Source of the DNA: an uncultured Clostridia bacterium
GTDB lineage: Bacteria; Bacillota; Clostridia; Christensenellales; UBA1242
Reading direction: 5' to 3'
Assembly (NCBI GenBank): GCA_944345705.1
Contig: CALVML010000001.1
Span: 34,871 to 98,870, forward strand
DNA length: 64,000 bases
The notes under the pieces: model-generated
Told to the model about the DNA's origin: nothing
Seen by the model: the letters and a program-made list of their open reading frames with translations, nothing else
Databases searched by the model: none
Made by a program: the position numbers and the translations under genes
In this document: positions 1 to 64,000 of the stretch, piece by piece
Layout: each line of letters starts with the position of its first letter
Position numbering within the stretch: the first letter of the stretch is position 1

Positions 1-473
1 AAACAAGTGAAATAATTGAAATTGGAGCAGTTAAAATAGAAAATGGCGAGATTAAAGAAAGATTTTCGTCTTTTGCAAAACCTAAATTTCCTATTCCACT
101 TGAAGCACAAAAAATAAACAATATTACAAATGAAATGGTCGAATTTGCACCAAAGATTGAAGATGTCATAATAGATTTTTATAATTGGTCAAGAGGTTGT
201 ATAATCAGCGGATATAATATAGTTGGCTTTGATATGAAATTTTTGACAAAAGTTGCAAGTAAAATAGGGCTAAAATTTGACAATGAAATCATTGACACTA
301 TGATAGTAGTAAGACAGTCTAAATTACGTACAACAAATTATAAACTCACGACAGTGGCTAAGACATTAGGTATCGACTTGACAGATGCTCATAGAGCCTA
401 TAACGATGCTCACGCGACTGCTAAAGTCTTAATGGAACTTCATAAACTTAAGAAAAACAAAAATAAATCTTAA
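1..473 (+). CDS. DEDDh 3'-5' exonuclease, PolC/epsilon-type (5' end outside window)
   Basis: Frame open from window edge (EIIEIGAVKIENGEI); ExoII YNIVGFDMKFL and ExoIII HRAYNDAHATA motifs; lies directly upstream of rimP, the usual polC position. Confidence 0.85.
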   Translation, partial: TSEIIEIGAVKIENGEIKERFSSFAKPKFPIPLEAQKINNITNEMVEFAPKIEDVIIDFYNWSRGCIISGYNIVGFDMKFLTKVASKIGLKFDNEIIDTMIVVRQSKLRTTNYKLTTVAKTLGIDLTDAHRAYNDAHATAKVLMELHKLKKNKNKS

Positions 474-544
474 TTTGATTTTAAATAAAGTTGAAAAATG
501 CTTGATTTTAATATATATATTTGTTATAATATAATTGACTTAAT

Positions 545-573
545 GGGGAGCGTGCAAAATTGCAACGCTCCCT
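545..573 (+). promoter_or_regulatory. GC-rich leader hairpin upstream of rimP
   Basis: GGGAGCGT-GCAAAATTGCA-ACGCTCCC inverted repeat between a TATAAT -10 (~525) and the rimP SD. Confidence 0.55.
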
Positions 574-595
574 ACTTCATAAAAAGGGGGATATA

Positions 596-1057
596 ATGGC
601 TGGAAAAGTTAAAACTATATGCGAAGAAAAAATTTCGCCGATCATTGAAGAAATGGGATATGAAGTTGTCGATATAGAATATAGCAAGAAATCGGACGGT
701 ATGAATTTAATATTCTACATTGACAATGAAAATGGTGTAAACATTGAAGATTGTGAAAAGGTTTCTAAAGTGATTGATCCTATTCTTGACGAAATCAATC
801 CAACTGATGATCAGACTTATATATTGAGTGTGAGTTCGCCAGGAATTGATAGGCCACTTAAAACTGATCGCGATTTTAAACGCAATATAGGAAATGAAAT
901 ATCAATAACAACATTTTCCAAGATTGATGGAAATAAAAAATTCGAAGGCAAACTTATCTCTTTCGATGAGAAACAAGTCACTATTGAACAAAAAGAAAAA
1001 CAGATATCTATTCAACGAAATCAAATTGCACACATTGTGCCAATTATAAAATTTTAA
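596..1057 (+). CDS. rimP: Ribosome maturation factor RimP
   Basis: Y-x-L-x-VSSPGIDRPL motif; SD GGGGG before ATG 596 (track start 560 too long); precedes nusA. Confidence 0.95.
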   Translation: MAGKVKTICEEKISPIIEEMGYEVVDIEYSKKSDGMNLIFYIDNENGVNIEDCEKVSKVIDPILDEINPTDDQTYILSVSSPGIDRPLKTDRDFKRNIGNEISITTFSKIDGNKKFEGKLISFDEKQVTIEQKEKQISIQRNQIAHIVPIIKF

Positions 1058-1069
1058 GGAGAGTTAAAA

Positions 1070-2245
1070 ATGATAAATAAAGATTTTTTTCAAGCGTTAG
1101 AAGACTTAGAAAATGAAAAGAAAATTGATAAGGAAACTTTTATTTCAACTTTAGAAACTGCTTTGACTTCTGCTTACAAGAAGATGTATGGAGAAGCAAA
1201 AAGTGCTATGGTAAAACTTAATCCAGAGAAAGCGACAATTAAAATTTTCTCTTATAAGACTGTAGTAGATCAAGTTCAAGATCCTGATAAAGAGATTTCA
1301 CTTAACGAAGCAAAGCTTATAAAGAAATCTTATAAGGTCGGTGATATTGTACAAAGTGAAGAGTCTACAAAAGATTTTGGAAGAATTGCCGCTCAAACTG
1401 CTAAACAAGTTGTTATGCAAAAGCTTAAAGAGATGGAAAGACAGATGGCTTTAAGCGAGCTTTCTGAAAAAGAAGATGAAATTCTTACTACTATTGTAAA
1501 AAGAATAGACAGTGGCACAGTTTATCTTCAACTGTCAAATACTCACACTGAGGGCGTAATGCTTCCATCTGATCAAATTCCTGGGGAAAAATACAATGTA
1601 GGTGATAGAGTGAAAGTCTATGTTAAAAAAATCAAGGACTCATTCAAAGGAACACAAGTACAAGTTACTCGTTCTAACATTGGATTTGTACGCAAATTAT
1701 TTGAACTTGAAATACCAGAAGTTGCATCAGGTGATATCAAAATAAAGAACATATCTCGTGATCCTGGCAATAGGACTAAAGTTGCTGTTTATACTGAAAA
1801 AGCAAATATTGATCCTATTGGAACATGTGTTGGCTATCACGGTCAAAGAATAGACACAATTATTTCTGAACTCAATGGAGAAAAGATTGACCTAATTGAA
1901 TATAGCGATGATCCACTTGAATACATCGCAAAAGCTTTAAGCCCAGCAACTGTTTTAAGTGTAGAAACAAATGACAGCTTGCATTCATCAAGAGTAATTG
2001 TACCGGATGATAAACTATCGCTCGCAATTGGTAAAAATGGACAAAACGTACGACTTGCAGCTAAACTTACTGGATGGAAAATTGAAGTTAAACCACAAAG
2101 TTCAGTTCAAAATACAACATTAGAAGAACCTGAATATGAGCTTACTGAACTCAACGATGATGAAGCATTTGAAGGTTTTGACGATATAGATGAACTTGAA
2201 GAAATTCCTTCAATTGATGATTCAAGTGACGATAATAATGAATAA
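1070..2245 (+). CDS. nusA: Transcription termination factor NusA
   Basis: FGRIAAQTAKQV, LSLAIGKNGQNVRLAAKLTGWKI motifs. Confidence 0.98.
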   Translation: MINKDFFQALEDLENEKKIDKETFISTLETALTSAYKKMYGEAKSAMVKLNPEKATIKIFSYKTVVDQVQDPDKEISLNEAKLIKKSYKVGDIVQSEESTKDFGRIAAQTAKQVVMQKLKEMERQMALSELSEKEDEILTTIVKRIDSGTVYLQLSNTHTEGVMLPSDQIPGEKYNVGDRVKVYVKKIKDSFKGTQVQVTRSNIGFVRKLFELEIPEVASGDIKIKNISRDPGNRTKVAVYTEKANIDPIGTCVGYHGQRIDTIISELNGEKIDLIEYSDDPLEYIAKALSPATVLSVETNDSLHSSRVIVPDDKLSLAIGKNGQNVRLAAKLTGWKIEVKPQSSVQNTTLEEPEYELTELNDDEAFEGFDDIDELEEIPSIDDSSDDNNE

Positions 2246-2256
2246 ATGGAAAGAAC

Positions 2257-2520
2257 ATGGAAAGATTAAGAATGTGTATAGTCTGCAGAAATATGTATGA
2301 CAAAAGGCAACTAAATCGTATAGTGAAAGATAAAGAAGGAAATGTCTTTTACGATGAGACTGGCAAAAAAAATGGTAGAGGTGCTTATGTATGCTCAAAT
2401 GAAGAATGCCTTAAAAAACTTGCCAAAAATCGCATATTAAATAAAGCATTTAAGATGCAAATAAACGAAGAAACATATAATCAAATTATGGAGAAAATTA
2501 TTGGACAGACAAAAAATTGA
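2257..2520 (+). CDS. ylxR: YlxR/RnpM (DUF448) RNA-binding protein
   Basis: RMCIVCR and GRGAYVC motifs; conserved position after nusA. Confidence 0.93.
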   Translation: MERLRMCIVCRNMYDKRQLNRIVKDKEGNVFYDETGKKNGRGAYVCSNEECLKKLAKNRILNKAFKMQINEETYNQIMEKIIGQTKN

Positions 2521-2794
2521 AGGTTATTTGAATATTGCAAAGAAGGCAGGATATCTCCTGATTGGAGGAGATAATATAGAAAATGCAATTTTGCATAATA
2601 GAAAAATATATCTTGTTCTCTATGAACCTTCTATCCAAAATAACTCGCTTAAAATTATAAGAAAAGCTGAAGAGCGATCTATCCTTACAAAATCGCTTGA
2701 AGGTATATCGAATTATATAAAAATAAAAAATTGTAAGATTATAGCATTGAAAAATAAGAATTTAAGTGATATTATATATAATATAATAGACTAA
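2501..2794 (+). CDS. ylxQ: L7Ae-like protein YlxQ (divergent)
   Basis: LNIAKKAGYLLIGGD N-terminal motif; between ylxR and infB. Confidence 0.75.
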   Translation: MDRQKIEGYLNIAKKAGYLLIGGDNIENAILHNRKIYLVLYEPSIQNNSLKIIRKAEERSILTKSLEGISNYIKIKNCKIIALKNKNLSDIIYNIID

Positions 2795-2806
2795 AAGGAG
2801 CAAATC

Positions 2807-5248
2807 TTGGCGAATCAAACATTACAGAACTTAAAGAAAATACATGATTTACAAAAAGTCGGTGAAATATCTCAACTTTTAAAGGAGATTAAAAACTCTA
2901 AAGTACAAGTTGAGAGTCTTTCTAATAAAATAATTGAAAAGCGCAAAGAATTACTTGCAAAAATCGAAAGGCAAAATCAAGAAGTTAAAAAAGAAACGGT
3001 AGAGAATGTCGTGCCTAATGAAAATGTAAACAAACAACAGACAAAAGACATTCAATACGATAATAAGCGTGTTTTTGACAATAAACAACAATCAAATAAT
3101 AGAAACAACGCACAAAATAGACCTTTTGATAAAAATAAGCCTTTCAATAAAGATAGGAAAGATTTCGCCAAATCTAATCAACCACAAAACAAGAATTTTG
3201 GAAAGAAAACTGGGACTGGTTTTATATCAGCCAAAGCCAACAATTTCCGTTCTTTTGCTAACGATTTGCCAGAGATTGATTTCAAGAATGAAAGATCTCA
3301 TGCTAACAAAGCAAAATTTGCTCAAAAGTATTCTAACAATGATGAAAGAAAATCACAAAATAGACGCAATGACGAACAAAGAAAGAACAATGTATTTATA
3401 GAAGATGAGAATGGCTTCGAAGAGATGTCTTTTGGTTCTAGAAAGAGTGTTAAGAAAAAGAAAGACACATCACAAAAAGTAAATACAGTGACTATTACTC
3501 ATGCCACATTAACTGCTAAAGAGATTACTGTTAAAGATTTCAGCGAAAAAATTGGTAAACCTGTTACTGAAATTGTCAAAAAATTGATGCTACTTGGAAT
3601 TATGGCTACCATCAATTCAAATATAGATTATGAAACTGCTGAACTTGTAGCAAGCGATTTTGGCATTACACTTGAGTTAAAAATAGATAAGTCGTTTGAA
3701 GAAAAATTGCTTGAATCAGCAAATGAAGAAGATGATGCATCAAAACTTGTTAAGCGTCCGCCAATTGTTGCAGTTATGGGACATGTTGACCATGGTAAGA
3801 CATCACTACTTGATGCATTTAGAAAAACAAATGTCGTAGCTGGGGAAGCGGGTGGTATTACACAGAGTATAGGTGCTTATCAAATTGAGTTTAATGGAGA
3901 AAAGATAACATTTATTGATACTCCTGGACACGCGGCATTTACACAAATGCGTGCTAGAGGTGCACAGGCTACTGATATTGCAATACTTGTTGTTGCTGCA
4001 GATGATGGAGTTATGCCACAAACCGTGGAAGCAATAAATCATATAAAGGCTGCGGGTGTTCCTGTTATTGTGGCAATTAATAAAATGGATAAGCCAGAAG
4101 CAAATCCTGACAGAATCAAGCAACAACTCGCGGAATATAACATTCTTCCTGAAGAATGGGGCGGAGATGCAATCTGTGTTCCTATTTCAGCTAAAACGGG
4201 AATGGGACTTGACGACTTAAAACAGGCAATATTACTTGTTAGTGAAATGCTAGATCTTAAGGCAAATCCTGACAAAATGGCTACAGCGGTTGTAATTGAG
4301 GCAGAACTTGATAAAAATCGCGGTGCCGTTGCGTCAGTTATTGTTGAAAATGGAACTCTCCATGTTGGAGATTCAATCATGTCTGGTTTAACCTATGGAA
4401 AGGTGAGGGCAATGTTCTCTGACAAAGGTAAACCTATAAAAGAAGCTCTTCCATCTACACCTGTTGAAATTCTCGGTCTTAATGAAGTGCCAAGTGCTGG
4501 TGATCAAGTATATGCGGTAGATGAATCTCTTTCTAAACAAGTTATACAAGAGCGTATTACAAACATTAAAAAACAACGCGCTAGTCAGTCTTCTGGGGTT
4601 ACACTTGATAACTTTATGAATAGAGTACAAGAAGGAGCTTTAAAAAATCTTAATATAATAATCAAAGCCGATACTATGGGTTCTGTTGAAGCCTTGAAAA
4701 ACACACTTGCTGGCATTAAAAACGATGAGGCGAAAGTCAATATCGTCCACAGCGGTGCAGGTGCAGTTACTGAAAGTGATGTAGACCTTGCAAAAACTAC
4801 TGAATCTATAATTATCTCTTTCAATCAAAAACCTGTAGCCAAGGCGAAAATACTTGCTGATAAAAATAAGGTTCAAATTAAGGAATATAAGATCATATAC
4901 GAAGTTGTTGACGATATTACAAATGCTATTAATGGTATGCTAAGTGTTAAATATGAAGAAGTTTATATTGGACTTGCAGAGATTAGAATGGTGTTCAAGT
5001 TGTCAACTGCAGGAAAAGTTGCTGGCTCGTATATTAAAGATGGTAAAGCAGCACGAAATGCTATAGTTTATATCAAACGCGGAAATGAAGAAATCGGACA
5101 AAGCACTATAGAATCTTTAAAGATTGTTAAAGATGAAAAAGCCGAAGTGCAAAAGGGCTTTGAATGCGGTATTAAACTTAGAGATAATATAGACTTTAAA
5201 GAAGGAGATTTAATCGAAATCTATTCAAAAGAAGTCGTTAAAAGATAA
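2807..5248 (+). CDS. infB: Translation initiation factor IF-2
   Basis: [24 protein letters not shown] GTPase motifs; TTG start after AGGAG. Confidence 0.98.
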
Positions 5249-5303
5249 AATATATAAAAATAAAGGAAAGATAACTACTTTCCTTTTTAAAAAGGAGAAC
5301 AAT

Positions 5304-5675
5304 ATGTCACTAAGATTTGAGCGCGCGAATAGCGAAATTAAAAGATGTTTATCTGATATTATACAGACGCGTATGAATAACCCTCATCTTAATCCAATGC
5401 TTTATGTAAGTGAAGTTGATATAAGCAAAGATTTTAAATACTGCAAGGTAAAAATTGCCTTGGACAGTGAAGATGAGAAAGAACTTGAAAAAAATATTCA
5501 GATTTTGCAAAATGCTGAAGGATTTATCAAGAGAGAACTTGCAAATCTTGTAAGAATGCCTTCTGTGCCAAAATTGCAATTTGAAATTGACAAAGGAACT
5601 AGTGCTACAATAAGGATCAATGAAATACTCAAGAACTTAAATATACCAAAGGAAGAAGATGGTGATAATGAATAA
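5304..5675 (+). CDS. rbfA: Ribosome-binding factor A
   Basis: Follows infB; AEGFIKRELA..R..P.LQF.ID motif. Confidence 0.95.
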   Translation: MSLRFERANSEIKRCLSDIIQTRMNNPHLNPMLYVSEVDISKDFKYCKVKIALDSEDEKELEKNIQILQNAEGFIKRELANLVRMPSVPKLQFEIDKGTSATIRINEILKNLNIPKEEDGDNE

Positions 5676-6624
5676 ACTAATCAAACAAATTAAGAAAGTT
5701 ATATATAGAGCAAATAACATAGCAATATTTTCACATGTAAGCCCAGATTTTGATGCTCTAGGATCGTCATTTGCACTTCAATACTTTTTAAAATCCATCA
5801 ACAAAAATGCTAAGTTTTTTTGTAATGATGATTTAACACTAAAAGAAAAAATGCTTTTCGATGAACATTCTATAGGCAAAACTTTCAAAATAGAAGATTT
5901 TGATTTGGTAATTTCTGTAGATACGCCTTCCATCCAAATGCTAGGAATATATGGTGAAGATTTTATGAAAAGCGCAAATAGGATTGTTATAGATCATCAC
6001 CAAAATATTGACCTAAACGGTCAAGTTACTCTTGTTGATACAACATTTTCATCGTGCTGTGAAATTGTTTTCAAAATTTTAAAAAGTTTTAGAAAACCTT
6101 TATCGAAAGAAGTAGTTTCTGCTCTTTATGCTGGTCTTTCTACTGATACAAATTCATTTGTCAATACCAATACCACAGTAAACTCTTTTATGACTGCCTA
6201 TGAACTTATGAATTTAGGCGCTGATGTAGTTAAAATCAATGAAACAATCTATAGAACAAAAACTTTAAAAGAAATAGACTTTAAAAAATACGTTCTTTCA
6301 AATATGGTTATTAAAGATGACATAGCATATTGTCTTATGCCTAAAAAACAACTTGACAAAATGCATGGTACTAAAAGTGATTGTAGTGGTATAAGTAGTG
6401 ATTTAGTGGCTTATCAGGGGGTGAATATTGCCTTTTCTATTGTAGAGGAAGAGAATTCTGTTTTTAAAGTGTCTTTTAGAAGCAAGTATGGCTATGATGT
6501 TCGAAAAATTGCAAATTTCATTGGAGGCGGTGGTCATATTGGTGCTTCAGGTGCAACTCTAAAGGGTGATAATATAAATCAAATCAAGGATAAGGTTTTA
6601 GATGCGATTGATAAAAATCGATAA
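5668..6624 (+). CDS. nrnA: DHH/DHHA1 phosphoesterase (NrnA-like)
   Basis: HVSPDFDALGS, IDHH, GGGH motifs; rbfA-DHH-truB synteny. Confidence 0.9.
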   Translation: MNKLIKQIKKVIYRANNIAIFSHVSPDFDALGSSFALQYFLKSINKNAKFFCNDDLTLKEKMLFDEHSIGKTFKIEDFDLVISVDTPSIQMLGIYGEDFMKSANRIVIDHHQNIDLNGQVTLVDTTFSSCCEIVFKILKSFRKPLSKEVVSALYAGLSTDTNSFVNTNTTVNSFMTAYELMNLGADVVKINETIYRTKTLKEIDFKKYVLSNMVIKDDIAYCLMPKKQLDKMHGTKSDCSGISSDLVAYQGVNIAFSIVEEENSVFKVSFRSKYGYDVRKIANFIGGGGHIGASGATLKGDNINQIKDKVLDAIDKNR

Positions 6625-6648
6625 TATTTTAAATTTCTAAGGTAAAGT

Positions 6649-7494
6649 ATGAAAATAAATGGCATCATATTAGTAAATAAGGAAAGTGGCTTTTCATCAA
6701 ATCAAGTAGTAGGTAAAGTCAAATATCTTTTAAAAACAAATAAAGCTGGTCACTTAGGTACACTTGATGTGCTAGGCAGGGGATTACTCCCTATAACTCT
6801 TGGCAGAGGGACCAAACTTTTTGACTATTTTTTAAATAAGGATAAAACTTACCAAACTATATTTGAATTTGGTTTTGCTACTACTACTTTAGATAGAGAA
6901 GGGGAAATAACCGATAAAAATGATGTTGAAGTGTCGCTTGAACAATTGCAAAATGTTTGTCAAAAGTTTATTGGAAAACAAGATCAGTTGCCACCTATTT
7001 ATTCGGCAAAAAAGATAAATGGTAAAAAAGCTTATGAACTTGCAAGAGCAGGTAAAAGTGTTGATTTAAAGCCAAAACAGATTGAAATTTATGATTTAAG
7101 AGTTTTAAAACAGATTGAAAAGAATAAGTTTTTGCTTGAAGTGCATTGCTCGAGTGGAACTTATATTCGCTCTCTATGTAGAGATATTGCAAGCAGCCTT
7201 GGTACATTTGGTGTTATGCAAGACATACTACGCACAAAATGTGGCAGTTTTGATATCAAGGAAAGTTTTACAATAGAAGATATAGAACAAGGCAAATATA
7301 AAATTATTCCATTAGATACAGTTTTTGACTATGAAAAATTGATTACTTACGAAGCAGATAAATTGCTAAATGGTCAGCTTATAAACACAGATTATCAAGA
7401 TGGAATTTATAGAATTTACACTGATAACAGTTTGTTTTTAGGTATAGGGAATGTGAAGAATAAGAGATTAAAATTAGATATGCGATTGATTTAA
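6649..7494 (+). CDS. truB: tRNA pseudouridine(55) synthase
   Basis: AGHLGTLD and CSSGTYIRSLCRD motifs. Confidence 0.96.
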   Translation: MKINGIILVNKESGFSSNQVVGKVKYLLKTNKAGHLGTLDVLGRGLLPITLGRGTKLFDYFLNKDKTYQTIFEFGFATTTLDREGEITDKNDVEVSLEQLQNVCQKFIGKQDQLPPIYSAKKINGKKAYELARAGKSVDLKPKQIEIYDLRVLKQIEKNKFLLEVHCSSGTYIRSLCRDIASSLGTFGVMQDILRTKCGSFDIKESFTIEDIEQGKYKIIPLDTVFDYEKLITYEADKLLNGQLINTDYQDGIYRIYTDNSLFLGIGNVKNKRLKLDMRLI

Positions 7495-7633
7495 AGTGAA
7501 TTTATTGTTTCAAAACAAGTATTTAAATTGGTGCAAAATGTATTGGCTGAAAGCGACTGACTAGCTTTAAGTTTGTCTAGCTAATGGCTATAGAAAATAA
7601 CATTTAAAAATCTAAAGATAAGGAGTGAATTTT

Positions 7634-8494
7634 ATGGTTTTATTTGGACCATCTGGATGTGGAGATGAATTTTATAGTCAGGGACATAAATCTATCTTAG
7701 AAGTTCCAAAATGGATTAAAGATTATGGTCTAGATGCTTATGAATATTCTTTTGGTCATGGTTACCAAATGAGCAGTTCGCTTGCCACGCAAGCAGGAAA
7801 ACTTTTTGCGGATGAAAATATAAAAGTTTCACTACATGCACCGTTCTATATAAACTTTGCAAATCCAAGTGAAGAAATGTATGATAAAACAAAAGGTTAT
7901 ATTTTTACGGGGATAAAATTCATGAAAGCCTTTGGAGCTGATCATTTTGTGTTTCATTCAGCTTCTTGTGGAAAACTTTCTAGAGATGAGGCGCTTTCTC
8001 TTACGCGAGAAAGATTTTTAGAGCTTTTTCCTATGATAGAAAGCGAACATCTTCTTGATGAAGGTCAATATCTATGTCCCGAAACCATGGGAAAAACTAT
8101 GCAGATTGGTACATATAAGGAAGTTGTAGATCTTTGCACGATAAGCAATATCTTAGTACCAACATTTGATTTCGGCCATATCAATTCTATAGAACAAGGA
8201 AGTTTAAAAACAAAAGAAGATTTTAAGCGGATAATAGACTACAGTATAGAAAAATTGGGGTTCGATAAAACAAATAATTGTCATATCCACTTTTCAAAAA
8301 TTCAATATGGAGCTAAAGGCGAGATAAGACACTTGAATTTTGATGATACAATTTACGGTCCTGAATTTGACGGACTTGCTGAAGTTTTAATTGATTATAA
8401 ACTTTCACCAAGAATAATCTGTGAATCTATGACTAATATGCCTAAAGATGCTTTAACAATGAAAAAAATTTATAAAAAAATGCTAGACAAATAG
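7634..8494 (+). CDS. Endonuclease IV-like TIM-barrel protein
   Basis: SLHAPFYIN, PETMGK, DFGH, HIHFSKI motifs of the AP endonuclease 2 family. Confidence 0.85.
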   Translation: MVLFGPSGCGDEFYSQGHKSILEVPKWIKDYGLDAYEYSFGHGYQMSSSLATQAGKLFADENIKVSLHAPFYINFANPSEEMYDKTKGYIFTGIKFMKAFGADHFVFHSASCGKLSRDEALSLTRERFLELFPMIESEHLLDEGQYLCPETMGKTMQIGTYKEVVDLCTISNILVPTFDFGHINSIEQGSLKTKEDFKRIIDYSIEKLGFDKTNNCHIHFSKIQYGAKGEIRHLNFDDTIYGPEFDGLAEVLIDYKLSPRIICESMTNMPKDALTMKKIYKKMLDK

Positions 8495-8544
8495 CTATTT
8501 ATATGGTAAACTAATCAAGTAAAAAATTAAAGGAGAAAAATTTT

Positions 8545-9105
8545 ATGGTATTTGCTGGAGATTTTAGAAAAGGAACAACTTTTGAATGGGACGGCGCAGT
8601 TTATTCTGTCGTAGATTTCTTACATGTTAAACCTGGAAAGGGCTCGCCATTTGTAAGAGCAAAATTAAAAAATGTTATGACTGGACAAGTTAAGGAAACA
8701 ACTTTCAATCCATCTGATAAATTTCAAATAGCAGTTATTGAAAAGAAAGAGATGACTTATCTTTATAATGACGGCGAAATTTATTATTTCATGGATACAG
8801 AAACTTACGATCAAATTCCACTTAACAGAGATAGCGTAGAAGATGCTTTAAATTATGTAAAAGAGAATGAAAATTGTACAATGTATTTCTATAAAGGAAA
8901 TCCATTCTCAGTATATCCTCCAACATTTGTTGAACTTGAAGTTATCGATTGTGAACCTGGAGTACAGGGAGATACTGCAAAATCTTCTACTAAACCTGCA
9001 AAGGTTGAAACAGGATATGTTCTTAATGTTCCACTCTTTATCAACATAGGCGATAGGATTAGAATTGATACTAGAGATGGAAGTTATATGGAAAGAGTAA
9101 AGTAA
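8545..9105 (+). CDS. efp: Elongation factor P
   Basis: HVKPGKG loop and PGVQGDT..KPA motif. Confidence 0.98.
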
Positions 9106-9116
9106 TTGTTTCGAAT

Positions 9117-9150
9117 AAGAGTGCAAGTTTGTATAGCTTGTACTTTTTTT
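9117..9150 (+). terminator. Intrinsic terminator after efp
   Basis: AGTGCAAG...CTTGTACT stem followed by a T run. Confidence 0.65.
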
Positions 9151-9366
9151 ATAATAAGAAAATTTAAATGCTTTAATTTTGACTTTGTTACAAATATTTA
9201 TTAAATCGGCAGAGCATATTATGAAATTGTCTTTATATAAAATAAAAAATAAAATATTGTTCTGAAAAAATATATAAAAACATTTTTATATATACAATTT
9301 ATATGGTAAACTAAATCAAGAGATTTATTATATAAATTAAATTTTATATTTTAGAAAGGATAAAAA

Positions 9367-12084
9367 ATGGATAAACAAATATGTGAAATCAAAAGTCAAG
9401 ATCAAAAAGCAAAGAAAAAAATTGTCATTAATTGGTCAAAAGTTTTAGAATATTCTCTGCCAGCAATCATTTCTATTGCGATCATACTATTTGCCATGAT
9501 TGTAAAAGGGATTGCACCATTTGGCACAAATTCCATTGGCTATATTGATTTCAATGATGGGCTTGTTCCAGCATATACTCAACTTTGGGATTTATTTCAT
9601 GGAAATGGCAATATTTTTGTCGATTGGGATCTAGGTGCTGGCGGAAGTGTAATCACTTCATTTGTTATTAATAGTTTTTTATCGCCTATTTCATGGCTTG
9701 TTGCTATCTTTCCTAGAGAGCAGGTTATTTATGGTATAAGTCTGCTTGTTATTATCAAATTTGCATTGATGGCAACAACTTCATATATCTGCTTTAAGAA
9801 GTTCTTTCCAAATGTAAATAAATGGTTAATTTTGCTATTCTCTCTTGTTTGGACTTTTTCAGGTTGGAGCATGGTACATTATACAAATATCGGCTGGCTT
9901 GATATAATGATATTGCTTCCGCTTTTTATTCTTGCGATGAGAAAGCTTGTGCTTTATGGGAAAATCACATGGGCTACTATAATATTGACCTATATGCTAA
10001 TGCTATCTTACTATATTTCTTATATGGTTTTAGTAGGGGTTGTTGTAATCGCTACTGTTTATATTTGTACTCTTGCAAAAGATAAAAAGAAGGTGGCTTC
10101 GCTTATTTTTTGGACAATATTAATAAGCATTCTTATCAGCATGGTAGCTTTCATTCCGTCATGTTTGATTTCACTTCAAGCACATAGATTTGAAAGTGGA
10201 AATGTAGAGGCAGGTTTATTCGATTATTTCTTTAGTAAGCTTATAGTTTTATTTATGACAGCATTGCCAGCAGTTTTCTTTGGCAGATTGATGCTTACAT
10301 ATAAAAAAGATAAGAAAGTTGTATTGTTCTTTATGTTATCATTCATTATCTGTTCAATCGGTATCTTAATTGAGCCTATAAATGAGATGTGGCATACAGG
10401 AAGTTTTTATTCTTTTCCTTTTAGATATAGTTTTATTTTAATATTGCTTTTGATATTTGGAGCTCTTTATTATATAGAAAAATATAAAAGTAATGTAAAG
10501 GATGAAAATGAAATAGTAAAAGTCGAAAAACCTAGCGCTCGTTTGCTTCTTATTTTAATACCATCTTTAATTTGCCTAACTGTTTTAACAATTGTCCTTG
10601 CTATTTTTGGTATGCGTCTAATTCCTTATAATAAAGCAAATTTTGCTGAATTTATACTGTATTTTCTATTCTTTATTTTGACCTATATTTCTATTGAATG
10701 TATGTTTCGATTGAAAAATAAAAAATTGATTTTAGGCAAGCTTAGTGGTGGTGTACTGATTTTTGCACTATGTTTAGTTCAAATAGTTTGTCTATCTGTT
10801 GGATATTTTGGCACAAATTATGATTCAAATAATGAAAGGGTAACAAATGTTTTCAACATTGAAACTTCGGCTCTTGCTGAGGGGTATAAAATAAAAGATA
10901 GAGAAACACTTTATAACCACAATTTTGGCTATATGATTGATTATCCGACTTTGTCTACATGGATACATATTTCAAGTGAAGAACAGTTTGTCGGCCATAA
11001 TTCTCTAGGTTATAACTCGTCTTCTACAATCTTGTTTTCATCAGGTGGCACAATGCTGACTGATATGCTACTTGGCAATAAATACATTTTATCAAGAGAG
11101 GAGTTAGATACTAATTATTATACATTATTAGATGAATTTGATTATGTTGCTACTGAATACGTTCTAAATGCTGGACAGATTGAGAATGAAAAACAAGATC
11201 AAAAGGTATACCTTTACGAATATAATTTTGATATTGGAATGGCCTATGCTACTAATGTAGATCTATCCAAACTGACACTTGATAAAGGATATGTTGAAAA
11301 TCAAAATATATTATTTAAAGCTCTTTACAACACTGAAGAAAATGTAATGTTTGAAATATCGCAAGATGTAATCACTATTACACAAACTGATACTGGATAT
11401 AAGGTAGATGTTGAAGTGCCGGTTGGTGAAAACATTTATTTTGAAAGCGACAGCAATCTTTTTAATGCTGATATAATCGTTAACGGATACATGCGGACAG
11501 TCTATAGTGGATTGAATGATTTGGGAATTTCTAAAGAAAATATTATATCATTCGAAATTGTAGATGAAAATAACGAATATTCGCTTGAAGATATTCAAAA
11601 TGCTTTTAAATTTAGTTTTTTTAATGTAGATAGATTTATTTCATATCATAATAATTATGAAATCTTGCAGTTGCTACTTATTCAGGACGGAAAGAGTTTG
11701 AGAATAGAAGTTAATAACGATAATTATAATTATCTATTTATTCCATATATTAATCTTGCTAATATGAATGGTTCTCTCAATAGTGATGCTGTCACTGTCA
11801 GTGGTGCACTTAGTGCCTATATGCAGATCAATATTGAAGATGGTGAGAATGTTGTAGTAGTAACTTACCAGCCTAAATATGTAGATCTATGTTTAATTGT
11901 TACACTTGTATCACTTTTAATATTTATTATATTTGCCATTTTAAATTGGAGATTTAATATTGCAAGCAACAAATATGTAATTTGGACAGGGTTTATAGGC
12001 TCTTGTATTGTGCTAGGTGCAGTAGGTATTTTAGTTTATATAAAACCATTCTTCTATGATTTCTTCTTGCGTATTTTTACTTAA
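9367..12084 (+). CDS. YfhO-family multi-pass membrane glycosyltransferase-like protein
   Basis: 905 aa, many TM segments; GIAPFG, LSPISWL, WLD.MILLP, MWH.GS...FP.RYSF motifs. Confidence 0.8.
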   Translation: MDKQICEIKSQDQKAKKKIVINWSKVLEYSLPAIISIAIILFAMIVKGIAPFGTNSIGYIDFNDGLVPAYTQLWDLFHGNGNIFVDWDLGAGGSVITSFVINSFLSPISWLVAIFPREQVIYGISLLVIIKFALMATTSYICFKKFFPNVNKWLILLFSLVWTFSGWSMVHYTNIGWLDIMILLPLFILAMRKLVLYGKITWATIILTYMLMLSYYISYMVLVGVVVIATVYICTLAKDKKKVASLIFWTILISILISMVAFIPSCLISLQAHRFESGNVEAGLFDYFFSKLIVLFMTALPAVFFGRLMLTYKKDKKVVLFFMLSFIICSIGILIEPINEMWHTGSFYSFPFRYSFILILLLIFGALYYIEKYKSNVKDENEIVKVEKPSARLLLILIPSLICLTVLTIVLAIFGMRLIPYNKANFAEFILYFLFFILTYISIECMFRLKNKKLILGKLSGGVLIFALCLVQIVCLSVGYFGTNYDSNNERVTNVFNIETSALAEGYKIKDRETLYNHNFGYMIDYPTLSTWIHISSEEQFVGHNSLGYNSSSTILFSSGGTMLTDMLLGNKYILSREELDTNYYTLLDEFDYVATEYVLNAGQIENEKQDQKVYLYEYNFDIGMAYATNVDLSKLTLDKGYVENQNILFKALYNTEENVMFEISQDVITITQTDTGYKVDVEVPVGENIYFESDSNLFNADIIVNGYMRTVYSGLNDLGISKENIISFEIVDENNEYSLEDIQNAFKFSFFNVDRFISYHNNYEILQLLLIQDGKSLRIEVNNDNYNYLFIPYINLANMNGSLNSDAVTVSGALSAYMQINIEDGENVVVVTYQPKYVDLCLIVTLVSLLIFIIFAILNWRFNIASNKYVIWTGFIGSCIVLGAVGILVYIKPFFYDFFLRIFT

Positions 12085-12118
12085 AACAATTTAATTTATT
12101 TATGAAAATTTTAGCTTG

Positions 12119-12148
12119 AGAGTACTTTAAAAAAAGTACTCTTTTTTA
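12119..12148 (+). terminator. Intrinsic terminator
   Basis: AGAGTACTT...AAGTACTCT stem plus T run. Confidence 0.65.
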
Positions 12149-12255
12149 CTGCCATCATCACTTTCATCCTATCTAACAAGTCTAATTTTGACTTTTGTTG
12201 TCATATTTGCAAAACCAGCATTTATCTTTCATAATCTATTGCAAAGGGAATTGTT

Positions 12256-13161
12256 ATGTTAGATAAAATTTTACCTAATGACATTTATAAAATATTAAAA
12301 TATAAAGTCAATCTAAATTCAATAAATGAAATAAGAATGCGAGCAGATAAACCTATTGTCTTGCAAATAGGTGGCAAACGCATATTTTTAGGCGAAAACG
12401 GAGTTACAAGCAACATTAAAGATGCAATCTATGCAAGCAAGATTATGGTAGAAGATGTGATTTTTAGAGCGAGTGAGTGTTCGCTATATTCAGTTAATGA
12501 ACAAATAAAAAAAGGCTTTATTGTAACTGAGGGTGGTATAAGGCTTGGACTTGGCGGAGATATTATCGAAGAAAATGGTCAAATAAAGACAATGACAAAT
12601 TACTCAAGTGTAAATATTCGTCTGCCACATGAAGTTCGAAATTGCTCTCTTTCTACATTTGATTATCTTGTGAATGTAAATGGTGTAATGAACACGCTAG
12701 TGGTTTCTCCTCCAGGTGCTGGAAAAACTACCTTTTTACGCGACTTTATATATCAACTATCGGAAAGAAATTATGCTTACAATGTACTTGTACTTGATGA
12801 GCGTGGAGAGTTAGATATCGGTCAAAAGGGTTGTATAGGTTCTTTTAGCGATAAAATATCCTTCGCTAGAAAATCGATAGGTTTTGAAAATGGTATTAGA
12901 TCACTAAGTCCTAACATCATTGTGACAGATGAACTCGGTCAAAAAGAGGATATTGATGCAATTCTCTATGCAATCAATAGTGGTGTTAAAATTTTTGCTT
13001 CAATTCATAGTGACAGTCTTGAAAACCTATCCAAAAAGCCTTTTTTTAAACCTATTTTAGCAGAAAAGGTCTTTCAAAGATATGTACTTTTGTCTATGCG
13101 AAATGGTCCAGGTACTGTTGAAGGAGTTTACAATGAAAATTTTTCAAGAGTTGTATTATAG
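12256..13161 (+). CDS. spoIIIAA: Stage III sporulation protein AA (ATPase)
   Basis: SPPGAGKTTFLRD, LDERGE, TDELG motifs; first gene of an 8-gene operon. Confidence 0.95.
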   Translation: MLDKILPNDIYKILKYKVNLNSINEIRMRADKPIVLQIGGKRIFLGENGVTSNIKDAIYASKIMVEDVIFRASECSLYSVNEQIKKGFIVTEGGIRLGLGGDIIEENGQIKTMTNYSSVNIRLPHEVRNCSLSTFDYLVNVNGVMNTLVVSPPGAGKTTFLRDFIYQLSERNYAYNVLVLDERGELDIGQKGCIGSFSDKISFARKSIGFENGIRSLSPNIIVTDELGQKEDIDAILYAINSGVKIFASIHSDSLENLSKKPFFKPILAEKVFQRYVLLSMRNGPGTVEGVYNENFSRVVL

Positions 13162-13170
13162 GAGAAAGTT

Positions 13171-13665
13171 ATGAAAATTTTGATTTTAGTTTTACTCTTT
13201 CTTGTAAGTGTATATATTGGTTATCTTTTTTCTCGAAAATATAAAACGCGAGATAATTTTTTCAAAGCAATCATTTATCTATGTCAAAAGTTTGATATTG
13301 AAATAAACTATTCTCGCCAAAAAATGAAATCTATTTTTGATTCAATTGATGAAAAATATAAAAAAGATTTAAAAGGACTAGATAAAAATTTTCTGGCATT
13401 TGTGGATAAAGAAATGTCACTAGATAAAGAAAGTTTATTTAAAAATATCGGCTTCTTAAAAGAAGAGGAGAAAGATATCATATTTAATTTTTTTAAGTCG
13501 CTTGGACGCAGTGATGTAGAGAGTCAATCTAAAGAAATCAAAAACTTTTTAAATAGATTTGAAGATTTTAGTTTAAAGGCTTCGCAAGAGCAAAAGAAAT
13601 ATGGCTCGTTATCAATAAAACTAGGAGTCGCTTTTGGACTTATGGTGATAGTACTTTTCATATAA
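13171..13665 (+). CDS. spoIIIAB: Stage III sporulation protein AB
   Basis: N- and C-terminal TM, LGRSD.ESQ motif, operon order. Confidence 0.9.
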   Translation: MKILILVLLFLVSVYIGYLFSRKYKTRDNFFKAIIYLCQKFDIEINYSRQKMKSIFDSIDEKYKKDLKGLDKNFLAFVDKEMSLDKESLFKNIGFLKEEEKDIIFNFFKSLGRSDVESQSKEIKNFLNRFEDFSLKASQEQKKYGSLSIKLGVAFGLMVIVLFI

Positions 13666-13678
13666 AAGGTGAGTGATT

Positions 13679-13873
13679 ATGGATGTAGATATTATCTTTA
13701 AGATTGCCGCTATTGGCATTTTGACCGCAATTATTGGACAGGTTTTAAAACAAACAGGAAAAGATGAAATTTCAACACTTGCAACACTTGCAGGTCTAAT
13801 AATTGTGCTTATTATGGTGCTAAATCTTATTGCAGATTTATTCACTTCATTAAAGACAATTTTTAATTTTTAA
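13679..13873 (+). CDS. spoIIIAC: Stage III sporulation protein AC
   Basis: MDVDIIFKIAAIGIL..LATLAGLII. Confidence 0.95.
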   Translation: MDVDIIFKIAAIGILTAIIGQVLKQTGKDEISTLATLAGLIIVLIMVLNLIADLFTSLKTIFNF

Positions 13874-13886
13874 ATTTTGAGGTGTC

Positions 13887-14276
13887 ATGGATATTATATT
13901 CAAAATAATAGCAATTGGGCTTATAACATGTGTCGCCACACTTATTGTAAGGCCTGTGCGAGCCGATTTTGCAATTATAATAAGCATTGTTGGTGGACTT
14001 ATAATCATCTTTTTGATTATAAATTATCTCACCGGCATTTTTGATATTATTAATCAAATTTTAGGCATTAGTGGTATTAACTCTGGTCTTTATACAGTAC
14101 TTTTGAAGATTATTGGCATTGGTTATCTAATAGAGTTTACAGCGAGCATTTGTGCAGATACTGGCAATTCAAGTTTGGGTGACAAGGTTCTTCTTGGCGG
14201 GAAAATAATAATTATGGTTATGGCACTTCCTATCATTACCACTATCTTAGATATTATTATGGAGCTTTTGCCATGA
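13887..14276 (+). CDS. spoIIIAD: Stage III sporulation protein AD
   Basis: LLKIIGIGYLIEFTASICADTG..KV.LGGK. Confidence 0.95.
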   Translation: MDIIFKIIAIGLITCVATLIVRPVRADFAIIISIVGGLIIIFLIINYLTGIFDIINQILGISGINSGLYTVLLKIIGIGYLIEFTASICADTGNSSLGDKVLLGGKIIIMVMALPIITTILDIIMELLP

Positions 14277-15505
14277 GAAAATTAAGAGTAGATAAGCGAA
14301 GATATATTTTAATAATGCTAATTATATTTCTGGCAATACTTGCAATATTTTTCCCGTCAATTAAACATATAACAAACGCAGAAAATGTCGCCGAAGATGA
14401 ACTTTCGCAGGAAGAAATTTTACAGGAAATTGAAGATGAACTGGGAAATCAACTCGATAATCTAGATATGTCATCAATTGAAAATTTGCTTGATAGTTTA
14501 ACGGATGAAGAACTTGCACTCTTTGGCAAAAAAGGGTTTTTAGATAAAATTACAAGTCTGTTATCTGGCGAAATATCTCAAGGATCAAGTCTTTGGACAA
14601 GTATTTTAGAAATCTTTTTTGATAGTCTTTTGGAAATTATACCGTTTATTTCAATCATAATTGCTGTCGCACTTTTAGGCAATTTAATACAAGGGCTTAA
14701 GCCAACAAAAGGCGAAAAGAGTATATCAAATTTGATACATTTTGTGACTTATGGAATAATCGTTGTAATCGTCTTATCCATTGTCGTCAAAATGATTACT
14801 ATGACTACAAATACAATCTTCACTTTAAAAAATCAAATGGATGCCATTTTTCCACTATTACTAACTTTACTGACTGCAGTAGGTGGTACAGTTTCAGTGA
14901 GTGTTTATCAGCCAGCTATGGCATTACTGTCAAGCGTCATAATCAATCTATTTACTTATGTTCTTATGCCACTCTTTATATTCTCAATTATTTTCAGTGT
15001 AGTATCTAATCTTTCAAATACTATAAAACTTGATAAATTTACATCATTTTTTAATAGTACATTCAAATGGATAACAGGTTTAATTTTCACGATATTCACT
15101 GCATTTCTATCTATACAAGGTATAACTGCAGGCTCGATAGACGGAATTTCAATCAAAACCGCAAAATATGCGATAAAATCTTATGTTCCAATCTTAGGCT
15201 CTTATATAAGTGACGGTATGGGTGTAATTTTGGCTTCATCAAATCTAATTAAAAACGCGGTCGGTGCAAGTGGCTTATTTTTACTTTTAGCAAGTATTAT
15301 CACACCGATCTTGCAACTAGTATTATTCATGTTGGCACTAAAACTTGTCAGTGCCATCATAGAGCCTTTAGGTAGTAAACAAATTGCAAATTTTGTATCT
15401 TCTCTTTCAAAAAACATGACTTTATTAATTGTAACTATTGTAGGCATAGCCTTTGCAAGTTTTATAACAATTGGACTTGTAATGTGCAGTGCAAATATCT
15501 TCTAG
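14273..15505 (+). CDS. spoIIIAE: Stage III sporulation protein AE
   Basis: DGISIKTAKY..VPILG..IKNAVG motif. Confidence 0.95.
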   Translation: MRKLRVDKRRYILIMLIIFLAILAIFFPSIKHITNAENVAEDELSQEEILQEIEDELGNQLDNLDMSSIENLLDSLTDEELALFGKKGFLDKITSLLSGEISQGSSLWTSILEIFFDSLLEIIPFISIIIAVALLGNLIQGLKPTKGEKSISNLIHFVTYGIIVVIVLSIVVKMITMTTNTIFTLKNQMDAIFPLLLTLLTAVGGTVSVSVYQPAMALLSSVIINLFTYVLMPLFIFSIIFSVVSNLSNTIKLDKFTSFFNSTFKWITGLIFTIFTAFLSIQGITAGSIDGISIKTAKYAIKSYVPILGSYISDGMGVILASSNLIKNAVGASGLFLLLASIITPILQLVLFMLALKLVSAIIEPLGSKQIANFVSSLSKNMTLLIVTIVGIAFASFITIGLVMCSANIF

Positions 15506-15516
15506 GAGGCGAAAGT

Positions 15517-16017
15517 ATGCTTTCGGAATTATCAAATTGGATACTTTCAATAGCAGGAATAATTTGTGTTTCAGTCATTGTCGAACTTATTTTGCCTGAT
15601 GGACAAATGAATAGATATATAAAGGGAATATTTTCATTTATCATTATTTTGGTAGTTATTATGCCTATACCAAAATTGTTAAATAGAGATTTTGACTTTT
15701 CTAATATATTCGATAATAGTGGATATGAAATAGACAGTGATTACCTCTATCAAGTCAATCTTGACAAGATGAATAGTGTGAAAAATGAGATTGAAAAACA
15801 GATTGAAAAAAGAGGCTATCTTAATGTTGTGGTATCTATAAATTGTGACATTTTTGATAACAGTATGCAATATAAATCTATTTTTGTCGATTTATCTGAT
15901 TTAGTCATATCTGGACAAGCGGAGCATAACAATATATCGAAGATTAAGAAGGATATATCAAGCATTATTATGGCAATTATTGATATAGACGAGGAGGCAA
16001 TCTTATATGACGGATAG
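15517..16017 (+). CDS. spoIIIAF: Stage III sporulation protein AF
   Basis: W..SI......ELILPDG.M.RYIK; SD GGAGG before ATG 15517. Confidence 0.9.
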   Translation: MLSELSNWILSIAGIICVSVIVELILPDGQMNRYIKGIFSFIIILVVIMPIPKLLNRDFDFSNIFDNSGYEIDSDYLYQVNLDKMNSVKNEIEKQIEKRGYLNVVVSINCDIFDNSMQYKSIFVDLSDLVISGQAEHNNISKIKKDISSIIMAIIDIDEEAILYDG

Positions 16018-16549
16018 TTTTAAAACAAGAATTAAAAGTATGTTTGAGAAAGTAAGAAAAATTAAACATATAGAGATCTATCTAACAGTTTTCGTTGCAA
16101 TAATAATCGCCATAATATATTTTTCACTTATTTCTTCAAATAGCGCTCAAGGCGACTCATCTACAAATGATGACAATATAACTCAAGAATTTTCATCTTC
16201 CATGGAATATGTAAACTATCTTGAGAATAAACTTGAAAATGTATTAACAAAAGTCAAAGGTGCAGGAAATGTTGAAGTTGCAATCACACTAGAAAAAGGT
16301 TTTGAGTACATCTATGCAACTGAAGAAGAAACCAAAACGACATCTAATGGGACAAGCATTACAAGCGAAACTGTTGTTATGGTCGATGGACAACCTTTAT
16401 TACTCGAAGAAATCTATCCTATTGTGCAGGGCATTGTGGTAGTATCAAGTGGAGCTGATGACTTAAGCGTTAAACTTAATATACTATCGGTTTTGCAGAC
16501 TGTGATAGAAATAGACAACTCTAAGATAAATATAATTTGCGGAAATTAA
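16007..16549 (+). CDS. spoIIIAG: Stage III sporulation protein AG
   Basis: LENKLENVL.KVKGAGNVEV.IT and P.VQGIVVVSSGA. Confidence 0.92.
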   Translation: MTDSFKTRIKSMFEKVRKIKHIEIYLTVFVAIIIAIIYFSLISSNSAQGDSSTNDDNITQEFSSSMEYVNYLENKLENVLTKVKGAGNVEVAITLEKGFEYIYATEEETKTTSNGTSITSETVVMVDGQPLLLEEIYPIVQGIVVVSSGADDLSVKLNILSVLQTVIEIDNSKINIICGN

Positions 16550-16560
16550 AAGGAGTTAAT

Positions 16561-17034
16561 ATGAAAAAAAGAACAAAAATTATAATAATTACAGTTATGG
16601 TTTTACTTCTCGGTGTAACAGGCTTTTTAAATGTTATGCTAAATAATTCTGTAAGCAATAGTGACAATGACAATACACAAACTACGGCTAGTTATTTTCA
16701 AACCTATCGTTCAGATAGAGAATCTACTCGCGACCAAGAAATGCTCTATTATGATGCAATTATTGCAAGTGAAACCTCAACAGAAGACGCCATCAAAAGT
16801 GCAGAGGAAAGCAAACTTGCTCTTATTGAACAAATGGAACAAGAACTCGTTGTTGAAGGTTTAATCAAAGCAAAAGGCTTTGAAGATTGTGTAGTAACTA
16901 TTTCAGGCGAAAATATCAATGCGGTTGTTAAGGCAAGTGAATTGTCGTCAGCTCAAGTTGCTCAAATTGTTTCAATATTGCAAGCACAATTTAATGTTGA
17001 TATTGATTATATCAAAATTATTCCTGTAGAATAA
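16561..17034 (+). CDS. spoIIIAH: Stage III sporulation protein AH
   Basis: YF..YRSDRE..R and EGLIKAKGFEDCVV; SD AGGAG before ATG 16561. Confidence 0.93.
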   Translation: MKKRTKIIIITVMVLLLGVTGFLNVMLNNSVSNSDNDNTQTTASYFQTYRSDRESTRDQEMLYYDAIIASETSTEDAIKSAEESKLALIEQMEQELVVEGLIKAKGFEDCVVTISGENINAVVKASELSSAQVAQIVSILQAQFNVDIDYIKIIPVE

Positions 17035-17081
17035 TTGCAAAATTGTAAAGTTTTGTGCTATACTATGGTGTATAGGAGATT

Positions 17082-17450
17082 ATGATGACACAATCAAACA
17101 AAACACTACAGAAAAAGGGCAAAGTTGAAATTGATAGAGATATTCTTTTATCTATTATCAACCTTGCAACTAAAGAAATAAACGGCGTACATTCACTTAC
17201 AAACAGTTACCTGCCACTCATAAAAAAACTTGCAAAACCTAAATCTGAAGGCGTGAGTATTAGATTTGATACAAATGGAGCTTTGAATGTTGATGTTTAT
17301 ATCAAAGTATATATAGGTTATAATGTTCCGGATGTAGCATATAGGGTACAAGAAAATATCAAGAATTCTCTTGCATCTATGGTAGGTCTTAAACCTGGCA
17401 AAATCAATGTTCATGTTTTAGATGTTGAATGTGATGAGCAGGTGCAGTAA
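17082..17450 (+). CDS. Asp23/Gls24 family envelope stress protein
   Basis: G.NVPDVAYRVQENIK..L..M.GL....INVHV; usual position before nusB. Confidence 0.9.
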   Translation: MMTQSNKTLQKKGKVEIDRDILLSIINLATKEINGVHSLTNSYLPLIKKLAKPKSEGVSIRFDTNGALNVDVYIKVYIGYNVPDVAYRVQENIKNSLASMVGLKPGKINVHVLDVECDEQVQ

Positions 17451-17839
17451 TGAGAGCATACGCTAGGGAACTTGCATTTCAAATCATCTTTGAAAAACTT
17501 TTCGTCAAAAATCAAGATATTGACGAAGAGTTTTTTGTGTCATTAAAAAAAGAAGAAGACAGGGAATTTGCAATTAGTATCGTAAGAAATTACATAGACA
17601 ATAGAGAAGAAATTGAAAAACTTATTGAAAGCCATTTGATAGGTTATGAACTTAGTAGAGTTTTCAAAGTTGACCTTGCTTTAATAAGTGAAGCATTAAG
17701 TGAAATAATTTACTTAAAAACTCCGGTTAGCATTGCTATAAACGAGGTTGTCAATCTTGCAAAAAAATACTCGACTGAGAAGAGCGGAAGATTTATAAAT
17801 GGCGTTCTATCAAGCATTGTGAAAGATTTAAATATTTAA
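17450..17839 (+). CDS. nusB: Transcription antitermination factor NusB
   Basis: ARELAFQ; AINEVVNLAKKYS..SGRFINGVL. Confidence 0.96.
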   Translation: MRAYARELAFQIIFEKLFVKNQDIDEEFFVSLKKEEDREFAISIVRNYIDNREEIEKLIESHLIGYELSRVFKVDLALISEALSEIIYLKTPVSIAINEVVNLAKKYSTEKSGRFINGVLSSIVKDLNI

Positions 17840-17867
17840 AGATTTTATTATTTAAAAGCGGAAAATT

Positions 17868-19049
17868 ATGGAAGCAATTACAGTTTCAAAATTAAATAAC
17901 TATATAAAACAAATATTTGACGCTGAAGAACTTTTGCACAACATACCTGTAGTAGGCGAAATTTTTGGTGTAAGCGTTTCAAGAAATGTCATCTATTTTT
18001 CATTAAAAGATGAAAGTAGCATGCTTTCTTGTGTTTGCTTTTATCCTAATTTCTTGCCACTTTTAAATGAAGGTGACAAGGTGATTGTTACAGGCTCACC
18101 AAATTATTATGTCAAGGGTGGAAAACTAAACTTTAATGTAATTAAAGTGGAAAAAGTTGGGCAAGGGCAACTTTATGAAAACTTTTTAAAACTTAAAGAT
18201 ACACTTGAAAAAGAAGGACTATTTGATAGTGCACATAAAAAACCGCTTCCTAAAAAGATTGAAAGAATAGGTGTAATAACTTCAAGAGATGGTGCGGTTA
18301 TTCAAGATATAAAGAATATTGCATGGCGTAGAAATCCTACAGTCGATATTGTTCTCTATAATACTAGGGTACAAGGCAAAGAGGCAGAAAATGAGATTGC
18401 TCATGCCATCGATGTTATGGGAAAATATCCTAATATTGATGTGATTATTGTTGCAAGAGGCGGTGGCTCACTTGAAGACCTATGGGCATATAATACTGAG
18501 ATTGTGGCTAGAAGTACCTATAATTGTCCAAAGCCAATAATATCTGCAGTCGGGCATGAAACAGATTTTTCAATCATTGATTTTGTAAGCGATTTAAGAG
18601 CGCCTACGCCATCAGCCGCAGCAGAACTATTAACTTTCAATATAGATGATAGAAGAGCAGAAATAGCGGGGATAGAGCAGGTTTTAAAACGCGCAATATC
18701 AAAATTCATAGAGCTTAAGAAAAATGAAGTCCAGAGATTGTCTTATAGCTTTTTAAACTCCATCGATAGAAAAATTTCAATTTGTCAAAACAACAATATA
18801 AATTATAAAAATCTTTTTATCCAGACAATTGAAAGATTTTTAAATCAAAAAAATTATGAATTAGGTCTTGCTGAAACAACTATATCCAAAATAAATCCAT
18901 TAAAAATTCTTTCCATGGGATTTGCGAAAATAGAGCAAGATGGAAAATCAATAAGTACACTTATGCAATTTGATTATGACAAAGAATTTAATGTTGCGTT
19001 CATTGATGGAAAACTAAATGCAAAAGCAATCAAAAATAAAGGAGAATAA
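17868..19049 (+). CDS. xseA: Exodeoxyribonuclease VII large subunit
   Basis: ARGGGSLEDLW, SAVGHETD, RAPTPSAAAE. Confidence 0.97.
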   Translation: MEAITVSKLNNYIKQIFDAEELLHNIPVVGEIFGVSVSRNVIYFSLKDESSMLSCVCFYPNFLPLLNEGDKVIVTGSPNYYVKGGKLNFNVIKVEKVGQGQLYENFLKLKDTLEKEGLFDSAHKKPLPKKIERIGVITSRDGAVIQDIKNIAWRRNPTVDIVLYNTRVQGKEAENEIAHAIDVMGKYPNIDVIIVARGGGSLEDLWAYNTEIVARSTYNCPKPIISAVGHETDFSIIDFVSDLRAPTPSAAAELLTFNIDDRRAEIAGIEQVLKRAISKFIELKKNEVQRLSYSFLNSIDRKISICQNNNINYKNLFIQTIERFLNQKNYELGLAETTISKINPLKILSMGFAKIEQDGKSISTLMQFDYDKEFNVAFIDGKLNAKAIKNKGE

Positions 19050-19050
19050 T

Positions 19051-19275
19051 ATGAGCGAAAATATAAATAACAACGAGCTTACTTATGAAAGTGCTACAAA
19101 GAAACTATATGAAATAATTGATCAAATAGAAAATGGACAGGTGACACTAGAAAAGACAAATTCTCTTCTTGAAGAAGGGAAAAATTTAATAGAATTTTGC
19201 TATAAATCACTTGATAAAACTAAAGGAAAACTTACAGAAGTCAAAGAGATTTTAGATAAATTAGAAGAGGAGTAA
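19051..19275 (+). CDS. xseB: Exodeoxyribonuclease VII small subunit
   Basis: TYESA...L..I...IE.G...LE....EEG..L...C...L; SD GGAG before ATG 19051. Confidence 0.92.
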   Translation: MSENINNNELTYESATKKLYEIIDQIENGQVTLEKTNSLLEEGKNLIEFCYKSLDKTKGKLTEVKEILDKLEEE

Positions 19276-19377
19276 TAAAAATTTTACTTTATATTTTTTA
19301 AATTGAAAATTTCTTAGGTTATTCGACAAAATTAGACTTTAGATCATATAAATAATTCTCATTTCATATATTATCAT

Positions 19378-19941
19378 GTGAGAAAAAGATATAATAAAGT
19401 GGCTATCCAAAATTATCAAGGACTAAAAAAATATGTATGGGCTATTAGAATGTTCTTGATAGCTATAAGCCTATCTTTATTTTTTGGTTTTATCAGTCAA
19501 ACACTATTAAATAGCATGGGCATAATAGTTGCGACTATTTGTATTTCATTTTTTATCTTTTTATCAGTTTTATTTGACATGATAGGCATTGCTGCTGCAT
19601 CTGCCGATATTGAATATTTTGTTGAACTTGAAAAAAGGAATGAAAAGGGTGCCAGCACTGGAATTAAACTATGCAAACATTCAGAGAAAGTATGTTCATT
19701 TTGTGCAGATGTTGTAGGTGATATTTGTAGTACACTTTGCGGTGCGGGCGGCGCATGTATTGTAGTTGCATTGACAAATCAGATTGCTGATAGCAACATA
19801 ATACTTTTAATTTCAATTTCAGTATCTGCTTTAATCGCAGGCATCAGTATATTTTTTAAAGCTATTATGAAAGAAAGAGCCTTGCGCAGAGCAAATAAGA
19901 TTATTCTTAATATTGCTATAATGCTTGATACATTTCTTTAA
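19378..19941 (+). CDS. Hypothetical membrane protein (CNNM/CorB TM-like)
   Basis: About 4 TM segments; FDMIGIAAASAD and KVCSFCADVVGDIC motifs. Confidence 0.6.
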   Translation: MRKRYNKVAIQNYQGLKKYVWAIRMFLIAISLSLFFGFISQTLLNSMGIIVATICISFFIFLSVLFDMIGIAAASADIEYFVELEKRNEKGASTGIKLCKHSEKVCSFCADVVGDICSTLCGAGGACIVVALTNQIADSNIILLISISVSALIAGISIFFKAIMKERALRRANKIILNIAIMLDTFL

Positions 19942-20040
19942 TCTCAATTCAATTGAAATAAAGATATAATAATTTAAAAAATATAAAAAATTTTTATTAA
20001 ATTATTGACAAATATATTTAGATGTGTTATATTATTTAGC

Positions 20041-20153
20041 GTGAAAGAAGAAGTTCCACTTCTCACCAGTTGATAATCGCGTTGACTTGGTTAAAAAACT
20101 TTATATTGATTTAAAAGGTTTTTGGTGGAATTTTATGATTTCACCAAATTTTT
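20041..20153 (+). promoter_or_regulatory. L20 ribosomal leader (infC-rpmI-rplT attenuator)
   Basis: AGAAG..CTTCTCACC..GGT hallmark, terminator TTGGTGGAAT..ATTTCACCAA-T run, behind TTGACA-17-TATTAT promoter (20005-20033). Confidence 0.8.
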
Positions 20154-20173
20154 ATTAAAAGGGGATTATAATC

Positions 20174-20689
20174 ATTTTTAAGGAATTATTAATAAACGAA
20201 CAAATTCAGGCATCACAAGTTCGTTTAATCGGAGAAAACGGAGAACAATTAGGTATTGTATCAAGAAGTGAAGCACTAGATATTGCAGATCAGCGAGGCT
20301 ATGATTTAGTGCTAATGTCTGGTAATGCTGTGCCACCAACATGCAAGCTTATGAATTATGGAAAATATAAATATGATTCCATAAAGAAAGAAAAAGAGAT
20401 GAAGAAATCTCAAAAAATCATTGAAACCAAAGAAGTGCGTCTTTCTATGACTATTGAGGAGCATGATATCGCCTATAGAATATCAAGTGCTACAAAGTTT
20501 TTAAAAGACGGAAATAAAGTAAAGGTTTCACTGCGCATGAAGGGTAGAGAACAGGCTTATGTTAAAAAGGCAATCGAAGTTGTTAAAGATTTCTGTGCAA
20601 GACTTGCGGAATTCGGTACAACTGAAAAAGAGCCTGAACTTCTTGGACGAAACATATTTGTTATTATAAGCCCGAAAAAGACAAAGTAA
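20174..20689 (+). CDS. infC: Translation initiation factor IF-3 (ATT start)
   Basis: Frame open upstream of track start 20309: IFKELLINEQIQASQVRLIGENGEQLGIV; SD GGGGA before ATT 20174. Confidence 0.95.
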   Translation: MFKELLINEQIQASQVRLIGENGEQLGIVSRSEALDIADQRGYDLVLMSGNAVPPTCKLMNYGKYKYDSIKKEKEMKKSQKIIETKEVRLSMTIEEHDIAYRISSATKFLKDGNKVKVSLRMKGREQAYVKKAIEVVKDFCARLAEFGTTEKEPELLGRNIFVIISPKKTK

Positions 20690-20702
20690 AAGGAGAAAGA
20701 AT

Positions 20703-20897
20703 ATGCCAAAACAAAAAACACACAGTGGTTGCAAAAAACGCTTTAGAGTAACAGCAAGTGGTCAAGTAAAATTTGCAAGACCAGGTAAGGGACACTTCCT
20801 TACAAAGAAATCACAATCAGTGAAAAAGAAATTGAGAAAGGGATCTTATATTTCAGGAAAGAATGCAGACAACATTAAATCCCTTTTGGCTAAGTAA
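20703..20897 (+). CDS. rpmI: 50S ribosomal protein L35
   Basis: MPKQKTHSGCKKRFRVTASG. Confidence 0.97.
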   Translation: MPKQKTHSGCKKRFRVTASGQVKFARPGKGHFLTKKSQSVKKKLRKGSYISGKNADNIKSLLAK

Positions 20898-20911
20898 TAT
20901 AGGAGGGACTT

Positions 20912-21253
20912 ATGAGAATTAAAAGATCAGTAAATGCACTTAAAAAGCGTCGCTCAATCTTAAAAAGCGCAAAAGGATATAGAGGTGCAAAATCAAAACT
21001 CTACAGAGTTGCAAAACAACAAGTTATGAGAAGTGGTCAATATGCTTACATTGGAAGAAAGCAAAAGAAAAGAGATTTCAGAGCACTTTGGATCACAAGA
21101 ATTAATGCTGGTTGCAGACAAAATGGAATTTCATATTCTAGATTTATTGCTGGACTTAAGAGCAAAGGTATTGAACTTAATAGAAAAGTTCTTGCTGATA
21201 TGGCGGTTAGAGAGCCAGAAGCATTTGCAAATCTTGTAGGACAAGTTAAATAA
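20912..21253 (+). CDS. rplT: 50S ribosomal protein L20
   Basis: [25 protein letters not shown]. Confidence 0.98.
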
Positions 21254-21975
21254 TGCAGAAAGCAAGCAATAATTTAATTAAAGAATTAAAAAAGCAAAAA
21301 CGAGAAAATTGTTCTTTGCTTTTTTTGGATAACATCAAAATCATAAACGACGTTATAAAACAAGGTCTTTTGCCAAAATTGATTTTAGTAGACAGTGAAT
21401 CAAAGTTTGTATGGGATGATAGTATTGAACATTACCTTGTTGATCATCATGTAATAGAACAACTTGCTGACTCTAAAACACCACAAGGAGTAGTATGTCT
21501 AATAGAATACATACAAGATATTGTATCCAAGCCAAAAGGGAACTTTTTGCTATTAGATACATTGCAAGATCCTGGTAATGTTGGAACACTTATAAGAACT
21601 GCAACTGCATGTGGCTTTAGTGATGTGTTTTTACTCGATAGTGTCAAAATAAATAATTCAAAAATGATACGAAGCAGTGTGGGTACAATCTTTAAAATTA
21701 AAGTGCATAGTCTAAGCAAACAAGAATTTATTTCATATTTTTCTGATTGGCATCTGCCACTATTAAAAGCAGATATGAATGGTGAAAACATATTTAACAC
21801 GAAATTTCCAAAACAGATAGGTATAGTTCTTGGAAATGAAGGTAATGGTGTATCGCAAGAAATTAGCGATTTTTGTGATCAAGCAATATCCATACCTATG
21901 CAAAACGATGTTGAAAGCCTTAATGTTGCAGTAAGTGGCTCAATTATAATGTACCAAATTATACAGAAACAATGA
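21253..21975 (+). CDS. TrmH/SpoU family RNA methyltransferase
   Basis: LQDPGNVGTLIRTA, LGNEGNGVS, ESLNVAV. Confidence 0.93.
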   Translation: MQKASNNLIKELKKQKRENCSLLFLDNIKIINDVIKQGLLPKLILVDSESKFVWDDSIEHYLVDHHVIEQLADSKTPQGVVCLIEYIQDIVSKPKGNFLLLDTLQDPGNVGTLIRTATACGFSDVFLLDSVKINNSKMIRSSVGTIFKIKVHSLSKQEFISYFSDWHLPLLKADMNGENIFNTKFPKQIGIVLGNEGNGVSQEISDFCDQAISIPMQNDVESLNVAVSGSIIMYQIIQKQ

Positions 21976-22118
21976 TATCAGCCATATATCGTTTTACTTT
22001 GTTTTTACTAAAAAAATAATTTGCATTATGAAATATTGTTTCTAAAGAAAAACTTATATTTCTTTTAAAATATATTCAATCATTTGACAAGACAAGTTAA
22101 AATGATTAAAATATTCAT

Positions 22119-22270
22119 GGATTTAGAAAGAATTTTATAAAAGTATTTACAAATTTAAAGATAGCAAATATACTTAATATTACGAATTTTAATTGGCTAT
22201 GTATACTATTTTATTAAATGGAGTACGCTTATCCATTTAATTAGCATAATACTTTATTCACTTAAATCCA
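22119..22270 (+). ncRNA. Putative structured RNA / long 5' leader of yebC
   Basis: TTGACA-17-TAAAAT promoter (22084-22112); 5' GGATTTAG pairs with TTAAATCC, AAAGTATT with AATACTTT; inner hairpin TTAAATGGA/TCCATTTAA. Confidence 0.4.
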
Positions 22271-22341
22271 GAACTACAAAAATTTATTTTTTTCTATTTT
22301 TTCATTCATCTAATCATAATATTTTATAAGGAGAACATAAT

Positions 22342-23073
22342 ATGTCAGGACACTCAAAATGGCACAATATACAAGCTAGAAAAGGTAAAAGTGATGCGGC
22401 TAGAGGTAAGATCTTTACTAAAATTGGTCGTGAAATTGCTGTGGTAGTAAAAACAGGAGGTGCTGATCCTATATCTAACCCTAAATTAAGAGATGTAATC
22501 GCTAAAGCAAAACAAAACAATATGCCAAACGATACAATCGAAAGAAGTATTAAAAAGGCATCAGGAGAACTTGCTGGCGTAAACTATGAAAGTTGTACTT
22601 ATGAAGGCTATGGGCAAGGTGGTTCTGCTGTTATTGTTGAATGCTTAACTGATAATAAAAATAGAACGGCTGGCGATGTTAGACATTCTTTTGATAAATT
22701 TGGCGGATCACTTGGTAATAGTGGATGCGTAAGTTATCTATTTAATCGAAAGGGCATTGTCGAAGTAGAAAGGACTGATAAAATTGATAGCGATGAATTT
22801 ATGCTTGAAGTTTTAGATATGGGTGCTGTAGATATTAACGAATACGACGATACTTTCGAAGTTATCACTCAAGCAAACGAACACAATAAACTTGCAGATC
22901 AGCTTAAAAACGCAGGCTATAATGTTTTGAATAGTGAAACAACTTTAGTACCAGATTCATATATTAATCTTGAAAATGACAAACTTGAAAAGTTCATAAA
23001 AATGATTGATGCTCTAGAAGATTTAGATGATGTACAACAAGTTTATCACAATGTAAATATTGATGAAGAATAG
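22342..23073 (+). CDS. yebC: YebC/PmpR family protein
   Basis: MSGHSKWHNI, YEGYG, LTDNKNRT, LEDLDDVQQVYHN. Confidence 0.97.
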   Translation: MSGHSKWHNIQARKGKSDAARGKIFTKIGREIAVVVKTGGADPISNPKLRDVIAKAKQNNMPNDTIERSIKKASGELAGVNYESCTYEGYGQGGSAVIVECLTDNKNRTAGDVRHSFDKFGGSLGNSGCVSYLFNRKGIVEVERTDKIDSDEFMLEVLDMGAVDINEYDDTFEVITQANEHNKLADQLKNAGYNVLNSETTLVPDSYINLENDKLEKFIKMIDALEDLDDVQQVYHNVNIDEE

Positions 23074-23218
23074 TCTATATTACCAGAAACCGAACTTGCT
23101 TGCAAGGGTGAGGCTGATGGTCATACACACTATGTGATGGACACAATTTATTGTGTTTTTGCGTTTAGCAAATTTAAAATTTAACTTGTTTAAATTTTAA
23201 CATCACATAGTTTATATT
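23070..23218 (+). repeat. Single copy of the multi-hairpin element found in tandem at 62155-62736
   Basis: Near-identical to the 62.1-62.7 kb units; bounded by ATAGTCTATATT / ATAGTTTATATT direct repeats. Confidence 0.92.
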
Positions 23219-23227
23219 TTGAATATT

Positions 23228-23255
23228 ATGCCACTTTGTAATGAGTGGCATTTTT
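23228..23255 (+). terminator. Intrinsic terminator after yebC and the element
   Basis: ATGCCACT..AGTGGCAT stem plus T run. Confidence 0.75.
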
Positions 23256-23356
23256 GATTTGATAATTATTTTATATTTAAAATAATCTTACGAAAGTTCA
23301 AAACAAAGATGTTATAAATATTTGACTTAAAAGTGATTATGTAGTAAAATTTAAAC

Positions 23357-23845
23357 ATGGTAATTTTAGGAATTGATCCGGGATATGCAATAATCGGATA
23401 TGGTGTAATAGATACAAATGCAAAAGATATGGTGCTCGATTATGGTGCAATTACTACACCTAAAGAGGACACTTTGCCGATAAGGCTTGAAAGTATTGAA
23501 GCAAGTTTAAAATATTTGTTTGATAAATATAAACCTGATGTGGTAGCGATAGAGGAACTCTTCTATTTCAAAAATCAAAAGACTGTCATACAAGTGGCTC
23601 AGGCTAGAGGCGTCATCATTTTAGCTTGTCAAAAATATTGTGGAAATATTTATGAATACACACCACTTCAAATAAAGCAAGCATTAACGGGACAAGGTAG
23701 AGCAGAAAAAGCTCAGGTTCAATATATGGTGAAGGCTATATTAGGACTAGATTCCATTCCTAAACCTGATGATGCCGCAGATGCTCTTGCGGTTGCGATT
23801 TGTCATAGTCAAACAAGTCCTATGTTAAACGCAAACAAGGCATAA
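23357..23845 (+). CDS. ruvC: Holliday junction resolvase RuvC
   Basis: ILGIDPG, AQARGV, DDAADALAVAICH. Confidence 0.97.
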   Translation: MVILGIDPGYAIIGYGVIDTNAKDMVLDYGAITTPKEDTLPIRLESIEASLKYLFDKYKPDVVAIEELFYFKNQKTVIQVAQARGVIILACQKYCGNIYEYTPLQIKQALTGQGRAEKAQVQYMVKAILGLDSIPKPDDAADALAVAICHSQTSPMLNANKA

Positions 23846-23924
23846 TAAATCAAATTTGTAGATTAATACATTTTTATATTTGCTTTAGTTTGCTGTTGCA
23901 AAAAGTACTTTTTAAAGGAGAATT

Positions 23925-24515
23925 ATGATTTCATTTTTAGTAGGAATAATTGAAGAAAAAAACGATACAAGCGTTATTGTAAATGTCAATGGAGTTGGCT
24001 ATGAAGTCAATGTTTCTTCGAACACATTGGTCACTTTACCTATAGGCGAAATGGTTAAAGTTTTAACATATCTCGCAGTTAGGGAAGATGGAATATATCT
24101 CTATGGCTTTTCTACACATGAAGAGCGAGAAATTTTTAATAAACTAATAACTGTCAGCGGTGTTGGTCCAAAAGTGGCATTACAAATTTTGTCTGGCCTA
24201 TCTTTATCTGATTTATGCATTGCTATCGTCAAGGAAGATACAAAACTTTTATCTAAAATAAAGGGACTTGGGAAAAAGACAGCCGAAAGAATTTGCTTAG
24301 AATTAAAGGATAAAATCTCTCCACTATCTTTTGGCGACAATTCTGATAATTATCAAGATGACTACAACGAAGATGCGTTGCAGATGGCAATTGATACTCT
24401 GGTAAGTTTGGGAATTAACAAAAATGATGCCTATATGTTAGCAAGAGCCAATGCTGGAAATAATGCCACAGCTGAAGAAATAATTACAAAATCAATTAGG
24501 GGGTATCAAGGCTAA
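23925..24515 (+). CDS. ruvA: Holliday junction branch migration protein RuvA
   Basis: [30 protein letters not shown]. Confidence 0.97.
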
Positions 24516-25528
24516 TGGAAGACATCAATAGATTTGTAACCAGCACAAAAAATATGACTGATGCTGAAATCGAAAACTCTCTTAGGCCAAATAGTTTTGA
24601 TGAATATATAGGTCAAACAAAGGTTAAAGAAGCGTTATCAGTCTATATTCAAGCTGCCAAAAATAGAAAGGAAAGTCTAGACCATGTTTTATTATATGGC
24701 CCACCAGGACTTGGCAAAACCACTTTAAGTCATATCATAGCAAATGAACTTGGCTCTCAATTTAAAGTAACATCGGGCCCAGCTATTGAGCATGCTGCTG
24801 ATCTTGCTGCAATACTAACCAATCTAAATCAAAATGATGTTTTATTTATTGATGAAATTCATAGATTAAATAAAACAGTGGAAGAAATTCTATATCCTGC
24901 TATGGAAGACTTTGCTTTAGACTTTATTGTAGGTAAGGGACCAAGCGCAAGAAATATGCGTCTTAAAATAAAGCCTTTTACTTTGATAGGGGCAACTACG
25001 AGAGCTGGCATGCTTACCAATCCACTCCGTGATAGATTTGGTGTGATTTGTAGGCTTGAACTATATAGCGAAGATGAACTCGCTATAATCATTAGAAGAT
25101 CAGCCAAAATTTTAGGCATATCTATAGAAGATGATGCATGCAGGGAAATTGCAAAACGCTCACGCGGTACGCCAAGAATTGCCAATCGACTGCTAAAACG
25201 CGTAAGAGATTATGCACAAGTATTAGGCGAGGGCGTTATCAATAAACAAATAGCTGACAAAACTTTGCAAATAATGGAAATAGACGAACTTGGGCTTGAT
25301 AATATAGATAGAAAGATTATGCTTTCGATTATCAATAAATTCAGTGGTGGACCAGTTGGACTTGATACTCTAGCTGCTACCATTAGTGAAGACTCGTCAA
25401 CTATCGAAGATGTTTATGAACCATATCTTTTACAACTTGGATTTATTTCAAGAACTCCAAGGGGTAGGGTAGCATTAGAACCTGCTTATAAACATTTTGG
25501 CATACCATTTTTAGATAAGCAATCTTAG
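24515..25528 (+). CDS. ruvB: Holliday junction helicase RuvB
   Basis: [30 protein letters not shown]. Confidence 0.98.
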
Positions 25529-25743
25529 AGAATTCTTTTAAAACTAAATTAATTTGTTAGACCTGCCGACGATCTTATACTAACAATATGACTAATAATT
25601 TAAAAAGAAAATTAAAAATATGCTTAAAAAATATTGCCGTCTTTTTAATACAAATATAGAGTTAAATAGCAATATTTTCTTTAACTAAATATATTTTAAA
25701 CCAATTTGATATACTATATATATGAACTTATAAGGAAAAGAAG

Positions 25744-26787
25744 ATGAATAAAAATAATATAGACTTAATGAAAAAAAGCAGTTACTATTACGATTTGCCA
25801 CAAGAGTTAATTGCACAGACGCCAATAGAACCTAGAGATCAATCGCGTCTATTAGTTTATAATAGACAAACAAAAAAGATAGAACATAAAATTTTTAAAG
25901 ATATAATTGATTATCTCAAAGCAGGTGATGTACTTGTTGTCAATAATACAAAAGTTTTGCCGGCAAGATTATATGGCTACAAAGATACAGGAGCAAAAAT
26001 AGAAGTTCTTTTACAAAAAAGACTTGACTTATATACTTGGGAAGCTATTTCGAAACCTTTTAAAAGACTAAAGATTGGTACTATTTTAACATTTAGTAAA
26101 AATCTTTCATGTGAAATTATAGAAAAAGGGAAATACGGGCTTTGCAAAATCAAATTTATTTTTGAAGGTGTATTTGAGGAAAGATTGTCCGAGGTAGGTC
26201 AAATTCCATTGCCTCCATATATCCATGAAAAACTTCAAAACAAAGATAGATATCAAACAGTATATTCAAAAGTAGAAGGTTCGTCTGCCGCTCCAACAGC
26301 TGGTTTACATTTTACAAAAGAACTTTTGCAAAGAATAAAAGAAAAGGGGATTGAAATAGTCGAAGTTTTACTTCATGTAGGACTTGGAACATTTAAACCT
26401 GTTAAAGAAGAAAATATTTTAGATCATCAAATGCACAGTGAATATATTGAAATGTCGCAAGAGAACGCTGATATTATAAATAAGGCAAAACAAGAAAACA
26501 GGAGAGTGATAGCTGTAGGAACAACAAGTGTCCGAGTACTTGAAAGCTGTGCTGATGAAAATGGTAAAATTCATGCAATAAAAAAAGATACAGATATATT
26601 TATCTATCCTTCATATAAATTTAAAGTTGTTGACGGACTTATTACAAACTTCCATCTTCCTGAAAGTACACTTATCATGCTTGTATCGGCATTTGCTGGT
26701 TTTGACGAAACAATGCAAATCTATAACGAGGCAGTAAAATCTCAATATCGATTTTTCTCATTTGGAGATGCTATGTTCATAATATAG
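25744..26787 (+). CDS. queA: S-adenosylmethionine:tRNA ribosyltransferase-isomerase
   Basis: [29 protein letters not shown]. Confidence 0.98.
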
Positions 26788-26909
26788 TAGGTTATATGCA
26801 CATATAACATACTATATATAGTATAATCATAGTATTTCATATAAATTATTATAAAAAATTTCCATAAAGAAAACTCATTTGAGTATAATTTTAAATTTCA
26901 AATTTTTAA

Positions 26910-28058
<1,149 letters not shown>

Positions 28059-28590
28059 AAAAATTAAAAAAAGTGAATAATTATATCAAACCTGCACAAC
28101 ATAATAGCGTGAAGGAGATATGCTTCACATTATAGAAGGAAGTCAAGAATATTTGGGATATCAAATAATTTTGGCTTCTTTTTATTTTATGCAAACATTA
28201 AAGTGTAGATAAATTATAAAAATGCAATAGACTTGCATTCGAATTTCTCGATTTCCCTTAAAATCGTAGTTTTTTTGAATAAAGAAAAAAACAAGGATCA
28301 ATGTCTAAGTTATTTTAACATCTTGACAAATCGCGATCCTTAATATAACATAGTAGAAAATTATTTACAATTTTTCTGTCGTATTTATCAGTCTATAATT
28401 TTTATGATTTCCAAATTCTATATTTTCATTAGGCTAACCGTGGATAGATAGCATGATTTCGCACAACAGCATTGAACTTAAACACCATAATCTCAATTAA
28501 TAAATCTTTCTCACTTTCTTATATGATTGTTATTTAATATTGATTTATCTATTTTAATTTTTAAAACAATCTTATAAACATTTATAAAGA

Positions 28591-29631
28591 CTAATTTTCA
28601 GAATTTAGTTTTACTTTATCTGCAACACTTTTTCTCATGTCTTCGCTGATGGCAGCGTAGTGTTTCTTGGTCGTATTTACATCCTTATGACCTAATACAT
28701 CCGCTACAATATAAATATCACGCGTTTCTTTATATAAATTTGTGCCGAAAGTACTTCTTAATTTATGCGGCGATATTTTTTTAAGAGGAGATGCAATTTG
28801 TGCAAATTTTTTCACTAAGTTTTCTACAGCACGGATAGAAATTCGTTTATTTTGAAGGGATATAAACATTGCCTTTTCTTCTTTTGGCAACTCAAGAGTT
28901 GCGCGTTTTTCAAGCCATGTTTTTAGTGCCATAGCAACTTCATTAGAAAAATACAACATTGTTTGATTTCCACCTTTTCTTGTAACTAAAAAGGCATTTT
29001 GTGTAAAATCAAAATTCTCAATATTTAAACCAACAAGTTCTGAAATTCTTATGCCTGTACCTAAAAATAATGTTATGATAGCATTATCTCGTTCGAAGGT
29101 ATTTTTATTGTACTCTCTTTGTCTATCTGTAAATTCTGTAGGGGATTCAACGGCATTTAAAAGCCTTGATACTTCATCTTTTTCAAGTCTTATAATTTCC
29201 TTATTATGCAATTTAGGAGTGTCGATTTTACTTGCAACATTTGCTTCAATCATATCATGATTAAAAAGATACTTGAAAAAACTGCGCAAAGAAGCAAGTT
29301 TTCGAGCCTTTCCTTTTTCATCATTTTTATATTGTTTATCGTTTAACTGATAAAACGATAAATAAGATAGATATTGTTCTAGGTTTCTAGATTTAATTTT
29401 GTTTATATCCTCCAAAGTAATTTCACTTTCTTTCTTATGAAATACAAATCTTGATAAATAATTAAAAAAAACATATAAATCCATGGCGTAATTATATCGC
29501 GTTAAAGAAGATGTATTATTTTCAATACCTATAAAATAGTCGAGGCAAAAGTCGGGGAGTTGTTCTAGATATTTCGACATTTTTAATCTATTGCTTAGAT
29601 CTCTTTTTTGATAAAAACTTGTTTTTTCCAT
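28591..29631 (-). CDS. Tyrosine recombinase, XerS-like single Xer
   Basis: Catalytic R (GIRISEL), K (VTRKGG), HxxR (SPHKLR), LGH, Y (KHY); 346 aa; next to the strand switch; no mobile cargo. Confidence 0.85.
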   Translation of the reverse strand: MEKTSFYQKRDLSNRLKMSKYLEQLPDFCLDYFIGIENNTSSLTRYNYAMDLYVFFNYLSRFVFHKKESEITLEDINKIKSRNLEQYLSYLSFYQLNDKQYKNDEKGKARKLASLRSFFKYLFNHDMIEANVASKIDTPKLHNKEIIRLEKDEVSRLLNAVESPTEFTDRQREYNKNTFERDNAIITLFLGTGIRISELVGLNIENFDFTQNAFLVTRKGGNQTMLYFSNEVAMALKTWLEKRATLELPKEEKAMFISLQNKRISIRAVENLVKKFAQIASPLKKISPHKLRSTFGTNLYKETRDIYIVADVLGHKDVNTTKKHYAAISEDMRKSVADKVKLNSEN

Positions 29632-29677
29632 ATTGTTATAATAGCATATTTTTCTAAAAAATCAAACAAATTTCAAT

Positions 29678-29691
29678 ATCTATGCGTAAAA
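29678..29691. promoter_or_regulatory. dif half-site in the xer promoter region
   Basis: ATCTATGCGTAAAA is identical to 14 bp of the left arm of the palindrome at 32515-32548. Confidence 0.65.
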
Positions 29692-29954
29692 TACTATGAT
29701 TTTTTAAGTTGTTCTTGATTTAATCATAAAATACTGTCAAAAATATAAATGAGATTTTATAACTGGCAAAATAATATAATATCTTCTTTTATTAAAACAA
29801 AAAAAGTATTTTATTTAATTGAAAAAATTGACTTAATAGAAAAATAACATTATAATTAAAATGAACAGGATATATTCTATTATTTTAATATAAAAGAGGG
29901 GTTTGTAATTATAATAAATATTTCCTAATGCAAATACGAATAAAAGGAGCTAAA

Positions 29955-31244
29955 ATGATCGACATAAATTTAATTAGAAATAATCCAGAATTAGTAAAAG
30001 AAAATATAAAAAAGAAATGTCAAGATGAAAAATTACCTGTGGTTGATGAAGTAATTGATTTCGATAAAAAAGCAAGGACTTTGCAACAAGAAGGTGATGA
30101 TCTTCGTGCTAAACGCAATAGTTATTCAAGTCAAATCGGCGCTATGATGCGTGAAAAACAAATTGACAAAGCAAACGAATTAAAGAACATTGTTAAAGCA
30201 AATAACGAAAGGATAGAAAATATAGATTTACAATTGCAGGAATTAAATAAGGAGATTAAATCTATTATGATGAAAATTCCAAATATTATTGCTGACGATG
30301 TTCCTGTAGGCAAAGATGATAGCGAAAATGTAGAATTAGAAAAATTTGGCGATCCAATTGTACCTGACTATGAAATTCCATATCATGCTGATATTCTTGA
30401 AAGTATCAACGGGTTAGACAAAGAAAGTGCTGGCAGAACAAGTGGCACAGGTTTCTATTACCTAATGGGCGATGCAGCAAGATTACATGAGGCTATGATT
30501 GCTTATGGACGCGATTATATGATTGACCAAGGATTTACTTATTGTATTCCGCCTTTTATGATTAGAAGTGATGTTGTAAATGGCGTTATGAGTTTCGCCG
30601 AAATGGAAGCCATGATGTATAAGATTGAAAATGAAGATCTATTCCTAGTTGGAACAAGCGAACATAGTATGATAGGCAAATTTAAAGGACAAATTATAAG
30701 CGAACAAGATCTGCCAATTAAAATGACATCTTATTCTCCATGTTTTAGAAAGGAAGGCGGTGCGCATGGGCTTGAAGAACGCGGATTATATAGAGTTCAT
30801 CAATTTGAGAAACAAGAAATGATTGTAATATGCAAGCCAGAAGATAGCATGGATTACTATAATAAGATGTGGAAATATACAGTAGATATCTTCCGCAATC
30901 TTGAAATACCTGTTCGAACACTTGAATGCTGTAGCGGAGATTTAGCAGATTTAAAAGTAAAAAGTTGCGATGTTGAAGCTTGGAGCCCAAGACAGAAAAA
31001 ATATTTTGAAGTAGGTTCTTGCTCAACACTCGGCGATGCTCAAGCTAGAAGATTAGGAATAAGAGCAAAAGGTGAAAAAGGAACATACTTCTTGCATACT
31101 TTAAACAATACCGTTCTTGCTTCTCCAAGAGCGCTGATAGCATTTTTAGAAAATAATCTACAAGCAGATGGAAGCATAAAAATACCAGCAGTTTTACAGC
31201 CTTATATGGGCGGTAAGACATCAATAATACCAAAACAAAAATAA
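29955..31244 (+). CDS. serS: Serine--tRNA ligase
   Basis: MIDINLIR, GTSEH, FRKEGG, RVHQFEKQE, HTLNNT; SD AGGAG before ATG 29955. Confidence 0.97.
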   Translation: MIDINLIRNNPELVKENIKKKCQDEKLPVVDEVIDFDKKARTLQQEGDDLRAKRNSYSSQIGAMMREKQIDKANELKNIVKANNERIENIDLQLQELNKEIKSIMMKIPNIIADDVPVGKDDSENVELEKFGDPIVPDYEIPYHADILESINGLDKESAGRTSGTGFYYLMGDAARLHEAMIAYGRDYMIDQGFTYCIPPFMIRSDVVNGVMSFAEMEAMMYKIENEDLFLVGTSEHSMIGKFKGQIISEQDLPIKMTSYSPCFRKEGGAHGLEERGLYRVHQFEKQEMIVICKPEDSMDYYNKMWKYTVDIFRNLEIPVRTLECCSGDLADLKVKSCDVEAWSPRQKKYFEVGSCSTLGDAQARRLGIRAKGEKGTYFLHTLNNTVLASPRALIAFLENNLQADGSIKIPAVLQPYMGGKTSIIPKQK

Positions 31245-31340
31245 GTTTTTATTAGATATCTAAATTATTTATTATAATTGTATTAAATTCACTAATGTGA
31301 ATACTTAAATAAACAATCTTTCTTTAAAAAAAGGAAAAAT

Positions 31341-32330
31341 ATGGGTAAATTATTAATTAATAAGGAATTGATCACAAATGTTGCAAATCTCGAGAATAGA
31401 AAATTTATCAAACAAACCAACAAAATAGTGAATAATTTAGTTGGATTTACTGTTAAACACTTACAAGACAAACTATCTTTTATATCACCCGAAAATGTTA
31501 TTTTGCAACCGGCAAATGAACTTCTGACTGGAGCTATTGTAGATAGCTCTGATTTTACCTATATTCTAGGCGTTAATAGTCCGCAACTTGAAATGAACAC
31601 CTTAAAAGGTAAATCTTTTTGGGAAAATTTTAAAGAAAAACTAAAATATGCTTGGCAAAATCGAAAATCAATTTTTAATAGAAGGAATCGTAAAAAACGC
31701 CGAAAAAAGAAGAAAAACAATGATTTGGAAATTGAAAAATCGAATAATAAGCCAGTAGTATTAGAAAAATATAAAATTTATAATTTATTAGATGACATAC
31801 AAAACAGTATCGTGCTGTTTTTGTCAGAAACAAGTTTGACTTATCTTTATGATAACCGAATAGAAATAATAGGAAAAGATGATTTTGGAGCTAATACCAG
31901 AATAAAAATCTATCCAATGATATTTGATGGTAAAAACTATAAATATTATATAGATAAAAAACAAGGATTTTTGAAAATAGATATTGATAATCGAATAAAT
32001 AAAGTTCAAGAGAAAATCAATAATGTTGGCAATAACTTTTTTAAGATACTAAAAATTTTGAATTATCTTTTCTACAACACAAACAATTATAATTGTAATC
32101 AAATTTTCTTAGAAAGTGTAATATGCTCAGTTCCAGACAAGATGTTTCAAGGTGATGATATTTATAATGTGTTTGTTAAAATAATTAATTATTTATCAAT
32201 TAATTCTTTGAATGTAATTTCTATTAATAATCCAAAACTTACTATATATAAAGATATTGCATGTCAAAATTCAGTAATAGGTTTTCGTAAAATGATTAAC
32301 TCAATTGTAAATGAAACAAAATCAATATAA
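31341..32330 (+). CDS. CdnE/CD-NTase-fold protein with degenerate active site and K/R-rich insertion
   Basis: VILQ......T.....SD and FLES....VPD..F.G.....F..IINYL segments resemble clade-E CD-NTases (comparison from memory); GS and DxD not conserved. Confidence 0.55.
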   Translation: MGKLLINKELITNVANLENRKFIKQTNKIVNNLVGFTVKHLQDKLSFISPENVILQPANELLTGAIVDSSDFTYILGVNSPQLEMNTLKGKSFWENFKEKLKYAWQNRKSIFNRRNRKKRRKKKKNNDLEIEKSNNKPVVLEKYKIYNLLDDIQNSIVLFLSETSLTYLYDNRIEIIGKDDFGANTRIKIYPMIFDGKNYKYYIDKKQGFLKIDIDNRINKVQEKINNVGNNFFKILKILNYLFYNTNNYNCNQIFLESVICSVPDKMFQGDDIYNVFVKIINYLSINSLNVISINNPKLTIYKDIACQNSVIGFRKMINSIVNETKSI

Positions 32331-32514
32331 ATATAAAATCAATTATAATAAGTATTATTAATTATAAATAAAAAATGCACATATAAGCATATTTTGAAAT
32401 CAAGAAATAAGAATGAATTTTGTACCAAAACTAAAGATCTAAAATTAATATAAGAAAAATTAAAGTTATAAAAAAATAACATAATAGTTTTAAAAATAAT
32501 GCTAGTATGCGGTC

Positions 32515-32548
32515 ATCTATGCGTAAAACTTGTGTTTTACGCATAGAT
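32515..32548. other. Putative chromosome dimer resolution site (dif; difSL/difH-like)
   Basis: Perfect inverted repeat ATCTATGCGTAAAA-CTTGTG-TTTTACGCATAGAT at the gene-strand switch, 2.9 kb from the XerS-like gene. Confidence 0.75.
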
Positions 32549-32834
32549 AATAAAGTTTTGCATACTAGTGTTTTTTTACTCCCTATCAAAAATATCCTAT
32601 AATTATCACTCATAAAAGTCTTAAAATATCATTAAAAATTTCTGGACGTTCCACTCTAACCTTATTATACGTTTTAAATTTTCTGTTTTGCACTTTCATA
32701 TTTAATATATTGATATGGGTTTATTCCTTTTATATCACCTATTATTTGCTATAAAACATATTTTTTAACCTTTATTTTTTTTGTTATGACTAGTATGCAA
32801 TGCATAATAGTTTATATAAATATTTAAAAATATG

Positions 32835-32863
32835 TTGACTATTAAATTTTCTTGTTCTATAAT
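32835..32863 (+). promoter_or_regulatory. SigA-type promoter of the padR-like gene
   Basis: TTGACT-17 bp-TATAAT. Confidence 0.7.
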
Positions 32864-33035
32864 ACTTTTAGATAATAAAAAAAAATGAGTTATACCCTAC
32901 TCAATTAGTGTTATCCTGTAAAACTTAAAGTTTATTTTTTATAATAACAAAAAGTTTTATTGAGTCGATGTAATATGAAACAAACATATAAACTTAACAA
33001 CTCAACTAAAAGTTAAAAGTGATAAGGAAAAAACT

Positions 33036-35318
33036 ATGGATTTATATGCAAAAGGACAACTTTCATTTATGATATTAACTTGCTTACTTGAGCGAGATTT
33101 TTATGGTCTTGATATTATAAGTGAAATCAATAAAAAAAGCGATGGCAAGATAACTTTAAAGAAGCCTAGTGTATACTCAAATTTGACTAGAATGGAAAAA
33201 CAAGGTTATGTTTCTTCATATCTTCAAGACAGTGAATTAGGACCTAACCGAAAATATTATTCAATTACAGAAAAAGGTAGAATTTTCTATAATGATTTAA
33301 AAGATTATTATGATCGAAATAATATTGACGTATTTAGAGATTTTAAAGACGAGTCAAGTATGGAAAAGAATATACAAATCAATTCTAATCTTGATCCTAA
33401 CCTGCTTTCAAAGGTTAATACTCAAATTGTAGAATCTTATACTGCCACTTCTGCATCTAGACAATTGTCTATAAACGAAATTGAAAATGATTCTAATTCT
33501 TTAAATCAAGATATAACTAATATTTCAAAAACAAATACTGTTCAAAATGAAGATATTATAGTCAATAAATATAGCCAAGATATAGAAGAAGAAATCGAAG
33601 AAACTAATGACGTAGATGAAGATCTTGACTCATATTTTGATTTTTCTGATTTTTCAGAAGATAAAAAAGAGTCTAAAGAATCATTGCAAACAACTAAAAA
33701 TCTCAAAGAATCTATCGATAGTCAGCAATCACAATCCACTTATGAAAATGAAAACAACTACGACGATTTCGAAATTGAAAATAAAACACAGATTAAGCAA
33801 GAACCAGTTGCTAATGAAGAAATTGTAGAAGAAACTACAATATTAAATGAAGAATTATCTTCTACTCAAAATGATAATGAACCTACTCCAAAGTACGAGA
33901 GTGAAAATTATATATCAAACTCACCTACTCAGAATGATGATGTAACTTATAGAAGTGAACAAAATATAGAAGAAGTCACCAAAGTTGAAAATGAAAATAA
34001 TTCAATAAATTCAGTTGATAACAATATAAGTATTAATATCACTGAATCAGTAAATAATGATGATATTTCCAAATATTCATATAATCAAGCTAATCTAGAA
34101 CCAAACTCTCAGATTAATACTGTCGATGATAATAAAGAGAATAAAATACATAATAATGAAATAACAAACAAAGATGATAATGCTCAAAAAGATGATGGCG
34201 TTTTCTTGTCTAATAAAGATGTAGAAGATTATAATAGACGAATTTATGATATTTCTAAGGATATAAACAAGTATAAACGCAAACGCAGTTTCGCTGAAGA
34301 TCAAATATCAATTACGGCAACTGATCCTCTCTATGTATCTAATGAAAGAACAAAGAATAATATTGAAGAATTTAAAAATTCAATTCTCCAAAACAAGTCA
34401 AAATATACCGAAGAAAAACAGACCTTATATGACTTATTCCATCACAAGAGAGAAGAAACGGAAAGAAATGAGCAGTTGCAATCTAACTCAAAACAAGATG
34501 ATGGCAAATTCATTACAGAGCGAGTTGATTTCAATCTTACTAAGTTAGATAAACAAGAAACTACTGTTCAGCAAAGTGAAGAACATTTTCAAGATGATGG
34601 TAAGTTTATAACTAATAGGATAGATGCAGGCAAACTTGAATCTGCTAAAAAAATTGAACCGCCTAGACTCAAAATTGCTGAATCTACTCCTGTTAAAATA
34701 AATCAGATGCCACCGCCAAAGCGAGATAAATCAATTGATCCATCACATAAAGATATATTAACAAGACTTTATTCTAAAACAAAAACAGCTCAAGATGCCG
34801 AGCTTAGAGAAGATGCTCTCTATGATTATAATGACTTAAAAACTTTTTACAATAAACAAAATATATCATTTAATGAGTATAAAAAACCGGCAGAAAAAGC
34901 TGAGCATAATACAAATAAATTAATGTTAATGCTGTCATCTGCAATATTTGTTCTCGCAACTACCCTATCGGTAATATTGTATGTAATATGTCTTAGATAT
35001 GGACTATTAAATCCAAATACAAACTTCCTATTTGTGTTATTACCAGCATTATTCTTGATCGATGTTGCTCTAAAAGGATATAATTTTTATCGATATCGAA
35101 GTTGGCTTCCAGCTAAAATGATGCCACAATGGCAAATTTGGATATATACAATTCTTGCAATTGGTATTGTCATAGGATTAAACTTTATATTTGGTTTAAC
35201 TCCAAACAATTTTGCTCAATTTGCAACAACATTAATATTGCCTATGCTTATGATTTTGGCTATTTTGCCTATTAGGTATTATACAAAGAGATTTATGCTT
35301 ATAAAATTTTGGAAATGA
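33036..35318 (+). CDS. PadR-type wHTH + long low-complexity linker + C-terminal 4-TM protein
   Basis: N-terminal YG.DII..I......LK.PSVYS.L.RMEK.GYV..RKYYSITEKGR; ~500 aa N/E/D/S-rich middle; four hydrophobic helices at the C-terminus. Confidence 0.8.
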   Translation: MDLYAKGQLSFMILTCLLERDFYGLDIISEINKKSDGKITLKKPSVYSNLTRMEKQGYVSSYLQDSELGPNRKYYSITEKGRIFYNDLKDYYDRNNIDVFRDFKDESSMEKNIQINSNLDPNLLSKVNTQIVESYTATSASRQLSINEIENDSNSLNQDITNISKTNTVQNEDIIVNKYSQDIEEEIEETNDVDEDLDSYFDFSDFSEDKKESKESLQTTKNLKESIDSQQSQSTYENENNYDDFEIENKTQIKQEPVANEEIVEETTILNEELSSTQNDNEPTPKYESENYISNSPTQNDDVTYRSEQNIEEVTKVENENNSINSVDNNISINITESVNNDDISKYSYNQANLEPNSQINTVDDNKENKIHNNEITNKDDNAQKDDGVFLSNKDVEDYNRRIYDISKDINKYKRKRSFAEDQISITATDPLYVSNERTKNNIEEFKNSILQNKSKYTEEKQTLYDLFHHKREETERNEQLQSNSKQDDGKFITERVDFNLTKLDKQETTVQQSEEHFQDDGKFITNRIDAGKLESAKKIEPPRLKIAESTPVKINQMPPPKRDKSIDPSHKDILTRLYSKTKTAQDAELREDALYDYNDLKTFYNKQNISFNEYKKPAEKAEHNTNKLMLMLSSAIFVLATTLSVILYVICLRYGLLNPNTNFLFVLLPALFLIDVALKGYNFYRYRSWLPAKMMPQWQIWIYTILAIGIVIGLNFIFGLTPNNFAQFATTLILPMLMILAILPIRYYTKRFMLIKFWK

Positions 35319-35325
35319 GAGATTA

Positions 35326-35376
35326 AAAAAAAGACTTATATTGAAACTTTTATAGTTTAGTATAAGTCTTTTTTTA
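35326..35376. terminator. Bidirectional terminator between convergent genes
   Basis: A-run AGACTTATA...TATAAGTCT T-run. Confidence 0.75.
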
Positions 35377-35378
35377 CT

Positions 35379-36035
35379 TTAATTCTTTTTAATATTTTTT
35401 TCTTTTTTATCTTTTCGTTTCTCTTTGAGTTCCTTAAAAATAGTTATAAATAGATCTGTAAAAAGGAAAAGTAAAATAATGATAAGAGATATTATTAAAA
35501 TATATGTTATAGAATTTGAAAATACTTCGCAAATTAATGTGATCATTCCAGCTGAAATCATCGCACCTATTACTATTGACAGGAAACCATATCTAATATC
35601 CAAATTACTAAGCCCAACAATCAAGCTCCCCGTCCAAACACCTGTTAATGGAAGCGGAACAGCAACAAAACCTGTTAGCATAAAGTACTTAGTAAAATTA
35701 TTCTTGGCTTGAGTAACCGCACGGCTTTTATTGTAATATTTTTGAAGAAATTTATTTGTCATAAAGCCAGCCATTTTGCTTTTCAATTTTCTCACTATCA
35801 AAATTATAATAAAGGACGGCAAGAGAGAACCTAAAAAAGCAAATAGAAAAGATTCAAAACCTGTTAAAGCACCTGCTCCCCATATTTCAGTATTCATTCC
35901 AAACGGAATTGCAATCTTACTTTCTATAGTAGGAATCATTGCCATGAGCATGACAGCAAGCCAAACGCAATCTTGAAAGTTTACACTTATTAAATCTAAA
36001 AAGTTATCCATATTATATTTTATTAAATTATTCAT
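35379..36035 (-). CDS. COG2426 / small multidrug-export family membrane protein
   Basis: P.IESKIAIP.G and FVAVPLPLTGVWTG motifs. Confidence 0.85.
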   Translation of the reverse strand: MNNLIKYNMDNFLDLISVNFQDCVWLAVMLMAMIPTIESKIAIPFGMNTEIWGAGALTGFESFLFAFLGSLLPSFIIILIVRKLKSKMAGFMTNKFLQKYYNKSRAVTQAKNNFTKYFMLTGFVAVPLPLTGVWTGSLIVGLSNLDIRYGFLSIVIGAMISAGMITLICEVFSNSITYILIISLIIILLFLFTDLFITIFKELKEKRKDKKEKNIKKN

Positions 36036-36117
36036 ACAATATGATAAGTTTTTCGTAAAACAATAGTAAAAATAGCCATCGCTAAATAGATAGAATTTGT
36101 TTTTTTAATACATTAAA

Positions 36118-36152
36118 CAAAAAGATCGCATTAGAGTTAAATGCGATCTTTT
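36118..36152 (-). terminator. Terminator after rny
   Basis: AAAAAGATCGCATT...AATGCGATCTTTTT. Confidence 0.75.
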
Positions 36153-36182
36153 TATATTTCTCTTGTAGATAAAATTTTTAAT

Positions 36183-37772
36183 TTATTTTGCTGTTTCGGT
36201 AAAGCGATTTTCGCGAATTACAACTACTTTGATTTGTCCCGGATATTGCATCTCATCTTCTATGCGTTTTGTAATATCTTTGACAAGATACATTGCATCT
36301 GTATCGCTTATTTGATCAGGTTTTACAATAATTCTAACCTCTCTTCCAGCTTGAATTGCATAAGATTTCTCTACGCCTTTGAAATCATTACATATACCTT
36401 CTAGTTGTTGCAATCGTTTAATATAGTTTTCAAAACTCTCTCTTCTTGCACCAGGTCTAGTACTTGAAATCGCGTCAGCAACTTGTACAATTACTGCTTC
36501 AATACAAGCAAATGGAACATCACCGTGATGAGCCTGTATACAATTTATAACTAGATCAGATTCTTTATTTTTTCTTGCAAGATCAACACCGATAGAAACA
36601 TGAGTTCCTTCTACTTCATGGTCAAGAGCTTTACCAATATCATGTAAAAGTCCGCCACGCTTAGCAAGCATTACATCTGCATTTAATTCAGTAGCAATCA
36701 ATCCCGCAATTATAGATGTTTCAACGCTATGTTTCAAGCAGTTTTGTCCATAGCTTGTCCTAAATTTGAGTCTGCCAAGTACCTTGACAAGTTCTGGTGC
36801 AAGATTGTAAATTCCTGCATCATTGCAAGCATTCTCACCTGCTTCTTTGATTGTTTTGTCGACTTCTCGAGTGGCCTTTTCAACAATTTCTTCAATTCTT
36901 CCCGGATGAATTCTACCATCAATTATAAGTTTTTCCAAACTTAATCTTGCAATTTCTCTTCTAACAGGATCAAAACTTGAAACGGTGATTGATTCTGGTG
37001 TATCATCTACAATGAGTTCGACTCCTGTGGCACTTTCAATTGAGCGAATATTTCTTCCCTCACGACCAATAATTCGTCCTTTCATCTCGTCATTAGGCAA
37101 GGCGACTGTTGTTACAGTCATCTCACTTGATAAATCAGTTGCACACCTTTGAATTGCTGACATAACAATGTCTTGAGCGATTTTCTCTCCATTCTCACGT
37201 GCTTCATCTTCAATCTTTTTGACAATGTTGCCCGCGTCTTTTTTAGCTTCTTCTGTAATACTATCAATAAGCAAATCTTTAGCTTGATTTTTAGTGAGTC
37301 CAGAAAGGCTTTCTAACTTTTCAAGCATTTGGTTTTTGATTTCATTTTGTTCTGAAATCTTATCATTCAAAGTTTTCTTGTCATTTTCAAGTTGCACTTT
37401 TTCATTTTCTAGTTGTTCACTTTTTGCGTCAAGTGCAGTTTCTTTTTTTGTGACATATTCTTCACGCTGATCAAGTCTTTCCTCTTGTTTTTGTATTTCT
37501 GCGCGTCTTTCCCTTGCCTCGTTATTGGCCTCATCTCTAATTTTTTGAGCCTCTTCCTTGGCTTCTAACATTGATTCTTTTTTTATGCTCTTTGCTTCTG
37601 CATACGCCTCTTCAATGATTTTTACAGCATTAGTTTTGCTTTTACCAATCTTCTTGTTTGCGACTATTTTATAAATTATAGCTCCGACTACTAAACCTAC
37701 TAATAGGGCAAGTACTCCGCTTACAACTCCGGCATTTACAGCAGCATTGCATAATATGCTTAAACTGCTCAT
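36183..37772 (-). CDS. rny: Ribonuclease Y
   Basis: N-terminal TM, coiled coil, KGRIIGREGRNIR KH domain, LLHDIGK HD domain. Confidence 0.98.
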   Translation of the reverse strand: MSSLSILCNAAVNAGVVSGVLALLVGLVVGAIIYKIVANKKIGKSKTNAVKIIEEAYAEAKSIKKESMLEAKEEAQKIRDEANNEARERRAEIQKQEERLDQREEYVTKKETALDAKSEQLENEKVQLENDKKTLNDKISEQNEIKNQMLEKLESLSGLTKNQAKDLLIDSITEEAKKDAGNIVKKIEDEARENGEKIAQDIVMSAIQRCATDLSSEMTVTTVALPNDEMKGRIIGREGRNIRSIESATGVELIVDDTPESITVSSFDPVRREIARLSLEKLIIDGRIHPGRIEEIVEKATREVDKTIKEAGENACNDAGIYNLAPELVKVLGRLKFRTSYGQNCLKHSVETSIIAGLIATELNADVMLAKRGGLLHDIGKALDHEVEGTHVSIGVDLARKNKESDLVINCIQAHHGDVPFACIEAVIVQVADAISSTRPGARRESFENYIKRLQQLEGICNDFKGVEKSYAIQAGREVRIIVKPDQISDTDAMYLVKDITKRIEDEMQYPGQIKVVVIRENRFTETAK

Positions 37773-38017
37773 AATTTCCCCTTTTTAAGATAGATCTAAA
37801 ATTCTATCAAATCTATTATACTATATTTATAAATATAAAGTCAAACGATTTAGAAAGCAGAAAGTAAATTTTGTAAAAATAGAACAAAATGCGAACTGTT
37901 TGATTTGCTCAAGCTCATTGCTATTATATATACTCATAAACTTTTGGCATATAAATTTGTCTTTAGATAATGAAAAAAGCACCATTTGTAAATTAAATAT
38001 AATGGTGCAAAAATTAT

Positions 38018-39262
38018 TTATTCTAATTCATTCAACTGCTCAAGCATAAAGTCTGTATATATTCCATAACCCTTGCTTGAATCATTTAAAAATACATGAG
38101 TAACCGCTCCAATAATTTTACCGTCTTGCACGATCGGACTACCGCTCATTCCTTGAACAATACCCCCAGTAAGTGCAATAAGCCTTTTGTCTTTAACTCT
38201 AAATACCATACTCTTGTCACTCGATTTGCTTTGGAAGTTTGCTTTAATAATCTCTATATCATATTCTTCTCTTATTCCGCTTACAGCACTGATTATTTTT
38301 GCACTGCCCGGACGAACGCTTAACCTTCCACCCAATTTATAACTTAAATTTTGATCGATAATAGATGCATTTTCACTTAATTTACCAAATATGCCAAACT
38401 TGGTATTTTTATCTATTGAGCCAATATCGTTACGTTGAACAAAAACGCATTTTAATTCGCCAGGATCATTTTCTCGACCTTTATTTATCCCTACTAATGA
38501 GCAATTATAAATTTTCCCATCTTTTATTTCTAGAGAATTTTCACTTTTTCCGTTTGTTACAGGATGTCCTAAAGCACCATATCCATAATCGCTTTTGCGA
38601 ACAAAAGTCAATGTTCCTATACCAGAAATATCATCTTTTACCCATATACCGAGTTTGACTTTCCCATCTTTATCCTTTAACAAAGGAAGATTAAAACTTT
38701 TAATTATACCATTTCGCTCTATTTCGACACAAGTTTTTTCGTTATTTACTTTTTCTAAGACATTTGAAATGTCATTAATATCATTAATCTCCTGCCCGTC
38801 AATCTTTTTTATTACATCACCATTTTTTAAATAACTATTTTGCGAAACCTTCATATTCTCAACATCAACAGAAGATGCACTTATAACCATAGCACCATCC
38901 AGATAAACTGTCAGTCCTATAGGTACACCACCAGCATAAACTTCCTCTTCAGGAAGAATTTTCATTGTTACTTTCTTAATTGGAATAAAGCCAAAAAGTT
39001 TAAATATGACTTCGCTTTCGCTGTCTCCATTTTTCCCTGTCTTAACATCGTTTTTATTGAAATCTAACGAAACGAAATTGCCAAATAAATTATCATTTTT
39101 AGCACTTTCCACTTCTTCAAAACTAGAATATATTGACGAAGGCAACTGATAAAGTTTTACAAAATCAATATTATAAGCAAAATAGGATAAGACCAAAAGA
39201 AAAAAATAAACAAACAAAATTATCTTTTTATTTTTCGTTAAGTTTGACTTGTTCTTTTTCAC
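38018..39262 (-). CDS. spoIVB: SpoIVB peptidase S55
   Basis: GIGTLTF, ALGH, TGGIVQGMSGSPIVQDGK.IGAVTHV. Confidence 0.96.
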   Translation of the reverse strand: MKKNKSNLTKNKKIILFVYFFLLVLSYFAYNIDFVKLYQLPSSIYSSFEEVESAKNDNLFGNFVSLDFNKNDVKTGKNGDSESEVIFKLFGFIPIKKVTMKILPEEEVYAGGVPIGLTVYLDGAMVISASSVDVENMKVSQNSYLKNGDVIKKIDGQEINDINDISNVLEKVNNEKTCVEIERNGIIKSFNLPLLKDKDGKVKLGIWVKDDISGIGTLTFVRKSDYGYGALGHPVTNGKSENSLEIKDGKIYNCSLVGINKGRENDPGELKCVFVQRNDIGSIDKNTKFGIFGKLSENASIIDQNLSYKLGGRLSVRPGSAKIISAVSGIREEYDIEIIKANFQSKSSDKSMVFRVKDKRLIALTGGIVQGMSGSPIVQDGKIIGAVTHVFLNDSSKGYGIYTDFMLEQLNELE

Positions 39263-39366
39263 TTATCCCTCCAATTATATAAAAGTTTACATAATCTTGT
39301 ACACAAAAAAACTAACCCTAAAGGTTAGTCTATACTAAATATTTAAAATTATACTACACTAAATAT

Positions 39367-41031
39367 TTATTGATGAATTAAATAATTTTTATCTCTCATT
39401 TCCTGTGCATGCGATAAGGCAATGTTTGAAACCTGTCCACTTATCATCTTTGCAAGATTATAGACAATTTCATCACCTTCCAAATGTTTTACATGAGTAA
39501 ATGTCTGTCCATCGCTTTCACTTTTTGAAACAAAATAGAAATCATCTCCAAAACTTGCAACTTGTGGCAAATGTGTAATGCATATAATTTGAGCATGTTT
39601 TTTTATACTAGACAATTTCTCGCCTACAATAACTCCTGTTTCACCACTGATACCAGCATCTATTTCATCAAAAATAAGCGTTTCTACACTTTCATTTTCG
39701 GAGAAAATATTTTTGAAAGCAAGCATAAATCTGCTTAATTCACCGCCTGACGCCGTCTTCGCAAGGGACTTGCTTTGCTGACCAAGATTGGCAGAAAAAA
39801 CAAACTCAACTTTATCTATTCCGTTTGACGAGATCTCGATTTCATCAAAATTGATATTGAAAATGCTAGATTTCATGCCAAGTGCAGATAGTTCTTGCTT
39901 AATTTTATTTTCAATTATAAGTGCTATTTTCTTTCTTGTGGCAGATAAGTCTTTTGCAGTTTTGAGCAACTTATCATATAACTCCTTTTTCTCTTTTTGA
40001 TACTTTTCAATCAAAAAGTCACTATCTTCAAGTTCATTTAATCTTGCCTTGGCTTTTGATAAAAATTCTTGTACTTTTTGATAAGTGCCACCATACTTTT
40101 TAAATATATTCTTTATTGTGTCATATCTTAAATCAAGTTGTTCATACTCACGCTCATCAAACTCAGTATTACTTTTTATATCAGCTAGCGTTTCATATAT
40201 ATCTTCTATTTCATATTTTGCGCTTTCTAATCTTTGATGACAAGAGGCAATACTATCAAAATTTGATACCGATGCAAGCGAAGAAATAGCATAATCAAGA
40301 TTATTTAAACATGAATCGCCATTGTCACTTAACAAACTTTGACAAGATGATATTGCATTAAAGATCTTTTCACTGCTATTCATTAAATCTAGACGCTCTT
40401 TAACTTGAGTATCTTCATCTTCTTTGATATCTGCCTGCTCAATCTCAGTGATTTGATAATTTAAAAGCGATTTCTCGTGCTCTCTTTCAAACTTGTCACC
40501 ACCAAGCGAGTTTATCTTTTTGATTACATCGTTGTAATTAGCATATTCAACTTTTAAATTTTCTTTGATAGGAGCAATTGTATCGTTGTCATATCGATCA
40601 AGCAGCTGTAAATGATTTTTTGAGTTCAATAGTTCTATACTCTCGTGCTGAGAATAACTATCAAGAAGTGCGCTTCCCACCTGCTTTAATAGTGATTGCG
40701 TGGCAATTTGACCATTTATTCTAATAGCAGATTTGCCATCAAGATTTAATGTTCTTGAAATTAATATCTCCTCATCATCAAAGCCAAGAGATTGCATGAA
40801 GGCTTTTGCCTGAGAATTGATATTAGTAAATAGCGCCTCTACTCTCATTTCTGTTTCATTTGATCGCAAAAGAGTTTTATCTGGTTTTGCTCCAAGTGCA
40901 AAATTTAAAGAATCAAAAATAATACTCTTACCAGCACCTGTTTCACCAAGCAAAATATTTAATCCACTGCCAAAATCAATTGACAATGATTTTATAAGCG
41001 CAACATTTTTTATGTTTAAAGTTTGAAGCAT
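39367..41031 (-). CDS. recN: DNA repair protein RecN
   Basis: GETGAGKS, ASGGELSR, FDEIDAGISG, CITHLPQVA. Confidence 0.97.
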   Translation of the reverse strand: MLQTLNIKNVALIKSLSIDFGSGLNILLGETGAGKSIIFDSLNFALGAKPDKTLLRSNETEMRVEALFTNINSQAKAFMQSLGFDDEEILISRTLNLDGKSAIRINGQIATQSLLKQVGSALLDSYSQHESIELLNSKNHLQLLDRYDNDTIAPIKENLKVEYANYNDVIKKINSLGGDKFEREHEKSLLNYQITEIEQADIKEDEDTQVKERLDLMNSSEKIFNAISSCQSLLSDNGDSCLNNLDYAISSLASVSNFDSIASCHQRLESAKYEIEDIYETLADIKSNTEFDEREYEQLDLRYDTIKNIFKKYGGTYQKVQEFLSKAKARLNELEDSDFLIEKYQKEKKELYDKLLKTAKDLSATRKKIALIIENKIKQELSALGMKSSIFNINFDEIEISSNGIDKVEFVFSANLGQQSKSLAKTASGGELSRFMLAFKNIFSENESVETLIFDEIDAGISGETGVIVGEKLSSIKKHAQIICITHLPQVASFGDDFYFVSKSESDGQTFTHVKHLEGDEIVYNLAKMISGQVSNIALSHAQEMRDKNYLIHQ

Positions 41032-41042
41032 CTTTTAACTCC

Positions 41043-41495
41043 TTAACCTAGCATATCACTTAAAGTAACAACACAACTACTAGCTAGAGTGGTAGTTGGA
41101 AAAATAAGCATTACAGTATCATCACCATATACTGCACCCATAAGTTCATTGATATTTAATTTATCGACGAATGAAGCAATACTGCCTCCAAGTCCCTTCA
41201 TTGTTTTGATAACAACAAGATTCATTGCTACTTTAACAGAGATTACGGATTCCTTAAATATTGTTATGTACTTATTTGAAATGACTTGTTCATCCGATCC
41301 AACAAAACAATATTTATACTTACCAGAACTTGATAAAATTTTTGTAAGACCAAGCTCTTTGATATCTCTTGAAATAGTCGCTTGTGTGATATCAAAGTTT
41401 GCATTTCGGAGCTCTCTTGCAAGTTCATCTTGCGTTTCAATTTCTTTTGTAGAGATAAGTTCCAATATTTTAGATTGTCGTGCGCTTCTAGCCAT
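41043..41495 (-). CDS. argR: Arginine repressor
   Basis: TQATISRDIKEL and GDDT motifs. Confidence 0.96.
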   Translation of the reverse strand: MARSARQSKILELISTKEIETQDELARELRNANFDITQATISRDIKELGLTKILSSSGKYKYCFVGSDEQVISNKYITIFKESVISVKVAMNLVVIKTMKGLGGSIASFVDKLNINELMGAVYGDDTVMLIFPTTTLASSCVVTLSDMLG

Positions 41496-41545
41496 ACATT
41501 CTCCTTAAATCGCTTAATCGCCCATTTTTAAAGGGAAATAGCGAT

Positions 41546-41641
41546 TGTGAATATTTATGAATTTATATATATTCACTCATTTTTGATTATTATACAACAT
41601 TTTTTATAATTATGCAAGAGATTTATGCATAAATATTCATC
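41546..41641. promoter_or_regulatory. ARG boxes upstream of argR
   Basis: TGTGAATATTTATGAATT (41546-41563) and TATGCATAAATATTCATC (41624-41641) match the TGMAT-wwww-ATKCA consensus. Confidence 0.65.
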
Positions 41642-41891
41642 AATTTTTCATATATATTTTGAAATATGCAAATTTATAAATTTGTAATCTATAAATACAC
41701 GCTTTTATGCATATTGCGATTTTAAAACAATTGAAAATAAAAAACTATCTCAACATTTGAAGTAAACACAAAGATTATGTAATACTTTAAATCATGACAT
41801 AAAAAAAGACTGAAGGCTCACTCTCTCCTTTCAGTCTTGTCTATAATCATCAAATTAAAAACTTATAAAATGAAAACACTCTATCTCAGTA

Positions 41892-43058
41892 TTATTGTTT
41901 AGGTTTTACTATTTCTACTACTTCTTCTTTTTCTAAACAATCATCTACTAAATCTTCAATATTCAAATACCCTTCCTCTTTTTCAACTTTACTTGCCACT
42001 GGTTTTATCACAGGATTTTTAGGTAAGAAAACAGTACAACAATCTTCATAAGGCAAGATTGAAATGTCGTAGGTGTCAATATCTCTAGCGACTTTCATAA
42101 TCTCTTCTTTATCCATTGCTATACAAGGTCTGAAGACAGGTCTGTTTGCCATAGCACCAGTGACCGCCATACTCTGCATTGTCTGAGAAGCTACTTGCCC
42201 TAAACTTTCTCCTGTTATAATACAACCTAAATCATATTTATCACAAAGTCTTGACGCAACTCTCATCATAATTCTTCTCATGATTGTAATCATATATTCT
42301 GGTCTGCATCTTTTATGAATTTCCTCTTGCACTTGTGTAAACGAAATTATGTGAAGTTTTATATTATCTACATATTCACACAATTTTTCAGCAAGTGAAA
42401 GTACTTTTTCTTTTGCTTCAACTGAGGTATAAGGATAACTATGGAAATGCAAAGCTTCAAGTCTTAGTCCACGCTTTGCAATTAGATATCCAGCTACAGG
42501 GCTATCAATTCCACCTGATAAAAGTAGAAGCCCCTTTCCTGCACTTCCAAGCGGAAGTCCACCCTGACATTTGATTTCATCTACATAGATATATGCTTTG
42601 CCATTAAGCCTTATATCCACCTTTATTTCAATTTGCGGATTATAAAGATCGACTGATGCAGTCTTATAATTATCTAGCACAACTCCGCCTAAAATCTTCG
42701 CACATTCCATTGACGGAATTGGAAACCTTTTATCAGCTCGTTTTACACTTACTTTAAAACTTTTACCTTCGCAATCTATTGTTCTTACAATGCCTTCGAT
42801 CGCATCTCTATCAGCATCAACTTCTTTTGCGAGACTTAAACTATAAAGTCCAAAAACCTTCTTTAATTCACCGACAATATCATCTTCCAAAGAAGCTTGA
42901 TAATCTGAAATTACATATCTACCGAAAGTCTTTTCAAACTTGAAATCATAAGATGAAAGTTTGGTTTTTATATTGCTAATAAGCATACTTTCAAAAATAT
43001 GCCTGTTGTCGCCCTTTAAAAATAATTCGCCAAATCTTAGTAATATAACATTTCTCAT
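41892..43058 (-). CDS. thiI: tRNA 4-thiouridine(8) synthase ThiI
   Basis: GELFLKG.NR, LLSGGIDSPVA, TGESLGQVASQT, EDCC. Confidence 0.96.
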   Translation of the reverse strand: MRNVILLRFGELFLKGDNRHIFESMLISNIKTKLSSYDFKFEKTFGRYVISDYQASLEDDIVGELKKVFGLYSLSLAKEVDADRDAIEGIVRTIDCEGKSFKVSVKRADKRFPIPSMECAKILGGVVLDNYKTASVDLYNPQIEIKVDIRLNGKAYIYVDEIKCQGGLPLGSAGKGLLLLSGGIDSPVAGYLIAKRGLRLEALHFHSYPYTSVEAKEKVLSLAEKLCEYVDNIKLHIISFTQVQEEIHKRCRPEYMITIMRRIMMRVASRLCDKYDLGCIITGESLGQVASQTMQSMAVTGAMANRPVFRPCIAMDKEEIMKVARDIDTYDISILPYEDCCTVFLPKNPVIKPVASKVEKEEGYLNIEDLVDDCLEKEEVVEIVKPKQ

Positions 43059-44173
43059 TTTACTTTCTCCCAAATTTCTCGATAAGTTTGTAAGATAGTC
43101 TTACCTGCTTTTTCAATATCCTGTAATTGCAAATCTTCACTAAAGGATATTCTTATATGACTTTTAACCCTTTCCTTATCATAGCCAAGACTTTCAAGCA
43201 CTCTATTACCCGCTTTCTTTGCAGAACATGCACTACCTATTCCTACAATAACTCCTTTATCCTGTAAAGCACGCATTAATGTTTCGCCATTAACTCCTTT
43301 AAAGCCCACACTTAGTATATAAGGACTTTCAGTTTGCAAGATCTCTACATTTTCATCACTTTCTAATATGTCTGTCATCTTCTTACTTAGCGAGCAGACA
43401 TACTCAAAATTTTTATCAATATCAATTTTCTTGACAGCATCTAACATTGACATAATTCCAGCCACATTCTCAGTGCCAGACCTAAAACCATTCTCTTGCC
43501 CGCCACCAAAAACTATATTTTTAAGAGAGCTAGGATTTCTCACATATAACGCGCCTACTCCTTTTGGCCCATGGAATTTATGTGCACTTATGGTATAGAA
43601 GTCAATATTATATTTATCAACATTTACATTTACCTTGCAAAATGCTTGTACTCCATCTACATGAAAAAGCGCGTTTGGCGCATTTTTTTTACGAAGCATA
43701 TCTATTTTTGCCAAATCATTGATAGCGCCTGTTTCATTGCTGATGTGCATAACAGAAATCAGTCTAGTCTTTTCGTTTAAGACTTTCTCTAATTTTTGAT
43801 AGTCCACTTGACCATCATGCCTTAAATCTATAAAATGGACAATGTGACCTTGATTTTTTAATTCTTTCGCAACATTATATACACTTGGATGTTCACCAAC
43901 TGAAAATACATATTCATATTTTCCATTACGCATACTTCCACGTATAGCCAAATTATTGCTTTCAGTAGCTCCACCTGTAAAGATAATCGTTCCCTTTTTT
44001 GCTCCCAACTTTTTAAGCAATAAATTGCGAACTTCATTCAACTGCTTTGCTATATCAAGACCTGCTTGATAACTAGCAGATGGATTGAAAAAACGATTGA
44101 CGGCATACTCATTGTAAACCCTCACCGCTTCCTCATACATTCTAGTTGTCGCTGCATTATCAAGATATATCAT
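43055..44173 (-). CDS. iscS: Cysteine desulfurase (IscS/NifZ-like)
   Basis: YLDNAATT, SAHKFHGPKG, GSACS; paired with thiI. Confidence 0.92.
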   Translation of the reverse strand: MIYLDNAATTRMYEEAVRVYNEYAVNRFFNPSASYQAGLDIAKQLNEVRNLLLKKLGAKKGTIIFTGGATESNNLAIRGSMRNGKYEYVFSVGEHPSVYNVAKELKNQGHIVHFIDLRHDGQVDYQKLEKVLNEKTRLISVMHISNETGAINDLAKIDMLRKKNAPNALFHVDGVQAFCKVNVNVDKYNIDFYTISAHKFHGPKGVGALYVRNPSSLKNIVFGGGQENGFRSGTENVAGIMSMLDAVKKIDIDKNFEYVCSLSKKMTDILESDENVEILQTESPYILSVGFKGVNGETLMRALQDKGVIVGIGSACSAKKAGNRVLESLGYDKERVKSHIRISFSEDLQLQDIEKAGKTILQTYREIWEKVK

Positions 44174-46569
44174 CTCAAGGTTGCTCCAAATTTATAGCTT
44201 AAAGTCTTAAGCACTTTATTTATAACTTTTGACACTTCTTCGTCTGTCAAAGTTTTATTCATGTCGGATAGTTTGATATTATATGCCATACTTTTCTTGT
44301 TTTCGCCTATCGCATCGCTACGATAAACATCAAATAGTTTTGCATCATAATACAAATTTCCACAGGCAGATTTTATAGATTTCATTAAATCTTCATTTGT
44401 AATTTGACTATCGACTACCACAGCAAGATCACGCTCAACTATAGGATACTTAGATATCGACTTCATTGTAATTTTCTTTTCACTATATTTTAAAAGATAG
44501 TCATCATCAAGTTCTGCATAATAGATATCCTTTGGCAAATCATAGTTTTTAGCAACCTGCGGATGAATTTTACCAAAACTTCCAACCTTAGTGTTGCCAT
44601 CCATGATATCCGCTGATACTCCAGGATGCAAGAAAGGTTCGCTTGAACGAATTATATGATAATCAAGCCCTGTCTTTAAAAGCAGATCTTCAACAATACC
44701 CTTTAAATGATAGAAATCAAAGCCACTTTCATAAACCGCAAGAGCTATCATATTCTTTTCAGTTGGCAATTGCTTTAAAGGTAACTCATCGGTTAGATAT
44801 ACCCTTCCACATTCAAATATCCTTATCTCTTTATTTCCAACTCTTAAGTTGCTTTCGATGTTGGATAGCATTGAATGAGCAAGTGACGTTCTCATAACAG
44901 ATATATCTTCTGTAATAGGATTTGCAATTCGTATTACATTTTGTCTTATATCTTCAAGCCTAAGTTTTTGTACAAATGATGGATTTACAAGAGTGTATGA
45001 AATATTTTCATAGAAGCCATGTTCCACAAGAGCATTTCTAAATTTTCGCTCCATAGCAAGTCTAGGATGATGATGTCCTTCGGTGACTTTAGAGTTTTCG
45101 AAAAGAGTATAATCGATCTTATCGTATACATCATATCCATATAGCCTAATCACTTCTTCAGCAATATCATAATCATTTTCAAGATCAATTCTATATGGCG
45201 GTATTCTGCACTGCATCTTATCGCCATAGAGTTTTGTTTCTATTCCTAAATCATTTAAAATTCTCAGCATATCCTTAGTTGGAATTTCTACGCCAAGGAT
45301 ATCATTGATGAGTTTTACTGAAACAACAATATCTCTATAGTCATTTTTCTCTTGCGCGATATCAATCGATCCACGAACAACCTTTCCGCACTTAAGTTTG
45401 CTTACAAGATGTAAAGCACGCTCCATACCAAGTTTTGCATTTGCAATATTTACACCCTTTGCATAACGCGCTGAAGAATCGGTATTTACGCCTATTTTCC
45501 TTGAAGTTGTTCTAATATTTTTAACATCAAAAACCGCACTTTCTAAGATTGAAATTTTTGTGTTATCATTTATAGAACAGTCTGTTCCTCCTATTACTCC
45601 AGCAATGACCATAGGCTCATTTTCGTTTGCAATAACCATTATACTTTCATCAAGATTATAAGAGTTATGATTTAATGCATCTATTTTTTCGCCAATTTTA
45701 GCTTGTCTTACGATGATCTTATTGCCTTTGATATTCTCTTGATCAAAAGCATGCATAGGCTGTCCAATTTCAATTAGAACATAGTTTGTTATATCAACCA
45801 TAGTATTGATAGGCTTTATTCCTACCGCATTAAGCCTTGCTCTCATCCAAAGTGGCGATCTTTCCACCTTCACATCTGTGACTGCACAAGCCATATATCT
45901 TTGGCAATTTGGCGTTTGAACTTCAACATTTACATAGTCACGAACGGTATCTTTGGCATATACATCGATATCATAACTTAAATTAAGTTTTTTCATCTCA
46001 AGTCCAAATAATGCACAAACCTCTCGTGCAAGTCCTATCACACTCAAACAATCAGCTCTATTAGGTGTCACTCCTACATCAAATACAACATCATCCAGCA
46101 TAAGAGCTTTTTCTATAGGCTCGCCAACTTTCATGTCACTTGGCAAAATCAAGATGCCATTTACACCAGCACCTTCAAAATAGTTTTCATCTATTCCAAG
46201 TTCTTCGCCAGAGCAGAACATGCCATAACTTTCAACACCACGCATTTTAGTTGGAGAGATATTAACGCCGTTTATTAAGCTAGCTCCCGGCAAACTAACA
46301 GGAATAACCGCGCCTTCAAACACATTTGTGGCAGCTGTTAAAATCTGTACAATCTTTTCTCCAATATCCACTTGACAAACAACAAGCCTGTCTGCCTGTG
46401 GATGTTTTTCAATTTTTAAAATCTTTCCTACAACTACATCATGTAAATATTTGTTTTGGTAAACAATTTCTTCAACTTCAAAACCACTTGCAGTTAATTT
46501 TTGCGCTATCTGTTCAGGAGTTGCAGTTATATTAACGAAATCTTTTAGCCAATTATATGTTATCTTCAT
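44170..46569 (-). CDS. pheT: Phenylalanine--tRNA ligase beta subunit
   Basis: TPNRADCLS, VDITNYV..E.GQPMHAFD, EEVIRLYGY. Confidence 0.98.
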   Translation of the reverse strand: MKITYNWLKDFVNITATPEQIAQKLTASGFEVEEIVYQNKYLHDVVVGKILKIEKHPQADRLVVCQVDIGEKIVQILTAATNVFEGAVIPVSLPGASLINGVNISPTKMRGVESYGMFCSGEELGIDENYFEGAGVNGILILPSDMKVGEPIEKALMLDDVVFDVGVTPNRADCLSVIGLAREVCALFGLEMKKLNLSYDIDVYAKDTVRDYVNVEVQTPNCQRYMACAVTDVKVERSPLWMRARLNAVGIKPINTMVDITNYVLIEIGQPMHAFDQENIKGNKIIVRQAKIGEKIDALNHNSYNLDESIMVIANENEPMVIAGVIGGTDCSINDNTKISILESAVFDVKNIRTTSRKIGVNTDSSARYAKGVNIANAKLGMERALHLVSKLKCGKVVRGSIDIAQEKNDYRDIVVSVKLINDILGVEIPTKDMLRILNDLGIETKLYGDKMQCRIPPYRIDLENDYDIAEEVIRLYGYDVYDKIDYTLFENSKVTEGHHHPRLAMERKFRNALVEHGFYENISYTLVNPSFVQKLRLEDIRQNVIRIANPITEDISVMRTSLAHSMLSNIESNLRVGNKEIRIFECGRVYLTDELPLKQLPTEKNMIALAVYESGFDFYHLKGIVEDLLLKTGLDYHIIRSSEPFLHPGVSADIMDGNTKVGSFGKIHPQVAKNYDLPKDIYYAELDDDYLLKYSEKKITMKSISKYPIVERDLAVVVDSQITNEDLMKSIKSACGNLYYDAKLFDVYRSDAIGENKKSMAYNIKLSDMNKTLTDEEVSKVINKVLKTLSYKFGATLR

Positions 46570-47597
46570 TATTTTTTCTCTCCTTTCATTTGCTGTAAAA
46601 ATCTAATATCGTTTTTAAATAGGCTTCGAATATTGCTTATGCCATTCAAAAGCATTCCCGCTCTATCAAGCCCAAAACCAAAGGCGAATCCGCGATATTT
46701 CTTACTATCTATACCAGACATTTCAAGTACCTTTGGATTGACAACTCCCGCGCCAAGAAGCTCAAGCATTCCAGTACCTTTGCAAATATTGCAACCTTTT
46801 CCATGACAAGTAGGACAGGAAAGATCTACTTCAATACTTGGCTCAGTAAAAGGAAAGAATGAAGGTCTAAAACGAATATAGGTATCCTCACCATAAAGCC
46901 TTTTCATAAGCGTACTAAGCATTGCTTTTAAGTCTGCCATAGAAATATTTTCATCAACAACCAAGCCTTCAAGCTGATGAAAGACAGGACTATGTGTTGC
47001 ATCACTATCATTTCTATAGGTCTTTCCAGGACAGACAATCTTGAATGGCGGTTTTCGCACTTCCATTTCTCTTGCTTGCACTGCAGAAGTTTGAGAACGC
47101 AAAAGAATTTCATCGGTAATAAAGAAAGTGTCTTGCATATCTCTTGACGGATGATTTTTAGGAATATTCATTGCTTCAAAATTGTAATAATCAGTTTCAA
47201 TCTCAGGTCCTTCAACAACCGAAAATCCCATATCAACACATATGTCAGTCAATTTATCGATAATATCACTCGTTGGATGTAAAGCACCTATTTTAATGTC
47301 TTTACTAGGCTCTGTAATATCAATCTTTTCACTTTCCAAACTCTTTTCAAGTTCAGCGTTTTCAATCTCTTGTTCTTTCTTAGCGAACGCCTCCTCAAGT
47401 AATGATCTTGTTTGATTTATAAGCTGACCTATCTCCTTTCTATTTTCACTTGGCACATCACGCATACCTTTTGAAAGGTTTGTAATCAGTCCATTTTTTC
47501 CAAAGACCTTAACTCTTAACTCGTTTAATTCTTTTCTTGATGCCTTTTCTAGCTCTTGCAATACTTCTTGCTCTAATTTGATAAGCTGTTCTTTCAC
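46569..47597 (-). CDS. pheS: Phenylalanine--tRNA ligase alpha subunit
   Basis: HPSRDMQDTF, FRPSFFPFTEPS, GFAFGFGLDR. Confidence 0.98.
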   Translation of the reverse strand: MKEQLIKLEQEVLQELEKASRKELNELRVKVFGKNGLITNLSKGMRDVPSENRKEIGQLINQTRSLLEEAFAKKEQEIENAELEKSLESEKIDITEPSKDIKIGALHPTSDIIDKLTDICVDMGFSVVEGPEIETDYYNFEAMNIPKNHPSRDMQDTFFITDEILLRSQTSAVQAREMEVRKPPFKIVCPGKTYRNDSDATHSPVFHQLEGLVVDENISMADLKAMLSTLMKRLYGEDTYIRFRPSFFPFTEPSIEVDLSCPTCHGKGCNICKGTGMLELLGAGVVNPKVLEMSGIDSKKYRGFAFGFGLDRAGMLLNGISNIRSLFKNDIRFLQQMKGEKK

Positions 47598-47805
47598 TAT
47601 CCTTTCTCCTTTTATAACAATATTTTTTCTTCAATTTACCACAGTTTTATTTGCTAAAAATTCTCTTAGTTTGTAATAATTCTTTAAGTCAATGAAAGAT
47701 TAGATAATATTAATGATTTGACATTTTTTGCAACTCTGAATTATCAAAATCAGCTACAAATTACGCTAAACCATCAAATACAAAATAGGACATTTTAAGC
47801 AAACA

Positions 47806-48185
47806 AAAAAAGCTCTCTTCTTCTTTAGGACGAAAGAGAACTTCGTGGTACCACCTAAATTTAATTGACTAAAAAAGTCAATCCTTAATTATCCAATTTA
47901 CGCAGGGAACGGCGAGAACTAATAATAGTATAATTTAAACTTTATTTTTAAAGTCCACTACCTATTTTATAAATCAATTTTGTCAGCAAGATTTTAACAA
48001 AAATTTCTTTTAGTTTATACGAATGCCTTGATTTTTAAAAATAAGCCTTGTTTAAGTTTACTACTTTCGCAATCGCAACTAGAAAGCGAATTCATTGACT
48101 CTATTATATTCATCTTTCAGCTTAAAATGAACTCTCTGTGATAAATCAAATCAATTACTACTCTTTCATCATAGTCTTTATCGCG
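47806..48185 (-). promoter_or_regulatory. T-box riboswitch (Phe, UUC specifier)
   Basis: Minus strand: ACAGAGAG and AGCTGAAA stem I motifs, GAA-TTC specifier, AATTTAGGTGGTACCACG T-box, terminator ending AGAGAGC-T run. Confidence 0.92.
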
Positions 48186-48273
48186 AATTATTATATCAAA
48201 ATATAAATTTTATGTCAACCAAATATTAGAGCATTATTTGACTTATTTTATAAAAAAGAATATAATTCTAAAC

Positions 48274-49134
48274 ATGAAAAAATATGATTTTATCATAACT
48301 AAAGACTACGAAAGCATCTACTTCTTTTTGAAGGAAGCAGGATTTTCAGAAAACTTTATAAAAAATTTGCGAAAGAAAGAAGGATTTTTAAAAATAAACA
48401 ACGAAATAGTCTTTATGAATCATCCATTAAAAAAAGATGATGTTTTATCTATAGTAGGCAATCCTAATACAAGTACAAGTATTATGCATTGCATACTACC
48501 ACTAGATATAGTATATGAAGATGATTATTATCTTTTACTCAATAAACCTAGCGGACTATCTTCAATGCCAAATAAATCACATTACACCCACAATCTTGCA
48601 GGAGCAATATGTCATTATTTTCATGATGACGAATTTACTTTAAGAATTGCCAATAGGCTTGACAAAGATACGGCAGGACTTTTGCTTGTTGCAAAGGATA
48701 GTATTGCATTAAATGCTCTTAAGGACTTTAAAAAGATTTATCATGCTATATGCTGCGGCGAAATCGATAAAGATTTAGTTGTAGATAAGCCTATACTTAC
48801 TATAACAGAAAATGGCGTTAATCAAAATAAACGAGTACTTTCTCATCTCGGCAAGAGAGCAACCACCTTTGTTCATCCTATAAAGACAAATGGTAAATAT
48901 ACATTAATAGAACTAAAGTTAATAAATGGTAGAACTCATCAAATAAGAGTTCACCTATCTTCTATAGATCATCCACTTTTAGGAGATTGCTTATATGGCT
49001 CTCCTTCAAATCTTATTGATCATACTACTTTGCTTTGTAAAAAGATAAGTTTTTATCATCCATTCTTAAATCAAACACTGACCTTTGATATAGATTATCC
49101 AGACGATTTTAAAGCACTTTTAAATGAACTTTAG
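48274..49134 (+). CDS. RluA-family pseudouridine synthase
   Basis: NKPSGL, RLDKDTAG, GRTHQIRVH. Confidence 0.93.
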   Translation: MKKYDFIITKDYESIYFFLKEAGFSENFIKNLRKKEGFLKINNEIVFMNHPLKKDDVLSIVGNPNTSTSIMHCILPLDIVYEDDYYLLLNKPSGLSSMPNKSHYTHNLAGAICHYFHDDEFTLRIANRLDKDTAGLLLVAKDSIALNALKDFKKIYHAICCGEIDKDLVVDKPILTITENGVNQNKRVLSHLGKRATTFVHPIKTNGKYTLIELKLINGRTHQIRVHLSSIDHPLLGDCLYGSPSNLIDHTTLLCKKISFYHPFLNQTLTFDIDYPDDFKALLNEL

Positions 49135-49318
49135 ATTTTCAATAATTGATGGTCTTATAAAAATAATCTTTTATATAAAAAATGGCGGAAAAGCTACAAC
49201 CGCTATTTTTTTCGTTAAATTCTCATAAAAAACCACGAGTTTTAAAGATCACTTTAAAAGTATTTAACTTTTAAATCATTTTACTCGTGGATATTTTTAA
49301 ATTTACAATTCTGATTAA

Positions 49319-49816
49319 TTATTCGTCATCATCGTCATAATCATAGTCGTCATCATCATCGTCATCAATGTCTTCGTCATCATCAAAATCATCATCGTCA
49401 TCAATGTCAGACATTTCTTCATCATCATCGCTAAAATCTACATCCGCATCTTCTTCGTCGCCGAATTCCATATCGGCAGTAAGTTCATCATCAAGCAATG
49501 TTGAATCTGCTAGATCATCAACTCCACTCATATCATCATCGTCGATCATGTCGTCACTATCATCGACCATATAGTCATTCCAATCATCGTTATCTTCGCC
49601 ATCTTCATTGTGATGTTCTTTTAAACAACTCGCACACATAATCTCGTCTTGTTGGATATAGTTTGTCTTACAAATTGGACAAAGCTCAAGATCGATATCA
49701 TCTTCAAGATCCTTCTTTGCTTCCATTTCAGCTTTGCACACTGAACAATATTTATCTTTTTTTTGAATATAGTTAAGTTCGCATCTAGGACATCTAATAT
49801 AGACAGGTTTTTTCAT
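49319..49816 (-). CDS. Hypothetical protein: two CxxC-x11-CxxC zinc fingers plus very acidic tail
   Basis: CPRC..CSVC and CPIC..CASC, then ~95 D/E-rich residues; SD AAGGAG. Confidence 0.8.
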   Translation of the reverse strand: MKKPVYIRCPRCELNYIQKKDKYCSVCKAEMEAKKDLEDDIDLELCPICKTNYIQQDEIMCASCLKEHHNEDGEDNDDWNDYMVDDSDDMIDDDDMSGVDDLADSTLLDDELTADMEFGDEEDADVDFSDDDEEMSDIDDDDDFDDDEDIDDDDDDDYDYDDDDE

Positions 49817-49908
49817 TTTTGTTCTCCTTTATGTCTTTAATATCTTTACACATTATACATACTCTTATTACAAAAGTCTATCAATTTTTTAATTTTTTTT
49901 CATTTTTT

Positions 49909-50535
49909 TTAATTTGCTTTTAAGCTTTCTTCCGCTTGACTTTTTCGCATATACATAGGCACGAGTTCATTCACATCAACATAGCTATTTTCTCGCTCTT
50001 TTCTTCTCGCAAGTTCTAGTAATAACTGTGGTGACAATGTTATCCTTTCCTTTGCTATATTTTCTTCTACTACCCCTACAGTAAGCTCTTTAATCTTATC
50101 ATATTCTTCTTTTGAAATCATTTTCTCGCTATCAATTTGCTTACCATCTTTGTCGAATTTACAAATAAATACTCTATTACTCAAAGCGTCAATTGCGCAA
50201 TAAAAATCTTTATCTATTATATTGTTTTTTATGTAGTTATATGCTATTAATTCAAATGAAGTTATAGGAAGAATTTTAAATTTATCATTCCCCGCAATAA
50301 AACCCTTAACTAGCGATATTCCAATTCTAATTCCAGTAAAAGATCCAGGGCCGACCACAACCGCAAAACAATCATTGTCATTTATGTTTTTACCTATATT
50401 TTGAAGGCATTTATCTACACATGGCAAAACATTTTCAGAATGTTTACAATTTGCAGGTAAAGTGCAAAAATCTTGTTTTCCATCAATATCTACGCAAATC
50501 AAAGCTTCCTTGAAAGATGAACATAATGCAATCAT
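49909..50535 (-). CDS. tsaB: tRNA t6A biosynthesis protein TsaB
   Basis: GPGSFTGIRIG and P.Y.RKSQAE. Confidence 0.93.
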   Translation of the reverse strand: MIALCSSFKEALICVDIDGKQDFCTLPANCKHSENVLPCVDKCLQNIGKNINDNDCFAVVVGPGSFTGIRIGISLVKGFIAGNDKFKILPITSFELIAYNYIKNNIIDKDFYCAIDALSNRVFICKFDKDGKQIDSEKMISKEEYDKIKELTVGVVEENIAKERITLSPQLLLELARRKERENSYVDVNELVPMYMRKSQAEESLKAN

Positions 50536-50975
50536 AAAACTTCGCTCCCAACTATTATCTTTCTCTTATTCTCATCGAGTTTTTCAATATTAACATTTAT
50601 GTGTGGACAATTTATAAGCCCCTGTACATTTTCTGGCCATTCCACGATAGATATACCATCGAGAGATTTTAAATCAAAATATTCTTCAAAGCCAAGTTCG
50701 TTTGCCTCTTCTAGACTAGAGAGCCTATACATATCAAAATGATATATAGGATATTTACCACCTTGATAGATATTTAATAAAGTAAAAGTAGGGCTTGTAA
50801 CCGTCCCATCAAAACCTAATCCTTTAGCAAAACCCTTGACAAAATGTGTCTTTCCTGCACCTAAATCACCTGTTAAGGTAATTACTACACCCTTGCCAAC
50901 AGTTAGTGCCATTTTTTCGCCTACAAGCATTGTCTGCATTTCTGAATTTGTTTCTACTGAAAATAATTGTTTCAT
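50532..50975 (-). CDS. tsaE: tRNA t6A biosynthesis ATPase TsaE
   Basis: GDLGAGKT, VTSPTF, HFDMYRL, VEW; start moved to MKQLFS after AAGGA. Confidence 0.95.
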   Translation of the reverse strand: MKQLFSVETNSEMQTMLVGEKMALTVGKGVVITLTGDLGAGKTHFVKGFAKGLGFDGTVTSPTFTLLNIYQGGKYPIYHFDMYRLSSLEEANELGFEEYFDLKSLDGISIVEWPENVQGLINCPHINVNIEKLDENKRKIIVGSEVL

Positions 50976-51139
50976 ATTATATCCTTTGTTCGAATTTTTA
51001 TTTTGAAAGAGTAAAAAGTTTAAGTTAAAATAGAATTTCTTGTTAAAAAACAATCAATAGTTTTTAAGTGTTATAGTAACATCATTCTATTTTTTGTATA
51101 GTATTCATCTCGTTTTAATCTTGAAAGTACAAATTAATC

Positions 51140-51694
51140 TTATTTTTGGTATTGTTCTTTCTTGCTTTTCTTTTGGTTGTAATTATACAACAATATCGCG
51201 ATAATTGCAAGCAAAATACCCTCTATCGCTCCAGCAATTGTATCGGTTAAGAAATGAACTCCGAGTACTAAGCGAGAAAGCATAATTGTTCCTAAAATAA
51301 GTACCAAAAAAATTCCACATAGGGTTTTTGTTAACTTGCTTGAATGACTTTTTATATTGATATAGAATAGAAAGGTTACAAATAAGCCTGCACTCATGCT
51401 ATGACCTGATGGCATGCTATATCCATCTTCATTGCCATAATTGACTATGTCAGGATAAAGTTCAAAAGGTCTAGATCTTGCTATAATAATTTTTAAAATG
51501 TAGTTGATTACACTTGCACAAATAAATGTAAGAACAAAAACAAGAGACAATTTTTTATCATTAAAAAATAAAATTGCAAATGTAATAAAAGCGCCAAGGA
51601 GTCCACCTAGTAATGTAACTGCTTGAAAAAAGGATATAAAACCGACACCTGTATTAAGTTGCAAAAATCTTATAATTTGCGCTTCAAATAACAT
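51140..51694 (-). CDS. PAP2 family membrane phosphatase
   Basis: K....RSRP, PSGH, SRLVLGVHFLTD. Confidence 0.92.
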   Translation of the reverse strand: MLFEAQIIRFLQLNTGVGFISFFQAVTLLGGLLGAFITFAILFFNDKKLSLVFVLTFICASVINYILKIIIARSRPFELYPDIVNYGNEDGYSMPSGHSMSAGLFVTFLFYINIKSHSSKLTKTLCGIFLVLILGTIMLSRLVLGVHFLTDTIAGAIEGILLAIIAILLYNYNQKKSKKEQYQK

Positions 51695-51849
51695 ACTTTT
51701 ATATTGTAACAAATTTAATAAAAAAAACCAACTTATTTTAATATCTGTTGGTTTTTAGTGAAATTTCTGTCGAATTTAATCTTTTTTTAAGAATGTTTTC
51801 TTCTCATGCAATAAGAAAAATAGGACGGAATTGATTTTTTATTACTCAC

Positions 51850-52434
51850 CTAAATCTTTTGACTTATTGAAAAGCCATCATCAATGTTATAAAAAGTCGT
51901 TACTAATTCACTATCGTTTTTTAACGCTTCAATAAATTTCTTCATGTTGTTCACCATTGACCTATGTTTATGTGGCACAAAATCACTATTAACATATCCT
52001 AAAAGATTTATATTGTCCGCGAAGATTATTCCTTTTTTATTTAACAACTGCTTTAAATATGGCAAGTATTTTATATACTGTCCTTTTGCGCCGTCTAAAA
52101 ATACAAGGTCAAATTTTTCACCTGATTTTACAAGATTCTGCAGTGTTTCCAAAGCATCTTGATTGAATAATCTTGTTTGTCTTAAGTAGCCCGCCTTTTC
52201 AATATTTTGTTTTGCTAGTTGAAAACGCTCGCTATCTTTTTCTATTGTGTACATTACAACTGAAGCATTATTTTTAAGCATGGCAATTGTTGAGTATCCT
52301 ACAGCTGTACCTATCTCTAAAATTTTCTTAACATCTTCCTTGCGAGATATTTCAAGCAGTTTTTCGAGCGTTTTATCTCTAACAATTGGAACATGATTTT
52401 CTTTTGCATAGATTTTTAACTGTTCTAAATCCAT
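51850..52434 (-). CDS. O-methyltransferase (YrrM/TrmR-like)
   Basis: LEIGTAVGYS, FLDGAKGQY, ADN. Confidence 0.9.
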   Translation of the reverse strand: MDLEQLKIYAKENHVPIVRDKTLEKLLEISRKEDVKKILEIGTAVGYSTIAMLKNNASVVMYTIEKDSERFQLAKQNIEKAGYLRQTRLFNQDALETLQNLVKSGEKFDLVFLDGAKGQYIKYLPYLKQLLNKKGIIFADNINLLGYVNSDFVPHKHRSMVNNMKKFIEALKNDSELVTTFYNIDDGFSISQKI

Positions 52435-52543
52435 TTTTATTTCCTTTTGCTTTTCAATGTATAACTACCATCTGCACATTTGATTTTATATTTTCTAAAT
52501 TAGCCATATCGCATTTTGATAATTACAACAATAAATTACTCTA

Positions 52544-54403
52544 TTAATCAAGTGTAACGATAGTCAAAATCATTGGTCTACGCTTTGTTCTTCTAAATAT
52601 AAAGTTAGATACATTGCGTTTTAGAGAGCTTCTAATTACTGATGGATCAACACCGCGCAGGTCTGACTCTTTTAGTGAAGATATTATGCAAGCCTTAGCA
52701 TCTTGTACAAAACTTTCCTGTTCATCTGCGTATACAACACCACGCGTGATTATAAATGGCTCTCCGCTCACCTCACCTGCAACATTGTTTATATTAACAC
52801 AAACCACACAAATTCCATCTTCTGCAAGTTGTTTTCGTTCTCTAAGAACATTGCTATCCATATCTCCTATGCCGAAACCATCAACTAGACGTTGTCCTGC
52901 CTTAACGTAGCCAACTTCCTTAATAGCATTTGCACTCATTTCAACTTGCATACCAATAGTAGCTAGCAAAATATTTCTCTCAGGCATACCGAGTCGCATA
53001 GCGAGTTCTTTATGTGTCTTTAAGTGCCTATATTCACCATGCACAGGTATAAAGAATTTTGGCTTTACAAGACTATGCATGAGTTTTAATTCCTCTTGGC
53101 ATGCGTGCCCTGAAGTGTGTACATCGGCAAGTTCGTCATAGATGACATCTGCACCAAGTTTGTAAAGAGCATTGATAACATTATAGACATTTTTTTCATT
53201 TCCAGGTATTGGAGAAGCAGAAAGAATAACTAAATCATTCTCTCTTATTTTAAGACTTTTAAACTCGCCCATAGCCATTCTAGTAAGTGCACTCATAGGT
53301 TCGCCTTGACTGCCTGTTGTAAGAATCAATACTTCGTTGTCAGCGAGTTTATCAACCTTTTCAATGTCTATTATATTATCTCTGTTAAAAGATAGTTCTC
53401 CAAGTTTCATAGCAACTTCACTGACATTGACCATACTTCTACCAGTGAATGCAATTTTCCTTTTATATTTTTCTGCTATGTCCATTATCTGTTGCATTCT
53501 GTGGATATTTGACGCAAAAGTAGCAACAATAATTCTATTGTTTGCATGATTTTTAATGATTTCGTCAAGCGCTCGACCAACCGATTTTTCGCTCATAGAA
53601 TAACCTTTTCTGCAAACGTTTGTACTTTCACATAGCAAAAGATTAACACCCTTTCTTCCTATCTCTCCAAGTCTTGGAAGATCAGTCATTTCACCGTCAA
53701 TAGGTTCATAATCAATTTTAAAGTCACCGGTATGAACTACAGTCCCTGCTGGTGTTGTAATACTGAGTGCAAGTGCCCCTGCAATTGAGTGACTAACTTT
53801 TATAAACTCTATAGCAAAATTGCCTATTTTAAGCACGTTGCGCGGTTTTACTGCAATTGCACGATATTTAATATCGGGATATTCTTTCATCTTGTTTTCA
53901 ACAAGAGCCAAAGTCAATCTTGTTCCGTAAATTGGCACATTTATCTGCTGTAAAAAGAAAGGAACTGCACCAATATGATCTTCATGTCCATGAGTAAGCA
54001 GGAGTGCTTTGATTTTAGATTTATTTTCTACTAAGTAGCTTATATCTGGTATAACTATATCAACTCCAGGTAGGTCATCGTCTGGAAAAGTAAGCCCTGC
54101 ATCAACAACGACAATCTCATTGTTATATTCAAATGCTGTCATATTCTTGCCTATTTCTCCAACTCCACCTAGGAATGTTATCTTTAGCTTACCAGAACTT
54201 TTCTTTTCTTTAGATGTTATAACAGCACTAGCTTCTTGATTTGCAACAGGATTGCTTGCAACTTTTTGAGTTGCATTTTCAGGTGCCCTATTTTGTGACC
54301 TTGCTAAATTTGTTCTTTTTGTAGTTCTTTTAACTACAGTTTGACCTTGATTTAAAGTGTTATCGATGTTTTTCGTTATGGTTGTATCTTTTGATTGTAT
54401 CAT
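52544..54403 (-). CDS. rnj: Ribonuclease J
   Basis: LGGVGEIGKN, THGHEDHIG, HTSGHA, PVHGEYRH. Confidence 0.97.
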   Translation of the reverse strand: MIQSKDTTITKNIDNTLNQGQTVVKRTTKRTNLARSQNRAPENATQKVASNPVANQEASAVITSKEKKSSGKLKITFLGGVGEIGKNMTAFEYNNEIVVVDAGLTFPDDDLPGVDIVIPDISYLVENKSKIKALLLTHGHEDHIGAVPFFLQQINVPIYGTRLTLALVENKMKEYPDIKYRAIAVKPRNVLKIGNFAIEFIKVSHSIAGALALSITTPAGTVVHTGDFKIDYEPIDGEMTDLPRLGEIGRKGVNLLLCESTNVCRKGYSMSEKSVGRALDEIIKNHANNRIIVATFASNIHRMQQIMDIAEKYKRKIAFTGRSMVNVSEVAMKLGELSFNRDNIIDIEKVDKLADNEVLILTTGSQGEPMSALTRMAMGEFKSLKIRENDLVILSASPIPGNEKNVYNVINALYKLGADVIYDELADVHTSGHACQEELKLMHSLVKPKFFIPVHGEYRHLKTHKELAMRLGMPERNILLATIGMQVEMSANAIKEVGYVKAGQRLVDGFGIGDMDSNVLRERKQLAEDGICVVCVNINNVAGEVSGEPFIITRGVVYADEQESFVQDAKACIISSLKESDLRGVDPSVIRSSLKRNVSNFIFRRTKRRPMILTIVTLD

Positions 54404-54829
54404 TAATAACAAACCTCCTTTTTTTCAATCAAAATGTTAAACGATATTTATTTTATACCGTAAAAAAACCGTTTTTATCAAGTTAAATTTTTTATGCAGT
54501 TTCATTTGCTTAATTAAAAAATCAACACACAAAAAAACAATTTTTATACATTTTTCCATAAAGAAAATGCATAAAAAATCTAATTTAAATAAAATTTTAT
54601 TTAAAGTAAAATATAATAATTTTTACTTTTACATTCTTTTGTACTTACATTTCTCATTGTTTCATAAAAATGTAAATTATAATTAAAAAGACTTATAGTT
54701 TGATAAATTATCTATCACATTCAACCATTTAATTATACACAAATTGAGAGATGATTAAAGATTTTGAAAATCTAATTTTAAATAAGCCTTAAAAGAAATT
54801 TTAATCTCTTTTATTTAATTAAATAAAAA

Positions 54830-55756
54830 TTAAATTATATACTTTGCATCTTCGATTTTATCAACTTCTTCAAGTTTTTTAGGAGAAAGAATTGTATCAG
54901 TATCCACATAAAATCTCATACCTTGGCTTGAGAAAAATACAACCATTTCAAAAATATGAACAAGTGGAGAAACAAGCGGAAGAATGATGATGATTGAATA
55001 TAATCCAAGAACCATAGATAGTACAATAGCCAAAAGGAAAATTATAAAAGCAGTAGAGAAAACTCGTGCTCCTCTTCTTAAAACAGCTCTCATTCCAATT
55101 CCAAAAGATTTGGCTATATTTTGATTATAGACAACTTTAGCAGGAGCCCAACCAGCATTAAAAGTTTCTTTGAAAGCCATAAGCAAGGATGGTACTATAA
55201 CAAAAGCAAAAGGCATTATATAATCAAATACATAATTATCAACCCTAGTAAGTGCCCACATAGAGAGTAAAATTAAAATATTGAATGGTATAGCATATAA
55301 AACTTTTAGAGAAGAATAGGCAAGTGAAGTTTTTAATGTCTTTAAAAATGTTCCTGTAAAACTTTGCTTTTGACATGATGACATAAAGCCATAAAGCATT
55401 TCACACATAACTACTCTGCCAATATTGAGAAGAAGTGGCAAAAAGTAAAATGTCAATATGCAAAAGTAGATGCCATAACCAACATTTGTAGTAAAGAGAT
55501 CTCTAAAGAATATTAAAACAAAATCAACAGCACTTGTAAGTCCATCAGCAAGGTTAGAACCTAAAAAAATACCTGTATTTGTGACCGATGCAAGACCTGA
55601 TTGATTTATAGCATTTGTAATGATGTCTAAATATTGATTAAAGAAAACACATAGTAATGCAAAATAAATGCCAATAGATAAAATTTGGTAAACTAAAAGT
55701 TTCCAAACTTTATCAAAATTTGCACATAATAATTTTAAAGAGTTTCTAAACATCAT
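54830..55756 (-). CDS. Hypothetical multi-pass membrane protein
   Basis: 308-aa ORF with about 6 hydrophobic segments. Confidence 0.7.
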   Translation of the reverse strand: MMFRNSLKLLCANFDKVWKLLVYQILSIGIYFALLCVFFNQYLDIITNAINQSGLASVTNTGIFLGSNLADGLTSAVDFVLIFFRDLFTTNVGYGIYFCILTFYFLPLLLNIGRVVMCEMLYGFMSSCQKQSFTGTFLKTLKTSLAYSSLKVLYAIPFNILILLSMWALTRVDNYVFDYIMPFAFVIVPSLLMAFKETFNAGWAPAKVVYNQNIAKSFGIGMRAVLRRGARVFSTAFIIFLLAIVLSMVLGLYSIIIILPLVSPLVHIFEMVVFFSSQGMRFYVDTDTILSPKKLEEVDKIEDAKYII

Positions 55757-55874
55757 AATAAAAATACCGATAGTCTTCTCTATTAAAGATTATATAACAT
55801 TTTAATTTCTTTTGCAATCAAATATATAAGTAAAAATGACAAAATTTTAATTTTTATAGTTTTTTTTAGATTTT

Positions 55875-56339
55875 TTACTTAATTTCCAATATTTTATAAA
55901 CTATATAATCTCCATTTAACTTAACTTTAATTTCATCACCCTTTTTGTGACCTAAAAGAGCAGATCCAACTGGCGACATGTTGCTTATGATACCGTTTGC
56001 TGGATCGCTTTCAGTAGAGCCAAGAATTTTATATTCAAGTTCTTCGTCAAATTCTTCATCATAAAGTCTTACAGTTGAGCCTATTTCTACAATCTCTTTA
56101 GAAGATTTTTTGTCATCTACAACTTGACAAGACAAAAGAATATCTTCCATTTCAGATATTTCAGCCTCTACCTGTGCTTGTTCTTCTTTTGCGGCATCAT
56201 ATTCAGAGTTTTCTGAAAGATCACCAAATTCGCGTGCAGTACCTATTTTTTTACTTACTTCAACTCGTCTTACGGTTTTGTAATAATTTAATTTTTCCTC
56301 TAGTTGTTTTTTACCTTCTGGTGTCAAAATATGTGTCAT
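55875..56339 (-). CDS. greA: Transcription elongation factor GreA
   Basis: GDLSENSEYDAAK, ISNMSPVG.ALLG. Confidence 0.97.
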   Translation of the reverse strand: MTHILTPEGKKQLEEKLNYYKTVRRVEVSKKIGTAREFGDLSENSEYDAAKEEQAQVEAEISEMEDILLSCQVVDDKKSSKEIVEIGSTVRLYDEEFDEELEYKILGSTESDPANGIISNMSPVGSALLGHKKGDEIKVKLNGDYIVYKILEIK

Positions 56340-56475
56340 CGCTATCTCCTTTTCTAGTTAAAACTTTTAAAGTTATCAGTATTATATTATACTCATTTTT
56401 TAATAATAAGTCAATGAATTTTAAAATTTTGTATTTTTTTTATTTACTTGCAAAGAATATACATAAGGAGGAAAT

Positions 56476-56952
56476 ATGTTCACTATCATAGCTTTCATTC
56501 TTACTCTGCTTGGCTGTATAAACTGGCTTAGCATTGGACTATTACAGTATGATTTTGTTGCTGGTATTTTTGGCTATCAAGCAAGCGTATTCTCAAGAAT
56601 AATCTATATCATCATTGGCGCTGGTGCATTATTTCTAACTTTTAAATTAATAAAAGGTAAAGGTGTAATTGCGGTATTTAGTAAAAATAATAAAAAGGAC
56701 TTAAAAAAGAATATTGATAAAATAGGTAATAAAGATGAAGAAAATCTAGATCATGCTTATAGCAGAGTAAACGCAAATATTGAAGCAGGACGCGATCTAG
56801 ATGAAAACAGAGATAATCGCAAGCATGACTATAATAATTACTCAAGGCATGATCATATTGATCACTATGACGGCTACACTGACACAAGCCACAATCATCA
56901 TTCGTCAAGTAAAAGTTTATTTGATGAAGAATTTAATGATTACGACAGGTGA
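56476..56952 (+). CDS. DUF378 (YuzA-like) membrane protein with charged C-terminal extension
   Basis: GCINWL.IG....D.VA.IFG....SRIIYIIIG; SD AGGAGG. Confidence 0.85.
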   Translation: MFTIIAFILTLLGCINWLSIGLLQYDFVAGIFGYQASVFSRIIYIIIGAGALFLTFKLIKGKGVIAVFSKNNKKDLKKNIDKIGNKDEENLDHAYSRVNANIEAGRDLDENRDNRKHDYNNYSRHDHIDHYDGYTDTSHNHHSSSKSLFDEEFNDYDR

Positions 56953-57117
56953 TGAAAATGTTTAAATATCTTTCTTTTTTTTATCTTATTTCTTTATTTC
57001 TTGGAAGCCTTTTTTGCAATTTGCTATTTAACCTATTTTAGAAAAATTCCCAAATAAATTATAGTTATTGAGTTGTTAACAAAATATTATTTATATACCA
57101 TTTTTAATTCAAAACTT

Positions 57118-57233
57118 GGTCTCGCAAGCGAGCAAGACGCCATCTGGCGTCTTTTCTTTGAGCCACCAGGCTCAAAGAAACAATCACTTTTTTGCTCTCA
57201 CAAAAAAGTGATGCTCGCTTGCCAAGAGAAACC
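57118..57233. repeat. Perfect four-way-junction palindromic element at the rlmH 3' end
   Basis: Closing stem GCAAGCGAGC/GCTCGCTTGC enclosing three perfect hairpins of 9, 11 and 12 bp. Confidence 0.85.
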
Positions 57234-57241
57234 CCTATATT

Positions 57242-57697
57242 TTATTTGTGATAAGTGCTTCCGCTTATTATCATAAAAGCCCTATATATCTGTTCAACCA
57301 AAACTACCCTAGCGAGATTATGTGGAAGAGTAATTTTGCCGAATGACAATCTAAAGTCAGCCTGCTCCTTCACCTTTTCGCTAACCCCATACGAACCTCC
57401 TATAATAAAAGTGATTTCACTGTTGGAAAGCGAAACTTTTTCAATTTTCTCAGCAAGTTCATTACTCGTCAACTGTTTCCCCTCGATATCAAGCAATATC
57501 TTATATCCTCTAGCAGTCCTTAAGATTTCATCCCCTTCGCCTTCCAGACATTTCTGTTTATCAAATTTCTCCTGCTGTGGCAATTCTAAAATCTTAAGTT
57601 TACAAAATCTAGATACCCTTTTTCCATATTCACTGACAGCATCAATCCAAAATTTTTCTTTTAAAGCACCTACGCATACAATGTTTATATTTATCAT
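57242..57697 (-). CDS. rlmH: 23S rRNA (m3Psi1915) methyltransferase RlmH
   Basis: FIIGGSYG, LPHNLARVVLVEQIYRA, YHK end. Confidence 0.97.
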   Translation of the reverse strand: MININIVCVGALKEKFWIDAVSEYGKRVSRFCKLKILELPQQEKFDKQKCLEGEGDEILRTARGYKILLDIEGKQLTSNELAEKIEKVSLSNSEITFIIGGSYGVSEKVKEQADFRLSFGKITLPHNLARVVLVEQIYRAFMIISGSTYHK

Positions 57698-58839
57698 ATC
57701 ACACCCAATATAAAAGTTAAAATAGTTACAGAAATAGTCAAAACAAATGTCGCAATAAGTAATATTTTTGTCGTCGTATCCATACTTGTTTTTGTATTAT
57801 CTTGCATTAATTTCATGTCTATAGTGCTTGAATTCCCAAGAAAATAATTTGTTTGATGATACATCATGTCGAATTCATCGAATTCCATAAATTCAGCTAG
57901 GTTCTCAGAATTTCCGTCTTGAATTTTTGCTATATCTTTGAAATAAGAGTCACGCAAGAATTGATTAAAAATAACTTGATTTAATTTTGTAACACTCTTA
58001 AGTGATGTTTCTTTAAAAAGTGCCTTTACTAGTGCATTTAAAGCAAATAGAAGTAGGACAATAAGTGCAATAACAAAAACTAGTCCTACAAAAGTATTGT
58101 TGATAAGATTATAGTCTATCCAGGAGAACATAACACCTAAATTTACTCCATGAAAACTAGAATAAGACATCAGCACCCCAATTCCGTTATTAAGAAAATG
58201 AACGATTATGGCAGGATAAATATTGTCTGAAATTATAGTTATATATCCTAAAAAGAAGCCTATAATTGTAGCATAAAAGAACTGTTCAATATTCAAATGT
58301 AAAAGTCCAAATAACAATCCAGTAATGATGATAGCCTTTTTTGCACCAAGCGTTGAAAAAGATTTTAATAGCATTCCTCTATGCGCTGTTTCTTCACAAA
58401 TTCCGGGCAATACCGCAGTAACAATTAGATTTACTATGAATAGCCAAAACGGATAACTTGTCATACTTTGAGAAGTAGTAAAATTATAGCCTAGACTTTC
58501 CAAAATTAAATTGAAGAATGATGCCACGAAGATATTTAGTATATAAACAATTATGCCAATTATAATTGAATAGAAAACCGCTTTCCATGACATTTTTTTA
58601 AAGCCATAAAACTTTAAAACATTCTTTGGCTTTTCCTTTTGTAAAGCAGAAAATAGGAAAACAGAAACTGAGAATAAAAATCCAATTTGAATAAAGGCAT
58701 TTAATATATATTTTGAAGCACTACCAAGAGAATTAAAGAGATTAGTAGAAGACAATATTCGAATCACCGAAAAAAGAACTACAGTTATAAAGTAGCATAT
58801 AGTCGAATTTTTTATTGTCTTAGTTTTAATATATTTCAT
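57694..58839 (-). CDS. CPBP/Abi intramembrane glutamic endopeptidase
   Basis: EETAHRG, FGLLH, HFLNN motifs. Confidence 0.9.
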   Translation of the reverse strand: MKYIKTKTIKNSTICYFITVVLFSVIRILSSTNLFNSLGSASKYILNAFIQIGFLFSVSVFLFSALQKEKPKNVLKFYGFKKMSWKAVFYSIIIGIIVYILNIFVASFFNLILESLGYNFTTSQSMTSYPFWLFIVNLIVTAVLPGICEETAHRGMLLKSFSTLGAKKAIIITGLLFGLLHLNIEQFFYATIIGFFLGYITIISDNIYPAIIVHFLNNGIGVLMSYSSFHGVNLGVMFSWIDYNLINNTFVGLVFVIALIVLLLFALNALVKALFKETSLKSVTKLNQVIFNQFLRDSYFKDIAKIQDGNSENLAEFMEFDEFDMMYHQTNYFLGNSSTIDMKLMQDNTKTSMDTTTKILLIATFVLTISVTILTFILGVI

Positions 58840-59137
58840 CTTAATCCTTTAATAAATTTTGTCGAATTTTGTCATGTCTACTAAAAGTAAATAAACTCAT
58901 AGGACAATTGAAGACCTTTTCAAATAGTCATTAATATTTATATTTTAATTTATCCATCTATATAACTAATTTCAAACTATCGAAACAAAATTTCGAAATA
59001 ATTTCATATTTAAAAATTATGTTCATATTGTCTAGAAATTATCACTCTATTTTCATGCTTATAGAACTATCGGTTTTTTATTAATTAAACTAACAAATGA
59101 TTACTAATTAATATAGTAACAAAATTAAAGTGCTGAT

Positions 59138-60115
59138 TTAAAAATTCATTATAGTGAACATTAGGAAAAATAAAACTGATATACCTATAGATACATAGAA
59201 AACTATTGGTATCTTGCCATTTTCTTTTTCTATATTATCTTTAGATTTATGCTTAAAATAATATCTGTCTAAAAGAAATATACTTAAAATGGTAAGAAGT
59301 AATAAAACAATTGCTATCAAATAGAACCACCATTCTCTAGGCAGTGCCACAGACCAACCTGTCATATTTTGTATGAAAGTTAGCAGTACTACTAAGAAAT
59401 TATTTGTAAAATGAATGATGACTGATGATATTAAAGAGCCTGAACGTACTACAGCCCATGCCATAATTGAACCTAATAAAAATGGATATATCAGTTGTTG
59501 CAAATTTTGATGCATCAATGCAAAGAGTATTGCCGAAATAAATATTGATGCTATATCATTAAACCGCGTTCTTAAACCATTAAGGATAATCCCTCTAAAT
59601 ATAAGTTCTTCACCAATTGCGGGTAATATTGCCAGCACAAAAACAGATAAAAAGAAAGTTCCCCAGCTTGTAGGATTGATACTAGTTGAAGCCATATTAT
59701 AACCAAGTGAAATCAACAAATCATCAATAATAGAGATGAAATATTGAATTCCAAATAAAGAAATCACCCCTACCACAATCATAATCAAATAGGTATGCCA
59801 TTTTAAATTAAATTTAAGATTAATTGCCTTAAAATCTATTTTTTGTATTTTGTTATAAACTAGATATATGCCAAAATAACACAAAATCGAAACTATGCTA
59901 TAGGCAGTCATAAACCACATATTGTCTGTGATAACGCTAGCCTCAATCCCGCGCGCACCTGCAATAACATTTGCTATCATGGAAAAAACTAAAGAAACAA
60001 GGATAGGCAAAATTAAGGCAAACAAAAAAACATTGCCACTATCCTTTAAATTATAAATATTTCTCGAGTATACCACTTGTTCTTTTTTCAAGCTGTTATT
60101 TTCATTATTATTCAT
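59138..60115 (-). CDS. CPBP/Abi intramembrane glutamic endopeptidase
   Basis: EELIFRG, FALMH, HFTNN motifs. Confidence 0.9.
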   Translation of the reverse strand: MNNNENNSLKKEQVVYSRNIYNLKDSGNVFLFALILPILVSLVFSMIANVIAGARGIEASVITDNMWFMTAYSIVSILCYFGIYLVYNKIQKIDFKAINLKFNLKWHTYLIMIVVGVISLFGIQYFISIIDDLLISLGYNMASTSINPTSWGTFFLSVFVLAILPAIGEELIFRGIILNGLRTRFNDIASIFISAILFALMHQNLQQLIYPFLLGSIMAWAVVRSGSLISSVIIHFTNNFLVVLLTFIQNMTGWSVALPREWWFYLIAIVLLLLTILSIFLLDRYYFKHKSKDNIEKENGKIPIVFYVSIGISVLFFLMFTIMNF

Positions 60116-60449
60116 TTTAACACCTAACAAGCATTATACAATATTTCTTCACAAAAGACAAGAAAAGTAAACTAGATATTTAAGAAAAGCTAAATTAGAA
60201 AAACAATAAAAGTCAACAAAACTAAAAACTAAATATAGATACTACGAAAACAAAGTAAGCAAAATATTAAATCGGATAGCAAATTCTTTCATAGATAAGG
60301 CAACCAAAATATTTTTATTTATAGAAGAAAACAATTAAAATTTCTTTAAAGTTATAAATATATAATAGAATAAAAAATAATTTTAAAATTTTAAAAGCCA
60401 AATTTGCTTTCAACTCACTATATAAGTTTAAATAAATTAATTAAAATAC

Positions 60450-60746
60450 CTTCAAACCGCGTGTCGAAAAACACTTAAACTTTGGCAATCAAAGTCGCGA
60501 CTAAATGTTTTAAATAAGGGATACCCGCAAAATCAAAGATTTTGTGAGAAAAGGCAGTTGCCCGAGCGATACCGCGTAAAATTATAAAGTAGTTTTCGCC
60601 TGAGCGTAGTTTGCGACGTTGTTTGCTCGCAAAATCACCCTAAAAATTACAAATGTTAAGGGAACCCGAAAAGAAAACAAATGTTAGGGCGTTAGCTTTT
60701 CGTTTCGCTAAAAAACGAAAACAAGCAACAATGCCATTTTCGCCGA
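60450..60746. repeat. Mosaic of GC-richer hairpin modules related to the tRNA-linked repeat
   Basis: GCAAAATC-AAA-GATTTTGT hairpin, ACCCTAAAAAT...AGGGAACCC module shared with the adjacent units, TTTTCGTTT/AAACGAAAA hairpin. Confidence 0.55.
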
Positions 60747-61058
60747 TGGTGCGGGCGGTGGAAACCCTACCCTAAAAATCTGTCGATTTTCAGGGAACCC
60801 ATGTCTCACCCACTGTGGGTTCGACTCCCACCTTGTTTACATAAAAAAAAGACTTACATATTGCATAAATCTTTTTTTAAAACTTTGACTCTCACTGGTG
60901 CGGGCGGTGGAAACCCTACCCTAAAAATCTGTCGATTTTCAGGGAACCCATGTCTCACCCACTGTGGGTTCGACTCCCACCTTGTTTACATAAAAAAAAG
61001 ACTTACATATCGCATAAATCTTTTTTAAAACTTTGACTCTCACTGGTGCGGGCGGTGG
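60747..61058 (-). repeat. tRNA-linked tandem repeat, 2 units (149/148 bp), each ending in the tRNA 3' 15 nt
   Basis: TGGTGCGGGCGGTGG at 60747, 60896 and 61044; near-identical intervening sequence. Confidence 0.93.
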
Positions 61059-61125
61059 GAGTCGAACCCACACGGTTTCCCACTTGCCCCTTAAACAAGC
61101 GCGTCTGCCATTCCGCCACGCCCGC
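61044..61125 (-). tRNA. tRNA-Leu, anticodon AAG, CCA encoded
   Basis: GCGGGCG acceptor stem, anticodon arm CTTGT-TTAAGGG-GCAAG, variable arm, GTGGG-TTCGACT-CCCAC T arm, ACCA end. Confidence 0.95.
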
Positions 61126-61466
61126 ACATCTTTTTTACTTTACCGCTTTATTATATTTTTATCTTTTAAGTTTGTCAAGTGTTTTTTAAAAAAATCTTTT
61201 CTTTTTTATAAATTCATTGTTTAACATTATATATTTGAAAGCAACAACTTTATCATAATTAATAAAAACTTAAAATTTAAGATAAAGTATTAACACCAAA
61301 ATTTAAATCAATTAATATTTTTTAGTTTTGAATGATATATAATTAAATAATTTTAAAACACGGTATATTGTATCTTGTATGTGCATAATACATACGATAT
61401 ATATTATATTAACAAATTTAGTGAGTCAATCATAAATAAATAAGGGATGATCAAAAAGGAGTTTTT

Positions 61467-61739
61467 ATGAAAAGTATTTTCAACATATTAAATAATCAAT
61501 CAAACAACTATTCCACCATACAAAATTGTCGTGCAGATATTATTGGAGAACTTGAAGCCATAATTCAATATAACGCCCATCTAGAACAAACAGATAACGA
61601 AAAAGCAAAGGAAACTATCAATGATATTATGCTTGAAGAAATGGTTCATGTTGGCCAGCTTTTCGGCTTATTATTTTATCTTAATCCAGAAAGCAAAACA
61701 CAATTCGAAAAAGGCTTAAATGAATTCAACTATAGCTAA
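61467..61739 (+). CDS. Small ferritin-like protein (EncFtn/Flp-like)
   Basis: ELEAI.QY and EE.VHVG di-iron motifs; SD AGGAG. Confidence 0.8.
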   Translation: MKSIFNILNNQSNNYSTIQNCRADIIGELEAIIQYNAHLEQTDNEKAKETINDIMLEEMVHVGQLFGLLFYLNPESKTQFEKGLNEFNYS

Positions 61740-62154
61740 TTGCATAATTAAGCTTAGAAAAATTAGATTTTAAAGTTAGACAATAATTTCATTAAGGAGT
61801 TTGAATAAAAAATTTAAACTTTTTTCTAAGATTATATTTTTATTAATCGACCCGCTTTCAATTTTTAAAAGTTATGATTTAACATATATTTATTGCAACC
61901 ACTCACCTTTTTAAAAACTCTTTACTGAAATAAAAAATGCGCCTTTTAAAAATTTCAAATTTAAAGTGCATTTTGTGCCTAAAATTTCTTAAGACGCATA
62001 TTTGTTGATATTATTGTATGTTTAGCAAAGCACAACAAAACTATATCAGAGCGAAACTAATGTTAATTCAAACAATAATGTCACAATTCATTATGGATTT
62101 GATCAAACTTAATTATAAACAAAGCGAGCAAAACAACATCACCTTGTTTTTATT

Positions 62155-62736
62155 ATCAGAAGCCGAACCAAGCACAACTTTAGTTGTATTTGAGTGAGGC
62201 TGATGGTCATACATACCGTGATGAACACAATTTATTGTGTTTTTGCGTTTAGCAAAATTAAAATTTAACTTGCTTAAATTTTAACATCACATAGTTTATA
62301 TTATCGGAAGCCGAACCAAGCACAACTTTAGTTGTATTTGAGTGAGGCTGATGGTTATACATACTGTGATGAACACAATTTATTGTGTTTTTGCGTTTAG
62401 CAAAATTAAAATTTAACTTGCTTAAATTTTAACATCACATAGTTTATATTATCGGAAGCCGAACCAAGCACAACTTTAGTTGTATTTGAGTGAGGCTGAT
62501 GGTTATACATACTGTGATGAACACAATTTATTGTGTTTTTGCGTTTAGCAAAATTAAAATTTAACTTGCTTAAATTTTAACATCACCTTGTTTATATTAT
62601 CGTAAGCCGAACTTGCTTGCAAGAGTGAGGCTGATGGTCATACATACTAAGTGATGAGTATGCGTTAGCACACAAATTCGATAGAATTTATTAAAATTTT
62701 ATGCTAATAAAATTTTAACATCACATAGATAATATT
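62155..62736. repeat. Tandem array of four multi-hairpin units, period 148 bp
   Basis: Units start at 62155, 62303, 62451, 62599; units 1-3 nearly identical, unit 4 has replaced hairpins. Confidence 0.95.
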
Positions 62737-62746
62737 CTCAGTTAAA

Positions 62747-64000
62747 TTAACAAACTTTCTTAGCTGAATCTGAATCATTTTTCTTTTTTATAATATCAGG
62801 TTGAGCATTTTCAAATTCTATAAATTTGTCTGTTACTATTATTTTATCTATATCTTTTATGCTAGGCGCTTCGTACATCAATTTTGTCATCTTTTGCTCA
62901 ATGATCGTACGCAGTCCCCTTGCACCAGTTTTAAGTTCAATAGCTTTTTTTGCTATCGCATTTACAGCTTCCTGCGAAAATTCTATCTCTATACCATCCA
63001 TTCTAAACATGAGTTTATACTGCTTTATTATAGAATTTTTTGGTTCGGTCAAAATCTTCACTAAAGCCTCTTGGTTAAGTTCGTCTAATCCTACAACTAT
63101 AGGCAATCTTCCAATAAATTCAGGTATTAAACCAAATTTCACTAAGTCATCTGGCTGTACATCCTTAAAATTGTTGATTTCTTTCTTTTCTTCCTGAGTT
63201 TTTATCTCAGCATTAAACCCTAAAGTAGTGTTATTTTTTCTCGTTTCAATGATATCATTTAAACGAACAAAAGCTCCGCCACAAATAAACAAAATATTTG
63301 TTGTATCAATTTGCAACATTTCTTGATTAGGATGCTTTCTTCCACCTTGTGGTGGCACTGAAGCAATTGTGCTTTCGAGTATTTTTAAAAGTGCTTGTTG
63401 CACTCCTTCACCTGAAACATCACGTGTTATAGAAACATTCCCTGTTTTTCTTGCTATTTTATCTATCTCATCGATATATATAATACCTCTTTGAGCTTTT
63501 TCTATATCATAGTTCGCGTTTTGGATAAGTTTTAACAATATATTTTCAACATCTTCTCCAACATAACCAGCTTCAGTCAAAGTAGTCGCATCAGCAGCCG
63601 CAAAAGGAACTTGCAAAATCTTTGCTAGAGTCTTAGCAAGCAATGTTTTACCACTTCCTGTAGGACCAATCATAAGGATATTGCTTTTTTCAAGTTCTAC
63701 TTCATTTATTTCATCATCTATTCTAGTCAAATTATAATTAAGTCTTTTATAATGATTATAAACGGCAACAGATAACACCTTTTTTGCCTCATCCTGACCA
63801 ATAATATATTCATCGAGTTTAGCCTTTATTTCACTTGGAGTAGGCAATTCAATTTTTTCAAATTTAGATTTTGGTGTATACTCAGTTACGATATCCTTAC
63901 ATATTTCTATACATTCATCACAAATAAATGCTTCCCCATTTGGACTCGCAATCATTTTATTTGCTTCTTTTTGACTTTTACCACAAAAACTGCATTTGCA
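62747..64000 (-). CDS. clpX: ATP-dependent Clp protease ATP-binding subunit ClpX (start outside window)
   Basis: CSFCGK..ICDEC Zn finger, [20 protein letters not shown]. Confidence 0.98.

Follow-up and report, generated by a model that had tools for sequence, protein, structure and literature searches.

Why should a gene whose product resembles a clade-E CD-NTase lie in core DNA, directly after serS and next to a dif-like site? CD-NTases in bacteria are the signal-making enzymes of CBASS anti-phage defence, and a sequence-only reading of the 64,000-nucleotide stretch analysed here (the window) had pointed to such a gene as an orphan that is apparently inactive. We called it gene X and located the open reading frame, both peptides quoted for it (residues 51-80, ENVILQPANELLTGAIVDSSDFTYILGVNS, and residues 255-285, IFLESVICSVPDKMFQGDDIYNVFVKIINYL) and the polybasic run RRNRKKRRKKKK (residues 114-125, nt 31680-31715), all present as that reading had described them; the ATG is preceded by the ribosome-binding site AAAGGA. 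The features of the gene are:

31341..32330, + strand: gene X, an ORF of 329 aa encoding a putative CdnE-like pseudoenzyme of the CD-NTase fold
31515..31520, + strand: N59-E60, where the phosphate loop would carry G-[GS] (from a weak alignment of the N-terminal part to LpCdnE)
31548..31559, + strand: S70-D71-F72-T73, position of S-D-h-D (catalytic acids 1 and 2) on strand beta2 (alignments, family counts)
31611..31766, + strand: insertion of ~50 aa, residues 91-142, after beta2 (secondary structure, pLDDT, family counts)
31905..31907, + strand: K189, position of the third catalytic Asp on the D-h-h-P strand (HMMER, hhalign)
32097..32138, + strand: N253-D266 (NQIFLESVICSVPD), the conserved motif of CD_NTase_C, corresponding to PSYFLECLLYNVPD in RmCdnE

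Fold and relationship to clade-E CD-NTases

Gene X alone gave no match to Pfam (E up to 1), PADLOC (E up to 10) or NCBIfam, and a Pfam scan of ten homologues returned chance-level matches only; two canonical Clostridia cyclases used as controls (L073 and L074) matched the PADLOC Cyclase profile at E 1e-100 and 1e-109. The AF2 model of the protein (pLDDT 85.6, pTM 0.77) has a bilobal Pol-beta-like NTase core and a C-terminal helical domain. Foldseek, run with this model, gave LpCdnE as the best match (7x4t, E 6.6e-09) and CdnE structures as all of the top 13, and VIA-align against 48,161 chains ranked ClCdnE, EmCdnE and RmCdnE first (Z 19.8, 19.7 and 19.6, in alignments spanning 249-258 residues, with Z 19.8 over 258), followed by other bacterial CD-NTases (Z 15-19) and eukaryotic NTases (Z 12-14).

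At the sequence level, we used a near-family profile (A1) and a broad-family profile of 72 sequences (A2). The narrow profile matched CdnE only at E 0.042 and the broader one was needed: its four significant matches in the PDB were all CdnE, namely RmCdnE (6e0k, E 1.9e-12), EmCdnE (6e0m, E 6.2e-10), LpCdnE (7x4f, E 3.8e-07) and ClCdnE (7x4a, E 1.1e-05), with homology covering the C-terminal two thirds (E 1.9e-12). An hhalign comparison with the two canonical Clostridia CBASS cyclases gave a probability of 94% (E 1.3e-07). Precomputed annotation assigns CD_NTase_C (PF26305) to 5 of 55 homologues, and the nearest ESM Atlas clusters carry the Pfam 38.1 CD_NTase_C domain on 41% and 15% of their members. 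The likeness to CdnE, which had been put forward for an AlphaFold and Foldseek check, is thus borne out by model, profile and profile-profile alignment.

The CdnE enzymes of known structure (RmCdnE 6e0k/6e0l, EmCdnE 6e0m-o, LpCdnE 7x4f/q/t, ClCdnE 7x4a/g) have the same two-lobed fold in ~300 aa, and share with gene X the C-lobe motif F-[LI]-E-x-[LIV]-[LI]-x-x-x-P-[DN], in which E258, S259 and P265 of gene X are near-invariant across its family. The protein keeps the two-lobed cGAS/DncV fold together with the motif of the C-terminal helical domain. Unlike CdnE, it has no G[GS], no catalytic triad and no effector gene, and it adds a polybasic insertion of ~50 aa after beta2.

Loss of the catalytic signature

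The phosphate-loop region of gene X reads Q56-P57-A58-N59-E60, with G[GS] in no register of QPANEL. The loss of GS had been proposed on the register P57-A58; the loss stands, while the HMM alignment and distant members reading 'GD' favour N59-E60 for G-S. LpCdnE QGS aligns with A58-N59-E60, in what is a weak N-terminal alignment. All members of A1 and 94% of A2 have an acidic residue at position 60, and G[GS] occurs in 1 of 72 family members.

The positions of the metal-binding acids are occupied by D71 and T73 (DxD) and by K189 (third Asp), in agreement with the Thr and Lys that had been read there from the letters. K189 was placed by HMMER in three of four alignments (EmCdnE, LpCdnE and ClCdnE) and by hhalign to the canonical cyclases (KDTDSVP). 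An acid is found at position 71 in 30-31% of family members and at position 189 in 5-6% (N in 31 of 72); for position 73 the share is 3% in A1 and 59% in A2. Counted per member (n=72), none keeps all three catalytic acids, 7 keep two, 56 one and 9 none, and, whichever register is taken, neither beta2 nor the strand of the third Asp has a conserved acidic residue in the family alignment. The intact triad that would speak against inactivity was thus not found. In the C-lobe, the S-Y of the CdnE motif SYxLE is replaced by Q-I.

Judged from these alignments, the family has lost the phosphate loop G-[GS] as well as the three acids that bind metal, and the protein should be unable to make second messengers by the canonical mechanism. 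Binding of cyclic nucleotides, also suggested in the sequence-only reading, looks less likely than binding of nucleic acid, because the Ser position of the phosphate loop carries an acid (94-100%) and the S-Y of SYxLE has become Q-I.

A conserved polybasic insertion

Residues 91-142 form two helices, the polybasic run R114-K125 and a disordered linker (AF2 secondary structure and pLDDT). That gene X carries an insertion of about 50 aa with a basic run was confirmed: V78 and K142 are separated by 64 residues, as against about 15 in LpCdnE, and the region has a median length of 47 aa in A1 and 45 in A2. It is common to the whole family and absent from the CdnE chains in the alignments. In A1 the median count of Lys plus Arg is 18 among 47 residues, in A2 it is 16 among 45, and none of the 72 members has fewer than 12. 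The protein encoded in the window has a pI of 9.59 and the family median is 9.25; in the broad family, net charges lie between -3 and +20 and the pI can be as low as 5.59, so that only the basic patch is constant.

Absence of a CBASS partner

The neighbours of gene X are xer, serS, a PadR-membrane protein, an exporter-like protein and rny. We found no CBASS effector among the 8 neighbouring proteins, whose only PADLOC matches were weak Cas3 matches on RNase Y, and no SMODS domain in the 1.28-Mb genome of the host (98.85% complete). A search for the Cap15 receptor in this genome was likewise negative, the same search being positive in 2 of 2 known Cap15 genomes; a SAVED search gave no match but also missed its positive controls and is uninformative. 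Gene X is therefore an orphan, as had been claimed, and has no effector partner. The canonical Clostridia cyclases L073 and L074 stand beside BREX or relaxase genes and have a Cap15 effector; gene X sits in core DNA that is inherited vertically, and not in a defence island.

Proposed role of gene X

A cGAS-like shape without catalytic residues or effector, joined to a basic insertion, looks like a converted defence enzyme. With only a little more confidence than doubt, we hold that gene X encodes a domesticated, CdnE-derived pseudoenzyme that is non-catalytic and acts by binding nucleic acid. Its ancestor would have been a CD-NTase of clade E that served as cyclase in CBASS defence against phages, and the enzyme activity would have been lost in the gene X lineage. 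The protein would bind DNA or structured RNA through the helical polybasic insertion and the basic protein body and would serve as an architectural or adaptor protein, so that the ligand-binding half of a cGAS/OAS/CdnE sensor would be kept without its signalling output.

It is from the conservation of the polybasic insertion and the analogy with cGAS, OAS and CdnE that we infer nucleic-acid binding. cGAS, which binds dsDNA, and OAS1, which binds dsRNA, have the same fold as gene X (Z 13.5 each), and DancE, a relative of the same fold, binds dsDNA. Staphylococcal CdnE, an RNA-activated clade-E enzyme, reportedly binds structured RNA (cabRNA). In cGAS, DancE, staphylococcal CdnE with cabRNA and OAS1, nucleic acid is bound by a basic surface, which for gene X is suggested by the insertion; cGAS, DancE, CdnE and OAS1 turn this binding into second-messenger synthesis, which gene X should be unable to do by the canonical mechanism.

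Genomic setting and possible links to Xer/dif and to translation

The features around gene X are:

28591..29631, - strand: Xer-type tyrosine recombinase (Pfam; best NCBIfam model XerS, below cut-off)
29675..29695, unstranded: copy resembling a dif half-site (ATCTATGCGTAAAA), between xer and serS, in a block matched in up to 17 loci
29828..29856, + strand: promoter-like site TTGACT-17-TATAAT upstream of serS (11/12 matches; best found)
29928..31244, + strand: serS (seryl-tRNA synthetase), directly upstream of gene X (Pfam)
32442..32517, unstranded: conserved extension on the gene X side of dif (GTTAT-N6-ATAAC-ATAATAG ... GCTAKTATGC ... ATC; locus alignments)
32518..32545, unstranded: dif-like site, TATGCGTAAAA-CTTGTG-TTTTACGCATA, 28 bp with 11-bp inverted arms and a 6-bp spacer
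33036..35318, + strand: protein encoded across dif, made up of a PadR domain, a long acidic linker and a membrane domain at the C-terminus (sequence, Pfam)

Both placements given in the sequence-only reading, after serS and next to dif, hold in the window. No other gene intervenes between gene X and the dif-like site, which starts 188 bp past the last base of gene X, with xer 2.9 kb away. The site has the size, arms, single copy, skew switch and genome-encoded Xer of a chromosomal dif: it occurs as one exact copy in its own genome, and the cumulative GC skew reaches its maximum at 32000-32499. The Xer protein matched NCBIfam XerS at E 9e-52 (176 bits, cut-off 267); L009 was left out of the Xer alignment because of a stop codon within its tblastn range. 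FtsK, the usual Xer activator, is encoded in the genome. A candidate sigma-70 promoter in the element upstream of dif was dropped on inspection, as its hexamers were badly spaced.

We considered whether gene X encodes a terminus- or dif-associated DNA-binding factor, recruited to chromosome biology as a partner of the XerS-like recombinase or a binder of the conserved dif flank and aiding dimer resolution or termination. Such a role is unlikely, and the link to Xer/dif possible but weak. In its favour, a dif-like site follows gene X in 55 of 68 loci, mostly within 60-450 bp and at gene X identities down to about 28%, with arms that change symmetrically across the 55; xer lies upstream in 43/43 main-group loci with enough flank, and in L067, whose locus has no serS, gene X is flanked immediately by xer and the dif-like site. 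The conserved extension of ~60 bp is found on the gene X side of dif only; it is absent upstream of dif in 3/3 genomes that lack gene X, as well as downstream of gene X in a second subgroup of loci. A predicted complex of Xer with gene X scored a weak 0.33 (runs 0.33, 0.00 and 0.52; best of 3 controls 0.01), with contact agreement between runs of at least 0% and partner pLDDT of at least 73. Of 157 solved complexes, 116 pass the mark set for such predictions, as do 2 of 215 mismatched pairs; at scores of 0.60 or less, only 18 of the 157 pass it, together with both of those mismatches. Scores of this kind are more often wrong than right unless the complex was likely beforehand.

Against a role at dif, in all 13 loci of subgroup 2 gene X lies between gap (upstream) and spoIIIA and the locus lacks a dif-like site, and in 4/4 genomes of this subgroup none of gene X, xer, serS and padR lies within 1.5 kb of the single dif-like site. 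Three genomes without gene X retain xer-(serS)-dif-padR, which indicates that gene X is not required for Xer/dif. The adjacency itself may be neutral, since nested inversions centred on the terminus hold the innermost genes together without selection. Among known systems, the single-recombinase XerS/difSL and XerH/difH and the accessory factors of the PepA type resemble this locus, which has xer near a near-palindromic dif and a conserved stretch flanking the core on one side; as a difference, gene X is missing from relatives in which xer and dif persist. PepA at cer/psi is an enzyme-derived Xer accessory protein, and tus and rtp are encoded beside their own Ter sites. If the link were true, gene X would be a bacterial immune enzyme turned architectural DNA-binding protein, like PepA at cer.

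It is also improbable that gene X encodes an RNA-binding protein with a part in tRNA biology or translation, for instance a binder of tRNA or another structured RNA co-expressed with serS. In favour of this, serS lies directly upstream on the same strand in 47 of the 48 main-group loci whose flank was long enough, at a median HSP gap of 35 bp, and tRNA-related genes abound nearby (queA and tgt upstream, thiI and pheST downstream, mnmA in L067). RNA-library contigs bridge serS and gene X in 3 runs of one study, with short pieces in a run of a second study, which is no proof of transcription or of a single serS-gene X transcript. These contigs start at 29870-29901 in three runs and leave 32137-32330 without coverage, a gap that we do not interpret. 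Tentatively, serS and gene X probably form one transcription unit driven by the promoter-like site at about 29828-29856. The fold class includes RNA binders such as OAS1 (4rwn), TUTases and the CCA-adding enzyme (4x4n), at Z 11-14, and the clade-E CD-NTases, the closest relatives, reportedly include an RNA-activated enzyme. However, serS is not adjacent in L067 or in 13/13 subgroup-2 loci, where gap is upstream instead, which suggests that gene X simply rides strong housekeeping promoters. At Rfam gathering thresholds the window contains one tRNA only, and no T-box or other RNA element near serS or gene X.

Other readings of the basic patch and of the altered active site

Polybasic patches can also bind acidic membranes or acidic proteins, and the long linker of the PadR-membrane protein across dif is a candidate acidic partner. 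We give little credence to gene X being a protein-protein or membrane adaptor whose patch binds acidic phospholipids or such a partner. MiD49 (4woy, Z 13.8) and MiD51 (Foldseek E 2e-05), both dead NTase-fold adaptors, are precedents for it, and the PadR membrane protein with its acidic low-complexity linker adjoins gene X on its downstream side in 45/49 main-group loci with enough flank to be informative. The PadR neighbour is nevertheless found in 0/13 subgroup-2 loci, and no hydrophobic or amphipathic membrane anchor is evident in the protein.

The conserved acids E60 and D180/D181 could in principle belong to a remodelled site. That gene X still binds or converts nucleotides through such a site (E60, D180/D181 or D152), as a sensor, a sponge or a non-canonical transferase, strikes us as very unlikely. 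E60 and D180/D181 are indeed acidic in 94-100% and 81-100% of members, seven of the 72 keep two catalytic acids, several read GD / DxD / N, and MiD51 binds ADP though inactive (PDB entry title, 4oag). Set against this are the complete lack of full triads and the near-complete lack of G[GS] in the family, the acid at the phosphate-loop Ser position, which should repel a triphosphate, and a genome without a SMODS cyclase to supply the ligand. Moreover, hhalign places D180/D181 at the hairpin-turn N-S of the canonical cyclases, ~6-7 residues before the catalytic Asp and off the catalytic strand.

Distribution, inheritance and selection

The pseudoenzyme that we propose is nearly confined to one GTDB family of Clostridia with genomes of 0.8-1.4 Mb, where 85 of the 151 genomes searched have it. 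Each matching genome has one gene X ORF, and no match contains an internal stop. The family is recognisable down to ~20-30% identity, with its invariant motifs and insertion kept, and dN/dS was 0.05-0.135 in 14 of 15 pairs. Gene X is thus a real gene under purifying selection, and a vertically inherited, single-copy, chromosomal one in a single family of small-genome gut Clostridia; its single copy, conserved synteny and dN/dS agree with the domestication in core DNA that had been proposed. It is absent from the other 66 of 151 genomes, and the serS-dif or dif-xer gaps of three genomes without it hold no remnant (hmmsearch --max, best E 2.5), which indicates that the protein is dispensable in some relatives. 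Searches of viral contigs with A1-based patterns gave 82 pattern matches, none encoding a relative, and no longer or fused form occurred among 3787 candidates, which is weak evidence. A decaying, functionless relic of a CBASS operon, as the loss of catalytic residues and effector and the 66 genomes without the gene might suggest, is hardly tenable given the intact frames, the low dN/dS and the invariant motifs and insertion retained at ~20-30% identity.

Relation to other NTase-fold proteins that have lost activity

The openly accessible literature that we searched, including the SMODS passages of PMC7159879, contains no description of such a CdnE-derived family. The family lacks an effector and has a new polybasic module, and would be a pseudoenzyme kept for long by purifying selection in 0.8-1.4-Mb genomes, where little dispensable DNA survives. 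It would offer a compact system in which to study the ligand-binding half of a cGAS-like sensor without signalling, and the domestication of a defence gene.

Catalytically dead NTase folds have taken on new jobs in eukaryotes, as in MiD49/51, NF45/NF90, Utp22 and MAB21, and the gene X family would be their bacterial counterpart. The model aligns with NF90-NF45 (4at7) at Z 14.0, with MiD49 and Utp22 (4m5d) at Z 13.8 each and with MAB21L1 (5eog) at Z 11.3. MiD49/MiD51, the NF45-NF90 DZF proteins, Utp22 and MAB21L1 all combine a degenerate site with use as an adaptor or scaffold, and share no specific sequence kinship with gene X; as gene X is closer to bacterial CdnE than to these proteins, it would have taken the same evolutionary route independently, in bacteria.

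Homology to CdnE

X is a 329-aa ORF (31341..32330, plus strand) with an AAAGGA ribosome-binding site ahead of it. Its product shows homology to clade-E CD-NTases and keeps their fold. Searched alone, it had zero matches in Pfam, PADLOC and NCBIfam; we found 55 relatives (E-value of at most 0.01) in a collection of 5.8 billion proteins, nearly all of them unnamed and of 310-330 aa, and 97 matches (E-value of at most 0.001) among 1.84 billion cluster representatives. We modelled X with AlphaFold2 from the 30-sequence near-family alignment (pTM 0.77, mean pLDDT 85.6). In a Foldseek search of the PDB, places 1 to 13 were all CdnE structures (LpCdnE 7x4t, E-value 6.6e-09), with CdnC, MiD51, cGAS and DncV ranked below. 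VIA-align, independent of Foldseek and run over 48,161 representative chains, placed ClCdnE first (7x4g, Z 19.8 over 258 residues, rmsd 3.6), followed by EmCdnE (6e0m, Z 19.7) and RmCdnE (6e0l, Z 19.6), whereas other bacterial CD-NTases scored Z 15-19 and eukaryotic NTase-fold proteins Z 12-14.

The peptides quoted in the sequence-only reading correspond to residues 51-80 and 255-285. The narrow profile reached RmCdnE at no better than E-value 0.042, in exactly the segment singled out there. A broad profile of 72 sequences, distant members included, matched RmCdnE (1.9e-12), EmCdnE (6.2e-10), LpCdnE (3.8e-07) and ClCdnE (1.1e-05), as well as two canonical Clostridia cyclases (hhalign E-value 1.3e-07, probability 94%). 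PF26305, precomputed on five relatives of X, is named CD_NTase_C in the ESM Atlas and is carried by 41% and 15% of the members of the clusters nearest X. As structure searches, profile and hhalign agree, the proposed CdnE-like cGAS/DncV fold stands. Neither the full-text literature searched nor the SMODS passages of PMC7159879 describe such a bacterial family.

Loss of the active site

X lacks the CD-NTase catalytic apparatus. In the weak N-terminal alignment with LpCdnE, Q-G-S falls on A58-N59-E60, a register supported by distant members reading "GD" at positions 59-60, and S-D-V-D falls on S70-D71-F72-T73. The loss of GS claimed from sequence holds, since QPANEL has no G-[GS] in any register, but its placement at P57-A58 differs from this register by two residues; the replacement of the second Asp of DxD by Thr (T73) is confirmed. 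The third Asp was thought to be Lys, and K189, in the strand T186-R187-I188-K189-I190-Y191-P192, indeed lies opposite the catalytic Asp of the D-h-h-P strand in three of four HMMER alignments (EmCdnE, LpCdnE, ClCdnE) and with hhalign. Whatever the register, strand beta2 and the third-Asp strand hold zero conserved acidic residues.

Across the family, an acidic residue occupies position 71 in 30-31% of members and position 189 in 5-6%; at position 73 the share is 3% in the near family and 59% in the broad one. All three acids occur together in 0 of 72 members (two in 7, one in 56, none in 9) and G-[GS] in a single one, in agreement with the proposed inactivity. At position 60, where G-S has its Ser, 94-100% of members carry an acidic residue, so triphosphate binding should be disfavoured. 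In the C-lobe motif, Q-I replaces the S-Y of CdnE while E258, S259 and P265 are retained. The reading GD / DxD / N in some distant members resembles an early step of such decay. We class X as a non-catalytic CD-NTase variant, outside the enzyme family itself, because it lacks the catalytic features that define the enzymes.

Polybasic insertion

From the end of beta2 (V78) to the start of the helix at K142, X has 64 residues where LpCdnE has about 15. The model shows helices at 93-106 and 108-125, then a low-confidence linker (127-136); the run RRNRKKRRKKKK corresponds to residues 114-125. The insertion, estimated from sequence at about 50 aa, is conserved: across the region equivalent to residues 91-142, the median K+R count is 18 (of 47 residues) in the near family and 16 (of 45) in the broad family (minimum 12), and the best 12-residue window has a median of 10 and 9 K/R, respectively. 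This basic patch survives at 20-25% overall identity, so it reflects selection and not slippage. The pI has a median of 9.25 in the near family and spans 5.59 to 9.62 in the broad family. X would act through nucleic-acid binding, making no signal; its ligand might be terminus DNA, an RNA or something else.

Orphan state

X also lacks an effector. The gene order is queA, tgt, the Xer recombinase (minus strand), serS (plus), X (plus), a 700-bp spacer, a PadR-domain membrane protein (plus), an exporter-like protein, rny, spoIVB and recN. As first noted, there is no adjacent CBASS effector: none of the 8 scanned neighbours matches one, RNase Y giving weak Cas3 matches only. The genome (1.28 Mb, 98.85% complete) yielded neither a SMODS domain nor the Cap15 receptor domain; as a positive control, the Cap15 search recovered the domain from 2 of 2 genomes that have it. 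Two weak out-of-family matches from the class-wide search were genuine type I CBASS operons, each with a cyclase (PADLOC E-values 1e-100 and 1e-109) and a Cap15 2TM effector:

L073, 3540-5155: canonical type I CBASS operon
L074, 3752-5288: canonical type I CBASS operon

They represent the canonical state within the same class, and their detection indicates that the tools can recognise canonical cyclases in Clostridia. One of the operons neighbours an AAA_21 ATPase, the other BREX genes (PglZ, BrxL) and a MobA-type relaxase.

Distribution and selection

X is a selected, vertically inherited gene of one lineage of reduced genomes. Of 151 genomes sampled from the window's GTDB family, 85 matched the broad profile (76 of 130 at least 90% complete; 34 of 58 genera), presence being close to all-or-none within most genera; all these genomes measure 0.7-1.4 Mb. 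In the class-wide sample, 9 of 399 genomes matched, 7 from the same family and 2 through the canonical cyclases. Each matching genome has one ORF free of internal stops. Record titles of named loci refer to uncultured Clostridia, Christensenella-like and "Candidatus Caccovivens" gut MAGs, and no relatives were found on viral contigs. We computed dN/dS of orthologues (Nei-Gojobori), as the sequence-only reading had proposed: values of 0.05-0.135 in 14 of 15 locus pairs demonstrate clear purifying selection, the remaining pair (0.28) being near-identical with very few changes. The same pairs gave 0.016-0.095 for serS and 0.008-0.044 for rny; X thus evolves at roughly two- to threefold the rate of these housekeeping neighbours.

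Position next to dif

Features of the window are as follows:

12256-16017: spoIIIAA-AF-like ORFs, matching in size and order the operon identified in L057, a subgroup-2 locus
28092-28138: conserved noncoding block between tgt and xer, with the GC-rich hairpin GTGAAGGAGATATGCTTCAC
28591-29631, minus strand: Xer recombinase
29828-29856: best promoter-like site
32518-32545: dif-like core, TATGCGTAAAA-CTTGTG-TTTTACGCATA, a 28-bp near-perfect palindrome
32835-32863: promoter-like site of the PadR-membrane gene
33036-35318, plus strand: PadR-membrane protein, 760 aa, with an N-terminal PadR winged helix
38018-39262: SpoIVB peptidase

The main group comprises 55 of the 68 X loci. Among its informative loci, serS lies directly upstream on the same strand in 47 of 48 (median HSP gap 35 bp, range 9-352), placing X after serS in core DNA as had been read; the sole exception, L067, has X divergent from xer. 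Farther upstream, xer (minus strand) is found in 43 of 43, and the PadR-membrane gene downstream in 45 of 49. The sides and order of tgt, rny, spoIVB and recN vary between species, a pattern expected of repeated inversions centred on the terminus. In a comparison of L001-L059 with window positions 25744-41031, the xer-serS-X-dif-padR block is preserved, and around it tgt/queA, rny, spoIVB and recN change side and orientation.

A blastn-short search of the window's spacers against all loci gave one outstanding block (32442-32575, up to 51 loci), whose core is the dif-like site. This site follows X in 55 of 68 loci, mostly 60-450 bp from the match end (a few up to about 1.5 kb; 5.1 kb in L047). 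Its arms change in mirrored fashion (TATTCG...CGAATA, TCTGCG...CGCAGA, GCGCAAAA...TTTTGCGC), and this symmetric co-variation spans 55 species. A search with the exact degenerate pattern finds a single copy in the window's genome and in each of four others (reversed control 0). The peak of cumulative GC skew falls at 32000-32499, shortly before a switch in gene orientation. The recombinase has XerS as best model (E-value 9e-52, below every curated cut-off), and site and gene fit a single-recombinase dif system. Single copy, mirrored arms, skew peak and XerS-like gene support the placement of X next to dif. About 60 bp are conserved on the X side of the site only (GTTAT-N6-ATAAC-ATAATAG ... GCTAKTATGC ... 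ATC). A half-site copy (ATCTATGCGTAAAA, about 29675-29695) in the xer-serS spacer may have a role in autoregulation.

The link to dif has limits. In the 13 subgroup-2 loci, where X identity is about 30-35%, the gene sits between gap, immediately upstream, and the spoIIIA operon, and none of these loci carries the dif-like site, xer, serS or the PadR gene; in four of these genomes, none of X, xer, serS and padR lies within 1.5 kb of the single dif-like site. Three same-family genomes without X retain xer-(serS)-dif-padR, with a 0.6-1.3 kb spacer at the expected place and no detected X remnant; these three also lack the 60-bp extension, but their Xer identity of 52-56% marks them as more distant. 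The window's genome encodes FtsK. A complex prediction for Xer and X, both given as alignments, scored 0.33 (runs 0.33, 0.00 and 0.52; best of 3 controls 0.01; contact agreement between runs at least 0%, partner pLDDT at least 73) and was returned as "weak support". Among 157 solved complexes, 116 pass the mark, as do 2 of 215 mismatched pairs; passes at a score of 0.60 or under come from only 18 of the 157 and from both passing mismatches. The predicted complex is a hint only.

Expression

We used assembled RNA-library contigs, in which DNA may be present and which cannot establish that a transcript is continuous. In one study, three chicken-gut metatranscriptome runs have contigs starting at 29870-29901, just after the best promoter-like site. 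In two of these runs, one unbroken contig spans serS and the 96-bp spacer and enters X, reaching 32073 and 32136; in the third, a pair of overlapping contigs spans this region, up to 32049. Relative to the window, the contigs show 28-34 differing positions. A second-study run gave short pieces on serS and X. The contigs fit a serS-X transcript, short of proof.

Other features

The window contains 7 copies of CTAKTATGC where 1.25 would be expected, a count attained in 0 of 100 shuffles. Four copies cluster at 32502-32510, 32560-32568 and 32790-32810; one inverted pair flanks dif, and the other two copies make up a complete palindrome (CTAGTATGCA-A-TGCATAATAG) that lies 25 bp upstream of the PadR-membrane promoter-like site. 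This palindrome is a candidate operator for the membrane-anchored PadR protein, whose binding would in that case take place next to dif. That protein, encoded across dif from X, has an acidic, Asn/Ser-rich, low-complexity linker of about 450 aa and a C-terminal multi-pass membrane domain. The noncoding block at 28092-28138 is matched in up to 35 loci, tgt not always being its neighbour; it has no Rfam match and could be a terminator or a small RNA. In subgroup 2 (L049, L054, L056, L057, L060), a small conserved ORF lies about 60-130 bp downstream of X, with conserved upstream sequence and an AGGAGG site ahead and spoIIIAA after; it starts MKE[LV].M[IV]VGFGAGL... and has one predicted membrane helix, then a Lys-rich tail. 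Sporulation genes are kept despite the 1.28-Mb genome.

Follow-up and report, generated by a model that had tools for sequence, protein, structure and literature searches.

A perfectly symmetric, single-copy palindrome at the GC-skew switch of an uncultured Clostridia genome as the probable dif site of a single-recombinase Xer system

The window, by which we mean the whole 64,000-nucleotide stretch of DNA that was analysed, comes from an uncultured Clostridia bacterium and holds a 34-bp palindrome together with the gene for a Xer-type tyrosine recombinase. The features on which the following analysis draws are listed here in the order of their coordinates.

28591..29631, minus strand: gene for a Xer-type tyrosine recombinase of 346 amino acids, the predicted enzyme for the site (from its domains, catalytic residues and structure model)
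29678..29691, plus strand: lone arm, an exact repeat of ATCTATGCGTAAAA without a partner, which precedes the start codon of the recombinase gene by 47 bp
29928-31244 and 31341-32330, plus strand: serS and an open reading frame (ORF) of 329 amino acids, ORF329, given as context only and lying outside the recombination system
32502-32510 and 32560-32568, plus strand: outer inverted repeat CTAGTATGC / GCATACTAG enclosing the site, followed by a run of seven T at 32571-32577 (from the RNA fold)
32515..32548, no strand assigned: predicted dif site (from the sequence itself, its single copy, the skew maximum and homologous sites in relatives)

The palindrome is located in a 705-bp gap between a plus-strand ORF that ends at 32330 and another that starts at 33036. 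Its left arm, ATCTATGCGTAAAA (32515-32528), and its right arm, TTTTACGCATAGAT (32535-32548), are perfect 14-bp inverted repeats, with no further complementarity between the adjacent bases C32514 and A32549, and the 6-bp centre between the arms, CTTGTG (32529-32534), is not self-complementary. The original prediction had described 14-bp arms around an asymmetric 6-bp CTTGTG in an intergenic region, and this description proved exact at 32515-32548.

The complete 34-mer occurs only once in the genome, which comprises 1,283,881 bp in 37 contigs and is 98.85% complete. The 28-bp core pattern, searched with up to three mismatches, also has a single match, and both searches therefore agree with the uniqueness that had been predicted for the site. 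The palindrome by itself was given no weight as evidence: the genome contains 35 perfect inverted repeats with arms of at least 12 bp and a 6-bp spacer, as compared to 0-2 in five Markov-1 simulations, and most of the 35 resemble terminators with an A-run and a T-run. Since palindromes are so common in this genome, the case for a dif site rests on conservation, uniqueness, position and linkage.

A separate family of at least seven perfect palindromes, approximately AAATTAGCATAGTTATG-TTTTCA-TAACTATGCTAATTT with arms of 13-18 bp, was also observed. Its members are mostly found near contig ends (contig and position: C3:86 and 454; C6:47775; C16:30083, 31157 and 31289; C29:1993). This family contains AGTTATGAAAA, the left arm of the Helicobacter pylori difH according to a 2017 review.

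In order to place the site relative to the replichores, we calculated GC skew, which is only an approximate marker of the terminus. Computed over 2-kb intervals, the skew stays positive as far as 32 kb and is negative from 34 kb onward. Over the whole 113.6-kb contig the cumulative skew, at 200-bp resolution, reaches its maximum at +15 bp from the site, with a mean skew of +0.14 to the left of the site and -0.18 to its right. In five of five relatives, belonging to five other families and having a GC content of 36-60%, the maximum within the 80 kb around the homologous site fell between -207 and +798 bp from it. A second set included two single-contig genomes as well as other orders; G045, with 1.6 kb of right flank, was left out, and in the four remaining genomes the maximum was found at -1128, +2543, +3301 and -1127 bp. 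The skew maximum had been expected to converge on the site, and it does so in the window genome's own contig and, at distances of 0.01-3.3 kb, in the nine relatives. The site had further been placed close to the point where gene orientation flips. This flip is found at about 35.3 kb, and it is the GC-skew switch that lies at the site itself.

Polar G-rich words, trained on the other contigs, reverse their orientation at the site. AAGGGGA is found six times in the forward and never in the reverse orientation to the left of the site, and never forward and five times reverse to its right. The top skewed 7- and 8-mers reverse at the site as well, and so do words that resemble ribosome-binding sites and words that reflect coding bias. 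The KOPS-like polarity anticipated for the site is thus seen in the reversal of the polar words, but gene-strand bias gives the same pattern; the reversal is consistent with a dif site and not specific to one. A fixed orientation of the centre with respect to the replichores was considered and rejected, as the relatives disagree: on the strand with the G-rich left flank the centre, compared by eye, reads CTTGTN in the window genome, G033 and G030, and NAAAAG in G029 and G037.

Genes encoding the recombinase were found in 38 of 41 relatives, with 50-83% identity. The 28-bp core, with at most three mismatches, is present at exactly one place in 23 of these 41 genomes and at two places in none; the reversed core pattern, which served as a control, has matches in two of the 41. 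Site and recombinase gene share a contig in 21 of the 23 relatives, between 25 bp and 17.8 kb apart. Other families have them 25-650 bp or 1.3 kb from each other, and in most members of the same genus about 2.6 kb separates them. In the window genome, site and gene are separated by a 2.9-kb gap that contains serS and one ORF.

A scan of species-representative genomes yielded 595 relatives, and the best 80 loci of the 595 were examined. The pattern TATKCGYAAAA-N6-TTTTRCGMATA is present in 61 of these 80 best loci; it precedes the recombinase gene in every one of them, at a median distance of 207 bp and within 700 bp in 53. The conservation in relatives that had been anticipated is therefore found at 61 of 80 related loci, on the upstream side of the recombinase gene. 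Symmetric scans did not detect the site in the remaining 19 of the best 80 loci; these include loci of the same genus, in which the 3 kb scanned may fall short of the site, and fragments at contig ends, and looser scans recovered variant sites in a few of the 19.

The inner 11 bp of the arms are symmetric at 11 of 11 positions in 28 of the 61 sites, at 10 in 22, at nine in eight and at eight in three. The full symmetry of the arms, to which the original prediction drew attention, is perfect here but is not special to this genome, being shared over the inner 11 bp by 28 of the 61 sites of the clade. Comparison of 58 distinct sites demonstrated that positions 7 and 28 are complementary in 53 (G:C in 19 and T:A in 34), that positions 5 and 30 occur as three types of complementary pair, and that positions 10 and 25 are C:A in 10 sites and T:G in nine. 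Such co-variation of the arms would argue that both are read by one protein. The 6-bp centre is variable among the related sites, and the primary sequence of the site is kept across genomes of 30% to 60% GC.

The recombinase is composed of a Pfam Phage_integrase catalytic domain and a SAM-like N-terminal domain. The motifs VTRKGG and SPHKLR, which had been reported for the ORF at 28591-29631, were found in its 346-amino-acid minus-strand product as LVTRKGGN and ISPHKLRS. The protein has the complete tyrosine-recombinase catalytic set R-K-H-R-H/W-Y. Four of its residues (R195, K219, H289 and R292) never vary in an alignment of 81 sequences, the other two (H315 and Y325) are kept in at least 90% of them, and all six catalytic residues are invariant across 10 order-level homologues.

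Among the NCBIfam models XerS gave the highest score, 175.9 bits with a cut-off of 267 (the same model, NF003462, gave 174.4 bits in the genome search). It is followed by XerC (TIGR02224, 167 bits with a cut-off of 335), XerA (160.8 bits, cut-off 220) and XerD (TIGR02225, 160.7 bits, cut-off 330), and the recombinase is thus below the XerC and XerD cut-offs too. The earlier designation as XerS-like stands in so far as XerS is the best-scoring model, but the score lies below the cut-off of that model and the scores for XerC, XerA and XerD are nearly equal. None of 118 full-length representatives of the family reaches the XerS cut-off, the best seven scoring 216-233 bits; among 14 control genomes, this cut-off was passed in one. 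Judged by its sequence, the recombinase is Xer-like and a member of none of the XerS, XerC, XerA and XerD families. NCBI labels two named homologues only as 'tyrosine-type recombinase/integrase'.

An AlphaFold2 model of the recombinase (pLDDT 95.2) obtained its best Foldseek E-values with archaeal XerA. Its best full-length superposition was with XerH bound to difH, with a TM score of 0.66 over 345 columns, the fold being one that is common to tyrosine recombinases generally. When the profile of the family was compared with the sequences in the PDB, XerD scored 99.9 bits, XerA 88.9 and 87.6 bits, and XerH 52.2 bits.

The genome contains five further matches to tyrosine recombinases, six in all. 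Of these five, four are full-length, phage-integrase-like proteins with no score above 92 bits on Xer models, and one is a fragment of 168 amino acids. No match to the XerD model at E<=1e-60 was found in the 98.85% complete genome. By these sequence searches the 346-amino-acid recombinase is the sole Xer-like protein of the genome, which agrees with the single Xer originally proposed: the genome is without a XerC/XerD-type gene. An FtsK with a gamma domain is encoded on contig C3. Two contigs, C36 (9,061 bp, GC 0.237) and C37 (40,297 bp, GC 0.365), deviate from the genome GC of 0.30-0.35 and may be plasmid, phage or binning artefact.

Because of its position at the skew switch, its uniqueness, its linkage and its conservation, and because the recombinase has an intact catalytic set in a genome with FtsK and no XerC or XerD, we consider it very probable that the 34-bp palindrome serves a single-recombinase Xer system as its chromosomal dif site.

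The system could alternatively belong to an integrated mobile element, the recombinase being its integrase and the palindrome its attachment site, with no role in host dimer resolution. PHROG integrase families do match the recombinase, and the degenerate site pattern has exact matches in 24 IMG/VR viral contigs (L211-L234), with about 0.1 expected by a rough estimate from information content. In the excerpted text of one report, moreover, acquisition in modular form is proposed for the single-recombinase systems known to date (PMC9765430). However, each genome has one site, and an element bounded by a second att site was not found. The gene lies among the housekeeping neighbours queA, tgt, serS and RNase Y, its host is without any other Xer, and the identity of its product follows kinship, with 69-83% within the genus, 50-55% within the order and 42-57% in other orders. 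Even the viral contigs fit a borrowed host enzyme, as 23 of the 24 have no recombinase homologue within 4 kb of the site. A mobile-element origin of this kind is accordingly very unlikely as the explanation of the site, and a host dif site is preferred.

The viral copies are of interest in themselves. In four of the 10 loci that were scanned for ORFs (L212, L226, L231 and L232), a terminase gene of a tailed phage follows the site at a short distance. The idea that the phages at the site are 'integrase-less' is unsupported in general: three of the five whole viral records have a tyrosine integrase of their own elsewhere, far from the site. Phages seem to carry copies of the dif site, and they may use these either to integrate at dif or to resolve multimers.

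A second alternative is that the site is only an operator, for autoregulation of the recombinase or for a PadR-type regulator, and that no strand exchange takes place at it. The location of the site 25-700 bp upstream of the recombinase gene in most relatives is what an operator would have, and within the same genus the lone arm is kept beside the promoter. This arm is found at -48 to -93 from the start codon in nine of 23 same-genus loci, the positions being the coordinate of the 28-nt match window, and it may be an autoregulatory half-site of the recombinase. The next gene downstream of the site, at 33036-35318, carries a PadR domain, and such genes are near the site in some other families as well. 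Operator function gives no reason, however, for a location at the skew maximum in 10 genomes, nor for a complete catalytic set under strong conservation. In addition, the full site lies 2.9 kb from the recombinase gene here, with two genes between, PadR genes are near the site in a minority of loci, and the motif CATA(A/C)TAG is a better fit to a PadR operator. Autoregulation would in any case be compatible with dif function. We regard an exclusive operator role as highly improbable beside the dif reading.

The motif CATA(A/C)TAG / CTA(G/T)TATG flanks the site in the window and in several relatives of the same genus. In the window it is found at 32479-32486, 32502-32510, 32560-32568 and 32789-32811, and another copy is found at position 113409 of contig C1 of the window genome (G000). 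The two inverted copies at 32789-32811 directly precede the best promoter-like site of the PadR-domain gene, and CATA(A/C)TAG is probably the operator of the PadR-domain regulator. The encoded protein has 760 amino acids; PadR covers only the first ~85 residues, and the long C-terminal part has no family match. Several other families of the order likewise have PadR-domain genes in the neighbourhood of dif.

The lone arm and the left arm of the full site form a direct repeat around serS and ORF329. serS is a single-copy gene (TIGR00414, 415.9 bits), and the block that it forms with ORF329 separates recombinase gene and site only in the same genus, not in other families. ORF329 has no Pfam, NCBIfam or PHROG match, and the proposal that it is a phage remnant was rejected on this account. 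Its position is conserved in the genus and its identity there is 34-56%, except for a near-identical copy in L060 (94.8%). As a direct repeat of the arm around the block is what Xer-type integration at dif would leave, the serS/ORF329 block may be the scar of such an integration.

The third alternative regards the palindrome only as an RNA hairpin, an intrinsic terminator of the serS-ORF329 transcript without a role in recombination. The site is 185 bp downstream of a plus-strand ORF in a genome rich in palindromic terminator-like repeats, and together with the outer inverted repeat it can form a compound hairpin of -36.4 kcal/mol (z -7.9) in which the run of seven T follows the outer stem; the same outer-repeat motif flanks the site in several same-genus relatives. 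As a sole function this reading is extremely unlikely and was rejected, for the T-run follows the outer stem and not the 34-bp palindrome, the terminator scan raised no flag, a T-run follows the arm in only 13 of 61 related sites on the gene strand and five of 61 on the opposite strand, most relatives have the site upstream of the recombinase gene and not after a gene, C:A (10) is about as frequent as T:G (nine) at positions 10 and 25, which is unexpected under RNA pairing, the primary sequence is kept across genomes of 30% to 60% GC and follows the skew switch, and Rfam gave only sub-threshold hairpin matches (24.5 bits, gathering score 97). The compound hairpin could also end serS-ORF329 transcripts at a site that serves as dif.

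Single-recombinase Xer systems are found in streptococci and lactococci (XerS), epsilonproteobacteria (XerH), Legionellales (XerL) and archaea (XerA). In the excerpted texts of the literature on the bacterial systems, XerS, XerH and XerL (PMC5357621, PMC3025954, PMC9765430, PMC8138268, PMC8136486, PMC1914069), linkage of site and gene is a hallmark of XerS and XerH, and the arms of both difSL and difH are imperfect.

XerS/difSL (Le Bourgeois 2007, PMC1914069; Nolivos 2010, PMC2965235; reviewed in PMC5357621) is similar to the present system in having a single recombinase of ~350 amino acids, a gene-linked site at the terminus, FtsK in the host and arms whose AAAA and TTTT face the centre, and XerS is the best curated model for the recombinase. 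However, in the excerpted review (PMC5357621) difSL is a 31-bp site whose imperfect arms differ in length and enclose a longer centre, an architecture, as far as described there, that is not found in our 14-6-14 site with its identical arms. The score of 175.9 bits is below the 267 of the XerS model, and the host belongs to the Clostridia, whereas XerS is found in Streptococcaceae. The adjacency of the XerS module is seen in the 53 of 61 related sites that lie no more than 700 bp upstream of the gene, but the window genome has its gap of 2.9 kb.

XerH/difH of Helicobacter and Campylobacter (Bebel 2016, structures 5jk0 and 5jjv; reviewed in PMC5357621) likewise combines a single recombinase with a site near its gene. 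According to the excerpted review, difH has AGTTATGAAAA as its left arm, and its two repeats, of 11 and 10 bp, are imperfect (PMC5357621); compared on this text, an inner arm ...TG/CG-N-AAAA is common to both systems. XerH is also the structure on which the model superposes best over its full length (TM 0.66). In contrast, the sequence similarity is weak, with 52.2 bits for XerH as compared to 99.9 for XerD and 88.9 for XerA, and the hosts belong to different phyla.

The Legionella XerL/dif system has long uninterrupted inverted repeats, which are described as unusual among dif sites, and a distance of over 400 kb separates its dif from xerL, both in the excerpted text of PMC9765430. Compared by this partial description only, it shares with our system the single recombinase and the long uninterrupted repeats, and differs from it in that gene and site are linked here. 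The system would act like XerS/difSL and XerH/difH, is assigned to neither by the tests of membership, and is probably a lineage of its own, with a site architecture of its own.

Outside the Xer systems, Cre/loxP of phage P1 has 13-bp arms around an 8-bp spacer and serves the plasmid prophage. It is similar in its symmetric arms, its one recombinase and its short asymmetric spacer, which alone sets direction. Cre-lox is among the fold matches of the model, but it is a more distant one, with a TM score of ~0.6 and 12-15% identity.

An odd number of crossovers after replication can leave the sister chromosomes as a dimer. In the proposed dif system, one recombinase monomer would bind each of the identical 14-bp arms, and two dif sites would synapse at the division septum. 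The recombinase would then exchange strands at the borders of the 6-bp centre, presumably after FtsK has translocated toward the terminus, and the dimer would be resolved. We infer arm binding, the cleavage positions, the order of strand exchange and the dependence on FtsK. In loxP and FRT the direction of the site comes from an asymmetric centre; as the arms of the present site are identical, only its asymmetric centre can give the dif site a direction.

In order to see how widely the recombinase occurs, an even sample of the class was searched. Homologues at E<=1e-40 are present in 49 of 198 good genomes, in 29 of them with at least 42% identity, and XerD-like genes (E<=1e-60) in 129 of the 198; the sampled genomes are interrelated, and these and the following distribution figures are descriptive and no test of the pattern. 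A representative library at 50% identity gave 789 clusters at E<=1e-30. Within the order, XerD-like genes (E<=1e-50) were found in eight of 80 good genomes. A XerD-like gene coexists with a strong recombinase homologue in 10 of the 29 genomes, in some other orders, and there the recombinase need not be the sole enzyme of dimer resolution. The symmetric scan gave a credible site in six of 28 loci of the class sample, seven of the 28 being loci of the same order, and sites outside the genus may be less symmetric.

XerD-like genes were in some cases observed near the recombinase homologue: at G217:C1 2508682-2509509 and G166:C1 152409-153236, both ~19 kb from the site, and at G231:C17 11076-11960, ~2 kb from the gene. 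In such genomes there may be overlap or cooperation between the two systems.

Full-text searches of the literature gave no description of a Xer/dif system for the order or of a XerS-like system in Clostridia. The probable one-enzyme dif system is common in uncultured gut Clostridia and apparently hitherto undescribed there.

A more far-reaching picture can be proposed, although we hold it only tentatively and think it rather doubtful as a whole. The recombinase would represent an undescribed, class-wide Xer lineage with a loxP-like dif whose identical arms leave its direction and the order of strand exchange to the 6-bp centre and FtsK alone, and this lineage would have displaced XerCD in almost the whole order. 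The lone arm would be an autoregulatory operator at the recombinase promoter, kept after a Xer-type insertion of serS and the ORF, and tailed phages would exploit copies of the site upstream of their terminases.

The present findings add a large Clostridia lineage to the single-recombinase Xer systems, with a recombinase that is almost the sole Xer in an order of uncultured gut bacteria. The generic label of its two named homologues, 'tyrosine-type recombinase/integrase', would conceal a housekeeping function. The site offers a sequence marker of the replication terminus for fragmented metagenome-assembled genomes, and the system a natural test of how strand exchange is ordered on fully symmetric arms. 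Phages and other mobile elements of gut Clostridia are also likely to dock at this site.
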